Assembly (NCBI GenBank): GCA_903910705.1
Contig: CAIWAN010000053.1
Span: 20,917 to 84,916 of the forward strand
DNA: 64,000 nucleotides
Direction of reading: 5' to 3'
Source: an uncultured Candidatus Marinamargulisbacteria bacterium
GTDB taxonomy: Bacteria > Margulisbacteria > Riflemargulisbacteria > GWF2-35-9
In this document: in pieces, positions 1 through 64,000 of the stretch
How the letters are laid out: every line of letters begins with the position of its first letter
Position numbering within the stretch: position 1 is the first letter of the stretch
Made by a program: the position numbers and the translations under genes
The notes under the pieces: generated by a model
The model's input: the letters and a program-made list of their open reading frames with translations, nothing else
Database searches by the model: none
What the model was told of the DNA's origin: nothing

Positions 1-3000
1 CTGCGATGGTGGGGCTTACGACAAACATCAAACCGACGATCAATGCCCCCATAGAACTTTCGATCGAGTTGTCGGCCAATATTTTGGACACGACGAGCAT
101 CAGGGTGTTTTACTTTGATCCCTTATTGTCCCGTTGGGCAACAGAAGGTATTTCGATTAAGGGCGTTCTGAATAATCGTGTGACGTTCACCACAACCCAT
201 TTTACCTATTTTGGCATTGCACACGTTCAGTTGGTGTCTAATCGAGTTAACCACCCCCCGATCATCTCGATGAATAGCGTCATTTCAGTCAATGAAGCGA
301 GCACGATAACTCTGAATCCGACCTTATCAGATCCAGATGGTGACACGATTAACGTCATCTACAGCGGATGGATGACGAGCAATGTTCGACAGACGGGTTA
401 CAGCGACGCGGGCACCTTCAACGAGCTGATTACGGCGACGGATAGCTTGGGTGGAGTGACAACCAAAGCGATAACGATCGTGGTCAACAACGTCAACCGG
501 TTGCCGGTTGTCGTGGTCAATACCGCCAATATGGTCAGAGTCGGAAACACACTGACCCTTAATCCGTCGATTACGGACCTTGATGATATATCGGGCAACC
601 GAATCGTGGTTACCTATAGTGGATGGATGAATGCTAATGCTAAAACCGCATCAGATGGAGATGTCAGCAGCAGCCAAAAAGTATATTTAAACGTAAATGA
701 CGGCGACGGGGGAATCGTTAAGGTGACGTTGAATGTGTTGATATATGGCACGCAGAATATATTGGTGGATCAATCGACGTATCCCCAATCTGTTTTCGGG
801 AAACGAGACAGCAACTGGAACACCGAATTGGGGTTGCTTGCGGATACGTTCAAAAAGCGCTTCATAGATCCGTATAGCGGCAAGCTGGTTTATGACCCCG
901 TCAATCTAGCGACAAGTCAAGGGACGAGTTATGGCTTAATGATGTTTCTGTGGACGAATAAACAAACAGATTTTGATGCCCTTTGGAGTGCTGCAAAAAC
1001 GAAACAGCAACACAGTGCCGACAAGCTCTTCTCCTCGAAGGCAACGTCTGATGGAACGATTATCTCGACAACCGCGTTAATGGATGGTTGTGAAGATATC
1101 GCCTTGGCTTTGATCTTTGCGGAAACGATGAAACGGACTGGGATGTGGGGCAACACCGAAACTGATTATGGAGCCGAAGCTCGCAACATCGTTTCGGATA
1201 TCTACACGCTTGCGACTGACCAAACCAATGGACTGTACCCTGACAATCTAAAAACGGCGGACTTTAATCCCTCCTATTTTGCGCCGGCCGCCTACCGAAT
1301 ATTTGCACAATTTGATGGGAGTCCGACCCACAATTGGAACACGATCATCGAAAAAGGGTATACGTCTTTATTGGCTAATCCGGTTGCTGGGTATGGGTTA
1401 GCCCCTGATTGGAGTAATTTTAATGGAACGGTGCCGTCCTCGAAGGGGCGGACGAGTGGATATAGTGCTGGGTCAAAGAATGGGAGCGATGTGTGGGTTG
1501 ATGCGATACGGGTATCGTGGCGAATGGCACTCGATTCTCTGTGGAATAAAGACAATCGCGCGCAATCGTTTGTTTTAAGTGAGAACTGGATCAGCCCCAC
1601 AACGGCCTATTTGTATAAGATCGATAGAACGCCCTACCTGTATTCACTGAACGCGTATAATCAAGCCCTTCCTGTGTCGATGTGGGGTGCGGGTGCGGCT
1701 GGAACCTTTGTGACGGTAAGACGGGATGCGTTTATGGATCAACTGGCGTCGTTCTATCAATGTGATGCAACGGGTCCCTACTTTTCCTATTCAAAGCAGG
1801 ATGCTAATAATGCGTATTTGCAAAGTTTAGCTTGGTTTGGCATGGCGGTCATGAATGGGGCTATTGTTGATGTATATAGTGACTTAGGCACGACGCCGAA
1901 CATTATTTCAATAAACATACAATCCTTTAAAGCGGGGATCAGCAATAATTTTAACCTGATTATTCGTGATGATGATGGCTGGCAAAACATCCGGACGGTG
2001 ACGGTAGATATCGAACATTCCAGTGGAAAGCGTATTCAGTATGCCTATGGGAATGTGATTTCAAACAGGACACTAGGCGTCAACAACCTTGGTTTATTCG
2101 TTTCTCGGAATTGGGGCTATGAGAAAGTTGATGATCAGTCCATTCGCCTCACAGGGATGGCGCAATTTATCTGCAGTCAGAATTTATTTAATATCGGCCC
2201 CTTAACGTTAAATGTTTCAGTGGTGGATGTCCAGAACCATCCGTATTCTGTTTCGCTGACGGTAGACTATGTTTCAATGCAGCCAACGGGGACGTTCATC
2301 ATTAAAGATAATGCAATCCAATCCACGCGATCCATAACAAGCAATGGGGTTATAACCGATGACTATGTCGTGAGCCATAAAGTGACGCTGCATGTCATGA
2401 ATGCCTTTGCGCCGGCAGGGATAAAATATTACCAATGGGACATCAGTGATGGGACAACCCTAAAAACAGCCCCGACACAAAATATTATGGACTTTACCTT
2501 TACCTCAAGTATCAACCAAGAGGTCTATATTACGCTTAGCATGGTCGACGAGTTTGATGCCGTGCGAACCGTAGGGAAAGAAGCGTGGATCAGTCCCTTA
2601 AAAATAAATCGTATCAGCGTCAATGCGGACAGTCTGGTAACGAACAAGAAACGGATGATGGTGACGATAGATGTTCAAGGGATAGACAGCATGCAGCTAT
2701 CGGGCGATTTGCGCGAGATCAGTGTAAACGAGTGGATTGCGTATGAATCAAATCCGACATTAACATTAACCGAAGGTGGCGGGACGAAAGATATTTGGAT
2801 AACCTTTAGGGATCGAAAAGGCGTCATCCAACGGGTAGACAAACGCATGACCTATGTTCCTGTCGCGCCACTCATGCAAGCCCATCAACAAAGTTATCGA
2901 TATGTTCAATGGGGAGGGACGGCGTCTATCGATGTGACGATCATCAACACGGCTAATTTAGATTTTGGTCGTCCCACGGTATCGGTAAGACTTCGGTACG

Positions 3001-4523
3001 ACAATGGGACGGTAGAAGAAACGCCGGTCGCGATCAGCAACAATCATGTATTCTTTGAACGGCTCGCGACTGATAACGAGGGCTATCTTACGATCGATAT
3101 TCTTCATGCTACGAATGAAGATGATATTTCTGCGGGTTTCTATGATGTCGCTCGTTTCAAATTTGACTACACCGCGCCACAGGGAATGGTGTGGAATGTT
3201 GTGACGCATACCTTTGTCCTGACTTATTCTGTTGAGGTCAGTATCGATGAGGCCTGTGAGGTTGAACTAACGCTGAATTCAGCCCGATTACAGGGTTTGT
3301 CAGGCGAGACATCCTTTGTTGTGGAGCCCGCTATCTCCTCCGAATCAAGCAAGATCCAAGTTGTTCTTGATCAAGGGGCTAATTCCCTTGAATTATTCTA
3401 TAAAGATCTAGCGGGGAATCTTGGTCAAATTATTAGTAGCGATGTGTTCGTTGGAGATAAAACCATGGTCTTTGCGGTGTCGACCAATACGGACAGCACC
3501 CAAAACGCGACAGTGGAAGTCTCTTTCCCCGTGGGCGCATTGAGTCGGAATATCGAGGCGATGGTTAATGTTGTCGATAACAGTGGCGGTGTTTCGACGA
3601 ATGCAGACGTGTTCGAGATCCGTGCGATGGATTCCTTTAAACAAGAACTGATCCAGCATGTTGCCTTTGACTTGCCCGTTGTTATAAAGCTGCCCTTTTA
3701 TGGAACGACGGTTGACCATCAAATATTTTTGAAATATCTGGATACGACGGTTTCGCCAAACCGGTGGCGAACCGATGGACTTCGAATTATTAGTATCGAC
3801 GTACAGAACCAATATCTGGTGGCTGAAGTGATGCATTTCACTCCGTTTGGTGTTGTGGTCTATAGTGACAGTCATCCGCCTATTATTGGTGACATTAAAC
3901 TAAACGATATCCTCTTAAGCAGTGGCGGCTATATTAACAATTTACCTGACTTCCGTATAAGGGTTATGGAAACCAATCCCAGCGATAGCGGGATTACGAG
4001 CTACAATTTTACGCTTCGAAAAGTGGACTCCAGTGATGTTCGAATCGTGACGGGTGATCTTTCAGGGTATGCCGCCGTTGTCGATACGTGGCTCACGTTC
4101 AATATTACGGGCACGCCATTAAGTGAAGGCAATTACACGTTGACGATTCTCGTCGCGGACGATGCAGGGAATGCCACCGCGTTTAATCGAACGCTACAAG
4201 TCAAAGGTAATGTCGATATTGTTAAATTTTTAATGGCGCCTAACCCCGTTAACATCAATCAGGAGCCGGTGCATATTGTCTATACGCTTACAACGGGGGC
4301 CGATGTGAAGGTCATGATCTATGATATGGCGGGGAAATTGATAAAGAAATGGGAGCTGTCGACGGACGCTATTGGAGCGGCCGCTGGGAAAAATGACCTA
4401 AGCTGGAATGGCATCGGCGACGATGGGAGCAAGGTAAGAGCGGGCGTGTATCCAACGTATTTGATCGCCGAAAGTGGCGGAAAACGTCAGATGCGAAAAT
4501 TTAATTTAATGGTCTATAAATAG
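1..4523 (+). CDS. Large secreted glycoside hydrolase family 8 protein (endoglucanase/chitosanase-like). It has N-terminal cadherin/Ig-like repeats and a C-terminal T9SS-type sorting domain. The ORF is open to the window edge, so it is probably 5'-partial.
   Basis: The ORF 6..4523 has no upstream stop. Two ~95-aa repeats of the form 'PPIIS...DPDGD...YSGWM' look cadherin-like. The GH8 signature is present as 'TSQGTSYGLMMF' and 'DGCEDIALALIFAE'. The C-terminal ~80 aa ('APNPVNINQEPVHIVYTL...VKVMIYDMAGKLI') resembles a Por secretion tail. Confidence 0.6.
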   Translation, partial: AMVGLTTNIKPTINAPIELSIELSANILDTTSIRVFYFDPLLSRWATEGISIKGVLNNRVTFTTTHFTYFGIAHVQLVSNRVNHPPIISMNSVISVNEASTITLNPTLSDPDGDTINVIYSGWMTSNVRQTGYSDAGTFNELITATDSLGGVTTKAITIVVNNVNRLPVVVVNTANMVRVGNTLTLNPSITDLDDISGNRIVVTYSGWMNANAKTASDGDVSSSQKVYLNVNDGDGGIVKVTLNVLIYGTQNILVDQSTYPQSVFGKRDSNWNTELGLLADTFKKRFIDPYSGKLVYDPVNLATSQGTSYGLMMFLWTNKQTDFDALWSAAKTKQQHSADKLFSSKATSDGTIISTTALMDGCEDIALALIFAETMKRTGMWGNTETDYGAEARNIVSDIYTLATDQTNGLYPDNLKTADFNPSYFAPAAYRIFAQFDGSPTHNWNTIIEKGYTSLLANPVAGYGLAPDWSNFNGTVPSSKGRTSGYSAGSKNGSDVWVDAIRVSWRMALDSLWNKDNRAQSFVLSENWISPTTAYLYKIDRTPYLYSLNAYNQALPVSMWGAGAAGTFVTVRRDAFMDQLASFYQCDATGPYFSYSKQDANNAYLQSLAWFGMAVMNGAIVDVYSDLGTTPNIISINIQSFKAGISNNFNLIIRDDDGWQNIRTVTVDIEHSSGKRIQYAYGNVISNRTLGVNNLGLFVSRNWGYEKVDDQSIRLTGMAQFICSQNLFNIGPLTLNVSVVDVQNHPYSVSLTVDYVSMQPTGTFIIKDNAIQSTRSITSNGVITDDYVVSHKVTLHVMNAFAPAGIKYYQWDISDGTTLKTAPTQNIMDFTFTSSINQEVYITLSMVDEFDAVRTVGKEAWISPLKINRISVNADSLVTNKKRMMVTIDVQGIDSMQLSGDLREISVNEWIAYESNPTLTLTEGGGTKDIWITFRDRKGVIQRVDKRMTYVPVAPLMQAHQQSYRYVQWGGTASIDVTIINTANLDFGRPTVSVRLRYDNGTVEETPVAISNNHVFFERLATDNEGYLTIDILHATNEDDISAGFYDVARFKFDYTAPQGMVWNVVTHTFVLTYSVEVSIDEACEVELTLNSARLQGLSGETSFVVEPAISSESSKIQVVLDQGANSLELFYKDLAGNLGQIISSDVFVGDKTMVFAVSTNTDSTQNATVEVSFPVGALSRNIEAMVNVVDNSGGVSTNADVFEIRAMDSFKQELIQHVAFDLPVVIKLPFYGTTVDHQIFLKYLDTTVSPNRWRTDGLRIISIDVQNQYLVAEVMHFTPFGVVVYSDSHPPIIGDIKLNDILLSSGGYINNLPDFRIRVMETNPSDSGITSYNFTLRKVDSSDVRIVTGDLSGYAAVVDTWLTFNITGTPLSEGNYTLTILVADDAGNATAFNRTLQVKGNVDIVKFLMAPNPVNINQEPVHIVYTLTTGADVKVMIYDMAGKLIKKWELSTDAIGAAAGKNDLSWNGIGDDGSKVRAGVYPTYLIAESGGKRQMRKFNLMVYK

Positions 4524-4533
4524 GCGAGGAATC

Positions 4534-5448
4534 GTGATGAAAAGAAGAAAAAGTGTGAATATACAAGGATATAAAGCGATCATTATCGCAGTATTGTCTG
4601 CTGTTCTCTTTAACTATTCGTATAGCGCCGATGCCTTTATTGACAATGGGGTCGGGGTTCGATCAACGGGGATGAGTGGGGCTTTTTATCAGAAAATGAG
4701 CCCCGAGAGTATCGTCTATAATCCAGGGATTTTAAGCGGCGTTGTTACAGCACAAGCTGAATTTGCGTTTAATAAGAAGTGGGGTGAATTTGATGAAGTA
4801 TATTTGTCCTTCATTATGCCTGGACGTTTTGCCAATGTTGGATTAAGTTATTTCCACTCTCAGCTCTTGAATGGAGTTGTTGGGACGTATTATGTGCCAG
4901 CAGATCAAGACGGATATGAAAATGGGAAGAGCTATACCTACTATAATTCACTGATAACCCTTTGCTTGTCGAAACAACTGACCGAAACTATGGGCGGGTC
5001 TATCAACCTGAATCGTTATGAGATGAACCTTGCCGTTGCACAATCAGTCGCCTATGCGGTTGATGCAGGGATCAATTATACCCTTTCAAAAGAGATGAAC
5101 CTTTGCTTGAAAGTGAGCAATATTCTTAATACAGGCTACGTATGGAGTACCGAGACGGAGAAGAATAACATGGAGTTCTCAGGCGGCATGGGGTTTGTGA
5201 TCAATGAAAAATCGGGTGGGAATATCGGGTTTAAACAATTCAATAATCGGGTGATCCTCGTCATGGGGATGGAGATGGATGTCTTTAAAAATATGACGCT
5301 TCGATGTGGCTATTCGCCCGATATTTATTCCGCAGGTCTAGGGGTTAATTTTATGGGAGCTGATCTGGCCTATTCTTACAATTACTTCCCCAATAGTGCG
5401 GGTATTTTGGACACTGTCAGTCGCTTTGGGTTTAACGTCGAGCTATAA
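4534..5448 (+). CDS. Putative outer-membrane beta-barrel protein with a signal peptide (PorP/SprF/PorV-like), encoded immediately downstream of the T9SS-type cargo gene.
   Basis: The N-terminus 'MMKRRKS...AVLSAVLFNYSYSADA' looks like a signal peptide. Alternating hydrophobic beta-strand pattern. The gene follows the large C-terminal-domain protein after a 10-nt gap. Confidence 0.35.
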   Translation: MMKRRKSVNIQGYKAIIIAVLSAVLFNYSYSADAFIDNGVGVRSTGMSGAFYQKMSPESIVYNPGILSGVVTAQAEFAFNKKWGEFDEVYLSFIMPGRFANVGLSYFHSQLLNGVVGTYYVPADQDGYENGKSYTYYNSLITLCLSKQLTETMGGSINLNRYEMNLAVAQSVAYAVDAGINYTLSKEMNLCLKVSNILNTGYVWSTETEKNNMEFSGGMGFVINEKSGGNIGFKQFNNRVILVMGMEMDVFKNMTLRCGYSPDIYSAGLGVNFMGADLAYSYNYFPNSAGILDTVSRFGFNVEL

Positions 5449-5468
5449 AGTCAATAAGTGTTAGGGTT

Positions 5469-6368
5469 CTAACTATTCGGTGTTGATAGCGCGTTCAGCT
5501 CTTTGATCAGTGACTCTTTTTCCGAAATGATGGTTGAGAGGAGCTGTCGGTAACGATCTTTATCCGCCTGAATTTGGGGTTCATAATGGTCTCTTAGTTG
5601 TTGGCGTTCTCCCTCGTACTGATGAATGAGCTTGTCGCGCTTTTCTTTGATATCATGAAGCATCTTTTGAAAGTGGGCTTGTTCGCTTTGAATGATGGGC
5701 TCGTATTGAGTGCGAAATTTCTGACGTTCATTCTCATAATAGGCTTGAATATCCTTTATCTTGGTTTGCATGGTTTGAGATTGTTGGTTGTACTCGGCTT
5801 CAAGTGCCTGTAGCTTTTGCTTTGATTCGGTTTCTTTGGCCATAAAATCTTGGTGAAACTGTTTATTTATGGATGCCAATTCCTCAGAGTGCCGCCGAAT
5901 GAGGTCGGATTTTTCTGAGAGAAATTCACGTTCATAGGATTCAAGTTGACGGGATTGCTCGCTGCGTTGATCAATGATCTGTTGACGAAGCTCGATCCTT
6001 GTTTTGTTCGATTGTTGGTGAATGGCTTCGAGTTGTTGGTCTAATTGTTTTTTAAGTTGTTGACTATGTTCTTTGTAAAGCGATTTTTGTTTTTCAAGCG
6101 ACAAGGTTAACTTGCGAACATGATTTGTATAGTCGGCCAAAGCCTTTTCTTTTTGTTGGGTCAAATAGTCTGTTACCGCTTCAGGTGGGGTAATAGTTTC
6201 GGGCGTATATTGAACGCGAGGGGGCGGGGAGATTGGTGGCTCGCTGACGAGAAATGAAAATTCATCTGGATGCAATGACTCAGCGTTGCGTTTGATATGT
6301 ATGTCTGGATTCGTCACCTCAACTTTTTCGGTGAAATTCGTCTTGATAAACGTTTCGTAGTCCATCAT
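5469..6368 (-). CDS. Coiled-coil protein rich in Gln/Glu/Lys; function unknown.
   Basis: 299-aa ORF with long heptad-like Q/E/K-rich segments ('QQLKKQLDQQLEAIHQQ...'). Confidence 0.4.
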   Translation of the reverse strand: MMDYETFIKTNFTEKVEVTNPDIHIKRNAESLHPDEFSFLVSEPPISPPPRVQYTPETITPPEAVTDYLTQQKEKALADYTNHVRKLTLSLEKQKSLYKEHSQQLKKQLDQQLEAIHQQSNKTRIELRQQIIDQRSEQSRQLESYEREFLSEKSDLIRRHSEELASINKQFHQDFMAKETESKQKLQALEAEYNQQSQTMQTKIKDIQAYYENERQKFRTQYEPIIQSEQAHFQKMLHDIKEKRDKLIHQYEGERQQLRDHYEPQIQADKDRYRQLLSTIISEKESLIKELNALSTPNS

Positions 6369-6396
6369 CCGCGTTTCTCTCCTATGCTAAGTTTAA

Positions 6397-6472
<76 letters not shown>

Positions 6473-6487
6473 CAAACGATCTCTTCT

Positions 6488-6563
6488 TGGAGCCGACAGT
6501 CGGATTTGAACCAACGACCGGCTGATTACAAATCAGCTGCTCTACCAGCTGAGCTATGTCGGC
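6488..6563 (-). tRNA. tRNA-Thr (anticodon UGU)
   Basis: The reverse complement reads gccgacatagctcagctggtagagcagctgatttgtaatcagccggtcgttggttcaaatccgactgtcggctcca. The anticodon stem is gctga/tcagc, the loop is ttTGTaa, and CCA is encoded. Confidence 0.85.
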
Positions 6564-6771
6564 TTCAGCGGTAAAAGTGATTATAAACGGCGGGACTTAA
6601 GGTTGGCAAGAACTGACATCGGATTGAACAGAAAAGCCAAATACATGAAAAAGTTAAATTTTGTCGATACTAAGAGTGTACGAGGCAAACTCAGACTACA
6701 ACAGAAGGGGAGTGAGAAAGAAGGGATTCGCGAATAGGGTATTAGATTATTACATAAAAGGGGGAATTTAT

Positions 6772-7449
6772 ATGGCACTAGATTATGGTTTTGCAGGTGA
6801 AGTCAGTCGCAACAATGCAATGAATGCGGTTGCGGATACGATGAATCAGAACAATATGGAAATCTTAGCTGTTTCACTTGAGATGGGTGGAAAGAAGTCG
6901 ATTTCGCTTGATGGAAAGTTCTACGCGATGGATCAAGCGAATGCCAGTGAACTGAATGCGATGAAACTAAATTTTAACGCAGACGGATCGATCAAGGTGG
7001 GCAGTGAAGGGGTTAAGAACGATATCATGACCCTGCTTGGGCTCGATGCTAACAATATAGCAGGTGGGGCTGCAGGACTAGAAGTGAAGTTGACAGAAGA
7101 TGCTACAACAACACCAGCGACCATAACCATGTCATTAGACTATGTAGACAGTCATACCAATAATTCGATGAGTATGGGGATTAAAATGGATCCTGATGGT
7201 AAAGTATTAGAGTTCGCACCCCTAAAAGAAGGGGCAAACGTTTCAACCGACTTCAAAAAAGTTGATGACCAAGGCGGTTTGCTAAAATCATGGGGTATTA
7301 CAGATGCAACTGATCTTCAACCGGGTGACCTTTTCTTGATCCAACAGAAGTTGCAAATTGTTAAAGATCTGATCAGTGCCGTTCATGCTACGGGTAAAAC
7401 ACAGGGTGATGTTATGCGTGAAGTCACTCAGAAATTCGCTCAGGGCTAG
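6772..7449 (+). CDS. Hypothetical protein; start adjusted to the ATG at 6772, which has an RBS.
   Basis: 'aaagggggaa' lies just upstream of the ATG at 6772. The upstream part of ORF 6661..7449 overlaps a promoter-like region. No recognisable domain. Confidence 0.4.
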   Translation: MALDYGFAGEVSRNNAMNAVADTMNQNNMEILAVSLEMGGKKSISLDGKFYAMDQANASELNAMKLNFNADGSIKVGSEGVKNDIMTLLGLDANNIAGGAAGLEVKLTEDATTTPATITMSLDYVDSHTNNSMSMGIKMDPDGKVLEFAPLKEGANVSTDFKKVDDQGGLLKSWGITDATDLQPGDLFLIQQKLQIVKDLISAVHATGKTQGDVMREVTQKFAQG

Positions 7450-7540
7450 TTCTAGGAGCATTATTGCGAGTGTGTTCAAGAGGCAGGGGAAACCCTGCCT
7501 CTTTTGTTGTTGAGCGCATCATGCGATAATAGATGCTGTA

Positions 7541-9766
7541 ATGCAGACTGATTCCCATCTACTCGATCATCTTAATCCTAAGCAACGCGAAGCGGTCGAA
7601 TATGTCGAAGGCCCGCTGTTGATCCTTGCGGGGGCTGGGTCTGGCAAGACACGTGTACTGACCCACAAGATCGCTTGGTTGGTGAGTCAATATCAGGTTC
7701 CCCTTCATAAGATCTTGGCCGTGACGTTTACCAATAAGGCCGCCAAGGAAATGGTCGAACGGGTAGAGAAGCTCGTCGGTGTCTCGGTTCCTCCTCGGGA
7801 TCAATGGGTCCTGACGTTCCATAGTTTTTGCAATAAGATCCTTCAGCGGCATGCTGAATTGCTGGGTTATCAGAAGGCGTTTGTTATCTATGATTCGGGC
7901 GATCAACTGTCGGTTGTTAAACGGATCCTTAATGATATGGATATCGACCCTAAGGTAGCCAAGCCTTCGTCTGTTCAATATGCGATCAGTGACGCGAAGA
8001 ATAAATTGCTCACACCCGATAAAATGAGTGTAGACAGCGCCTTTCAAGAGATCGTTCGTAATGTCTATTCCGAATATCAAGATCAACTTCGACGCAATAA
8101 CGCCATGGATTTTGATGATCTAATGATCAATGCGTTGGCGCTCTTAAACTATCATCCCGAAATTTTAGAAAAATATCAGAATCAATTCGACTATATTCTT
8201 ATTGATGAGTATCAAGACATTAATCTTCCCCAATACATGATTGCTGAAAAACTCAGCGAAAAGCACAAACGGCTTTTTGTGGTCGGGGATGGCGATCAAA
8301 ATATCTATTCATGGCGTGGGGCGAATATGCAAAATATTCTCAATTTTGAGAAAGATTTCCCTCGGGCAAAAGTGATCCTTCTCGAACAAAACTATCGCTC
8401 AACCACAACCATCCTTGAGATCGCTAATTCTGTGATCCGTCATAATAAAATGAGGACCGACAAGAATCTATGGACAGCGAATGGCGAGGGTGAGAAGGTC
8501 ACGATGTTTGTGGCCTCGAACGAATATAATGAAGCGGAATACATTGGGAAAAGTATTCTCGCTAAAATGGAGTCCGGTACGGATGCGAACGAGATCGCGG
8601 TACTGTACCGTACCAATGCGATGAGTCGTGTTCTTGAAGAGATGATGTTGCAATACAATATTCCTTATCGTGTTTATGGGGGCTTTCGTTTTTATGAGCG
8701 CAAAGAGATCAAAGATATTTTGGCCTATCTGCGCCTCGTTTTTAGCGATCAGGATGATGTCGCCCTTCAGCGTGTCATCAATGTTCCTACTCGAAAGATC
8801 GGCAAGCTAACGGTTGAGCGGATCATCTTAACCTCGCAACAAACCAAAGATCCACTCATGATCATTGCTCGCGGCGAAGCACCCAAGAATCCTTCGATCC
8901 AAGGGTTTATCCAATTGATCGATGGGCTTCGTGTTGACTACGCGACAAATAATTGGTCGTTGGGTGAGTTGATTGATCAGATCGTCAGTCGTTCGGGATA
9001 TAAGAAATGGCTAAAACAAGAAGACTCTCAAGAGGCTATTACACGACTTGAGAATATCCAAGAGTTGATCACCTCTACACAAGATGGGGACTATAATCTC
9101 GAAGAATTCCTTAGTATGACGGCTTTGATGACGCAGCAGGATGAACCTTCGGCGCAAGAACATACGGTGACACTGATGACCTTGCATTCGGCCAAAGGGC
9201 TTGAGTATGATGTGGTTTTCTTGGCAGGCATGGAAGAGAACATGTTGCCTCATCAGCAATCGGTGGATTCTCCCGATCAAGTCGAAGAAGAGCGACGCCT
9301 CTGCTATGTAGGGATCACGCGGGCTCGACATGAGTTGACGCTCTCCGCCGCCAGTCATCGCAATACGTATTATGAGGGCTCACGGGCGCAAGATATGTCG
9401 CGCTTCTTTTTCGAGATCCCCGCGGAACGGATCAAAGTTGAGGTCAGTCATAAAGCGGGTGGGTTTAATCATATGGTCACGGTGCTTCGGGACGAAGGGG
9501 TTTATGGGATCGGTCAAGCAACGGCTCCTGCGGTGACAGGTTGGCGGGCTCAATCATCGCCTCGCACCATTATGACGGAGGCTTCGAATGTTTTTGACGC
9601 TGATTTTAGTGTGGGCGATCTCGTTCGTTCCCCCGTTTTTGGGGATGGCGTGGTGGTTCAAACCATTGGCCACGGGGTGGGGATATCGTTACAGATCAAA
9701 TTCGGCTCAACGACAAAACTGATCCTTCCAAAGTATGGCAAACTCGAAAAGCTAAAAGCCTCCTAG
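7541..9766 (+). CDS. pcrA: ATP-dependent DNA helicase of the UvrD/PcrA/Rep family (superfamily 1).
   Basis: Walker A 'AGAGSGKTRVLTHKIAWL', the 'DEYQD' motif and a UvrD C-terminal domain. 741 aa. Confidence 0.9.
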   Translation: MQTDSHLLDHLNPKQREAVEYVEGPLLILAGAGSGKTRVLTHKIAWLVSQYQVPLHKILAVTFTNKAAKEMVERVEKLVGVSVPPRDQWVLTFHSFCNKILQRHAELLGYQKAFVIYDSGDQLSVVKRILNDMDIDPKVAKPSSVQYAISDAKNKLLTPDKMSVDSAFQEIVRNVYSEYQDQLRRNNAMDFDDLMINALALLNYHPEILEKYQNQFDYILIDEYQDINLPQYMIAEKLSEKHKRLFVVGDGDQNIYSWRGANMQNILNFEKDFPRAKVILLEQNYRSTTTILEIANSVIRHNKMRTDKNLWTANGEGEKVTMFVASNEYNEAEYIGKSILAKMESGTDANEIAVLYRTNAMSRVLEEMMLQYNIPYRVYGGFRFYERKEIKDILAYLRLVFSDQDDVALQRVINVPTRKIGKLTVERIILTSQQTKDPLMIIARGEAPKNPSIQGFIQLIDGLRVDYATNNWSLGELIDQIVSRSGYKKWLKQEDSQEAITRLENIQELITSTQDGDYNLEEFLSMTALMTQQDEPSAQEHTVTLMTLHSAKGLEYDVVFLAGMEENMLPHQQSVDSPDQVEEERRLCYVGITRARHELTLSAASHRNTYYEGSRAQDMSRFFFEIPAERIKVEVSHKAGGFNHMVTVLRDEGVYGIGQATAPAVTGWRAQSSPRTIMTEASNVFDADFSVGDLVRSPVFGDGVVVQTIGHGVGISLQIKFGSTTKLILPKYGKLEKLKAS

Positions 9767-9775
9767 GAGTCAACG

Positions 9776-10420
9776 ATGCAAGTCTCTGAAATTTTCTCCT
9801 CGATACAGGGGGAAGGTCAGTATGTGGGATATCGGCAGATATTCTTGCGATTAGCGGGTTGCAATTTATCCTGTGATTATTGTGATGAGCAGAGCGAAGG
9901 TCGCATGATGTCGGGCGCTGAGGTTCTTGCTCAGATTAATGCTCTAAGTACCCATTATCATCATTCACTGTCGATCACGGGTGGCGAACCGCTGCTTCAA
10001 GTCAACGAGTTGCTTACGCTAGTTCCCGAACTATCCTTGCCTATCTATTTGGAAACCAATGCGACATTGCCCGCTCATCTTCGAGAGATTATGGACAAAA
10101 TTGATATATTCTCCTTGGACTATAAGTCTGGGTATGAGGCCGAATTCCAAGCCTGTCTTGAGTTGGTGAGGGATCAAGATACACAAGTGAAGTTTATTCT
10201 GATGCAGAATCAACCCCTTACCGTGATCAAACAAGCGGCCGAAACGGTTAGGTTGGTGAATAAAGACATCCCATTTATTATTCAACCGGTGACACCCTAT
10301 CGCACCGTTAAACATATGCCAAACACCGATGAAATACTGGCTGCCTATACCGTTGTGAAAAATAAACTCAACGATGTGCGGGTGATCCCTCAGACGCACA
10401 AAATGATGCATATAAAGTGA
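9776..10420 (+). CDS. queE: 7-carboxy-7-deazaguanine synthase QueE (radical SAM).
   Basis: N-terminus 'IFSSIQGEGQYVGYRQIFLRLAGCNLSCDYCDE', with the Cx3CxxC variant typical of QueE. About 214 aa. Confidence 0.8.
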   Translation: MQVSEIFSSIQGEGQYVGYRQIFLRLAGCNLSCDYCDEQSEGRMMSGAEVLAQINALSTHYHHSLSITGGEPLLQVNELLTLVPELSLPIYLETNATLPAHLREIMDKIDIFSLDYKSGYEAEFQACLELVRDQDTQVKFILMQNQPLTVIKQAAETVRLVNKDIPFIIQPVTPYRTVKHMPNTDEILAAYTVVKNKLNDVRVIPQTHKMMHIK

Positions 10421-11097
10421 AGGCTCTTTTTGTTTTGATTCTTATTTCCCTCGCCTTCTCAGGGTATCAACCCTCAGGGCTGATCAATAATATTTCGACG
10501 ACTCAACGAATCGTTTTCTTAACCTTCGATGATGGCCCCAAGACCGGCGTAACGGAACCGCTTTTAAAAATCCTCGCGAGTGAAAATGTTAAAGCGACGT
10601 TTTTCTTAGTAGGGGACAATATGGCCAAATATCCCGATCTGGTCGAGATGATCTTTGCACAAGGCCATGATGTCAGCAATCATACTTACGACCATATCCG
10701 CTTAGACAACCTCGATGGTGACGACCTTGACTATCAACTGCAAGAAACGAACCGTGTGATCGTCGATATTATCGGAAAGTCGCCCCGACTCTTTCGTCCA
10801 CCCGGAGGACGCTTTAATAACATTATCCTTGAAACACTAGGTAAATATGGCCTCATTCCCATCGGGTGGGCGATCAATACCAGTGATTATATCGAGGGTG
10901 TGAATGTTCACCTTTCAGCCGCGGCCATACAGACAAAAGTCAACGAGGTCATGGGAGCTGTCAGGGCCAATCTCCATCCGGGGGCTATTATCCTGATGCA
11001 TAATGGCAACGAGATCGGGATTCAGGCACTTCCCATCGTTATTCAATACGTTCGCTCACAGGGATATCAATTCAAACGGTTGTCAGACGTTTTATAA
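10417..11097 (+). CDS. Polysaccharide deacetylase (NodB homology domain) with a signal peptide.
   Basis: 'FLTFDDGP', 'HTYDH' and 'ILMHNG' motifs. Its start overlaps the queE stop by 4 nt. Confidence 0.8.
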   Translation: MKALFVLILISLAFSGYQPSGLINNISTTQRIVFLTFDDGPKTGVTEPLLKILASENVKATFFLVGDNMAKYPDLVEMIFAQGHDVSNHTYDHIRLDNLDGDDLDYQLQETNRVIVDIIGKSPRLFRPPGGRFNNIILETLGKYGLIPIGWAINTSDYIEGVNVHLSAAAIQTKVNEVMGAVRANLHPGAIILMHNGNEIGIQALPIVIQYVRSQGYQFKRLSDVL

Positions 11098-13128
11098 CGC
11101 AATTGCTTTAAAATCAGCGATTTGATTAAAGACGCTGTTGAGTGTTTTGAGGACACTGAGGCGATTGGTTTTTACAGCCGAGTCGTTCGCCATGACCATC
11201 ACCTCTTCGAAATAAGTTGAAAGCTCTTTGGCAATCGTTCCTAAGGATAGAATAAAGTTTGCGTCCCAGTTGTTTTGAACGGCTGACTGAAGAACTCGAG
11301 TGGTCTTCCACAGGGTCGTTTCGATCGGAAGTTCAAAAAGCTGGGGGTTGATCGCTTTGATCGCTGTAATCGCTTTGGTGATATTGGCGACGCGGACGGC
11401 GGCTTCGACAATTTTAGAAAAAACAGGCGCGTCGAGCTGAAGGAGTTTAATGGCCGCGAGTCGTTTCATTAAGCAGGGTAGGTCAAGCGTCAGCACAGCT
11501 GAAACGATGTCTTGTGGAATAGCTCGATCGCGAAGCAGGGTGGCGAGTCGTTGTAAGAAAAACTCGTCTAATTTAGATCGAGTCTCCTCGGGAATCGTCG
11601 TTAAGGGCAGATTCGCCAGTGCCTTTTCGATAAGGTGTCTAATGTCGCAGGTTAAGTCAGGGGTTTCGATCAGGATTTGAATAACACCATTAGCTTGGCG
11701 GCGGAGTGCATAGGGGTCAAAAGAACCACTGGGGATATGTCCGATGGCGAAGTGTCCGACGATCGAATCGACTTTATCGGCTACGGAGGCTATTCTAGCT
11801 AAGAGTGAATTGGGCAAATCGTCCCCCGCGAAGGCGGGTCGATAATGTTGCGCAATCCCCTTAGCGATGGCGGGTGATATGCCCCAGATGAGGGCATATT
11901 GCTCACCCACATAGCCTTGTAATTCCGTAAACTCGATGACCATATGGGTCGCGAGATCAAATTTTGAAAGCGTGAGGAGTTCTGTTAAAGGTTTATGTTG
12001 ATCAGGGGACAGTTGGGTTAAATGGCCGAGGTATAGGGCCAAGGCCAAGTTGCGGGCGACTTTGTCTGAAATGGAGCCCAACTCTTGTTGATAGGTGATG
12101 GATGCGAGCTTATCGAGAAAGAAAGGCGCTTGTTTGCTGATATCATCCTCAAAATAGAATCGAGCATCCGAAAGCCGTGCCCGAACCACCCGTTCATTCC
12201 CCGCGATGATCGTTGGGGCGTTGGTGGGGGTGACATTATCGGCTGTGATCAGAAAGGTGTTCGTGAGTTTCCCATTCTTAAAAACAGGGATATATTTTTG
12301 ATGTTTCTTCATGGTGATGATGAGTATCTTTTCGGGAATAGCCAAATACGGCGCCTCGAAGTGTCCCTCAAGGAGGGTCGGATATTCGACTAGATAGGTT
12401 AATTCAAGAAGCAGCTCATCGTCGATAGAGAGATCAGGGTAAAGGGCGTGTACTTGGCGAACGATACTGTCTTCTCGGTCTTTTGGGGCGACAAGGACAC
12501 TGGCTTTTCGAAGTGTTTCAACATAAACAGAAGCGGCTGAAAGCGATAGGGGCCGGCCTTCGAGGGTCTCACCACCCGAAAGGAAACGATGGCCATATGT
12601 TAGACGATCTGCTGATTGTCCCGCGAAGGACAGGGGAAGCACGTTGAGCCCCAAGAGAGACACGACCCAATGAACGGGTCGAATGAATGATGTTGCTTCA
12701 TGCCCCCAATGCATCGCAATGGGGAGGTAGAGGTCTTGCAGGGATTGAAGGACAAGGTCGCCCAGTACATCAGGCGTGGCGTTAGCTTTTTGTTCGATAG
12801 AAAGCGTTAAATAGCCATCGACCACTGTGCTCGATGTTTGTCCGTTTTTCTTCAGAAACCCTAAACCCGCGGGGGTATAGTCGCCTTGCTCGGTAAGGGC
12901 GATCTTGACCGGTGGGCCTTTGATGGTAAGGGTTGAGGCCGCTTGGGTTGCAGCAATATTTTGAATAACGAGAGCCAACCGACGGTATGACCCATAGGTA
13001 AGAATAGCGTCAAACGTGATGCGAGATTGTGTCAATCGCGTTTCGAATTGTTTCCTAAGTCCCTCAAGCAAGGTGTCGACAAATCGTGACGGGATCTCTT
13101 CGGTGCCGATCTCTAAAAGATAATCCAT
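11092..13128 (-). CDS. glyS: Glycine--tRNA ligase beta subunit.
   Basis: N-terminus 'MDYLLEIGTEEIPSRFV' is characteristic. 678 aa. Confidence 0.92.
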   Translation of the reverse strand: MDYLLEIGTEEIPSRFVDTLLEGLRKQFETRLTQSRITFDAILTYGSYRRLALVIQNIAATQAASTLTIKGPPVKIALTEQGDYTPAGLGFLKKNGQTSSTVVDGYLTLSIEQKANATPDVLGDLVLQSLQDLYLPIAMHWGHEATSFIRPVHWVVSLLGLNVLPLSFAGQSADRLTYGHRFLSGGETLEGRPLSLSAASVYVETLRKASVLVAPKDREDSIVRQVHALYPDLSIDDELLLELTYLVEYPTLLEGHFEAPYLAIPEKILIITMKKHQKYIPVFKNGKLTNTFLITADNVTPTNAPTIIAGNERVVRARLSDARFYFEDDISKQAPFFLDKLASITYQQELGSISDKVARNLALALYLGHLTQLSPDQHKPLTELLTLSKFDLATHMVIEFTELQGYVGEQYALIWGISPAIAKGIAQHYRPAFAGDDLPNSLLARIASVADKVDSIVGHFAIGHIPSGSFDPYALRRQANGVIQILIETPDLTCDIRHLIEKALANLPLTTIPEETRSKLDEFFLQRLATLLRDRAIPQDIVSAVLTLDLPCLMKRLAAIKLLQLDAPVFSKIVEAAVRVANITKAITAIKAINPQLFELPIETTLWKTTRVLQSAVQNNWDANFILSLGTIAKELSTYFEEVMVMANDSAVKTNRLSVLKTLNSVFNQIADFKAIAL

Positions 13129-13223
13129 TCGGGCATTATAAGCTACGTACTAAATCGGTACAACTGATACTAAGTAACTATTTTGTTTTGAAGGTCTAGT
13201 AATATTGACTATGTGTCGGAAAG

Positions 13224-14399
13224 GTGCGACTATTTAGACATATGTTCCGAAGAATAGTGCGATTAACCGAGAATAATAGTTATTTTCTTTTGGGCCCTAG
13301 GGGAACAGGGAAGTCAACACTTCTAAAAAATACCTTTACCGAGGATAATGCTTTTTGGGTTGATTTGCTGAATCCCGACCAAGAGCATGAGTACGTCCTA
13401 CATCCGATGCGAGTTATCGAAAAATGGCAAGCGATGGAACCCCAACCCCAATGGATTGTTATCGATGAGGTTCAAAAGATCCCAAAACTTCTGGATGTTG
13501 TTCACTTTGCCATTGAGAAGTACGGGATATGGTTTGCGCTAACCGGGTCCAGTTCGAGAAAGCTAAAGAGTAGTTCAACTAATTTATTAGCAGGTCGAGC
13601 GTTTGTGCATCATTTGCATCCCCTGTCATATCTCGAAATGGGTGACCAGTTTGATTTAGTCGATGCGTTGCAATGGGGAACCCTACCGAAAATATCGGCT
13701 TTTCAAACATCTCTTGATAAAAAACGTTTTTTAAACGCTTACACACAAACCTATTTAAAAGAAGAAATTCAACTTGAACAGATTGTTCGTAAAATGGAAC
13801 CTTTTAGACGTTTTATTGAGGTGGCCGCCCAATCAAATACAGATATCCTTAATTTTTCAAAATTAGCTCGAGAGGCTGGAATCGAGGCCAAAAGTGTGGA
13901 GCGATATTTCGACATATTAAGTGATACATATTTAGGTTTTTACCTTGATGCTCGTCATGCATCCGTTCGCAAGCGACAACTGCTTAAGCCCAAGTTTTAT
14001 TTCTTTGATACCGGTGTATGTCGGGCGGCACAGAATATGCTTGATGTTGAGGTCAGACCCAAAACCTTTGTCTTTGGGAAATTATTCGAGTCATTTATTA
14101 TCGCTGAAGCTTTTCGGCAAAATGACTATTTTGAAAGGAACTTCACGCTTTCCTATTTGCGAACCAAAGACGATATGGAAATTGACCTCATTCTGGATAA
14201 GCCAGGTCATCCAACAACTTTTATTGAAATAAAATCAACAGACCAGGTTGATTCAAGCGATTTACGCTCGTTGCGGTCGGTTCAAAAAGTATGTCCTAAC
14301 GATAATTTTGTGGTCTGGAGCCTTGAAAATTCAGCCCGACTTGTTGAAGGAATCTATATCCTGCCTTGGCAGGAAGGGTTAAAAAAAGCATTTGGATAA
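13224..14399 (+). CDS. AAA family ATPase with a DUF4143-type C-terminal domain (paralog 1).
   Basis: Walker A 'GPRGTGKSTLLK', Walker B 'IVIDEVQK', and a 'LTGSSSRKL' motif. It is a paralog of 27437..28627. Confidence 0.75.
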   Translation: MRLFRHMFRRIVRLTENNSYFLLGPRGTGKSTLLKNTFTEDNAFWVDLLNPDQEHEYVLHPMRVIEKWQAMEPQPQWIVIDEVQKIPKLLDVVHFAIEKYGIWFALTGSSSRKLKSSSTNLLAGRAFVHHLHPLSYLEMGDQFDLVDALQWGTLPKISAFQTSLDKKRFLNAYTQTYLKEEIQLEQIVRKMEPFRRFIEVAAQSNTDILNFSKLAREAGIEAKSVERYFDILSDTYLGFYLDARHASVRKRQLLKPKFYFFDTGVCRAAQNMLDVEVRPKTFVFGKLFESFIIAEAFRQNDYFERNFTLSYLRTKDDMEIDLILDKPGHPTTFIEIKSTDQVDSSDLRSLRSVQKVCPNDNFVVWSLENSARLVEGIYILPWQEGLKKAFG

Positions 14400-14505
14400 A
14401 GCCCCCCCCCTGATAGCTCAGCATATTTCGACAAGCTCAACACAAGTTACTAAGACTAAAAATTGTTTAGCTCAACAATTAGGTCTTAGTATATACTGTA
14501 TACCC

Positions 14506-15798
14506 ATGGCTGACGTTCGTCCTTTTGCAGGTATTCAATATGATCTTTCCTCTGTGGGTTGCGATTTAAGCAAGCTGGTTACCCAACCCTACGACAAAAT
14601 TAGCCCCGATCTTCAAAAAGAGTATTACGCGCGAAGCGAATATAACATTATCCGCATCGAGAAAAATCAATCCGAAGTCGATGGCAATCCTTATATCACG
14701 GCTAAATCCTATCTCGATAAATGGTTGGCTGATGGAACCCTAAAGCCTGCGAAGACACCGGCCTTCTATTATCTCAAACAGACGTTTTCTTTTGGTGACG
14801 AAACTTTTACCCGCAAGGCGATTATCGGCATGGGTCGCCTCCACGATTACAAAGAGGGTATCGTTTTTCCTCATGAACAAACCCTCAAAGGCCCAAAGGC
14901 TGATCGACTCGAGTTGATCCGTGCGACCGCCATCAATTTAGGCCAGATCTTTATGTTATACGAAGACCCAAAACAGCTTGTCCAAACGACGATCGACACG
15001 GCCATCAAGGGACAAGCCCCTTGGGCACGATTTGTCGATGATGAGGGCATCACCCAAACGATTTACGTGATCACCGACCCTTTAGCCACCACCGCTATCC
15101 ATGATCTGATGGCTGATAAACAACTCTTTATCGCCGATGGTCATCATCGCTATGAGACCGCCTTGGGCTATAGCCTTGAGATTGCTAAGAAAACCGGCAA
15201 CACCGATCCTGATGCTTCGTTTCGTTTTGCGATGATGTCGATGGTCAACGCCTATGACGAAGGGCTCCTTGTGCTGCCTACCCATCGTTTGATCAATGAA
15301 AAGAAATCATTCCCTTTGGCGGCGCTGCTTAACGGACTCAAGGCTGACTTTGAAATCAAAAAGAAATCCCTTGAACGAGAACATCTGCACGCCATGATCA
15401 AGTCATTGCCGGCTCATAGCGTATATCTCTTTCATAAAGACGATATCGATAATCTATATCAGCTAACGCTAACCTCTAAGCCCTACAACGCCTCGCTGCC
15501 AGAGTCACTGACTACACTTGACGTTTATATGCTCCATGAGGTTATTCTCGCGAAACAGTTGGGTGTCACGCCTGACGATCTAGCAAATCACACCTATATT
15601 ACATACAAACGCGATCCCGCCGGCACCTGCAAGGCCGTTATTGAGGGAAAAGAACAAATGGCATTCCTACTAAAACCCACCGATGTCGAAGACGTTATTC
15701 GGGTGGCGAGAGATCGTCAGACGATGCCGCAAAAGTCGACCGATTTTTTCCCTAAATTTTTGACAGGCTACGTCATAGCCGATGTCGCGACCACTTAA
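14506..15798 (+). CDS. DUF1015 family protein; start chosen at the internal ATG.
   Basis: Conserved 'ADGHHRYETAL' motif. The N-terminus 'MADVRPFAGIQYD' is typical of the family. The longer ORF 14392.. would include a poly-C tract. Confidence 0.65.
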   Translation: MADVRPFAGIQYDLSSVGCDLSKLVTQPYDKISPDLQKEYYARSEYNIIRIEKNQSEVDGNPYITAKSYLDKWLADGTLKPAKTPAFYYLKQTFSFGDETFTRKAIIGMGRLHDYKEGIVFPHEQTLKGPKADRLELIRATAINLGQIFMLYEDPKQLVQTTIDTAIKGQAPWARFVDDEGITQTIYVITDPLATTAIHDLMADKQLFIADGHHRYETALGYSLEIAKKTGNTDPDASFRFAMMSMVNAYDEGLLVLPTHRLINEKKSFPLAALLNGLKADFEIKKKSLEREHLHAMIKSLPAHSVYLFHKDDIDNLYQLTLTSKPYNASLPESLTTLDVYMLHEVILAKQLGVTPDDLANHTYITYKRDPAGTCKAVIEGKEQMAFLLKPTDVEDVIRVARDRQTMPQKSTDFFPKFLTGYVIADVATT

Positions 15799-16363
15799 TC
15801 ATTTACTCCTCGTGGCCGAACGCCGCGAATTAGCTCCCTTTATCCGCAGACTATCATCGGTTATTCCTCAACGCTATTTCGAGGGCCAATTTGGCGAGCG
15901 TCTAGTGGGGGTCTACGTCACGGGCGTGGGAAAGAATGCCATTAAACGCTCCGCAAACGCGATTGAAAAAGCGGGGATTCAAGCCGAGACCGTTTGGAAT
16001 GTAGGGAATGTCGGGGCGTTGTTTCCCTTTCCTCGGGGGTTTATTCTTCGGGTAGGGCGAGTGGTCGGGAAAAATGGACACGAAACCAAAACAATCGACC
16101 CGACCAGCCCCTTTTCGCTCGTTACCGTTAACACGCTCCAAGACAAAGCAACCCTTTCAAGCCAGTATCCTTTTATCGACATCGTTGATATGGAGGCGTT
16201 TCACTGGCTCAACGTTTTCCCCAAATGTCGCATCGTTAAGGTGGTTCTAGACTCAAACACAGACACACTCCAAGCACCGGTCAAAGGATGGGGCTGGTCT
16301 TGGCGTATTCGCCAAAACGCCAAGCGACTGAGCCGCCTGATGCTGACGCTAGTAGATCTCTAG
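15782..16363 (+). CDS. PNP_UDP_1 family nucleosidase (MTA/SAH nucleosidase or futalosine hydrolase-like).
   Basis: 'VGVYVTGVGKNAIKRSANAIEKAG...VWNVGNVGAL' and 'IDIVDMEAFH' match the nucleoside phosphorylase/MTAN fold motifs. 193 aa. Confidence 0.5.
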   Translation: MSRPLNHLLLVAERRELAPFIRRLSSVIPQRYFEGQFGERLVGVYVTGVGKNAIKRSANAIEKAGIQAETVWNVGNVGALFPFPRGFILRVGRVVGKNGHETKTIDPTSPFSLVTVNTLQDKATLSSQYPFIDIVDMEAFHWLNVFPKCRIVKVVLDSNTDTLQAPVKGWGWSWRIRQNAKRLSRLMLTLVDL

Positions 16364-17179
16364 CTCTATTTCGAGGGTGACGCCTGTTTGCTCGAGTACC
16401 GTGCATTGGAGGTGCTGGATCATATCAGCGATGTCCTGCGTTGTCGAACCGCTGTCTGCCAAGATGATATTTGCGTGACCCTCAGCGGTGTGAACGGCCC
16501 CCCTACGATACCCTTTCAGCCCACAGTCATCGAGCAGCTTTCCCGCAGGGATATTCGCCGGATTCTTAAAGACGCTGCCACAGGTATGATGAAGTGGATA
16601 TCTTTTGGTTCGTTGGTGTCGAATGGAATCGAGTTCGGTTTGAATATGGCTCGGGTCCATCGGTTCGAGTTGAAGGGTCGCTTCGATCAACACAAGGCCG
16701 TCTGTTTTTAGTCGCGAATGTCGATACGAAAACCAATCGGTTTCTGGGGAAAGGGTCAATAGGGTTTTGGTAAGAGGTGAATACACCGTCATTGAACGAA
16801 CGAGTGTGCCGATTTGAGATTGATAGGCCCCAAAGTTCTGAGCCAGCGCGCCGCCCAGACTAGCGGGGATAGGCCAAGTAAAGGCTAAGCCTCCTAAGCC
16901 TTTTTCTTTGGCTTGGTTGATGACTATCGGCAGCATAGCCCCTGCGCCAACCGTGACAAGTCCGCCCTCAAAAAAATGGACATAGTTAAGGGGTTTTAGG
17001 CTAATGAGGGGGGAATGCTGAGGGTTTAGCCAGAGTCGGTTTGTTCCTGCGCCGAGTAATGTGAATGGTTGATCGAGGGCGGCTAACTCTGAGGCATCTT
17101 CGATAAAAGTGACGTTGTAGTCGGGGCCAACCGCTTGGAAATGAGAGAGCTGTTTTGCGTTAAGCGATCGGGCGTACAT
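16349..17179 (-). CDS. murB: UDP-N-acetylenolpyruvoylglucosamine reductase.
   Basis: The FAD-binding region 'LGGALAQNFGAYQSQIG' and the C-terminal 'CGSVFKNP...AGKLLDDCGLKGYRRGAVHTAEGHANIIL' match MurB. It sits at the end of the dcw cluster. Confidence 0.85.
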   Translation of the reverse strand: MYARSLNAKQLSHFQAVGPDYNVTFIEDASELAALDQPFTLLGAGTNRLWLNPQHSPLISLKPLNYVHFFEGGLVTVGAGAMLPIVINQAKEKGLGGLAFTWPIPASLGGALAQNFGAYQSQIGTLVRSMTVYSPLTKTLLTLSPETDWFSYRHSRLKTDGLVLIEATLQLEPMDPSHIQTELDSIRHQRTKRYPLHHTCGSVFKNPANIPAGKLLDDCGLKGYRRGAVHTAEGHANIILADSGSTTQDIADMIQHLQCTVLEQTGVTLEIELEIY

Positions 17180-18593
17180 CGGGGTCTGTTTTGGATTTCA
17201 TGAGTTGGACGATCTCTTTAGCCACATGGGTCACGTCCCCAGCCCCAAGCGTGATGACAAGGTCTCCCTTTTTAAATACCTTGAGTGCTTCGGGCGCTAG
17301 GCCCCCCACATTTTTAACATAATGGACTTTAGCAGGATCCATTTTTTTAATAAGATCTTTGCTCGTCAGTCCTGAGAAATTTGTTTCACCCGCTGCATAA
17401 ACATCGGTAATGATAACGACATCGGCGAGGTTTAGTGCCTCAATAAACCGGTCAAAGAACGCCGTAAAGCGAGTGTAGCGATGGGGCTGGAAAATGGCGA
17501 CGACACGCCGTCCGTAGGTTCTTGCGGCCTCTAACGTACAGGCGATCTCGGTGGGATGATGGGCATAGTCATCATAGACATCGATCCCGTTAAGTTCACC
17601 GATCCAATGGAATCGTCGAGAGGCTCCTTCAAAATCGTGAAAGGATTCGGCCGCACGGTCATAGGGGAGCCCGATATGTTTGGCCAAAGCAAAGACCGTT
17701 AAACAGTTAAGGATATTATGTCTTCCGGGAACGAGCAGTAATACATTATGGGCAACACGCTTGCCATCGACCTCGACGTCAAAGACAAGCTGATTTTGCT
17801 GTTCACGGATATTCGTTGCTCGAACATCGTTGTGGTCTTTTATGCCATAGGTGATGACCTTTCTGCCAAGGGTATGGAGTCGGCTGATGTTCGGGTCATC
17901 TCCGCAGAGAATAAGAAGGCCCTTTTTTTCGGGGGTACGAGTGATCAGTTTGTCGAAGGTGGTCATGATGTCGGCCAGATCCTTGAACTCGTCGAGATGC
18001 TCTTCTTCGATATTGGTAATAACAAGAATCGTGGGGTTTAAAAACAGGAACGACCGATCACTTTCGTCTGCTTCTGCGACACAATACTGAGGGTTGCCGA
18101 AGTCTGCAGAGGTTTGGGTTCGCTTAAGCGTGGCCCCAATAACATAGCTGGGTCTTTGTCCCATATGAACCAAATAATGAGCCAAAAAACTGGACACAGT
18201 CGTTTTGCCGTGTGTGCCCGAAACGGCGATCCGAGTTTGGTGTTGATCCATAATAAAGGACAGCAATTCGGCTCGACGAAGGATCGGAAGCCCTACGTTT
18301 TGCGCGGCCTTGTACTCGACATTGTCTTTGTTGATCGCGGTGGACACGACTACGACATCACAGACACGGATATTGCTCTCATGATGGCCATAAAAAATGG
18401 TAGCCCCCATTTCTTTGAGTTTGAGGGTATACAGATTTTCTTTGATATCACTGCCGGAAACCTCGTGTCCCATGTCGATCAAAATTTTGGCGAGGGGGTT
18501 CATGCCACTCCCCCCGATCCCAATAAAGTGGACGCGACTATTGGCAGTGAGCATCACACAAACCTTGCCGATGTAATTCGCTAATGATGACAT
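17160..18593 (-). CDS. murC: UDP-N-acetylmuramate--L-alanine ligase (an alternative start at 18554 is possible).
   Basis: 'HFIGIGGSGMNPLAKIL...GHEVSGSD' and the Mur ligase domains. Overlaps the 3' end of murG. Confidence 0.9.
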   Translation of the reverse strand: MSSLANYIGKVCVMLTANSRVHFIGIGGSGMNPLAKILIDMGHEVSGSDIKENLYTLKLKEMGATIFYGHHESNIRVCDVVVVSTAINKDNVEYKAAQNVGLPILRRAELLSFIMDQHQTRIAVSGTHGKTTVSSFLAHYLVHMGQRPSYVIGATLKRTQTSADFGNPQYCVAEADESDRSFLFLNPTILVITNIEEEHLDEFKDLADIMTTFDKLITRTPEKKGLLILCGDDPNISRLHTLGRKVITYGIKDHNDVRATNIREQQNQLVFDVEVDGKRVAHNVLLLVPGRHNILNCLTVFALAKHIGLPYDRAAESFHDFEGASRRFHWIGELNGIDVYDDYAHHPTEIACTLEAARTYGRRVVAIFQPHRYTRFTAFFDRFIEALNLADVVIITDVYAAGETNFSGLTSKDLIKKMDPAKVHYVKNVGGLAPEALKVFKKGDLVITLGAGDVTHVAKEIVQLMKSKTDPDVRPIA

Positions 18594-19587
18594 CCATTGC
18601 CCGTTGGCGATTCATTTTCCAGAGACCTTCTTGATAATGCTCATAGTTGTTTAATATTGAATGGATACGCTGCGCAAAGATACTCGGCGACCATTCGGAT
18701 TCGGCCATGGTCAGTCCGCCGCCCAACCGTTGAACGTAGGCGGCATTATAAAGCTGATGGTTCTCCGCGGCAAAAGGGTAAGGAATGTAAAGGGTCGGGA
18801 TCTCGGCCGCGATCAGCTCGGCGATGCTCATGGCACCGGCTCGACTAATGGATAGCCCCATTGGGGGCAAAAGACTAGGGACATCGGGATGAAACGGACA
18901 GAGGATAATGTGGTGTTTGCCGGACTGGTAAACCGTGGCATTTTCGAAGGGGGGTGTTTCGTGGGTGGCGAACATCTTCAACGACTCACACAGGATCGGA
19001 TAATGTGTGGTTCCGGTTAGCCAAATGATTTGTAGGTCTAAATCTTGAAGGGCAGCCAAAGAAGAAAGAACCAACGTGTTCATGGCCTTGGCCCCTTGGC
19101 TTCCCCCCATAATGATCCAGTTGAATTTGTTTCGATCGGGACTTTTTGGGATAACGGGGACGGGGTTGCCGGCTAGAATAGTTTTGTCAGGATGGAAATG
19201 TTTGATCGGATAGGCCGTAAAGATTTGTTTAGCAAAAAAAGCGATGAATCGATTGGTTTTTCCGGGGATACTATTTTGCTCCAATAATACAATGGGAATA
19301 AATAATAAAGCGGCGGCAATACATACGGGAAAGGTTACATAGCCACCCGTTGAAAAAACAGCTTTGGGGCGGTGACGAAGCAAGTAGTTAAATGATTGAA
19401 AGAAGCCCTTCAACACCAGAAGAACATTCTGCCGAGACGAGGCGATCTCGATGAAAGGATGGTCTGTCAGCATGGTCTTTTCGAGACGATTACCGCCGAT
19501 AAAGGTGTAGGGAACCCCTAATGCATTTGCAATGGTGATCGCAGGGCTTATATGTCCGCCTGTTCCGCCGCAAGTAAAGACGATCAT
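18538..19587 (-). CDS. murG: Undecaprenyldiphospho-muramoylpentapeptide beta-N-acetylglucosaminyltransferase.
   Basis: N-terminus 'MIVFTCGGTGGHISPAITIANAL' and the GT28 C-terminal domain. Confidence 0.9.
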   Translation of the reverse strand: MIVFTCGGTGGHISPAITIANALGVPYTFIGGNRLEKTMLTDHPFIEIASSRQNVLLVLKGFFQSFNYLLRHRPKAVFSTGGYVTFPVCIAAALLFIPIVLLEQNSIPGKTNRFIAFFAKQIFTAYPIKHFHPDKTILAGNPVPVIPKSPDRNKFNWIIMGGSQGAKAMNTLVLSSLAALQDLDLQIIWLTGTTHYPILCESLKMFATHETPPFENATVYQSGKHHIILCPFHPDVPSLLPPMGLSISRAGAMSIAELIAAEIPTLYIPYPFAAENHQLYNAAYVQRLGGGLTMAESEWSPSIFAQRIHSILNNYEHYQEGLWKMNRQRAMDVIISELHRQGLCDAHCQ

Positions 19588-20717
19588 GGCATGGGCCTCC
19601 TGTATCGTGAGATATTGAGCAGTATACCAGAAATAAACATAACCATGATGAGCGACGTTCCCCCAAAACTAATAAAGGGGAGCGTAATGCCTTTGGAGGG
19701 GAGGAGGTTGACCGCCACCATAATATTGATAATGGCTTGAAGGGCGATCCAAAGGGTGATGCCAATGGCCAAGGTTTTGCTATAAAGCGTTTCGTTACGG
19801 ATGGCGATCAAGAAGCCCCTGTAGAGAAAGAAGAAGAACCCACACAAGAAGATCGTGGTGGCAATAAATCCGAACTCTTCGGCTAGAATGGAGAAGATAT
19901 AGTCGGTATATTGTTGGGGGAGATAGAAGAACTTTTGACGAGACTGCCCGAGGCCCATACCAAGGAGTCCGCCTGAACCCACAGCAATCAGCGACTGGAT
20001 CGCGTGGAACCCTTTGCCGAGCGGGTCAGCCCATGGGTTCATGAATGCCGTGATCCGTTTTAATTGATAGGGGTTATGTAAAATGCTCATTACGGCTCCG
20101 AGAATGACGATAGGGAAAGCGGCCAAGAAATAGAACAAGGGAAACTGGGCGACAAAAAGCATTCCCAGTGACACGAAGGTCAGGACAATCGAGGTGCCTA
20201 GATCGGGCTGCGTCAGAACCAATAGAATGGATACCCCAATAATGCCAAAGATGGGGACGATCACACCCTGAAAATCACGTAGTCGGTCTTTGTGTAAGTC
20301 CAAGTGATGGGCGAGCATTAAGACAAGTGAAAACTTCAAGACATCAGACGGCTGAAAGCGAAAGCCGGCAATATTGATCCAGCGAGCCGCCCCACCTGCC
20401 GTCGACCCCACTCCGGGGATATGGGTAAGCAGCACCAAAAAAAGCGAGAACACCCACAAGGGATAGACCCACTTCCGCCACATCTGATGAGGTATGATGA
20501 GGCCCATTGTAAAAGGAACAAGCCCCACGATCATATAGATGACATGCCGTTTAACAAAGTAAAAGGTGTCATGATAGATCCGAAGGCCAATAACGGTGGA
20601 GGAACTCATGACCATCATTACGCCCATGATAATGAGCACACCGGTCATGATAAATAGCCAGCGGTCTGTGCGCGAACTAGGTGGAAAGTGTCGATACCAC
20701 GTCTCTAAAGACATTGC
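19584..20717 (-). CDS. ftsW: FtsW/RodA/SpoVE family peptidoglycan glycosyltransferase (probably FtsW). Start placed at the internal Met; the ORF itself extends to 20795.
   Basis: Multi-pass membrane protein with conserved SEDS motifs ('GTSAGGAARWINIAGFRFQPSD'). A start at 20717 gives a typical N-terminal length and reduces the overlap with murD. Confidence 0.85.
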   Translation of the reverse strand, partial: AMSLETWYRHFPPSSRTDRWLFIMTGVLIIMGVMMVMSSSTVIGLRIYHDTFYFVKRHVIYMIVGLVPFTMGLIIPHQMWRKWVYPLWVFSLFLVLLTHIPGVGSTAGGAARWINIAGFRFQPSDVLKFSLVLMLAHHLDLHKDRLRDFQGVIVPIFGIIGVSILLVLTQPDLGTSIVLTFVSLGMLFVAQFPLFYFLAAFPIVILGAVMSILHNPYQLKRITAFMNPWADPLGKGFHAIQSLIAVGSGGLLGMGLGQSRQKFFYLPQQYTDYIFSILAEEFGFIATTIFLCGFFFFLYRGFLIAIRNETLYSKTLAIGITLWIALQAIINIMVAVNLLPSKGITLPFISFGGTSLIMVMFISGILLNISRYRRPMP

Positions 20718-21885
20718 CTCGCTCCTCGAAATTATGGAACTCATCAAAACTAGCACAACTCGGACTGAGTAAAACAATGTCACCCGCATGGGCATTATTG
20801 TGAGCCAAATGGATAGCCTGTGTCATTGTTTCAGTGAGCCCCAACCAAGCCGTCGAGGTAGCGAGATGCTCCTCGAAAAAGGGACCGTCCTCACCAAAGC
20901 CAATAACGCGGACTTGATCGTTTCGAATGACGGCGAACAAGGGCTCGTAAGAGGCTTGTTTGCGCCGCCCCCCGAGTAGCAGTAAGACCGACTGGGGATC
21001 AACGGAGCGTAATGCGGCGAGGGTTGAGTCAGGGTTGGTGCCTTTAGAATCATTGATATAGGTGATATCGTTCAGGAGGCGAACGGGTTCGAGTCGATGA
21101 GGGACCGCCTTAATGGTGTTAATTTTGTTTAGGTAGGACGCGGGGCGAAACCATGTCGCCATCGTCAAAGCCGCGAGTAAATTGTGGACATTGTGTTCGC
21201 CGAGAAGTGGGCTGTCCGCGATCTCGGCAACGTAGCGTTCTCGCTCAGAAAGGAAATCGATTGTGGTCGGACGTAATGGAGGGAAGGGCTGAAGGGCTTT
21301 TCGTGTCCAGTCGTCGTCACTATTATAAACAAAACAATGCTTTGCAGATTGTCGAGTAGCAAGGATAATTTTAAGCTCGGCATAATGCGCCATTGTCCCA
21401 TGTCGGTCGAGGTGATCCTCGGTAATATTCGTGAGGATATAGCCGTGGGGCGTAAAGGTGGGGGATTGCTCGATTTGATAGCTCGACATTTCGAGGGCAA
21501 AGACGTCAGGGATCTTTGAGGCGTCCGGTGTCGCGTAGTCAATGAGCGGAATCCCAATATTGCCGGCAAGTGCAGCATCCAAAAAATGCCCCAATAAATG
21601 AGTGGTCGTGGTTTTGCCATTCGTGCCACTGACGACCAGATAGGTTGGCGTTTTGCCCGTGCTTTTAATGAGATGGTCGGCCAGCTCGATCTCGCTGATA
21701 AGCGGGAACGTATATTTAGCCTGATAGTCGGCTGTGACAAGCCCAGGCGAGAGAATGCCGATCTCGGGATGCTCATCAGTGGCAACCTCTTGAAGGTGAG
21801 GGAATCGGGTAATCGCTTTGCGAACGGCAGTGGCGGTAACACCGGCACCAAAGACGGTTATTTTCAAAGGCTTAGTAAAATCCAT
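20677..21885 (-). CDS. murD: UDP-N-acetylmuramoylalanine--D-glutamate ligase.
   Basis: 'VVSGTNGKTTTTHLLGHFL' and the Mur ligase domains. Confidence 0.9.
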   Translation of the reverse strand: MDFTKPLKITVFGAGVTATAVRKAITRFPHLQEVATDEHPEIGILSPGLVTADYQAKYTFPLISEIELADHLIKSTGKTPTYLVVSGTNGKTTTTHLLGHFLDAALAGNIGIPLIDYATPDASKIPDVFALEMSSYQIEQSPTFTPHGYILTNITEDHLDRHGTMAHYAELKIILATRQSAKHCFVYNSDDDWTRKALQPFPPLRPTTIDFLSERERYVAEIADSPLLGEHNVHNLLAALTMATWFRPASYLNKINTIKAVPHRLEPVRLLNDITYINDSKGTNPDSTLAALRSVDPQSVLLLLGGRRKQASYEPLFAVIRNDQVRVIGFGEDGPFFEEHLATSTAWLGLTETMTQAIHLAHNNAHAGDIVLLSPSCASFDEFHNFEERGNVFRDVVSTLST

Positions 21886-21934
21886 TAACTCTATTATGCC
21901 ATAAAATTTGGCTTAAACGTAGGGTTCGGGAAAT

Positions 21935-22870
21935 TTACCCCCACTGCAGCGTGAGCAGCAACGCTAGGATGCCGACCATCCAGAAACGAAGGACGACTTT
22001 GTTTTCGGTCCAACCGGACAGCTCGAAGTGATGATGGAGAGGCGACATCTTGAAGATGCGTTTGCCTTTGGTGAGCTTGAAATAGCTGACTTGTAGAATA
22101 ACCGACATCGTCTCTGCCACAAAAACGCCGCCAAGAACGATCAAGATCAGTTCTTTATGCAGACAGATTGCGGTGCCGGCGAGAACCGCACCCATAGCCA
22201 GTGATCCGGTATCGCCCATAAAGATACGTGCCGGATTGACGTTAAACCACAGAAACCCGCCGAGCGCGGCCATAATGGCGATCAATAGCATCAAGAACGG
22301 GTAGTTCGAGGCCAAGAAGCTAAACCAAAACAGCCCCAGAAACGCGATGATGAGATTGCCTGCCGCGAGCCCATCGAGGCCGTCGGTTAAATTAACGGCA
22401 TTACTCGCACCCACAATGATGAAAGCCAGAAACGGGTAATATATCCAAGGACCGAGCATTCGCAGAAAAGGGCTAGCGGTTTCGATATGATGCCCTGCGG
22501 CCATTAAACCAGCAAAAATGCTCGCCACGCCTATCTGCATGATGAGTTTTTGTCGACTGGTCAGCCCTTTATTCTGCTTTTGAAGCACTTTTGAGAGATC
22601 ATCAATCGAGCCAATGATCCCAAACCCCACGAGCAAAACAAGGATGCTGATGACCGCAGGGGTAAGAAAGTGGAACTGAACGACCATCACCAGTAGGATC
22701 GCGGCGATCATCGCGATACCGCCCATTGTGGGGGTGCCCTGTTTGACCATGTGGGTTTGCGGGGCGTCCTTGAGGACATATTGTCGGATATTGCGCTCAC
22801 GAAAGAGGTTGATAACAAAGTTGGTAAAGAAAAGCGTAATAAAACAGGTGACAAAGAAGAGGGTAATCAT
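21935..22870 (-). CDS. mraY: Phospho-N-acetylmuramoyl-pentapeptide transferase.
   Basis: Polytopic membrane protein with 'NAVNLTDGLDGLA' and 'HHHFEL' motifs. Confidence 0.92.
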   Translation of the reverse strand: MITLFFVTCFITLFFTNFVINLFRERNIRQYVLKDAPQTHMVKQGTPTMGGIAMIAAILLVMVVQFHFLTPAVISILVLLVGFGIIGSIDDLSKVLQKQNKGLTSRQKLIMQIGVASIFAGLMAAGHHIETASPFLRMLGPWIYYPFLAFIIVGASNAVNLTDGLDGLAAGNLIIAFLGLFWFSFLASNYPFLMLLIAIMAALGGFLWFNVNPARIFMGDTGSLAMGAVLAGTAICLHKELILIVLGGVFVAETMSVILQVSYFKLTKGKRIFKMSPLHHHFELSGWTENKVVLRFWMVGILALLLTLQWG

Positions 22871-24015
22871 AATGGTTGAAAAATCGTCTCCATTTGTAGT
22901 GACCGAGACCCTTTCACGAGGATAACATATCCTTTTTTATCGGTTGATCTTATCGCTTGAGCAACCTTGATCTTATCATCAATATCATACCAGTCGTGAC
23001 CCTTTTTCACAAAGGGTTTGAATATTTGCCCCACCCACGTTACCCAAGTAATTTGAGGATGACGCGCAACAAAGTCGATCAATTCTTTATGCGCCGTTTG
23101 TGCGTGGTCGCCGAGTTCTCTCATTTCACCCAAAACTACTCCCAAGGGCCGATCAGGGAAGTCGTCGATGAGCTTCTTGATCGCAAAACACATGCTTTCA
23201 GGATTGGCGTTGTAGGTGTCGTCGATGAGTGTGTTTTGCCCCCACTCGATGCGTTGTTGACGATGAGCGCTTGGCACGGTGAAGGAGGCCAAAGCCTTTT
23301 CGATATTGGCTTCGGTGACGCCGACTTGTCGCGCGAGTGCAGTAACCATTTGAAAGTTGGAGCGGATCGGGTCGGGTTCCGTTATCGTGGACACCGAGAA
23401 CCCCCTTTTTTTCGCGATCCCACTAACCAGTTCAAAGTAATTCATCTCGGTATTAAGAATGGTTTTAAAACTCCTTCCCTTAGTAAGGGAAGGTGCCCGA
23501 AGGGCGGAAGGGTCGAAATCAAAGACCTCTGCCTTGGCCAACGCAATATTTCGGCGAGTTTTTAGTAACTCAATATGAGTAGATCCAAGGCTAGAAATAA
23601 GGACCCAGTCAGGCTTGGCGATTTGGGTAAGATGCTTGATTTGACCCCTGCCGCGCATCCCCATTTCGACGACAACAAAATCCGCATCGTTAGGAGTATT
23701 AAGTAGGGTGAGCGGAACACCAATCTCGTTGTTTTGGTTTTCGGCCGTCTTGGCCACTTTGAATTGGGTGTTCAGAACAGCGGCCAGTAGGTCTTTGACG
23801 GTTGTTTTTCCCGCGCTTCCCGTTATGCCAATCACGATGGCTTTTAACCTGTTGCTTCTGAAATCGGTCGCGTAGGTCGTCAAATCAACATCAAGAACCC
23901 GAGCCCCCTTTGCCAACACATCTTTGATATAATTATGGCCATCAAAACGAGGCCCTTTGACGGGGATAAACCAGTCGCCCGCTTGAACCGAACGACTGTC
24001 GATGGAATAGCTCAC
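22867..24015 (-). CDS. murF: UDP-N-acetylmuramoyl-tripeptide--D-alanyl-D-alanine ligase.
   Basis: 'IGITGSAGKTTVKDLLAAVL' and the Mur ligase central and C-terminal domains. 382 aa, which is somewhat short. Confidence 0.85.
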   Translation of the reverse strand: MSYSIDSRSVQAGDWFIPVKGPRFDGHNYIKDVLAKGARVLDVDLTTYATDFRSNRLKAIVIGITGSAGKTTVKDLLAAVLNTQFKVAKTAENQNNEIGVPLTLLNTPNDADFVVVEMGMRGRGQIKHLTQIAKPDWVLISSLGSTHIELLKTRRNIALAKAEVFDFDPSALRAPSLTKGRSFKTILNTEMNYFELVSGIAKKRGFSVSTITEPDPIRSNFQMVTALARQVGVTEANIEKALASFTVPSAHRQQRIEWGQNTLIDDTYNANPESMCFAIKKLIDDFPDRPLGVVLGEMRELGDHAQTAHKELIDFVARHPQITWVTWVGQIFKPFVKKGHDWYDIDDKIKVAQAIRSTDKKGYVILVKGSRSLQMETIFQPL

Positions 24016-24016
24016 C

Positions 24017-25165
24017 CTAAGCCTCGAGACATTGCTTGGCTACCTCGGTGTCGTTAAAGGGGAGGGTTTCGGTGCCGATGATTTGATAGGTTTCGTGTCC
24101 CTTTCCCGCAATGACAACAACATCGCCCTCTTTTGCAAGGCCGATAGCGGTTTGGATCGCTTGACGACGATCTTCAATAACGAGCGGAGTGTGAACCTGA
24201 ATGCCGACTTGAATACTCGCAAGGATGGCCGTTGGGTCTTCCAGTCGAGGATTGTCACTGGTCAGGATGATGGAATCTGCCCATTGGTCGGCTACCTTGC
24301 CCATTAAGGGGCGCTTGGTGGTGTCACGATTGCCGCCGGCACCAAAGACGACGATAAGCTTCCCCGTGGTGATCTCTTTGGCTGTTCGCAAAATATTATC
24401 GAGGCCATCGGGGGTATGAGCGTAATCGATAAACACCTTGAAGGGCAACGTCGAGGGGATCATCTCGAATCGCCCCTTGGGTGGGTTGGCTTTCGAAAGC
24501 GCTTTTTTGATGATCGAATCAGAAATTCCTAGATGCTTAGCGATCGCATAAGCAGTTTGGATGTTGCTTTTATTGAACCGACCTTGCAGAAGAACCGGAA
24601 AATCGATGGAGATCTGTTTATAATCACGAGGGAAAACGGTCGGACCCGGTAATCGAAGGAATGACATTTTTGCGGCCGTATAGGCTTTGAAGGTTTTGTG
24701 ATAGTCGAGATGGTCGCGCGTGATATTGGTCAACGCTTTAACAGAGAAGGGGATGCCCGCGATCCGATCCTCAACAATACCGATAGAGGATACCTCCATA
24801 ACGAGATTTCGTTCCCCTTTGTCTTGCATATCGTTGAGGGTTGCTAATATCTGGTAGGGTTCGGGGGTTGTTAGCTGGGCATTAATTGTGCCCAATACCC
24901 GACAGGACTCTCCGTTCGCTTCAAGGATTTGTTTAATGAGGTGGGTGACTGTCGTTTTGCCGTTTGTCCCTGTGACGCCGATGACGCGGAGTTTGCTCCA
25001 GTCGAGGCTCCACGTTTGGGTTAAATAACAAGCGACTTGTGTTTTAGGGATAGCGATAATGCGCGAACAGGTGTTGGTCATATCGGGGGTAATATAGCTG
25101 CGCCCCTTGCCCACCGCGAGAAATGCATCTCCTGCCTTTATTTTTCGGGTATCGTCCTGTATCAT
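24017..25165 (-). CDS. murE: UDP-N-acetylmuramoyl-L-alanyl-D-glutamate--2,6-diaminopimelate ligase.
   Basis: 'IGVTGTNGKTTVTHLIKQIL' and 'DYAHTPDGL'. 382 aa with a short N-terminal domain. Confidence 0.85.
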   Translation of the reverse strand: MIQDDTRKIKAGDAFLAVGKGRSYITPDMTNTCSRIIAIPKTQVACYLTQTWSLDWSKLRVIGVTGTNGKTTVTHLIKQILEANGESCRVLGTINAQLTTPEPYQILATLNDMQDKGERNLVMEVSSIGIVEDRIAGIPFSVKALTNITRDHLDYHKTFKAYTAAKMSFLRLPGPTVFPRDYKQISIDFPVLLQGRFNKSNIQTAYAIAKHLGISDSIIKKALSKANPPKGRFEMIPSTLPFKVFIDYAHTPDGLDNILRTAKEITTGKLIVVFGAGGNRDTTKRPLMGKVADQWADSIILTSDNPRLEDPTAILASIQVGIQVHTPLVIEDRRQAIQTAIGLAKEGDVVVIAGKGHETYQIIGTETLPFNDTEVAKQCLEA

Positions 25166-25222
25166 AATTATTGATTATAAAGTCTGGCTGAAAGCATTGA
25201 CAAGCCCAACAAGGGAGCGATT

Positions 25223-25981
25223 TTGAGCGATACGAAGGATTTGTTCCGAAAATATAGGCGTCAACCCGATGCTGCGATCAAAGATGAGATCATTCGTCTG
25301 CACTACAACCTAGTCATTTATGTCGCGAGGCGTTTTATCGGTAAAGGTGAGGCCTTAGACGATCTTATACAAGTCGGAATCATCGGCATGTTGAAGGCCA
25401 TGGAGAATTACGACCCTGACTATAATGCCGAGTTCGCAACGTATGCGATGCCCATGATCGTCGGAGAGATCAAACATTATTTTCGCGATTATGCACGCTT
25501 GGTGAAATTGCCACGTCGTTTGCATGAACTAAATTCTCAGATCAAAAAAGTTGTTTTCGAATGGCATCAACGCGAAGGGAAATCGCCCACGATCGCCGAG
25601 ATAGCGGGGGTTGTCGATGCGTCCGAGGATGAGGTCGTCGAGGCCATGGAAGCGGGTGAAGTGACCCGAGCGCTAAGTTTGGATGCCCCCTCGTTTGTGT
25701 CTGAACGAAGTGGCGAAGTGGTCACCAATGGAAAGGCCTCTCTCATCGATTCGCTAGGGGTCGATCACGTTGAGAATAAAATGCTTGATCGCGAAGCCAT
25801 GAAGTTTGCGATCGCGAATGTGTTGAATCGACGGGAGCAACGGATCATTTACATGCGCTATTATGACAATTTATCCCAACAAGAGATCGCCCAGTACCTC
25901 GATCTCAGCCAAATGCATGTCTCGCGGTTGTTGACGCATGCGATTGATAAACTCCGCAAATATATCCTTAAGGAAAATTAA
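25223..25981 (+). CDS. Sigma-70 family RNA polymerase sigma factor, group 3 (FliA/SigB/SigF-like), with a TTG start.
   Basis: Region 2 'LIQVGIIGMLKAMENYDP' and region 4 'LSQQEIAQYLDLSQMHVSRL'. RBS 'aagggag' 5 nt upstream of the TTG. Confidence 0.85.
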   Translation: MSDTKDLFRKYRRQPDAAIKDEIIRLHYNLVIYVARRFIGKGEALDDLIQVGIIGMLKAMENYDPDYNAEFATYAMPMIVGEIKHYFRDYARLVKLPRRLHELNSQIKKVVFEWHQREGKSPTIAEIAGVVDASEDEVVEAMEAGEVTRALSLDAPSFVSERSGEVVTNGKASLIDSLGVDHVENKMLDREAMKFAIANVLNRREQRIIYMRYYDNLSQQEIAQYLDLSQMHVSRLLTHAIDKLRKYILKEN

Positions 25982-26916
25982 GTCACTTCCACGAGAACCA
26001 TGGTAATGTCATCGCCGAGGATGATTTGTCCGGCGTAATCCTTGACCTCATCGATAACTTTTTGAAAGAAATTCTCGCCCGAAAGCCATAAGTTGTTGCG
26101 GACGATCTCGGTTAATCGTTGAGAGCCAAGCAGTTCGTCCTGTGCGTTCTTCGCTTCGGATAGACCATCGGTGTAAAGAAATATTTTGTCGCCTTTTTCT
26201 AGCTGTATCGTTTTTTCTTCGTAATCGGGGCTAGCGAACATGCCCAAAAAGACACCTTCTGTTTCAAGCATAAGCGTTGCCCCTGACTTTCGGAACAACA
26301 GCGGCGGCGTGTGGCCGGCCTTGGAATACGTGAAGGTACTGGTTCGGGCATCAATCTCTCCGGCAAAGGCGGTCACAAAGTTGATGGCACTGCCTTCGGT
26401 ATACTCTAGCAATCGTCGGTTGGCTTCTTGCATCATGGCACGCGGGCCGATTTGTTTGGCAAAGAGTTCCTCTAAAGTACTCTTGGCTAGGATCATGACG
26501 AGTGCAGACGCCACGCCATGGCCAGAGACGTCGCCGATAGCCACGTGCAATAATTCTTCCTTGGTGCTTTGGAAGCGAATGATGCCTGTACGATCGGTGG
26601 CTTGGTTGTGGATGAGATGATCGATCTTTTTGCCAAGGATAAAAAAATCGCCCCCAATTTTTTCGGCCGGTTGGCAGAAGCCCGAGAGTTGAACGTTGCG
26701 ATGTTGGATGCGATTAGCGGTCAGAAGGCCCGATTGGATACGCCGAGCCATATCGAGGTCGCGCGCATTTTTGAGCTCGGTGCGATGCGCCGATTTTTTT
26801 ATTGCTTCGGCCGTCTTAAGCAATTGCTGGTTGGTGTCTTTTTCCTTTTGCCAGAGCCACGCTAACAGGCTGCACCCTGCAATAAGAATAATGGTGAGAC
26901 TGCTCAAAATGATCAT
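25978..26916 (-). CDS. PP2C-family serine phosphatase (SpoIIE/RsbU-like) with an N-terminal transmembrane helix.
   Basis: 'GDVSGHGVASALVM' and 'LYTDGLSEA' motifs. It lies convergently adjacent to the sigma factor gene. Confidence 0.8.
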   Translation of the reverse strand: MIILSSLTIILIAGCSLLAWLWQKEKDTNQQLLKTAEAIKKSAHRTELKNARDLDMARRIQSGLLTANRIQHRNVQLSGFCQPAEKIGGDFFILGKKIDHLIHNQATDRTGIIRFQSTKEELLHVAIGDVSGHGVASALVMILAKSTLEELFAKQIGPRAMMQEANRRLLEYTEGSAINFVTAFAGEIDARTSTFTYSKAGHTPPLLFRKSGATLMLETEGVFLGMFASPDYEEKTIQLEKGDKIFLYTDGLSEAKNAQDELLGSQRLTEIVRNNLWLSGENFFQKVIDEVKDYAGQIILGDDITMVLVEVT

Positions 26917-26982
26917 GAAAACCCCTCTGTGTTCATCTTATCACGATAGGATTTGATAATCCTAGGCGAATGCGTTTTAATA

Positions 26983-27396
26983 ATGAATATGAAACGTGGG
27001 TTTATTTTGATCGAGATCATGATGGTGATGTTATTGGTGACGATCCTGTTCCCCCTTATTTATGGATTTGTTTTTCGTGAAGTCGCGAAAGAGACGCGTC
27101 AAATGGTAGCGTCTGACGAGGCGCAGCAGATCCTTTTTGTCCAAAACACCCTCGAAAGATTAAGATCGGAAGCCTCGACTATCAGTGTTGAACCGACCCG
27201 ACTGGTCTTTACCTCAAGTCGAGATGTGACAACCGTTTGGCTAAAGAATAAAGAAATCGCACAGGATAACGGGGTCTTGCGCTACTTGACCATGACGCCG
27301 GTGGAGGTGAGTCGTTTTCTCATTTCGGGCGAGCCACCTGACCGCGTGCGTTTTACCGTTCAGACGCAGCGAAAACAATATGAGTGGAGTTTGTAA
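26983..27396 (+). CDS. Prepilin-type N-terminal cleavage/methylation domain protein (pseudopilin-like).
   Basis: N-terminus 'MNMKRGFILIEIMMVMLLVTILFPL' matches the G|F(T/I)LIE prepilin motif, followed by a hydrophobic helix. Confidence 0.55.
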   Translation: MNMKRGFILIEIMMVMLLVTILFPLIYGFVFREVAKETRQMVASDEAQQILFVQNTLERLRSEASTISVEPTRLVFTSSRDVTTVWLKNKEIAQDNGVLRYLTMTPVEVSRFLISGEPPDRVRFTVQTQRKQYEWSL

Positions 27397-27436
27397 TCCT
27401 TGACCATACTTCCAATTTATATTATAAATATGAAGT

Positions 27437-28627
27437 ATGATTCATAGAATATTGAATATGGATAGTTTGAATGGGGGCGGGTCCGCCTTTCTTTTTGGCC
27501 CTCGCGGTGTGGGCAAAACTTATCTTTGCCGAGACTATATTCGACAATCCCCGCACGTCCATAAGGTCGAGCTGTTAAATTATGAAGTTTATTCTCGTTA
27601 TCTGCGCCAACCAGAACTCTTTCGTAAGGAAATTGAAAATAAGCTCGTCGAGGAGAAACCTCTACTTGTCTTAATTGATGAAGTGCAGAAGCTCCCCTCG
27701 TTGCTTGATGAGGTGCATTATTTAATCGAGACGTATAAAAATAAAGTAAATTTTATTTTGACGGGTTCAAGTGCTCGAAAGTTGAAGCGAGGTGGTGCCA
27801 ATTTATTGGCTGGACGTGCTTGGTCGCTGAAGCTTCATCCTCTGACCCATCGAGAAGTGACTCTCGATCTTGAGAAAGCTCTTGTGTATGGGACACTGCC
27901 TGCGATTTATCTTGATGATAAGTTTCCTGCCAGAACCTTAAAGGCCTATGTTGAGACGTACTTAAAAGAAGAAATATTTCAAGAGGCTTTGGTTCGGCGG
28001 GTTGAAGGGTTTTCTCGTTTCATCGAAATGGCTGGACAGATGAATAGTGAGCCGATCAATTTTTCAAAAATAGCGAGAGAATGTGGAGTAAGCAATCATA
28101 CTGTCCAAGAGTATTATTCCATATTAGTAGACACGCTGTTAGTGTTTCGCTTAGATGCTTGGCATCATTCGGTTCGAAAGCAAATTGCTCAAGCACCTAA
28201 GTTTTATTTCTTCGATTGTGGCGTTCTAAATGCTATACGACGCGATTTGAATGTTGAGCTTAATGTCCAGTCGTATCGCTATGGGAAATTATTCGAGACC
28301 TTTATGGTTCAAGAATTAATTCGTCTCAATGACTACCTCGAAACGGATTATCAGTTCTATTATTGGCGAACTAACACAGGGCTTGAGGTGGATGTCGTTT
28401 TATCTCGGGGGGCAAACGAACCGCTTATTGCGATTGAGATTAAATCTCATCATTCGCCTGCAGAAAATGATCTATCCGCACTCAGGTCTTTTAAGTCAGA
28501 GAATGAAAATGCCAAATTGATTTGTTTTAGCAATTCTCCTCAGGCCTATTCGTTGGGAGATATAATGGTTTATCCATGGCAGGAAGGGATAAATGCCGTG
28601 CTAGGTTCATCTCCCGCACGCGTCTAA
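27437..28627 (+). CDS. AAA family ATPase with a DUF4143-type C-terminal domain (paralog 2).
   Basis: 'GPRGVGKTYLCRDY', 'VLIDEVQK' and 'LTGSSARKLKRGGANLLAGRA'. About 35-40% identical to 13224..14399 by eye. Confidence 0.75.
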   Translation: MIHRILNMDSLNGGGSAFLFGPRGVGKTYLCRDYIRQSPHVHKVELLNYEVYSRYLRQPELFRKEIENKLVEEKPLLVLIDEVQKLPSLLDEVHYLIETYKNKVNFILTGSSARKLKRGGANLLAGRAWSLKLHPLTHREVTLDLEKALVYGTLPAIYLDDKFPARTLKAYVETYLKEEIFQEALVRRVEGFSRFIEMAGQMNSEPINFSKIARECGVSNHTVQEYYSILVDTLLVFRLDAWHHSVRKQIAQAPKFYFFDCGVLNAIRRDLNVELNVQSYRYGKLFETFMVQELIRLNDYLETDYQFYYWRTNTGLEVDVVLSRGANEPLIAIEIKSHHSPAENDLSALRSFKSENENAKLICFSNSPQAYSLGDIMVYPWQEGINAVLGSSPARV

Positions 28628-29879
28628 AAATGTTGACTTGCTCGGATCGGGGGAAGGTTGAGGGGTTCAGCGCAAAGGCTGAAGAGCGGCACATGATCCA
28701 TGGCTCATCGTTATAAAGCGGAGTACCCGGTGGGGGGTAAAACACTGACGGGGCAACGAGGATGTCATATTTATACAGAAACGACAGCGTTTCTTTGATG
28801 TCAGTAGCGGTTTGATCGGGCAGACCCAAAATAAAATACGCGGTGATGGCAAAGCCGATCGCCTTTGCCTCCTTTACAACGCGATCAAAGATCGTATTAT
28901 TGGTGCCTCGGTTTAACCGCGTTTGCTCAGACTCTTGGGCGGTTACAAGGGAGAGATTCAGATTCCGAAACCCTGCTTGCCACATGAGTTCTAAAAGGGG
29001 TTGATCGAGGGTTTCGAGGGCGATGCCATTCATAGCATATAGTCGAATGTCCTTAAACGTTGCAATGATCTCGGTCAGTAACGCCATAAACCACGCTCGA
29101 TTGAGGCTGAGATTATCATCTTCAAAATCGAACACGCGCACGTGTCGAGTGTCATAGAGTGTTTTCATTTCTGCCATTATTCCCTCAACGGTACGCCAAC
29201 GCATCGATCGCCCATACATCGACGAAACCGTGCAAAAGGTACAGGCTTTAACGCAGCCGCGACTGGCGACGAGGGCCGCCATATTCTGTCGATGCATCGG
29301 GTAAAGGGACGGGTTTATTAGGTGATGATCGGGGATAAAGGTTTCAAAGTTAAAGGGTGCAGCATCAATGCCCAACATTGTTAATAAGGCCGCTTCGCCT
29401 TCACCCGAGATAAGGTCGACAAAGGGTAGACGTTGCTTGATCGCATCGCTAAAAACAGTCGCATGATAGCCACCAAGGATGATCTTGATAGAGGGAAAGG
29501 CTTTGTTGATTTTTTGGCACAAGGTCTCAACCGCATCAAAATAGGCAGTGAAGTTAGCCGAGATCCCAATGATATCTGGGGCGAATGTTTCGATGTGTTG
29601 AAGAATAGCCTCATCGGACAACCCAAAACGATAATAGTGCCCAAAGAGTTTGGTCGGACCTTTTTCATTTGGGTCGTAGTACTCTTTTAGGTAATCAAAG
29701 ACTTCTGGGTAGGCCAGTGTTCGCCGTGTGAGGGGGTTGAGACAGTCGAGTATTGAGACCTCGATGCCTGCGGCCTCAAGCGCCGAAGCCAGATAGATCA
29801 AGTTGAGCGGGTATGTCCGAATGGGCGTGATATAAAAATCTTCGATAGGGGGTTGAATCAACAGGACACGCGGTTGCAT
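28527..29879 (-). CDS. B12-binding domain radical SAM protein (class B radical SAM).
   Basis: N-terminal cobalamin-binding-like region, then 'ASRGCVKACTFCTVSS', a Cx3CxxC cluster. Last gene of a co-directional array. Its start and the upstream gene's stop both lie at 29879 (1-nt overlap). Confidence 0.8.
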   Translation of the reverse strand: MQPRVLLIQPPIEDFYITPIRTYPLNLIYLASALEAAGIEVSILDCLNPLTRRTLAYPEVFDYLKEYYDPNEKGPTKLFGHYYRFGLSDEAILQHIETFAPDIIGISANFTAYFDAVETLCQKINKAFPSIKIILGGYHATVFSDAIKQRLPFVDLISGEGEAALLTMLGIDAAPFNFETFIPDHHLINPSLYPMHRQNMAALVASRGCVKACTFCTVSSMYGRSMRWRTVEGIMAEMKTLYDTRHVRVFDFEDDNLSLNRAWFMALLTEIIATFKDIRLYAMNGIALETLDQPLLELMWQAGFRNLNLSLVTAQESEQTRLNRGTNNTIFDRVVKEAKAIGFAITAYFILGLPDQTATDIKETLSFLYKYDILVAPSVFYPPPGTPLYNDEPWIMCRSSAFALNPSTFPRSEQVNIFRRVREMNLARHLSLPAMDKPLYLPTNRPEENC

Positions 29880-39200: not shown

Positions 39201-41726
39201 TTATGGGACATAAATGGGGACTACAGCGCCATCGTCAAAAACAAGATAAATCAAGGGAGTAGAGTCTTGTGAGACAAGGATTCGTTTCTTTGTTTTTTGG
39301 GAATATACCGAATCAAGATAAATTGCAGTCGACATGTCCAGTTGAGCTACTTTACTAGCTTTAGCAGGGAATAGCCGATCATCTTTCTTTACCATGATCG
39401 CTTTGATTTTGAGTTGGGAAACGTTACCAGCATCAGCGAATATGTTGAGCTCATTTGGTTTAAACCCAAAACGATAGGTTCGTTTTTTATACAGAAAAGC
39501 ACCTGCAACATTAGAGTTATTTATTATTGAATCACTAGGTTGTGTCACCTGTGTGATTATCGTTGGATTATAGATTTGAGAAATTGCTAAGTTATATTGA
39601 GCATAGTTTTTCGGTCTTTGAGGAATCGCTAAGTTATATTGAGTTTTCTTTGTTGGTCTTTGATTTCTCGTAGAATTTATCGGCTCTCTTTTATAGACAA
39701 CTGCACTATCGGGGGGTAGGGTGAGGGGGTGTTTTGCTTCGCTGAAGCGAAGATGTTGAGTCGGATTCGTTTTTGCCTCGTTAGAATCAAAAACAACACA
39801 TTTCCAGGGACCCTTTCCGAAAAAGCTTAAATCGGTCAACGTTTTTTCTCGATCACTGAAGTTAGAAATGACAACGATTTGCTCGTCATCATTGATAGGA
39901 TTTGTCCGCCGCATGATGGCGACCCCATCCTTGATGTACGAATTTTGCGTTGGCCAAACCCCATCAAGAGGTGATGAGGCATTTGACAACCAGGGACAAT
40001 CCTTTCGTAATTTTCGAAGCTTCTCAAACGAGGTTCTATCGGCGTTCTCATTAATTTCAATTAATTGTAGCGTGTCGTTGCAGAACGCGACCCACATCTT
40101 TTGAAGAATATACTTGTTAAATCTAACAAAATTTAAATCATCACTTTCAAAAAGCCCTCGCCTCACTTCAAAATTGCCTTGGTCTTGCTCAATAAAAAAT
40201 TGACGATGAAAATTGGTTGCGAAGTTCTTCATTTGGGTGGGATCATTCTCAAAAAAGGTCAATAAGTGAGTTCGAGTCTTTAGCTGTTCATCTGTTAGAT
40301 CTAAAAGTCTTCCGATTTTTTCAGCCAATAATGCGGAGGCACGACAAGGGTCTTCCTCATCACGAAAAAAGTCAAACCAATCATAAGGAAACATAAGCGG
40401 AATCCCTTTTGCAAGCATCATCAGAAATTCCATAGGGACATTTCTTCCCGTATAGTCATCATGGGTCGAATAAAAAGGAATTGCATGGGGGTGATGGATT
40501 AATCGATCAAGTAATAACGAAAGAGTATGTGTCCAGCCATCAACTCGTTTTAAGACCGCTCTTGCAAAATGCAGGGTGTCAAAATCCCAATAAAAAATTT
40601 TTCCTTGTGAAGAGGGCGTTATTTGTTGACGTAGTTGCCATCCGTTTTCTGCTTCGAAAAAAAGGTAATTTCCCTCGTTGACTAAGGCCTCAATCAGGGG
40701 AGCGCTTTCGGCGCGTCGGATTTGATCCAATCGAAAATGATTAATGCCAAATTGTTCTTTTAAGAATCGAAGACTTGCCACCGCAAACTCCAAAATAAAA
40801 GGGTCGCTGTAGTTAAATTTAAACCCCCAATCACCCAACTCGGAAAGAAGAAGATTCCATACCTTATTAATCGGACTGTCTAGCTCGGTACAATGATTCA
40901 GTTGAAGGTCGAGTATGGGGATGATGCGTAATTCGCGAAGACGATTAAGAAATCTTAGCCACTCATATGGTGACCCAAAACGAGAACTTAGTGAACAATG
41001 ATATCCAAATCCATCATAACCCCAATTTTTGTTTATATGAGGGGGCGGGTTGTTGATGAAGTGATAGGTATTGATTCCGTCATTTTCTTTAAACAACAAA
41101 TCAGGGAGAGCTGCCACCTCAACGATAGGAAATGTCTCAATCCCTCCTATACTTCGAAAGCGAGGCAGTCGCCGGCCTGTTAAGGCTGTCAACCATTTGT
41201 CTAAAGGTGATAGTGTGCTTTTGTTTGTATTTGAGTCAGGTGATATATCAAAAGATATCTTAACAATGGAGCTAGGGAGTTCATCTGAATCGCTTCTCTT
41301 AAGTGGGACTTTGGTATAGTCAATGATCGTGGCAACTTTGCCTTCTGGTCCTGCAGGGAAATGTCGCCCACAAGGATCTGCATATTCTTTCAAATCGGCT
41401 TTATTATTAACATCGCTACCATAACAATAAAGTGCCCCGAATTTTGACGGGTTGTCGCGATATTCTTGTTGAGAAACATCCGCCATGGGTGATAATCCTT
41501 TGATGGCGACATAAAACACATTATGTGTTTTATCGTGTTTCATATCAATGACGTGACGAACATAATTTCCGTCATCCTTGGGTAAATAGAGAATCAAAGA
41601 TTGCTTCACTTCGGGCTGTTTGGGTGCATAGCAGGCAAAGGTTGTAATTTGAGTTGACGGGTCGTAATGGCCACTTGATTCAACCAGAGAATTGGCGATT
41701 TTTTTTTTGAGATACATTCTGCACAT
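39201..41726 (-). CDS. Glycoside hydrolase family 13 (alpha-amylase superfamily) protein.
   Basis: GH13 conserved regions are present: 'IIPILDLQLNHC' (I), 'GINHFRLDQIRR' (II), 'LFFEAENGW' (III) and 'FYSTHDDY' (IV). 841 aa, with an A9-10 tract at codons 6-9. Confidence 0.65.
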   Translation of the reverse strand: MCRMYLKKKIANSLVESSGHYDPSTQITTFACYAPKQPEVKQSLILYLPKDDGNYVRHVIDMKHDKTHNVFYVAIKGLSPMADVSQQEYRDNPSKFGALYCYGSDVNNKADLKEYADPCGRHFPAGPEGKVATIIDYTKVPLKRSDSDELPSSIVKISFDISPDSNTNKSTLSPLDKWLTALTGRRLPRFRSIGGIETFPIVEVAALPDLLFKENDGINTYHFINNPPPHINKNWGYDGFGYHCSLSSRFGSPYEWLRFLNRLRELRIIPILDLQLNHCTELDSPINKVWNLLLSELGDWGFKFNYSDPFILEFAVASLRFLKEQFGINHFRLDQIRRAESAPLIEALVNEGNYLFFEAENGWQLRQQITPSSQGKIFYWDFDTLHFARAVLKRVDGWTHTLSLLLDRLIHHPHAIPFYSTHDDYTGRNVPMEFLMMLAKGIPLMFPYDWFDFFRDEEDPCRASALLAEKIGRLLDLTDEQLKTRTHLLTFFENDPTQMKNFATNFHRQFFIEQDQGNFEVRRGLFESDDLNFVRFNKYILQKMWVAFCNDTLQLIEINENADRTSFEKLRKLRKDCPWLSNASSPLDGVWPTQNSYIKDGVAIMRRTNPINDDEQIVVISNFSDREKTLTDLSFFGKGPWKCVVFDSNEAKTNPTQHLRFSEAKHPLTLPPDSAVVYKREPINSTRNQRPTKKTQYNLAIPQRPKNYAQYNLAISQIYNPTIITQVTQPSDSIINNSNVAGAFLYKKRTYRFGFKPNELNIFADAGNVSQLKIKAIMVKKDDRLFPAKASKVAQLDMSTAIYLDSVYSQKTKKRILVSQDSTPLIYLVFDDGAVVPIYVP

Positions 41727-41884
41727 CTTCAGGGGCGAATAGGGTGTTATTGTTCACAATTTCAAATGTCAAAGAGGAGTAAGCATCAGCGATAATTTTA
41801 AATTTTGACATAACTCACCATATGTAATATGTCGTTGATTTTGATAAATAAAGTCAAAAATACATATCGGTTGTTGTTGGTGCT

Positions 41885-42787
41885 TTAGTCTGTCATCAAC
41901 GGAAACCCCAGCGCCTCCCGTTTAGCGAGATAGAGCGCCGCGCATTTTTTGGCCAGATGGCGGATGCGGGCGATGTAGTGGGTGCGCTCGGTGACACTAA
42001 TGGCACCGCGGGCATCGAGTAGGTTGAAGGTATGCGAACACTTTAGACAATAGTCGTATCCGGGTAAGACGAGGTTCTTCTCAAGGCAACACTTTGACTC
42101 GTTCTCGAACAACCCAAAAAGCTGCTGAAGCATGTCGACATTGGCCACCTCAAAATTATAGGCACTTTGTTCTTTTTCGTTTTGCATATAAATATCGCCA
42201 TAACGGATATCCCCGACCCATTTGACGTCAAAGACCGAATCGACACCTTGAATGAACATAGCTAGACGCTCGATGCCGTAGGTGATCTCGACTGAGATAG
42301 GACTAAGCTCGAGGCCGCCACATTGTTGAAAATAGGTGAATTGGGTGACCTCCATGCCATCGAGCCACACCTCCCAACCCACCCCTGCCGCTCCGAGTGT
42401 AGGGGATTCCCAGTTGTCCTCAACGAAACGCAGATCGTGGTCAGCTACCTTAACGCCAATGGCTTCAAGGCTCTGGCGATAAAGCTCCTGCACATTGAGC
42501 GGGGAGGGTTTTAAGATGACCTGAAATTGAAAATAGTGAGCAAGGCGATTGGGGTTCTCGCCGTATCGGCCATCGGTGGGTCGACGAGAGGGCTCGACAT
42601 AGGCCACGTTAAATGGCTCGGGCCCAAGGACGCGAAGGAACGTGGCGGGGTTCATGGTGCCCGCACCCTTTTCGATATCGTAGGGCTGCTGAATAATGCA
42701 GTTTTGCTTTGCCCAGAAGTTTTGCAAGGTGAGGATGATGTCTTGGAAGGTTTGATCGTTCTTTGTCATGCGGGCATTATGCCACAT
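41885..42787 (-). CDS. glyQ: Glycine--tRNA ligase alpha subunit.
   Basis: '[46 protein letters not shown]' is highly conserved in GlyQ. Confidence 0.92.
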
Positions 42788-42827
42788 TTCCCCAAAAGCC
42801 GGCTAGTCCAATAGATATTGCGCGTGC

Positions 42828-42833
42828 TATAAT
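42828..42833 (+). promoter_or_regulatory. Putative -10 element (TATAAT) for the rpsF operon, in the divergent intergenic region shared with glyQ.
   Basis: TATAAT is about 55 nt upstream of the strong SD 'taaggag' and the rpsF ATG. No clear -35. Confidence 0.25.
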
Positions 42834-42889
42834 CCGACTCGGTCTGTCAATGGCCTCACTATTTATTACACAGTGTAAGGAGTTTTTAT

Positions 42890-43210
42890 ATGAAATACGA
42901 ATTGATCATTATTCTAAAACCAGAAAGCCAAGAAGAGAAGGTTGATGAGGTCGTTAAACGCTACGAAACCTTCATCACCGAGAACAAAGCTGCTTTCGTG
43001 GGTGTCGAGAAATGGGGCCGTCGTCCGCTGATGTCGGCACTTCGTCGTGCTAATCACCAAGGCGAGGGCTATTATGTCCTTATTAACTTTGATGATGAGA
43101 ATAAAATTATCGAAAAACTCAATTACAAACTCAAGATCGACGAAGATATCCTTCGCAGCATGGTTGCTCGCGCCGTAACGACCAAACGTTACGAGGAGAA
43201 AGAGTCCTAG
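42890..43210 (+). CDS. rpsF: 30S ribosomal protein S6.
   Basis: 'MKYELIIILKPE...' is typical of S6. The SD 'aaggag' precedes it. Confidence 0.9.
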   Translation: MKYELIIILKPESQEEKVDEVVKRYETFITENKAAFVGVEKWGRRPLMSALRRANHQGEGYYVLINFDDENKIIEKLNYKLKIDEDILRSMVARAVTTKRYEEKES

Positions 43211-43214
43211 ATTT

Positions 43215-43598
43215 ATGTCTGCTGTGAATAAGATCGTGATGATCGGAAATTTGACGACAGATCCTGAGGTTCGCGTAACCACAGAAGGCACGTCGATGAC
43301 CCGCTTTACGATGTTGATCCAACGAGGCGGGGTTAATCAAGATAAATCAGACCTTATCCCCGTTGTATGTTGGGGCAAATTAGCCGAACAAGCCAATGAC
43401 ACTTTCCAAAAGGGCATGATGGTCGTTGTTGAGGGACGCATTCAAAACCGTTCCTTTGATGACAAAGACGGTCAAAAAGTATATACCACCGAAGTTATTG
43501 CTAGTTATGCACGGCTCTTAGACGGTAGTGCCGTGTCCAGTGTCGACAAGGCAGCCGATGAGGCTGAGCCCTATGTCGAAGACGATATCCCGTTTTAG
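43215..43598 (+). CDS. ssb: Single-stranded DNA-binding protein (copy 1, 127 aa) with an acidic C-terminal tail 'EDDIPF'.
   Basis: OB-fold residues 'NKIVMIGNLTTDPEVR' and the C-terminal tip DDIPF. Confidence 0.85.
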   Translation: MSAVNKIVMIGNLTTDPEVRVTTEGTSMTRFTMLIQRGGVNQDKSDLIPVVCWGKLAEQANDTFQKGMMVVVEGRIQNRSFDDKDGQKVYTTEVIASYARLLDGSAVSSVDKAADEAEPYVEDDIPF

Positions 43599-43611
43599 GA
43601 GACCATGACGA

Positions 43612-43980
43612 ATGTATAATAAAGTATTTTTAATTGGCAACTTGGCTCGCGACCCCGAAATGCGATATACCACAGCGGGTATCCCTGTGACCAAGTTCTC
43701 TGTGGCCGTTAATCGCCGCGGAGGCAAAGATGAAGTTGATTTTCTTAATATCGTCGCTTGGCGTAAATTGGCCGAGATCTGTGGCGAGTATTTAAGCAAA
43801 GGCAAAAAGGTGTCGATCGAAGGTCGTTTAGAGATCGATACTTATGAAAAAGAAGGGAAGCAACGCATCTGGGCGCAAATTATCGCTGATGATGTGCAAA
43901 TTCTTTCCCGCAAAGACGAAGAGACTAAATCCGAGGAGCCGTCCAGCAATGGGGCGAGCGACGAAGACGTTCCATTCTAG
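43612..43980 (+). CDS. ssb: Single-stranded DNA-binding protein (copy 2, 122 aa) with an acidic C-terminal tail 'DEDVPF'.
   Basis: 'NKVFLIGNLARDPEMRYT' and the C-terminal DEDVPF. Tandem paralog of the previous gene. Confidence 0.85.
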   Translation: MYNKVFLIGNLARDPEMRYTTAGIPVTKFSVAVNRRGGKDEVDFLNIVAWRKLAEICGEYLSKGKKVSIEGRLEIDTYEKEGKQRIWAQIIADDVQILSRKDEETKSEEPSSNGASDEDVPF

Positions 43981-44009
43981 TTAAAAGATTTGTAAGGAGG
44001 ACGAGATAA

Positions 44010-44279
44010 ATGGCAATGAAGCAACGTGAAAATGCATCAAGTAATAATATGAGACCGGTAAAGTTCCGCAAAGTGAAGAAGCGCCCTTGTTCGCTTTGTA
44101 CCGCTCGAGTTGAAGAACTCGACTACAAAGAGGTCAATACCCTCAAGCGTTATATTACCGAACGAGGGAAAATCGGGCCTCGTCGTGCGACAGGGCTATG
44201 TCCTATTCATCAAAGAGCGGTAGCTCATGCGATCAAACGTGCTCGTGAAGTGGCCCTCGTGCCACATGTTTTGGATTAA
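44010..44279 (+). CDS. rpsR: 30S ribosomal protein S18.
   Basis: 'CSLCTARVEELDYKEVNTLKRYITERGKIGPRRATGLCPIHQRAVAHAIKRAR'. Confidence 0.9.
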   Translation: MAMKQRENASSNNMRPVKFRKVKKRPCSLCTARVEELDYKEVNTLKRYITERGKIGPRRATGLCPIHQRAVAHAIKRAREVALVPHVLD

Positions 44280-44293
44280 GGGAGGCTATTTTA

Positions 44294-44809
44294 ATGAAAG
44301 TTATACTACTTGAAGATGATACGAAGTTAGGCGATAAAGGCTCTGTTGTTGAAGTTGCAAAAGGATTTGCCCAAAACTTTTTGATCCCTTTTAAAAAGGC
44401 GGTTATTGCAACAAAAGGCAATATTTCGGTCATGACCAATGCACTCAATATGGCTAAGAAAAAGATCGCTAAAGAGCAAAAATCACATCAAGATCTTGCG
44501 GATAAACTCAGTGGTTTATCCCTCGATTTTACGCACAAAGCCGGTGCGACGGGCCATCTATATGGAACCATTACGACCGAGCAAATTGTAGAATATATCA
44601 AAGAAAAATCGGGCGTTGAGATCTCGAAGAAAAAAGTCGTCCTGAGCACCCATATCAAAATGGCAGGCACGTATTCGGCGAAGATCAAACTCTATTCGGG
44701 TGTCGATGTGACATTGCCGGTAGTGGTTACCGCCGTTAGTGATGAAGAGATCGGTTCGAGAGAAGGACGTCCTACGATACGTACAGCTCGTCACGCAACC
44801 AAGTTCTAG
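44294..44809 (+). CDS. rplI: 50S ribosomal protein L9.
   Basis: 'MKVILLEDDTKLGDKGSVVEVAKGFAQNFLIP'. Confidence 0.9.
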   Translation: MKVILLEDDTKLGDKGSVVEVAKGFAQNFLIPFKKAVIATKGNISVMTNALNMAKKKIAKEQKSHQDLADKLSGLSLDFTHKAGATGHLYGTITTEQIVEYIKEKSGVEISKKKVVLSTHIKMAGTYSAKIKLYSGVDVTLPVVVTAVSDEEIGSREGRPTIRTARHATKF

Positions 44810-44959
44810 AAACCTCTTAGCAAAATGTTTGTCGGCGGTGTTGCCTACGGTGTTTGCTCCTCGATGTATGTTTAATACACCTGCGGGGCTCGCACCTTGG
44901 CGCCTAGCCGATAGACCTTTTTGCGTCGAGTATAGTTCGTATCTGGATCGAAAATAGGC

Positions 44960-46567
44960 ATGAGTCCTATTTCGGAAATTCCTGAAATTCCATCCTCGCC
45001 GGGGATATATCTCATGAAGAATGAGGCCGGCGAGGTGCTTTATGTGGGTAAAGCCAAAAATCTCCGAAAACGTGTAACGCAATACTTCAAACCCAGTTCG
45101 CCCCTTGCCCCCAAAATTGCGGTCTTGGTCGAACAGATCGCCCATATCGACTATGTGGTGGTCCAAAATGAAGTCGAGGCCTTGGTTCTCGAAAATCAGT
45201 TCATCAAGTCCCATGATCCCAAATACAATACGCGTCTCAAAGACAGTAAAACATACCCCTACTTAAAGTTAGACTTAACCGAACCGTTCCCTCGACTGAT
45301 CCAGACGCGCCTACGAAAGGCCGATAAGGCACTTTATTTCGGGCCGTTCGTGTCGGGATATCTGTTGTCCGAGTTGATGGGCGTGATCCGTGAACATTTC
45401 CATTTGAGGCGATGTAAAAAGATCCCCAAGCGCAATATCCCCTGTCTCTATTATCATATGGGGCGATGTTCGGGGCCCTGTATCGGCAAGATCACGGCAG
45501 AGGATTATCAAGTTTGGATAAAGGAGATCACCATGCTGCTGGAAGGGCGCTATGGCAAACTCATCGCCGCTGTTCATGAGCAAATGAATCGGGCCAGTGA
45601 CATGCTGAATTTTGAGAAAGCGGCTCAGTTTCGCGAACAATCCAAAGCTATCGAACAACTTCGGGACAAGCAACGGGTCGAATCTCTGACGCAAGACGAC
45701 AACCTCGATGTGTTTTTGGTGATGATGTTCGATGATTATGTGATCTTGCAGGTTTTTCGCGTCAAAGAAGGCTGTTTGGTTCAGAACTATAGTTTCGATA
45801 TGGAGAATACCCGTATCGATGAAAAAGAGGATATTATGGCGACAGGGGTGATGCAATTCTATCAAGAACAGAGCGATGTTCCTCGTCGAGTCATCGTTGA
45901 TCATGAGCCGGAGGGGCTTCGGGGTTGGTTGGCGCAGAGAGGCATGAAGCTTAGTTTGGCTGTTCCGAGTTCGGCCGAAGGACAGTTGATGGATATGCTT
46001 CGTCAAAATGCGTTCCACGTCATGAAGCGAAAACTCATAACAAAACAAGGGCTTTCTTACGACCAAGTGGCTAAGAAATTGGCGGATGACCTTGGGTTGT
46101 CGAAGAATCCTCGACGGATCATTGGCATCGATATCTCTCATTTAGGGGGAACGCAAATTGTGGCGTCGTGTGTTAGCTTTATGGACGGTGTTCCGGATAA
46201 AGACGATTATCGAAGGTTCAATATCAAGACCGTCGAGTATAATGACGACTATGCCTCGATCGCTGAAGTGGTGACCCGCGTTGCAAAACGATTTACATCC
46301 AAGCAAAGACCGGATCTGATGTTGATTGATGGAGGGCTTGGCCAACTCCATGCGGCGATGGAAGCCCTCCGGAAATTAGACGTCAAAGGGCTCGATATTT
46401 TGTCGCTCGCAAAAAAAGAAGAAATTGTTTATTTGCCGACCCGCCCGAATGGGGTAAAATTAGACCATCAACATTCGGGGCTAATAATCCTGCAGCAAGT
46501 TCGGGATGAAGCGCACCGATTTGCCGTACAATTTCAGCGCCATAAAAGGAAAGCGATATTTCAATGA
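44960..46567 (+). CDS. uvrC: Excinuclease ABC subunit C. GIY-YIG and RNase H-like endonuclease domains are present; the C-terminal (HhH)2 domain appears to be absent.
   Basis: GIY-YIG 'PGIYLMKNEAGEVLYVGKAKNLRKRV'. C-terminal 'RDEAHRFAVQFQRHKR', after which the ORF ends. Confidence 0.75.
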   Translation: MSPISEIPEIPSSPGIYLMKNEAGEVLYVGKAKNLRKRVTQYFKPSSPLAPKIAVLVEQIAHIDYVVVQNEVEALVLENQFIKSHDPKYNTRLKDSKTYPYLKLDLTEPFPRLIQTRLRKADKALYFGPFVSGYLLSELMGVIREHFHLRRCKKIPKRNIPCLYYHMGRCSGPCIGKITAEDYQVWIKEITMLLEGRYGKLIAAVHEQMNRASDMLNFEKAAQFREQSKAIEQLRDKQRVESLTQDDNLDVFLVMMFDDYVILQVFRVKEGCLVQNYSFDMENTRIDEKEDIMATGVMQFYQEQSDVPRRVIVDHEPEGLRGWLAQRGMKLSLAVPSSAEGQLMDMLRQNAFHVMKRKLITKQGLSYDQVAKKLADDLGLSKNPRRIIGIDISHLGGTQIVASCVSFMDGVPDKDDYRRFNIKTVEYNDDYASIAEVVTRVAKRFTSKQRPDLMLIDGGLGQLHAAMEALRKLDVKGLDILSLAKKEEIVYLPTRPNGVKLDHQHSGLIILQQVRDEAHRFAVQFQRHKRKAIFQ

Positions 46568-47691
46568 AGCGGATCTTTTTACTCTTTTGTTTATTATGCC
46601 TCGTAACTCTTGCGGCGGATCCCAATGATGAGGTCGCTAGAAAAACGCGTGAGCTGGAAGCCTTGAATCAACGCATCCTTCAACACCGTGATGTCATTGG
46701 CCGAACCGAGCGACAAGCGCGTGATGTTGCTCGCACGATCACTAAGATAGAAGGGGAGTTGGTTCGACAAAATCAGCTTCACGAAAAAGTGAGCGGACAG
46801 ATCGATCACACCAAAGGCGAGATCGGCAAAGTCGAGTTGGATCTATTCAATGAACGAAAAAAATTTGAGATCGCACAGGCGAGCTTGATGTACAAGGTCG
46901 ATCAATTTCATCGTTTAGGCGAGACCAATTTTATTGAGATCTTGTTTAACTCTGATGAGTTTACCGATCATCTCAATGAGCTGTATTTCTTTGAAAGCAT
47001 GATCACGACGAATGTAACATTTTTGAATGACGTTCGCGAGAAAAAGACGCAATTAACCCGACAAGAAAATAAACTGAGTGGCTTGCTGGGTAATCTCAAA
47101 ACCCAAGAGCATCAAATTGTGGTGATCAAAACGGTCATTAACGAGAATAAAAAGACGAAGGAGAAATTACTCCAAGAACTTATGCAGCAAAAAGCCGAAT
47201 ATGAAAAACAACTGCATCAACTGGAACGAGATTCGGCCCAGATCCAAGATATGATCGTTCGACTTCAACGACAAGGGGGGCGTACGCAATGGATCGGGGA
47301 TGGCCGCTTTATTTGGCCGGTTGTGGGGAAGATCTCTTCGTATTTTGGTAAACGAATGCACCCGATCTTTAAAGTCGAGGCAACCCATACAGGGCTTGAT
47401 ATCGCGGCGCCGATGGGGCGTCCCGTTTTTGCAGCCTCGGATGGGGTTGTCCTTTATTCGGGTAATTGGGGGGGCTATGGGAAGACGGTCGTTATCGACC
47501 ATGGCGCAGGGTTTACAACCATCTATGGCCACTTGTCAGCGTTCTATGTGAAACGCTCGGCACAGATCACCAAGGGGCAAATTATCGCCTTGGTGGGGAG
47601 TACCGGATGGTCGACAGGCCCTCATCTCCATTTTGAGATCCGACAAGCCGGAAATGCGGTTGATCCGCTTAACTACTTGCCAAGACAGTAA
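46564..47691 (+). CDS. M23 family peptidase with an N-terminal coiled coil (EnvC-like murein hydrolase activator).
   Basis: Signal peptide and coiled coil, then an M23 domain with 'HTGLDIAA' and 'GSTGWSTGPHLHFEI'. Confidence 0.85.
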   Translation: MKRIFLLFCLLCLVTLAADPNDEVARKTRELEALNQRILQHRDVIGRTERQARDVARTITKIEGELVRQNQLHEKVSGQIDHTKGEIGKVELDLFNERKKFEIAQASLMYKVDQFHRLGETNFIEILFNSDEFTDHLNELYFFESMITTNVTFLNDVREKKTQLTRQENKLSGLLGNLKTQEHQIVVIKTVINENKKTKEKLLQELMQQKAEYEKQLHQLERDSAQIQDMIVRLQRQGGRTQWIGDGRFIWPVVGKISSYFGKRMHPIFKVEATHTGLDIAAPMGRPVFAASDGVVLYSGNWGGYGKTVVIDHGAGFTTIYGHLSAFYVKRSAQITKGQIIALVGSTGWSTGPHLHFEIRQAGNAVDPLNYLPRQ

Positions 47692-47699
47692 AAGTCGTT

Positions 47700-48860
47700 A
47701 TGATACACCTGATGAAAAAATATTTTCGGATCCCCCTTCTTGTTCTTCTCCTTGTGGGTGTCAGTTACCCCGTTAATTGGAAACTTCAGACCCTGCAAGT
47801 TTTTGATATTATTCAGTCCAATTTTGTTCAAGATAATATTACCGATAAAACACTCACCTATGGGGCGATAAAGGGCATGCTCGAGTCGTTGAATGACCCC
47901 TATTCTCGGTTCCTTGAGCCGTCTAAGTATAGTGAAATGAAATCCAGTTTGGCCGGGAATTTCTTTGGCATTGGCATCCATATCGGCATGAAAAATAATA
48001 AATTAACCGTGATCGCCCCCATTAATGGGACGCCTGCGGATAAGGCCGGCTTGCGTGCGATGGATACCATCGTGTCGATCAACACGGTGACAACCGAAAA
48101 AATGTCGCTCGAAGAAGCCGTTTCGTTGATCCGTGGCCCCGAAGGCAGCAAGGTCACACTATGGATCAAACGAGAGGCCGTCGAAAGCCCCTTTGCGGTG
48201 AGTATCATTCGAGCCAAGATCGACATTAAGAGCATTGAAGACGCAAAGATCTTTAGTGATGATGTTGGATATCTGCGACTCAATAGCTTCGAGAGCAAAG
48301 AAGCCACCAAAGAAATGGCGACCGAGATCAAAGCGCTCAAAAAGAAGGGCGCCAAACACCTGATCGTCGATGTCCGAAATAACGGGGGCGGATTACTCTC
48401 TAACGCTCAAGGGATCGCGAGTTTGCTGATTGATGACGGCGTTGTGGTCTATACGGTTGATCGCAGCGGAAACAAGATGAGTCTTCCCGTGACACCCGGA
48501 AAGAAGATCTTTGATGGCCCGGTTGTGATCTTGATGAATGGGTCTTCCGCCTCAGCGTCGGAGATACTGGCCGGTGCGGTTAGGGACAATAATCGAGGTA
48601 AACTTGTGGGGACGCATTCCTTTGGGAAAGCCTCGGTTCAAAACATTATTCCCATGTCGGATGGTTCGGCTATATTGTTGACGATCGCGAAATATTTAAC
48701 GCCCAATGGCAGCAATATTCATACGGTAGGGATTCCGCCCGATGTGCTCGTCGAGATCCCGTCGTCAGATATTGAGGCGATCCAAAAAGGGACGTTCACC
48801 TACTCGATGGATAAAGATCCGCAAATTCTGAAAGCGATACAAGTCGTCAAATCATTGTAA
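47700..48860 (+). CDS. ctpA: Carboxyl-terminal processing protease (S41 family).
   Basis: PDZ domain followed by an S41 core with 'LIVDVRNNGGGLL', and the catalytic Ser/Lys region 'GSSASASEILAGA'. Confidence 0.85.
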   Translation: MIHLMKKYFRIPLLVLLLVGVSYPVNWKLQTLQVFDIIQSNFVQDNITDKTLTYGAIKGMLESLNDPYSRFLEPSKYSEMKSSLAGNFFGIGIHIGMKNNKLTVIAPINGTPADKAGLRAMDTIVSINTVTTEKMSLEEAVSLIRGPEGSKVTLWIKREAVESPFAVSIIRAKIDIKSIEDAKIFSDDVGYLRLNSFESKEATKEMATEIKALKKKGAKHLIVDVRNNGGGLLSNAQGIASLLIDDGVVVYTVDRSGNKMSLPVTPGKKIFDGPVVILMNGSSASASEILAGAVRDNNRGKLVGTHSFGKASVQNIIPMSDGSAILLTIAKYLTPNGSNIHTVGIPPDVLVEIPSSDIEAIQKGTFTYSMDKDPQILKAIQVVKSL

Positions 48861-48886
48861 AATCTCCCTCCTGAGGTTTAACCTTT

Positions 48887-49771
48887 ATGAAACGTTTTAT
48901 TGGCATTCTTTTTGGTATCATTGTCGTTTTGATCGTGGCGAACTTGTTGGTGATGTTCTTCCACTGGGTTACGCTCGAAAAGTTGACTGAGGACTTTCTC
49001 GAACCGATACCCATCGATATGGACTTGTTGCCCACAACCCCTAAATCTCAACCCAAACCCTACCGATATCCTTCGGCCAAGGTAGCTATTGTTATGGATG
49101 ATCTGGGGGTGAAAACGCCTCAATACCTGACGCTAATGGATATCCCCTTCAAGTTGAATCTGGCAATCATTCCTGGGCTTAAGAATAGCAAGAGTCTCGT
49201 AAAGGAATTGGCGTTGATGGACCGATATGAATTGCTGCTTCATATGCCGATGGAGCCGTTCCCTCGTAGGGGCGATCAGGAGAGTCAGGGGGCGAATTTG
49301 ATACAAGCTTATCCTTTTTACATCGACCGTCATAGCGATGCGGCGTCTATTCCGTTGGCGCTTGATAAGGCGATGGATCAAATCAGTGGCTGGGGTTTTA
49401 TTAAAGGGCTGAATAATCATATGGGGTCGTATGTGACCTCAAGCCCCAACCTGATGTGCCCCATATTAGACTGGGCCCGAACGCATCAACTCTTTTTTCT
49501 GGATAGCCTGACCAGTCGAACCACAGTTGCCTACGAAATGGCACGGCGGCAGCATATCCCTGCTTATCATAACGAGATATTCCTCGATGGGGTCGATGAT
49601 CCTGATGTCATCCGTGAACGGCTAAGAAAAGCGGTAGCAAGATCTCGAACGGAAGGGCAAGTGGTTGCCATCGGGCACATCACACGTAAATATACCCTGT
49701 CCGTACTCAAAGAAATGATGCCCCAATTCGCTGACCACGGGGTTACGTTCGTCTGGTTGTCGGAGCTGTAG
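48887..49771 (+). CDS. Divergent polysaccharide deacetylase family protein (YibQ-like).
   Basis: N-terminal transmembrane helix, 'AIVMDDLG', and 'LAIIPGLKNS...LLHMPME'. Confidence 0.7.
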   Translation: MKRFIGILFGIIVVLIVANLLVMFFHWVTLEKLTEDFLEPIPIDMDLLPTTPKSQPKPYRYPSAKVAIVMDDLGVKTPQYLTLMDIPFKLNLAIIPGLKNSKSLVKELALMDRYELLLHMPMEPFPRRGDQESQGANLIQAYPFYIDRHSDAASIPLALDKAMDQISGWGFIKGLNNHMGSYVTSSPNLMCPILDWARTHQLFFLDSLTSRTTVAYEMARRQHIPAYHNEIFLDGVDDPDVIRERLRKAVARSRTEGQVVAIGHITRKYTLSVLKEMMPQFADHGVTFVWLSEL

Positions 49772-49781
49772 TCACCGCCTC

Positions 49782-50558
49782 TTAGCTTATAGCATTAACG
49801 AGACTTTGATGGTCATTACTATGAAGTTCTATGTACTCAGAAGAATTTGCAATATCGCTTGCAATTTCAAGGATTGTCGCGCCATTATTTGCTTGTTGTA
49901 CCCAGAATGATTTGCCAGCGGAGTCAGATGGTCTGCCAAGTAATGTCGCGTAGAGGCTCTCAATATCATTCCCCGTCACTTTTCCCTGATGACTTGAGGT
50001 ATATTCAGAATCTTTCAGAAAACATAGAGTCATATCGCTTAGAGTTGCTCCCTTATTAGCAGCATCTTGCCAGTATTTAAATCCTGCAGCATCAGGGGCT
50101 CGATTGAGAAGATTGTTATACAGAGAAGTGATCTGAGCATCTGAAACGGTGCGAACAGAAGAAACAGAAGAAGCTGAAGAAGCAGAAGAAGTGGAGTTTA
50201 TTGCCGAGGATTTCGCCGTTCTTGTTTGGGGCGTGGAGGTTGTCGTTGTGCTGTTGGTCGCTGTGATAGGGCTCTGTGTTTGGGTCACTTGATTTTGCAG
50301 GCTTGCAGCAGCAACTTTGGCTTGTCGTTGTTGAATATAGGCTAATAAGCCAGCGACCAAGGAATCTGGATGGGAGGTGTTCCCAACATCGGCAATGTCT
50401 TTTGTATTTATCACATCAGTTGTCGTTGTTAACTTATTATATGCAGTATTTGAACTATTGAGGACTACATCCTTGATGCCCCCAGTCGCTGCTGCATTTC
50501 CCCCAGAAATACTACTTAATGAATTGGCCCCAACGTCTATCCCATTTGTGATTGCCAT
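49782..50558 (-). CDS. Hypothetical protein with two DUF4214-like repeats and Thr/Ser-rich linkers.
   Basis: Repeats 'ITSLYNNLLNRAPDAAGFKYWQDAANKGATLSDM...SEY' and 'IESLYATLLGRPSDSAGKSFWVQQANNGATILEI...SEY'. Confidence 0.5.
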   Translation of the reverse strand: MAITNGIDVGANSLSSISGGNAAATGGIKDVVLNSSNTAYNKLTTTTDVINTKDIADVGNTSHPDSLVAGLLAYIQQRQAKVAAASLQNQVTQTQSPITATNSTTTTSTPQTRTAKSSAINSTSSASSASSVSSVRTVSDAQITSLYNNLLNRAPDAAGFKYWQDAANKGATLSDMTLCFLKDSEYTSSHQGKVTGNDIESLYATLLGRPSDSAGKSFWVQQANNGATILEIASDIANSSEYIELHSNDHQSLVNAIS

Positions 50559-50770
50559 ATTGCATTCCCCCTTCTATTGGATTTAATTTGATTTCATATA
50601 GTTTATCGTCAAGTATTGATAGTTTAATTGCATCGATTTATTTTGGTGTGTCCCTTCAGTTGATATATTGCCCTCTTTTGGTGTGCTTTAAACTATAAAT
50701 ATTTTTCCTGCCGAATCATTGACGCATTTTGTTGGGTTTGATCTTACAAATTTCCCTCTTGAATTAAATT

Positions 50771-50797
50771 TTAGCAGTGTCATAATGAGAGTGCTAA
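50771..50797 (+). promoter_or_regulatory. CIRCE element (HrcA operator) overlapping a sigma70-like promoter (TTGAAT-N16-CATAAT) upstream of clpB.
   Basis: TTAGCAGTG-tcataatga-GAGTGCTAA matches the CIRCE consensus TTAGCACTC-N9-GAGTGCTAA. It lies about 25 nt upstream of the clpB start. Confidence 0.7.
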
Positions 50798-50821
50798 ATA
50801 TTATGAAAAGGGGTGTTTGTT

Positions 50822-53392
50822 ATGCTCAATCTAAATAAATTTACGATCAAAGCCCAAGAAGCCGTTCAATCTGCCTTTCAGTTAGCACAAAACCGTGACC
50901 ATCAAGAGGTTACGCCCATTCATTTATTGTCGGCCATGCTCGATGTCGAGGATAGCTTGGCTGCGTCGTTACTTGCGCAGATTGGGGCCAGAATGGACGT
51001 CATTGCGGATGAGGTAGCGAGAATTTTAAAGAACTATACTAAAGTCGAAGGCGTTGCACAGCAATATGTCCACAATGATCTGGGGCTTGTCATTAAACAG
51101 GCTCAAAAGGAAGCCGACCGACTCAAAGATGATTATGTGACGAATGAGCATTTGTTGCTTGCTATGGCAGATATAGCAGGGGAGGCAAAGCAGATCCTTG
51201 CAGACGCGGGGGTGACAAAAGAATCCCTCTTGAAAGTATTAAAACAAGTCCGTGGGGATGAGCGGGTGACCGACCCCAATCAAGAAGACAGTTTTCAAGC
51301 CATCAAAAAATATTGCAAAGACCTAAACGAACTCGCCCGTAATGGCAAGCTTGACCCCGTGATCGGCCGAGATGATGAAATTCGCCGGATCATTCAGGTT
51401 TTGTCGCGGCGAACGAAGAATAATCCTGTCCTTATTGGTGAGCCTGGGGTCGGTAAAACGGCGGTTGTCGAGGGACTGGCGTTACGGATCGTTAATGGTG
51501 ATGTCCCGAGTGTTCTAAAGAATATGCGTATCGAAGCGCTCGATATGGGGGCGTTGATCGCGGGTGCAAAGTATCGGGGTGAGTTTGAAGATCGATTGAA
51601 AGCGCTCATTAAAGAGATCGAAAAGTCGGAGGGCACGGTTATTCTCTTTATTGATGAGCTGCATACCATTGTCGGGGCGGGTGCGGCGGAAGGCTCGATG
51701 GATGCCTCGAATATGTTAAAGCCGGCTTTGGCCAGAGGGCTTCTGCGGTCTATTGGGGCAACGACACTGGATGAATATCGCAAGTATATCGAAAAAGATG
51801 CTGCGCTTGAACGTCGCTTCCAACCGGTGTTCATTTCTGAGCCGAGTGTTGAGGATACGATCGCTATTTTGAGAGGCTTAAAGGAAAAGTATGAGATCCA
51901 TCATGGCATTCGAATTAAAGACGCGGCTATTGTCGCAGCGGCTCAACTGTCGAATCGCTATATCGCGGATCGGTTCCTACCGGACAAAGCCATCGACCTA
52001 ATCGACGAGGCGGCCTCACGACTGCGAATCGAGGTCGACAGTATGCCACAGGAGATCGACGAACTGGAGCGTCGTAGTGTCCAACTGGAGATCGAGCGAC
52101 AAGCTTTGAAACGAGAGACCGACCCTAAAAGCAAAGAACGACTCGAGAAGATCATCAAAGACCTCGCCGAGGTGGATGAAGAGAAGAGTAAACTGAAGTC
52201 CCGTTGGATGCAAGAAAAGGCCATGATCGAATCGGTCAGTGGGGTGAAAAAACAGATCGAAGAGGCGACGATACGCGCTCAACGAGAAGAACGCCTCGGT
52301 AATTTAGAGGCTGTGTCCAAAATTCGCTATGGAGAGATCGTTGAACTACAAAACAAGCTGAACGCCGCTCAGACTAAGATCGGTCAGATCCAAGATGGAA
52401 CCCGAATGTTGAAGGAAGAGGTTGATGAAGATGATATCGCCGAGATCGTCTCGAAGTGGACAGGCATCCCTGTAACCAAGATGCTCGGGAGCGAGATGCA
52501 GAAATTGCTGCACCTCGAAGCCGACCTTCATGAGCGAGTGATCGGCCAAAACGAGGCCATTGAGGCGGTGTCGAACGCGGTACGCCGTTCTCGGTCGGGC
52601 ATATCCGATCCGAATCGTCCCATTGGGTCGTTCATTTTTTTAGGCCCCACGGGGGTGGGAAAGACCGAACTTGCCAAAGCGTTGGCTGAACATTTATTCG
52701 ACAGAGAAGATGCCATGGTCCGTATAGATATGAGCGAGTATATGGAAAAACATACCGTTGCACGATTATTAGGTGCGCCCCCCGGCTATGTTGGGTATGA
52801 CGAGGGCGGGCAATTGACCGAGGCGGTGCGCCGTCGTCCTTACGCCGTGATCTTGTTCGACGAGATCGAGAAGGCGCATCCCGACGTGTTTAATGTCCTG
52901 CTGCAGATCCTTGATGATGGACGTCTGACGGATGGCCAAGGACGCAATGTGGACTTTAAGAATACAGTGGTCATTATGACGTCCAATATTGGCAGCGACT
53001 TGATCTTACAGGCCGACTCGGTGGATGAAGTTAAAGAGGATGTGCTTGATCGAATGAAACAGCATTTTCGGCCTGAGTTCCTAAATCGAGTAGATGAGAT
53101 CATCGTTTTTGGTCGCTTAACGGTTGAGGAGCTGCGTCAGATCGTCTCGATCCAACTTCAGATCTTGGCTGTTCGATTACAAGCGCGAGACATCGATATA
53201 TCGTTTACCGACACACTGAAAGACCATTTGGCTAAAGTGGGGTTTGACCCGATATTCGGGGCAAGACCGCTAAAACGGGCCGTGACGCGACTGGTCCAAG
53301 ACCCGTTGGCGACCCAGATCCTCTCGGGGGCGATCGGACATGGGAGTCATGTTGTCGCCGATGTTACGGGCGAAACGGTCGTTTTTCGATAG
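50822..53392 (+). CDS. clpB: ATP-dependent chaperone ClpB.
   Basis: Two AAA modules ('[15 protein letters not shown]' and '[15 protein letters not shown]') separated by a coiled-coil middle domain. Start at the ATG downstream of 'aaaagggg'. Confidence 0.92.
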
Positions 53393-53435
53393 AACAGCCT
53401 ATAAGAAATCGGTATTGTGTGTTTCAATATGACAC

Positions 53436-54575
53436 ATGAAAATCCTCATGGTAAACAAGCTTTACGATCCGTGGATCGGCGGTGTCGAATCGGTTGTTCG
53501 GGATTTATCGGAGGAACTGGTCAAAAAAGATGATGTTGAGCTACAGGTGTTGGTCAGTAACTCGAATTTTTCGACCCGTGAAGAGATCTTGCGCGGTGTT
53601 CCCCTTAAGAGATTACGAAATTGGGTCTTCTTGATCTTTAGGAAACCGCTCTTTTTCTCTTCACCGATCAGTCTATCGTTGCCCTACTGGATGAAACGCT
53701 ATTCGTCCGATATTGTCCATCTTCACCTTCCAGACCCTGTTGCCATGGTTGCCTATTTCTTAGCGCGACCCAAAGGCAAGCTTGTGATTACTTGGCATAG
53801 CGACATCGTAAAACAGAAGAAATTAAAAGCCCTCCTCGCACCGCTTGAATCGTGGGTGCTTCGACAAGCTCGTGCCATTCTTGCCACATCACCTAACATG
53901 ATCAAAAACTCTCCCTCTCTTCGACCGTTTGAAACCAAATGCCAAGTGGTGCCCTTGGGAATTTATCCCGAGAGATACGAGGTGTCACGTGAGATCGCTT
54001 TCAATATTGTAAAAGAAAAGGAACAGCTCGCGCGCCCGATTGTTCTTTATGTGGGGCGGCTTGTTTATTACAAGGGGGTCAATGTCCTCTTGAAGGCCAT
54101 GGAGACGGTGGAGGCTTTATTGATTGTTATTGGGGAAGGTGTTCTTTATGATGAGTTGATCGCTGAGTCAAAGAAGCTAGGGATCGAGCATCGCCTTAGG
54201 GTGTTGCCGCCTCAGTCGTTTGAACGACTGGTGTACCATTTCCATCTATGTGATATTTTTGTGTTGCCATCGATCGCACCCAGTGAAGCGTTTGGTATTG
54301 TTCAGCTCGAAGCGATGGTTTGTGGAAAGCCGGTGATCTCAACCAATCTACCAACGGGCGTTCCCTATGTTAATCAAAATGGGCAAACGGGCATTGTGGT
54401 TGAGCCCAATGATAGTGGGGATCTTAAGGACGCCATTTCGACGCTTATCGAAAATCCTCTTCAACGAGATAAAATGGGCCAATATGCTCGCTTAAGGGTG
54501 CTCAAAGAGTTTACAAATCAGCGGGTTGCACAGCAAGTGTACTCTGTATATAAAACGCTTTTGATGCCTACTTAG
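53436..54575 (+). CDS. Glycosyltransferase family 4.
   Basis: GT4 C-terminal motif 'SEAFGIVQLEAMVCGKPVIST'. Confidence 0.75.
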   Translation: MKILMVNKLYDPWIGGVESVVRDLSEELVKKDDVELQVLVSNSNFSTREEILRGVPLKRLRNWVFLIFRKPLFFSSPISLSLPYWMKRYSSDIVHLHLPDPVAMVAYFLARPKGKLVITWHSDIVKQKKLKALLAPLESWVLRQARAILATSPNMIKNSPSLRPFETKCQVVPLGIYPERYEVSREIAFNIVKEKEQLARPIVLYVGRLVYYKGVNVLLKAMETVEALLIVIGEGVLYDELIAESKKLGIEHRLRVLPPQSFERLVYHFHLCDIFVLPSIAPSEAFGIVQLEAMVCGKPVISTNLPTGVPYVNQNGQTGIVVEPNDSGDLKDAISTLIENPLQRDKMGQYARLRVLKEFTNQRVAQQVYSVYKTLLMPT

Positions 54576-55725
54576 ACTGAACCTTTTTACTCCAGGCGAT
54601 ATGTTCTTTAGCGGTTAGAGAGAAATGATGCGATCCATCGCCAGTAGCCACAAAATAGAGGTAATGGCTCGTTGCTGGATACAGCGCCGCTTTGATCGAA
54701 TCAAGCCCAGGATTGCTGATCGGGGTTGGAGGTAGCCCGCTATGCTTGTAGGTGTTATAGGGACTATGGATCTCGAGGTCTTTAAAGTAGACAATTTCCT
54801 TATGAGGAAGTCCGGCCAGTTCTCTGGCGTATTGGACGGTCGGGTCACTGCCTAGCGCCATTTTCCGATTTAGGCGATTGAGATATACGGAGGCGATAAC
54901 CGGTCGCTCGGTGGCGACTTTGGCTTCATTCTCGACAATAGAAGCAAGCTTCAATACTTGATAGAACGACAACCCTTTAGTTTTCTCGGTAATAAGAATG
55001 CGCTGATATCGCATGCCACGTCGGGTCTTTTTGGCTCGCTTCTCCCATCGTTTCTGGGTGGGTAGATTTTTTTCATATTGTTGGTAAAGGGGAAGGGCTT
55101 TATTGGCGAAATTTGTCAGCATGAGTCGGACCAGTTCGGGGATCGAGGTGTAATACTCGATATGGTAGGTGTCAGGGTAGAGTAACCCTTCAAGTTTCGA
55201 GACCTCAACAAAAGCAGACAAACTCGAGATCTTTTCAATGATCGGTCGAAACAGGGTCGGGTCGGAGCAGAACTCGATAAACGAGTCGGGGGTGATTATG
55301 CCTTTCTCAGAGAGGAGATTGTCGATCTGTATCGTATTAAATCCTTCGGGGATGGTGAGTTTTTCATAGGTAAGGCGGGTAGGGTCTTGAAGCTGTTGAA
55401 GCAGCGACGTGTGATTGGCGGGTAGGGATAAACGGATTAGACCCGAGTAAAACCGAGGGTGAATATTCGAAAATTTTAGCCGGAGACGAAAAAGCCACGC
55501 GCTGTGAATAACGTGCGCTTTTTTAAGGGCCACCGCAACGCCCGCCCCACCGGCTCCCCGAGGGATCAGAACCGTAAGATCTTCGCTGAAAGAGACACAG
55601 AGCAAAGTCATAACGATACAAAAAATTGTACCTCTGAAGGGGACCCTTCCGACCCCGCCATTAGCGGAGCCACCTTCCCTTGGTAAGGGAAGGAATTTAT
55701 CAGGAGCGTTCATGTTTGTGTCCAT
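54568..55725 (-). CDS. mltG: Endolytic murein transglycosylase MltG (YceG family).
   Basis: 'LASIVENEA', and the C-terminal 'HYLYFVATGDGSHHFSLTAKEHIAW' is typical of YceG. Confidence 0.7.
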   Translation of the reverse strand: MDTNMNAPDKFLPLPREGGSANGGVGRVPFRGTIFCIVMTLLCVSFSEDLTVLIPRGAGGAGVAVALKKAHVIHSAWLFRLRLKFSNIHPRFYSGLIRLSLPANHTSLLQQLQDPTRLTYEKLTIPEGFNTIQIDNLLSEKGIITPDSFIEFCSDPTLFRPIIEKISSLSAFVEVSKLEGLLYPDTYHIEYYTSIPELVRLMLTNFANKALPLYQQYEKNLPTQKRWEKRAKKTRRGMRYQRILITEKTKGLSFYQVLKLASIVENEAKVATERPVIASVYLNRLNRKMALGSDPTVQYARELAGLPHKEIVYFKDLEIHSPYNTYKHSGLPPTPISNPGLDSIKAALYPATSHYLYFVATGDGSHHFSLTAKEHIAWSKKVQSK

Positions 55726-56113
55726 CTAAATACCCCTGCAAAATAACGGTGGCTTCGGCGCTGTCCTTAATGGGGCGGCTTTTTCGGGTGTTAAGACCAG
55801 CCGCCATAAATTGTTTGCTGACTAGACTGCTCGTAAGCCGTTCATCAACCCACTCAATGGGCAGGTCGATTTGGGCAGCCAGTTCCTCTCGAAAGGCACG
55901 AACGTCTGCGGTCATTTGAGTGTCGGCCCCTTTCATGTTGCGAGGAAGCCCCATGACGATAAGCCGGTATGTTTTTTCGGTAAGTTGCGCTTTGATCTGG
56001 GCGATTGCTGTCTGTCGGGGTAAATTGGCCACAGGGAAGGCCATTGTTTCCGAAGGGTCGGAGTGGCTTAGGCCGACTGTTTTACTGCCATAGTCAATGC
56101 CGAGGATGGTCAA
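55700..56113 (-). CDS. ruvX: Putative pre-16S rRNA nuclease / Holliday junction resolvase-like YqgF.
   Basis: 'MTILGIDYGSKTVGLSHSD'. 137 aa. Confidence 0.85.
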   Translation of the reverse strand: MTILGIDYGSKTVGLSHSDPSETMAFPVANLPRQTAIAQIKAQLTEKTYRLIVMGLPRNMKGADTQMTADVRAFREELAAQIDLPIEWVDERLTSSLVSKQFMAAGLNTRKSRPIKDSAEATVILQGYLDGHKHERS

Positions 56114-56115
56114 GG

Positions 56116-58431
56116 TTAAGCGAGCGTCCTTATGAGAAGAGGGAGTTTTGTCGTGATGATCGAGAATGTATCCGGTTCATTATCGGATACAATATTGATC
56201 TCACGATCCTTTTTCCAAGCCTTTTTGTTCGGAATGTCTTTTTTGATCTGCTCAAGAAGTATATTAAGATCAAGCGCGATCAGAGGGGAGACATGAACCG
56301 TCGAAAAAATGCTATTTCCAAAAACACCGCTTGAGCAGGCGATGCCTTTGATATTCATTGCGATCTGGTCAACATAATAGGCTAAGTTTTCTTGATTGGA
56401 GAAGGTTTCGACAACGTCACAAACGATCGGGGTCTTATTCTCCGTGAATTCAGTTGCTTTCTTTGTTTTAGCTTTTCCAGAAAGGAGGTCTTTGCTTAGT
56501 TTGTCGCTTTCTTTTTTGAGCCGACTGATCTCGTCACTATCCTTGGCCATTTTATCCGGGATCTCGGCGGGGCTAATTTTATAAGTATTGGCGATCTGCC
56601 CTGTGAGTTGTTTGAGTTCTTGAGCTTTCTGAAGGGCGCCAAGACCGGTTACGGCTTCGATGCGTCGGACTCCGCTGCTAATGGCTGCTTCTGATAGAAT
56701 AAGCAGACTGCCAATGTCACCCGTTCGATGGACATGCGTTCCACCGCAAAGCTCGGTCGAGCAATCGCCCATTTTCACCACGCGAACAACATTCTCATAT
56801 TTCTCGGTAAAAAGCGCCATTGCGCCTTCGGCGATCGCCTCATCGAACGTTTTCTCGGTAATATCAACGGCGACATTTTGAAGGATATATTGGTTGACGA
56901 GTGTTTCGACGGTTGCGATCTGCTCGGGGGTGAGGGCTTTGGGGTGCGTAAAATCAAAACGAAGACGATCCGGCGACACCAAAGACCCCGATTGGGTCAC
57001 ATGTTTGCCTAGACTATTGCGTAAAGCCGCTTGAAGTAAGTGGGTGCCACTATGATTTCGCGCCATTGCCAGACGCTCCTCTTCGTTCGAAGCGACAATG
57101 GCTTCGCCACCCTTGCCTTTATCATGTGCCTGCCCTGAACTTGTCGAAGGGTTATAAAACGTAGCGGCTTGTCGGGCACGATCACGCTGCTGCGCCATAT
57201 GTTGATCAAACCCAAGGGTGTCGACCATCGCGCTGGCTTCGGCGGCGATCTCAAGCGTTAATTCAAGGGGGAACCCAAAGGTGTCGAAAAGTTTGAACGC
57301 ATCGGCGCCTGATATTGTTTTCCCATTTCTAAGGATGTCTTGAAGGAGGGTTATGCCGAGCCCGAGTGTCTTGCTGAAGTTGGCTTCTTCGGTGCGAAGC
57401 ACGTCGAGGATCATGGCTTTATTCTCGATCAGTTCAGCGTAGAACGGACCATATTCATCGATAACGATATGGGCCATGGTTTCGACGAACGGTTCATTGA
57501 TCCCAAGTAATTTGCCATGTCGAATAGCCCGACGAATGATCTTTTTGAGAATATACCCGCGGCCATCATTGCTAGGATAGATGCCATCGCCGATCATGAA
57601 CACCATGGCTCGACTATGGTCGGCGATCACATGGCGAGAATGGGATGTGCCTGTCATGGTTGAACGTTTGTCGAGCGTTTTAAGGATCGGGGTGAACAGG
57701 TCGGTTTCGAAATTGTTTCGAACCCCTTGGACAACGGCAGAAATGCGCTCTAGCCCCATGCCAGTATCGATATTTTTGCTAGGAAGGGGTGTCAGTAAGC
57801 CTGCTTCATTTCGGTTATACTCCATGAAAACTAAATTCCACACCTCAACGTAGCGATTGCAGTCGCACCCAGGAAGACAGGTTGCTTCTTTACAGGCAGG
57901 GTCTTTGCCATAGTCGAAGTAGATCTCTGAACAGGGTCCACAGGGTCCCGTGGGTCCCGCTGCCCAAAAGTTATCCGCTTCGCCGAGTCGAACCATATGG
58001 TCGCTAGCGATTCCTGCTTTTTGGGTCCAAAGCTGGTAGCTTTCTTCGTCCTCTCGGAAAACCGAAATGAAAAGCTTGTCTTTGGGTATCCCTAATTCCT
58101 TGGTTAGAAAAGTCCAAGCCAACTCGATCGCACCTTCTTTGAAATAATCGCCGAACGAAAAATTGCCGAGCATTTCAAAAAATGTATGGTGTCGAGGCGT
58201 CCGACCGACATTGTCGATGTCATTGGTGCGAATGCATTTTTGAGAGGACGTTGCCCGCTTATAGGGCGGTGTCTTTTTCCCAAGGAAATAAGGTTTAAAC
58301 GGCAACATCCCCGCAATGGTTAAAAGAACCGTTTTGTCCTCGGGAATCAGCGAGGCACTGGATTGGACCTGATGCTGATTCCTCTGGAAATACTCCAGAA
58401 AACGACTGCGTATCTGAGCGGACGGGATCAT
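56116..58431 (-). CDS. alaS: Alanine--tRNA ligase (771 aa, relatively short C-terminal region).
   Basis: N-terminus 'FLEYFQRNQHQVQSSASLIP...LLTIAGMLPFKPYFLG', plus the editing-domain motifs 'HSGTHLLQAAL' and 'CGGTHVHRTGDIG'. Confidence 0.85.
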   Translation of the reverse strand: MIPSAQIRSRFLEYFQRNQHQVQSSASLIPEDKTVLLTIAGMLPFKPYFLGKKTPPYKRATSSQKCIRTNDIDNVGRTPRHHTFFEMLGNFSFGDYFKEGAIELAWTFLTKELGIPKDKLFISVFREDEESYQLWTQKAGIASDHMVRLGEADNFWAAGPTGPCGPCSEIYFDYGKDPACKEATCLPGCDCNRYVEVWNLVFMEYNRNEAGLLTPLPSKNIDTGMGLERISAVVQGVRNNFETDLFTPILKTLDKRSTMTGTSHSRHVIADHSRAMVFMIGDGIYPSNDGRGYILKKIIRRAIRHGKLLGINEPFVETMAHIVIDEYGPFYAELIENKAMILDVLRTEEANFSKTLGLGITLLQDILRNGKTISGADAFKLFDTFGFPLELTLEIAAEASAMVDTLGFDQHMAQQRDRARQAATFYNPSTSSGQAHDKGKGGEAIVASNEEERLAMARNHSGTHLLQAALRNSLGKHVTQSGSLVSPDRLRFDFTHPKALTPEQIATVETLVNQYILQNVAVDITEKTFDEAIAEGAMALFTEKYENVVRVVKMGDCSTELCGGTHVHRTGDIGSLLILSEAAISSGVRRIEAVTGLGALQKAQELKQLTGQIANTYKISPAEIPDKMAKDSDEISRLKKESDKLSKDLLSGKAKTKKATEFTENKTPIVCDVVETFSNQENLAYYVDQIAMNIKGIACSSGVFGNSIFSTVHVSPLIALDLNILLEQIKKDIPNKKAWKKDREINIVSDNEPDTFSIITTKLPLLIRTLA

Positions 58432-58634
58432 TCCTTATCTTTTGATTTGTTAAAAGATTTTGGAATAGACTTTAATATCGAGAACCAAAATTTCAGATCA
58501 GACAAATTCTCTACAAACCCTGAAGCCGATTTGACCATTCGAAGGGTTTTCCAAGCGACGGAGATCAACAACAGGATAAAGAGGATGAGTAATCCATCAA
58601 TAACGATCGTCAGAATTTGAATCGCCTGCTCCAT
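58428..58634 (-). CDS. Small membrane protein (68 aa) adjacent to the YtxH-like gene.
   Basis: A single hydrophobic helix 'LTIVIDGLLILFILLLISVAW'. Its stop overlaps the alaS start. Confidence 0.35.
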   Translation of the reverse strand: MEQAIQILTIVIDGLLILFILLLISVAWKTLRMVKSASGFVENLSDLKFWFSILKSIPKSFNKSKDKE

Positions 58635-58636
58635 AA

Positions 58637-58936
58637 TTATTCAGCAGCCTTTTCGGGGGTTTCTTCCTCGCAGCAACTGCCTTCGCAGCAGCCTGTTTTT
58701 TTGACTTTTTTCGTCACGGTATCCACGATCTCTTCGACGGTGTCTTTTGCCTTTTCAGCCATCACTTTTGCTTTTTCGGTGGTCTCTTTAAATTTTACTT
58801 CGGAATCCTTCAAAACTTTTTTGACATCTTCACGGGTTTCTTTGCCTGTTTTGGGTGCAAACAATAGCCCCGCAATACCGCCAATGATCGCTCCGATAAC
58901 AAGTCCTAAACCATTACTCTGTTTCTTGTCGCTCAT
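58637..58936 (-). CDS. YtxH-like (DUF948) small protein with a Cys-rich C-terminal tail.
   Basis: 'GLVIGAIIGGIAGLLFAPKTGKETRED' is typical of YtxH. The C-terminus reads 'GCCEGSCCEEETPEKAAE'. Confidence 0.55.
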   Translation of the reverse strand: MSDKKQSNGLGLVIGAIIGGIAGLLFAPKTGKETREDVKKVLKDSEVKFKETTEKAKVMAEKAKDTVEEIVDTVTKKVKKTGCCEGSCCEEETPEKAAE

Positions 58937-59022
58937 GATGAACCCCTTTCAAAAATTGATGGTGAAATTGTATGCTTCGACGGGAGCAAAGTCAAATAGG
59001 AAATGATTGAGAGGCACGATCG

Positions 59023-59403
59023 TTATCCTAGTTGGGCTTTCAGTTCGATCAGTAAGTCAATTCGGTTTTTGACTCGCTCCATGATGTCTGGTGTGAAGTA
59101 TTCATCCAATTTTCGATTTTTGATCTCGTTAGAAAACTCATTATATGCATCCCTGATGTCCATTCCATTCCAAATTTGACCGGAGATATAATTTAGCGCG
59201 ATAGTAGTCAAATCGTAGTCGTGATCTTCTTTTGTTAGGAGTTCGTAAAGGAGCCCAGCTGGTTTCGGGATGTCAGCGCCATTTTCAATATTATTTATTA
59301 TGTCAAAATCAACGCCTAAAAAGAAAAGAGTATAATAGTTGTTTTGTTTTTGTTGGTTTGAGTTTTGCTGTGTATTCACGCTGACAATCTTATACATAAA
59401 CAC
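59023..59403 (-). CDS. Hypothetical protein (126 aa) in an AT-rich stretch.
   Basis: ORF only; Asn/Gln-rich N-terminus. Confidence 0.3.
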   Translation of the reverse strand: MFMYKIVSVNTQQNSNQQKQNNYYTLFFLGVDFDIINNIENGADIPKPAGLLYELLTKEDHDYDLTTIALNYISGQIWNGMDIRDAYNEFSNEIKNRKLDEYFTPDIMERVKNRIDLLIELKAQLG

Positions 59404-59469
59404 CCTTCCCTCATTTGTTCTGATAATAATATCTCGGTCAAGATTGGGGAAAATCCCAAAAAACTACGG

Positions 59470-60156
59470 ATGAAATTGCGCTACAATACTCCCATGATTC
59501 TCTATCATGCATTCTGGCAGATACTAACGTGGTTTCGAGAGGCATTATTTGTCGTGTTTCGGCCTCGATATTGGCGGCTGTTCTTGGCCTTCCAGTTTGA
59601 ATATTTCTTGCATTCGTCCTATTACTATGTGGATAAAAATCCCGACGAAAACGATGTGTTCGGGTACACCCCTTTTTTTACAGCGGCCCGAATATTAAAA
59701 AAGATCGAACACTGGCAGGGGCGATCCTTGCGGGGTGAGCGGATGCTTGATCTGGGTAGCGGAGATGGCCGATTTTTGCTGACGGGGGCGGTGGGGTTTG
59801 GTCTGGTGGGTTTGGGGATGGAGCTGAATGAACGACTTGTCGCCAAATGTCAGGCGATCACCCATTATATTAAGTGCAACGCCGAATTTTTCGACGATGA
59901 CTTTATGAAAGGGTCATGGATCGGTTATGAGGTCATCTTTGTAGCATGGACAACCTTTACGCCCTCACGGGTAAAGGCGATCACCGACAAGGCCGTCGAA
60001 GAGATGGTACCCGGCGCTTGGCTTGTCACGCTTTCAGAGCCAGCCGAGCACGACGCCCTGACTGTTATTGACTCATTTTCGGCATGGTTCTCATGGGGCC
60101 TGAGCAGGGTTTATGTGCAGCGACGCTATTGTCGTGAAAAACAATCAGATATATAG
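59470..60156 (+). CDS. Class I SAM-dependent methyltransferase. Start chosen at the internal ATG to avoid overlap with the upstream gene.
   Basis: Motif I 'MLDLGSGDGRFLL'. 59365 would be the longest possible start. Confidence 0.5.
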   Translation: MKLRYNTPMILYHAFWQILTWFREALFVVFRPRYWRLFLAFQFEYFLHSSYYYVDKNPDENDVFGYTPFFTAARILKKIEHWQGRSLRGERMLDLGSGDGRFLLTGAVGFGLVGLGMELNERLVAKCQAITHYIKCNAEFFDDDFMKGSWIGYEVIFVAWTTFTPSRVKAITDKAVEEMVPGAWLVTLSEPAEHDALTVIDSFSAWFSWGLSRVYVQRRYCREKQSDI

Positions 60157-60167
60157 TTATATCTACC

Positions 60168-60584
60168 ATGACACTTGATTTATCATCGTTTGAAAAAGCC
60201 CTTCAATCTCTTTTAGATTCGATTGATATTTACTCGTCGGGTCTTGTTCCCATCGGGTCATCAGCAGAGAAACTTTTTCGAGATGGGATCATTCAACGAT
60301 TTGAGTATACCTTTGAGCTGTCTTGGAAGATGCTTAAGCGATATTTTGAGATGTATGGTCTTGAAAAAGTTGATACGTTTACCAATAAACAGTTTTTTCG
60401 ACTTGCCTTCGAGCAAGGCCTCATTAAAAATGCAGAAGTATGGATGGGCTATCTTCAACGTCGAAACCTCACAAGTCACGTTTATGACGAGGAAGTCGCC
60501 CGTAAGGTATATAGCACGGTGAATGATTTTTATCTCGATGCAAAAGTGTTGCTTGCAAATCTGAGAACCCAGATCAGTGCTTGA
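60168..60584 (+). CDS. Nucleotidyltransferase substrate-binding protein of the HI0074 family (HepT-like toxin-antitoxin component).
   Basis: 'IQRFEYTFELSWKMLKRYFEMYGL' is the conserved family motif. It overlaps the partner gene by 8 nt. Confidence 0.65.
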   Translation: MTLDLSSFEKALQSLLDSIDIYSSGLVPIGSSAEKLFRDGIIQRFEYTFELSWKMLKRYFEMYGLEKVDTFTNKQFFRLAFEQGLIKNAEVWMGYLQRRNLTSHVYDEEVARKVYSTVNDFYLDAKVLLANLRTQISA

Positions 60585-60882
60585 TCTAAAACCGGATTAT
60601 TTATCCACTATAAAGCAAATTCTATCCCATCGCCTTCACGATGAACGGGTGTATATTTTTGGTTCGCGTGTAGACGGAAGAGCAAAACCGCACTCGGACA
60701 TCGATCTCATTATTGAATCGAGTTTGCCCCTCCCTGAAACCCTTATCCTCTCTCTTCGAAATGATTTTGAGGATTCCGATTTGCCACTTCGGGTCGATAT
60801 TCTCGATGGTGCCCAATTGACACCGAGTTTTCGCGCAATCGTCGATGCGAATAAAGTTGAGTTGCAGTACGCCAATCCGTAA
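60577..60882 (+). CDS. Minimal nucleotidyltransferase (MNT/HI0073-like).
   Basis: 'YIFGSRVDGRAKPHSDIDLIIE', the GS...D.D nucleotidyltransferase motif. Confidence 0.65.
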   Translation: MLDLKPDYLSTIKQILSHRLHDERVYIFGSRVDGRAKPHSDIDLIIESSLPLPETLILSLRNDFEDSDLPLRVDILDGAQLTPSFRAIVDANKVELQYANP

Positions 60883-61177
60883 CGAGAATATTCAATCGAT
60901 TATTATAAACCACTAGGTTCTCATGATATATGTGCAGGGTTTACTTGCAGCGATGTCGGGATGTTTGACTTAGGGAGTGCCTTTTAATCCATCCATTGCA
61001 ATAATCTTCTTATTCATCATAACCTCCAAAATAGTTGACTTTGTTTTTCTACCACAAATTCATCGTCAGCAATTTTTGAAAATCCCACGCAAAACCACCC
61101 ATGGATTCTGTTGCTTTGTGTGCCGAGGGCGTGAGTGTCTGTATTGACGTATGTATGTTTATATGGCAACATTTGAG

Positions 61178-61271
61178 TATGTATTTTGAGTGGGACTATA
61201 ATAAAGACGCCCAAAATCAAGAGAAGCATAATGTGTCTTTGCCGCCTATTGGCGAGAAGGAGCTAGTAAAT
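61178..61271 (+). pseudogene. Remnant of a BrnT (DUF497) toxin gene: only the N-terminal ~20 codons remain, in frame with brnA.
   Basis: 'MYFEWDYNKDAQNQEKHNVS' matches the BrnT N-terminal consensus FEWDxxKxxxNxxKHG. It then runs directly into the BrnA reading frame. Confidence 0.45.
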
Positions 61272-61532
61272 ATGAAAAAGCAAATGGTTTATGAAAAGGC
61301 CCCTGCCAGTATGTCTCAAGCAATTGAGGAATCACGAGTCATTAAAGATTTTCTGCCTTCCCCCGAAAAGCTTCTAGCCCATGAGAGTTCGGTGAAAGTG
61401 ACGCTATCGCTCAGCAAGGATAGTATCGACTTTTTTAAAGAAAAGGCCGTTGAAAATCACGTTCCTTATCAAAAAATGCTTCGAAAGGTCATCGACCTTT
61501 ATGTCGCGCTTCACATGAAAAACGTCAACTAA
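61272..61532 (+). CDS. BrnA-like antitoxin (ribbon-helix-helix).
   Basis: SD 'aaggag' 9 nt upstream of the ATG. 'VKVTLSLSKDSIDFFKEKAVENHVPYQKMLRKVIDLY' matches the BrnA family pattern. Confidence 0.55.
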   Translation: MKKQMVYEKAPASMSQAIEESRVIKDFLPSPEKLLAHESSVKVTLSLSKDSIDFFKEKAVENHVPYQKMLRKVIDLYVALHMKNVN

Positions 61533-61539
61533 TTTCGGT

Positions 61540-63129
61540 ATGCTGCATCGCCTTGATATTGGGAATTATCTCCTCATCGAAAAGACCACGATCCACTTCC
61601 AAGAAGGCTTCCATGTTTTGATCGGCGAATCGGGTGCGGGCAAAAGCTTGATCGTGAATGTGCTTTGCCTTCCGTTTGCCAAAAGTGTGGGGCCTGAGGT
61701 GATTGGCCGATGGGGTGCCGAGGCCATTATTCATGTTGAATTTGACGACGACCAAGGCGCTCACCGTCTTGATATTCGGATCGCCAAAACCAAGACGAGT
61801 TTTGTCCTCGACGACGAGCCTATTTTGCCCAAGGCGTTGAAGGCCTACTGGAGAACGATCCTCGATGTTCATTCCCAAAACGATTTTGACCTGTTGCGGG
61901 GCGACCAACTGACGGTGCTGGATCGGTTTATGACCCGCGATGAGGGGGCAGTCAAGGCGGCTTATGACGAAGTGTTCGAGGCGTTTCACAGCCTTGACGA
62001 AAAAATGTCAGAGCTTAAAAAGAAGATCCTTAGCCCAATGGAGCGCGATTATTATGGCTTCCAATTAAAAGAGATTGTCGCGGCCTCTTTGGCGCTCGGC
62101 GAGGACGACGATGGGTTGGCTCGGCTTCGCTTAGGTCGCGATCATGAAAAGTTCCAAGCCAAGATCGATGCGGTGAAGGAAAAAATGGACGATCTTAGCG
62201 ATGCCATAGCGGGGGCTGAGATGGCGTGGGATAGCCTTAAACGAATGGATGAGAATTTGGGCGGCGAGGATTATTTTAAGGCGATGATCCAAGCCACGTC
62301 GGATGCGACATGGGACTTGGCCAAACGGTACGATTCAGCCGAAATCCCTGATGCCAGAGAGCTCGCCGTTATCGAATCGCGATTAGAACTTATCGAAGAT
62401 CTGAAACGGAAATATAAGCGCCTCCTGCCAGAGCTGATCCAGTATCGAGACGAGCTTTCCTTGCAACTGGGTCGCCAAGACGAATATGAATTTGATCTTC
62501 ATACCCTCGATGTCGAGAAGACCGAAAAGCAAGCCCGCGTCCAAGCGATCGCGACTCAGCTGTCCGCCGTGAGACAAAACGTTGCGTCACGGCTCGTGCT
62601 TCAGCTGCAACAATACATGACGGGGTTAAAATTGCCTAAAGCTGAGTTCGTCCCCTCGTTTCAAACGAAAGCCCGACCCGATGCGTCTGGGCTTGATCGT
62701 TTCGAGTTTTTAGTTCGGGTGAATGTGGGCAGTGCGTTCCATGCGATTACTCGCTTGTCGGGGGGTGAAACGTCACGCATTATGCTCGCGATCAAAGCCG
62801 CTTTAATGGAGGCCTCCGCGATCCGAACCTATTGTTTTGACGAGATCGATGTGGGGGTGAGTGGGGATGTGGCGACACGAATGGCCGAGTTAATGGGAAA
62901 GATATCCCAGAAAAGACAAGTCATCGCGGTGACGCATCTTCCTATGGTGGCTGCTTTAGCGGATCATCTCTACAGTGTCGAGAAATCCTTTACCGATTCA
63001 CAGACCTCCTCTACGGTGCGCTTGATCAGCTCGGCCACTGACCGCGAAAATGTGCTCGGACGATTGTTGTCAGATCAGCCCAACGAGGCCACTACAGGGT
63101 TTGTTCGCTCGCTAAAAGAACACGCTTGA
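61540..63129 (+). CDS. recN: DNA repair protein RecN.
   Basis: 'MLHRLDIGNYLLIEKTTIHFQEGFHVLIGESGAGKSLIV', a coiled-coil middle region, and the C-terminal 'LSGGETSRIMLAIK'. Confidence 0.9.
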   Translation: MLHRLDIGNYLLIEKTTIHFQEGFHVLIGESGAGKSLIVNVLCLPFAKSVGPEVIGRWGAEAIIHVEFDDDQGAHRLDIRIAKTKTSFVLDDEPILPKALKAYWRTILDVHSQNDFDLLRGDQLTVLDRFMTRDEGAVKAAYDEVFEAFHSLDEKMSELKKKILSPMERDYYGFQLKEIVAASLALGEDDDGLARLRLGRDHEKFQAKIDAVKEKMDDLSDAIAGAEMAWDSLKRMDENLGGEDYFKAMIQATSDATWDLAKRYDSAEIPDARELAVIESRLELIEDLKRKYKRLLPELIQYRDELSLQLGRQDEYEFDLHTLDVEKTEKQARVQAIATQLSAVRQNVASRLVLQLQQYMTGLKLPKAEFVPSFQTKARPDASGLDRFEFLVRVNVGSAFHAITRLSGGETSRIMLAIKAALMEASAIRTYCFDEIDVGVSGDVATRMAELMGKISQKRQVIAVTHLPMVAALADHLYSVEKSFTDSQTSSTVRLISSATDRENVLGRLLSDQPNEATTGFVRSLKEHA

Positions 63130-63208
63130 TTATTTCTGAATTTCATTGACATCATCGTTCCCGAATCCCTACAATGAAGGAGTAAAAGGGGAAGGAGGGC
63201 GTACCCAT

Positions 63209-63712
63209 ATGCCAAACACAACGGAAAAATTGCCAGTCGTTCAGAGTAATTTAGACTTGGTCGGAGCCGATGAAGAAGTTTATCAACTGGTTACTTTTTT
63301 TCTGGGTGGCGAGGTTTATGGTATTGATATTTTGGCCGTTCAAGAAATTATTCGGATGCAAAATATTACGGACGTTCCACGGACTGCCGATTATGTCGAA
63401 GGGGTTATTAACCTTCGCGGAAAAGTGATCCCCATTATCGATCTGCGAAAGCGCTTTAATTTAGCCATCTCTGAAGAAACTAAAGATTCGCGAATTATCG
63501 TTGTCGAGATCCATCACAAGATCATTGGAATGATCGTTGATGGTGTGTCCAAAGTGATCCGACTGAATGCAAACTTAGTTGAACCCCCGTCGTTAATTGT
63601 GGGCGGAGCCGACTATAATTACATCAAAGGGGTGGGGCGATTGAGCGATCAACTGGTCATTCTTTTAGATATTGCCAAAATAAACGATGTGCCTGCGATG
63701 GTCGCAGTTTAG
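63209..63712 (+). CDS. cheW: Chemotaxis coupling protein CheW.
   Basis: 'YQLVTFFLGGEVYGIDILAVQEIIRM'. RBS 'gaaggaggg' upstream of the ATG at 63209. Confidence 0.85.
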   Translation: MPNTTEKLPVVQSNLDLVGADEEVYQLVTFFLGGEVYGIDILAVQEIIRMQNITDVPRTADYVEGVINLRGKVIPIIDLRKRFNLAISEETKDSRIIVVEIHHKIIGMIVDGVSKVIRLNANLVEPPSLIVGGADYNYIKGVGRLSDQLVILLDIAKINDVPAMVAV

Positions 63713-63732
63713 CTGGTCAGGGTAACTTTCTA

Positions 63733-64000
63733 GTGGCCATTGAAATAAATCTTCAGGATTTTATCGACGAAGCGGAGGATCAGATCCGGGTTCTCAATGA
63801 TGGTTTGCTTTCGCTTGAAAAAGACGAGAACAACGAAGAGATCATCAATGAGGTTTTTCGTGCAGCCCACACGCTTAAAGGCGGCTCTGGACTGGTTGGT
63901 TTTACGAAATTAACCGAGCTGACCCATCACCTCGAGAGTATATTTGATCTTATTCGAGACAAAAAATTGGCGCTGACATCAGCGCATCTGGATACCATGT
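63733..64000 (+). CDS. cheA: Chemotaxis histidine kinase CheA (N-terminal HPt domain; 3'-partial at the window end).
   Basis: 'FRAAHTLKGGSGLVGFTKLTELTHHLESIFD' is the HPt phospho-acceptor motif. GTG start, with no stop before the window ends. Confidence 0.7.
   Translation, partial: MAIEINLQDFIDEAEDQIRVLNDGLLSLEKDENNEEIINEVFRAAHTLKGGSGLVGFTKLTELTHHLESIFDLIRDKKLALTSAHLDTM

Follow-up and report, generated by a model that had tools for sequence, protein, structure and literature searches.

How some 13 kb of AT-rich DNA came to lie among core genes of an uncultured, deep-branching bacterium of stratified freshwater lakes, and whether it arrived as one piece, is the question raised by the locus beside glyQ in the window, i.e., the whole stretch of 64,000 nucleotides that was analyzed. 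A preliminary description had placed the boundaries at a DUF4143 ATPase paralogue and at glyQ. The right boundary was correct, while the left one was one gene off: the DUF4143 gene lies inside the accessory block, which spans positions 27397–41884 (14.5 kb) between two convergent backbone genes. On the left, a pseudopilin-like gene (26953–27396, forward strand) encodes 147 residues with a weak GspH/ComGF-type match at the N-terminus. On the right, glyQ (41885–42787, reverse strand; TIGR00388, E value 6e-152) shares 81% identity with glyQ of the outgroup L187, and 65–72% identity with species genomes among the matches listed, the best being 71–72%. In L187, a positional orthologue of the pseudopilin gene with the same prepilin-type N-terminus adjoins glyQ. 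The flanks are collinear in both of the deeper relatives that served as outgroups (murE-sigma-SpoIIE-pseudopilin on one side, glyQ-rpsF-ssb-ssb-rpsR-rplI-uvrC on the other), with pseudopilin–glyQ gaps of 62 bp and 117 bp and nothing between. Therefore, the whole block, including the DUF4143 gene, is extra. The glyS gene lies 29 kb from glyQ on the same strand; splitting of a glyQS operon by the island was considered and rejected, since the outgroups without the island are also without glyS beside glyQ.

The base composition of the block is that of a mosaic, not of one uniform 13-kb insert. The AT-richness first described is real, with a GC content of 0.414 in the span 28527–41880 and of 0.459 in the whole window, but the flanks, thought to be near 50% GC, are lower than that (0.471 for the window minus both strain-specific segments described below), so that the contrast is smaller than had been stated. 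The GC content is 0.401 in 29873–38064, with at least 0.449 in every other 8.2-kb segment, and 0.398 in 39046–41894, with at least 0.425 in every other 2.85-kb segment; the minimum of 0.364 falls at the PD-T4-4-like gene pair. Within the same span, the radical SAM gene (GC 0.487, GC3 0.54) and the HExxH gene (GC 0.48) are backbone-like. The DUF4143 gene, which lies just ahead of the span first described and had not been counted with the AT-rich part, is itself AT-rich (GC 0.42, GC3 0.39). Median GC3 per gene is 0.42 in the block vs 0.52 in the rest (Mann-Whitney p = 6e-4). The tetranucleotide correlation of the 8.2-kb insert with the backbone (0.82) is below that of all 11 backbone chunks of the same size (0.85–0.95), and that of the segment carrying the GH13-like gene (also 0.82) is inside the normal range for its size. 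Uniform composition had been named as an argument against acquisition; the composition proved uneven, and it is the strain-specific parts and the DUF4143 gene that deviate, not the radical SAM or HExxH genes.

These last three genes are common to three close genotypes (88–93% nucleotide identity), namely the present one, L082, and a third. The DUF4143 gene (27437–28627, forward strand) encodes an AAA+ ATPase (Pfam AAA_14 and DUF4143; PADLOC candidate PDC-S01, E value 2e-61) and is present in L082 and genotype 3 too, but at about 80% nucleotide identity. Its product is 43% identical to that of the paralogue at 13224–14399, an identity too low for the two copies to be recent repeats mediating rearrangement. 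The B12-binding radical SAM enzyme (28527–29879, reverse strand; Pfam B12-binding and Radical_SAM) is encoded by a gene with about 90% nucleotide identity to L082 that is missing from the outgroups. The HExxH gene (38065–38958, reverse strand) encodes a protein of 297 residues for which searches of Pfam, NCBIfam, and PADLOC returned no family match; it is kept in genotype 3 and in L082 (85% nucleotide identity), where it stands directly upstream of the radical SAM gene. Conservation of the radical SAM and HExxH genes between genotypes equals that of the backbone.

Around these shared genes the cargo of the close genotypes differs at two junctions. Between the radical SAM and HExxH genes, the present genome carries an 8.2-kb insertion (29873–38064) which runs from the HExxH stop codon to the start codon of the radical SAM gene; in L082, according to the junction alignments, the two genes are separated by a spacer of 12 nt, and in genotype 3 the site is occupied by a different ORF, of 493 aa. 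Between the HExxH gene and glyQ lies the second strain-specific segment (39046–41894), with a gene (39201–41726, reverse strand; GC3 0.365) for a divergent GH13-like protein of 841 residues. Its weak matches to TreZ/GlgB are confined to residues 232–339 (NCBIfam, E value 2e-5; PDB 6joy, 0.1), although motifs resembling GH13 regions I–IV (DLQLNH, HFRLDQ, FFEAENG, and STHDD) are visible. At this junction genotype 3 has a 142-aa ORF, and L082 has an unrelated stretch of 643 bp (29% GC) in which an ORF of 167 aa lies on the opposite strand; this stretch is not a remnant of the GH13-like gene, as there is no similarity between them. Comparison with L082/L084 by blastn left gaps at exactly 29872–38080 and 39046–41894. 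The ends of the insertions abut sequence 85–93% identical to the close relative, and the same junctions recur in independent assemblies from several samples. The polarity of gain was set by the two outgroups, one of them read, like genotype 3, from gene tables. Conservation of the whole segment in relatives, which had also been named as an argument against acquisition, was not found: the segment is missing from the outgroups and its cargo varies. As the site is available empty and with two alternative cargoes, and as there are two outgroups to compare, three layers can be dated relative to each other. The block is layered, with at least two age layers, rather than the single inserted island first described, in that the DUF4143, radical SAM, and HExxH genes are common to the three genotypes and the last two are not AT-rich.

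The gene calls of the preliminary description for a radical SAM enzyme, an SNF2 protein, an ATPase/nuclease, and a methyltransferase fragment were borne out, the HExxH motif was seen in the sequence, and GH13 drew the weak matches given above. The methyltransferase fragment (36682–38004, reverse strand; 440 aa) is a type III Mod with an in-frame internal deletion, in which Pfam N6_N4_Mtase is matched at HMM positions 136–218 only. It shares 67% identity with a Mod of 705 aa, of which about residues 43–302 (some 260 aa) are missing; SAM motif I (FFCGSGTT) is kept, and catalytic motif IV (IYIDPPF) is deleted. The type III Res helicase gene survives as a remnant (34452–34670, reverse strand) of 51 homologous codons followed by a 21-codon tail, 76–78% identical to residues 1–51 of 895-aa Res proteins (Aminobacter plasmid and contigs L162/L163). 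The intact reference pair, from the Aminobacter plasmid pANY103c (NZ_AP017989.1), was classed as MTase_III and REase_III, on which ground Hma was rejected for the block. Overall, Mod and Res show 67–79% protein identity to the alphaproteobacterial plasmid and to unrelated metagenomic contigs. The type III R-M unit is presumably dead and both relics would be non-functional; since a cell cannot survive restriction unless its DNA is methylated, the loss of Res would have preceded or accompanied that of Mod activity.

The junction sequences place two further genes precisely between the stop of mod and the start of res. The first (35271–36671, reverse strand) encodes a P-loop NTPase of 466 residues which matches PD-T4-4 A-type proteins over the full length (PADLOC PDC-M47A, E value 4e-166, positions 1–459 of 461; PD-T4-4_A, 2e-144) and is also matched by Pfam AAA_15 (3–372) and AAA_21. 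In the alignment, Walker B (IDEPE) is conserved, as is the H-loop. Walker A reads GLNNTAKT, with alanine for the glycine before the lysine, where four homologues have GKT, and the NTPase may be impaired by this alanine. The second gene (34674–35270, reverse strand), directly downstream with its start contiguous with the stop of the first, encodes a B-like PD-(D/E)XK nuclease of 198 residues (PDC-M47B, E value 2e-41, positions 1–184 of 186, full length) with D82 and E97-x-K99 conserved in the alignment. The four-gene order Mod-A-B-Res is present with intact Mod and Res in unrelated metagenomic contigs (L162/L163 and L161), and R-M or BREX genes are often neighbors of PD-T4-4-like pairs. Among plasmid-borne homologues of A, the closest (43% identity) comes from a cyanobacterial plasmid; copies on E. 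coli plasmids are about 31% identical or less. PD-T4-4 was discovered by functional selection (Vassallo et al. 2022, PMC9519451) and belongs to a class of PD-(D/E)XK nuclease plus P-loop NTPase systems (bioRxiv 10.1101/2025.07.10.664194). By analogy with nuclease–NTPase systems, NTPase A would control nuclease B, which would degrade nucleic acid during infection. The A-B pair is the only component of the block that is likely to have kept an anti-phage function.

The remainder of the 8.2-kb insert is taken up by an SNF2-family helicase of 922 residues (31664–34432, reverse strand; Pfam SNF2-rel_dom, E value 2e-68, and Helicase_C) and a partner of 594 residues (29879–31663, reverse strand). The helicase matches DpdE, ZorD, and DrmD in the generic ATPase core only, and a place for it in DISARM, Dpd, Zorya, or Hma was rejected, as the other components (DrmA/B/C, DpdA-D, ZorA/B/C) are not among the block proteins. 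It is 45–50% identical over the full length to SNF2 proteins whose genes are paired with the partner family elsewhere. The SNF2 gene is directly upstream of the partner gene in the window and in all five other distinct contexts with an identifiable upstream gene; the pair is found in many bacteria and is mobile, being carried by plasmids, bordered by IS elements, and contained in this island. Clustered at 50% identity, the partner family amounts to about 1,800 protein clusters, and Pfam, NCBIfam, and PADLOC contain no entry for it. Its member here is predicted to have the fold and domain order of p52/Tfb2, i.e., winged-helix domains, a 'clutch' domain resembling the XPB N-terminus, and a small C-terminal domain. 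In TFIIH, p52/Tfb2 partners the XPB translocase and regulates it. Among 73 members of the partner family no Pfam match was obtained, to Tfb2 or otherwise, a profile search against PDB sequences found nothing, and an hhalign comparison of the SNF2 N-terminus with the partner gave nothing, with no clutch-like domain apparent by sequence in that N-terminus. A paper from 2012 stated that p52 homologues were not known from bacteria (PMC3353954). We speculate, tentatively, that SNF2 and its partner could correspond in bacteria to the XPB-p52 module of TFIIH; a p52-like subunit with several winged-helix domains would then recruit or regulate an SF2 translocase. The two proteins probably assemble into a complex of a translocase and its regulatory subunit.

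Searches for mobility signals were uniformly negative. No integrase, transposase, or relaxase was found among the block proteins with Pfam, NCBIfam, or PADLOC, no direct, inverted, or att-like repeats were found flanking the block, and the insertion junctions show no target-site duplication. The only tRNA genes of the window are at 6.4 kb, and no tRNA or other RNA gene is near the block. Scans for promoters and terminators returned no more sites than in shuffled sequence.

Taken together, the segment 27397–41884 is very probably a multi-layered accessory and defense island, built up in what was a short spacer separating the pseudopilin gene from glyQ. In the proposed course of events, these two genes would have stood tail to tail, about 60–120 bp apart, in the ancestor (layer 0). 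The DUF4143 ATPase, B12-radical SAM, and HExxH genes would form layer 1, although loss of this layer in the outgroups, instead of gain, is conceivable. Layer 2 would be strain-specific, with the 8.2-kb block entering the 12-nt spacer between the HExxH and radical SAM genes and the GH13-like gene entering between HExxH and glyQ. The 8.2-kb block itself would comprise two modules, the Mod, A, B, Res unit, with its R-M genes dead and the reading frames of A and B at full length, and the SNF2 helicase with its 594-aa partner. Since there is no recombinase, tRNA, or repeat, cargo would most likely have been exchanged via recombination across the conserved flanking sequence, or else inserted illegitimately at the few intergenic nucleotides that tolerate it. 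The preliminary claim of a horizontally acquired defense or accessory island is thereby upheld: the sites are empty in the outgroups, relatives hold differing cargo, and the content is largely defensive (the PD-T4-4-like pair, the type III R-M relic, and the PDC-S01-like ATPase).

An ancestral block that was deleted in the relatives, i.e., a decaying native segment rather than acquired DNA, would accord with the visible decay of several inside genes and with the radical SAM and HExxH genes, whose GC, GC3, and conservation between close genotypes are like those of the backbone; moreover, the comparison covers two outgroups. We regard this as improbable, since it needs clean, independent deletions in both outgroups that left a spacer of 62–117 bp, and genotypes 88–93% identical hold three different cargoes at the same two junctions. 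The strain-specific parts are also compositionally foreign, and Mod and Res, at 67–79% identity, are far closer to outside genes than the core proteins of this lineage are to anything else; its UvrC is about 40% identical to those of other phyla. Site-specific insertion beside glyQ of a classical integrative element (prophage remnant, ICE, transposon, or integron-like cassette array) appears less probable still. PD-T4-4 was first known from an ICE-like element in E. coli (PMC9519451), and the insertion points of the three genotypes, which fall within about 12 nt, could suggest site specificity. Their coincidence is, however, explained by selection: because only 12 nt part two conserved, co-oriented genes, viable insertions must fall in the same place. 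The lack of an integrase, transposase, or relaxase among the block proteins, of flanking repeats, and of a target-site duplication, with tRNA genes at 6.4 kb only, weighs in the same direction, and the locus is therefore a hotspot-type island, not an integrative element.

The least credible alternative, which we consider extremely unlikely, is that foreign contigs were joined to a core-gene scaffold during assembly or binning. The source is a metagenome assembly, and breaks within the GH13-like gene, mod, and gene B are seen in several short contigs. Against such an artifact, the junction of glyQ with the GH13-like gene is also present on an independent contig of 3,967 bp, the run from the GH13-like gene through HExxH, mod, A, and B recurs on independent contigs that come from four or more samples and assemblers, and the exact proteins are on record for a contig of 101,761 bp; both ends of each insertion, furthermore, abut sequence 85–93% identical to the relative.

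The island so reconstructed is in itself ordinary, yet it shows with unusual clarity, in a natural case, how a defense hotspot is built up. The p52-like partner is its one unexpected element and the one lead worth following, with greater upside than the island: a large unannotated bacterial family with a predicted p52 fold bears on the origin of the XPB-p52 module. If the homology to p52 were true, it would provide a prokaryotic antecedent for p52, and the SNF2-partner pair would be a new two-gene module for DNA surveillance or defense.

In comparison with known systems, the locus resembles defense islands and hotspots, for which a 'genomic sink' model has reportedly been put forward by Makarova et al. 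in 2011 (cited in bioRxiv 10.1101/2024.01.29.577857), in its variable cargo between core genes, atypical composition, enrichment in defense genes, nested and decaying systems, and different cargo at the same site in close strains. It differs in the absence of a mobility gene or tRNA anchor, in its two or more age layers, and in the radical SAM, HExxH, and GH13-like cargo without evident defense role. Relative to the type III R-M pair of pANY103c, the mod-then-res order and much sequence are kept (67% identity for Mod, 76% for the 51 residues of Res), but about 260 residues of Mod, motif IV with them, are gone, nothing is left of the helicase and nuclease parts of Res, and two foreign genes separate mod from res. 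The SNF2 partner is predicted to share the p52 architecture and, like p52, is paired with an SF2 ATPase, the pairing here being genetic; it differs from p52 and Pfam Tfb2 in having no detectable sequence similarity to them, and its ATPase is of the SNF2 type, not the XPB type.

The A-B pair agrees with PD-T4-4/PDC-M47 in its two co-oriented genes for NTPase A and nuclease B with full-length HMM matches, and differs in the alanine in Walker A and in the distance of A from its plasmid-borne homologues (43% identity for the closest). Defense genes embedded within modification-based systems have been described (Payne et al. 2024, bioRxiv 10.1101/2024.01.29.577857), and as in these, and in PrrC within EcoprrI, A and B are nested between R-M genes in the same orientation with tight or overlapping gene boundaries, an arrangement which recurs in the unrelated contigs L161–L163. 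The hosts of Payne et al. are Hma, BREX, DISARM, and type I R-M, whereas the host here is a type III-like Mod/Res pair, and the intact Mod-A-B-Res loci elsewhere extend the idea of embedded defense to type III-like R-M systems. The other difference is that the R-M host is here a relic, whereas the PD-T4-4-like pair nested in it is apparently intact; an embedded guest may outlive its host system, and the decayed and intact Mod-A-B-Res loci together constitute a test case for the dependence of guest on host.

The accessory DNA set among the core genes of the window is judged from synteny to span 27397-41884, between a pseudopilin-like gene on the left and glyQ on the right. All genes from glyQ to the radical SAM gene are on the minus strand. 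In the order of transcription, glyQ is followed by genes for an 841-aa protein with weak GH13 similarity only, a 297-aa HExxH protein (38065-38958) matching no family, a 440-aa DNA methyltransferase fragment (36682..38004; Pfam N6_N4_Mtase, HMM positions 136-218 only), a 466-aa ATPase (35271..36671; AAA_15/AAA_21), a 198-aa protein (34674..35270), a 72-aa ORF (34452..34670), a 922-aa SNF2 helicase (31664..34432), a 594-aa protein (29879..31663) without a match in Pfam, NCBIfam or PADLOC, and, as the last minus-strand gene of the block, a B12-binding radical SAM enzyme (28527-29879). The gene for a DUF4143 AAA+ ATPase (27437-28627; PADLOC single-gene candidate PDC-S01, 2e-61) is on the plus strand and convergent to these. 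The preliminary description had started the island at 28527, with the DUF4143 gene and glyQ as its boundaries; the glyQ side stands, but on the left the DUF4143 gene belongs inside.

This revision follows from comparison with relatives. Cluster look-ups located near-identical proteins on other contigs, among them a close relative, the 37.5-kb Logan contig from SRR26280455 (L082/L084), which has 88-93% DNA identity to the window on both sides. Its gene order is glyQ, a 643-bp stretch holding an unrelated ORF of 167 aa in opposite orientation, HExxH, radical SAM and DUF4143, and two segments of the window are without counterpart in it, 29873-38064 (8.2 kb) and 39046-41894 (2.85 kb). The former replaces a spacer of only 12 nt that in the relative runs from the stop codon of HExxH to the start codon of radical SAM. 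These two genes look like a two-gene unit now split by the insert; at the right end of the segment the 594-aa gene closes with a stop codon that overlaps the start of radical SAM (TAATG). A third genotype, represented by ENA assemblies (gene tables only) and a JGI contig whose DNA ends just upstream of radical SAM, carries an oppositely oriented ORF of 493 aa at the HExxH/radical SAM junction and a 142-aa ORF between HExxH and glyQ. Two deeper relatives, with UvrC proteins 52% and 46% identical to that of the window, are both collinear with it through murE, a sigma factor, a SpoIIE phosphatase and the pseudopilin on one side of the site and through glyQ, rpsF, ssb, ssb, rpsR, rplI and uvrC on the other. 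In both, DUF4143, radical SAM, HExxH and every other block gene are absent from the site, and pseudopilin and glyQ lie tail to tail, 62 bp and 117 bp apart, so the DUF4143 gene too is extra. Two or more age layers are therefore distinguished in the block: DUF4143, radical SAM and HExxH, common to the three close genotypes, form the older one, and strain-specific cargo occupies two junctions. An assembly chimera is ruled out because independent contigs, assembled from several samples, contain the block junctions again; the sample names indicate the stratified freshwater lake dataset BUCK21.

A 1-kb GC profile of the window has a trough of 0.37-0.42 at about 30-42 kb, against 0.44-0.52 elsewhere, which is patchy at finer scale and gene by gene. 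The radical SAM (GC 0.487, GC3 0.54) and HExxH (GC 0.48) genes are backbone-like; values are lowest in the ATPase/nuclease pair (GC 0.36-0.38) and in the GH13-like gene (GC3 0.365), and the DUF4143 gene, immediately left of the originally reported start, is likewise AT-rich (GC3 0.39). For the segments defined by synteny, GC is 0.401 in the 8.2-kb segment, compared with a minimum of 0.449 among all other 8.2-kb windows, and 0.398 in the 2.85-kb segment, compared with a minimum of 0.425 elsewhere. The median GC3 is 0.42 in block genes and 0.52 in the other genes of the window (Mann-Whitney p = 6e-4). The AT-rich stretch is therefore real but a mosaic, and its flanks, thought to be near 50% GC, are nearer 47% (the backbone remaining without the two segments is at 0.471). 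No recombinase was found among the block proteins, nor any flanking repeat or tRNA gene close to the block. Both synteny and composition uphold the interpretation as an acquired accessory or defence island, although a layered and compositionally mixed one of hotspot type, without mobility genes, rather than a single acquisition.

The strain-specific, AT-rich GH13-like gene encodes motifs resembling GH13 regions I-IV, and its product matches TreZ and GlgB over residues 232-339 only (E 2e-5 and 0.1). Across the right boundary, two SSB paralogues stand in tandem between rpsF and rpsR (43215-43980) and are kept in all relatives and outgroups examined. The genes glyS (11092-13128) and glyQ (41885-42787) share a strand, but a distance of 29 kb that includes the dcw cluster separates them; in a sample of 80 other bacteria, glyS directly follows glyQ in 58. 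The separation is old and has no connection with the island, since the outgroups also are without glyS adjoining glyQ. A second, likewise AT-rich DUF4143 AAA+ ATPase gene (13224-14399; GC3 0.365), 43% identical to the block copy, adjoins glyS and may mark another accessory insertion.

Variation is also seen at other sites. Close relatives carry, at the equivalent of about 24015-24039 in the window, a two-gene cassette (80-aa protein with weak RHH_5 or DUF6290 matches; 93-aa protein) that looks like a toxin-antitoxin pair; it is absent from the window and occupies 18437-18953 of L082, within the dcw cluster, between two Mur ligase genes which we take to be murE and murF. The third genotype has an extra DUF433 gene after mraY, also absent from the window. 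At 49782-50749 the window encodes an AT-rich DUF4214 protein (GC3 0.347), where in L082 (368-2616) a shorter DUF4214 gene is preceded by an ORF of 549 aa and a fragment of a Y1 transposase. An AT-rich pair at 60168-60882, a nucleotidyltransferase substrate-binding protein of the NTase_sub_bind type and a minimal nucleotidyltransferase, has the appearance of a HEPN/MNT-type toxin-antitoxin module. Core proteins of the lineage are unusually short: UvrC (44960-46567) has 515-535 aa and is without the C-terminal HhH domains present in homologues of ~600 aa, and MurE (24017-25165) has about 382-391 aa and matches its family model in two pieces. At the window edge (6-4523), a 1,505-aa protein combines a GH8 glycoside hydrolase domain with C-terminal Ig-like/FlgD_ig domains.

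As a whole the block is a known kind of feature; the details of interest are an SNF2 helicase with a p52-like partner, and a decayed type III restriction-modification (R-M) shell around a PD-T4-4-like guest, of which intact units occur elsewhere. A word-indexed search returned eight relatives only of the 594-aa partner, while an exhaustive profile search gave 1,824 clusters (50% identity), of which 847 had E < 1e-30. The protein belongs to a large family that is represented by no Pfam model and has no database annotation. In all five other distinct contexts with an identifiable upstream gene (a plasmid of Chondrinema, Cetobacterium, a Saprospiraceae MAG and two organisms known from metagenomes, one on two contigs), the partner gene directly follows an SNF2 gene of 912-936 aa on the same strand; a sixth (L102) has a partial upstream ORF of no assigned identity. 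Four of these SNF2 proteins are 45-50% identical to that of the window over the full length. The contexts are not obviously defence islands, and no description of the pair was found in the literature.

A confident AlphaFold2 model of the partner (106-sequence alignment; pLDDT 91, pTM 0.85) was compared with the PDB by Foldseek. The 13 matches with E <= 0.001 ranked first and were all to entries that contain TFIIH (E down to 1e-7, prob 0.98-1.0, about 560-610 aligned columns). TM was only ~0.2, in keeping with a protein of several flexibly joined domains. Titles of these entries name complexes, not subunits, and 6tru (ranks 18 and 21) is the sole title naming p52; we take the chains of the top matches to be p52/Tfb2. 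Chains of weaker matches were read as XPB. Within TFIIH, p52 and the N-terminal domain of XPB form a pseudo-symmetric 'clutch' by which p52 recruits XPB, and p52 also stimulates the XPB ATPase (bioRxiv 10.1101/507723). According to a 2012 paper, bacteria had yielded no p52 homologue (PMC3353954). The predicted resemblance of the partner to p52/Tfb2, itself the partner of XPB, is a fold-level lead and not established homology, because no sequence-level link to p52 and no similarity of the SNF2 N-terminus to the partner were detectable.

The R-M remnants were recognized from an Aminobacter plasmid, where a 705-aa methyltransferase is followed by an 895-aa DEAD/DEAH helicase, the mod stop overlapping the res start; PADLOC identifies this pair as type III MTase (7e-117) and type III REase. 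Residues 1-51 of the 72-aa ORF of the window (res') are 76% identical to the N-terminus of the helicase. The 440-aa Mod (mod') is 67% identical to the plasmid Mod minus about residues 43-302 in frame, a deletion that removes the catalytic motif IYIDPPF but spares the C-terminal domain and the FxGxG motif for SAM binding. Both genes are predicted to be dead, since Mod has lost its catalytic motif and Res is reduced to 51 homologous residues.

Between them, the 466-aa ATPase (A) matches PDC-M47A (4e-166) and PD-T4-4_A (2e-144) and the 198-aa protein (B) matches PDC-M47B (2e-41) in PADLOC, all over the full length. PD-T4-4 was recovered in E. coli by functional selection (PMC9519451) and is classed as a system of a PD-(D/E)XK nuclease and a P-loop NTPase that forms higher-order complexes (bioRxiv 10.1101/2025.07.10.664194). 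By alignment, B retains D82 and E97-x-K99, and A retains Walker B and the H-loop. The Walker A of A reads GLNNTAKT, with Ala (residue 32) where four homologues have Gly before Lys, a possible sign of impairment. An allele of A with 465 aa is recorded from a 101,761-bp contig, together with the other proteins of the window. The cassette lies precisely at the mod|res boundary, in the order mod' stop, 10 nt with a GGGAG RBS, A, B stop, 3 nt and res' start.

When metagenomes were scanned with protein A, 80 loci resulted. In L162/L163 the genes follow one another as Mod (779 aa), A (462 aa), B (193 aa) and Res (895 aa), all intact and with stop codons that overlap the next start; L161 keeps this order but has a frameshift in Mod and one extra 194-aa ORF between Mod and A. 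An extra ORF is likewise found there in L168. In L161-L163, Mod and Res share 62-79% identity with the remnants of the window, compared with only 41% for A and 31% for B, a gap which suggests either that the cassette has been exchanged or that the guest evolves much faster. A-B was AT-richer than the host genes in every case compared. Among 58 ORFs flanking PD-T4-4-like pairs, R-M or BREX components were commonest (Eco57I/N6_Mtase 6, N6_N4_Mtase 5, BrxC 4, type ISP 2, ResIII 2). The position of A-B within R-M genes fits a pattern already described, in which modification-based systems enclose other defence genes (bioRxiv 10.1101/2024.01.29.577857), with the difference that in the window a type III-like pair is the host and has decayed around the embedded genes.
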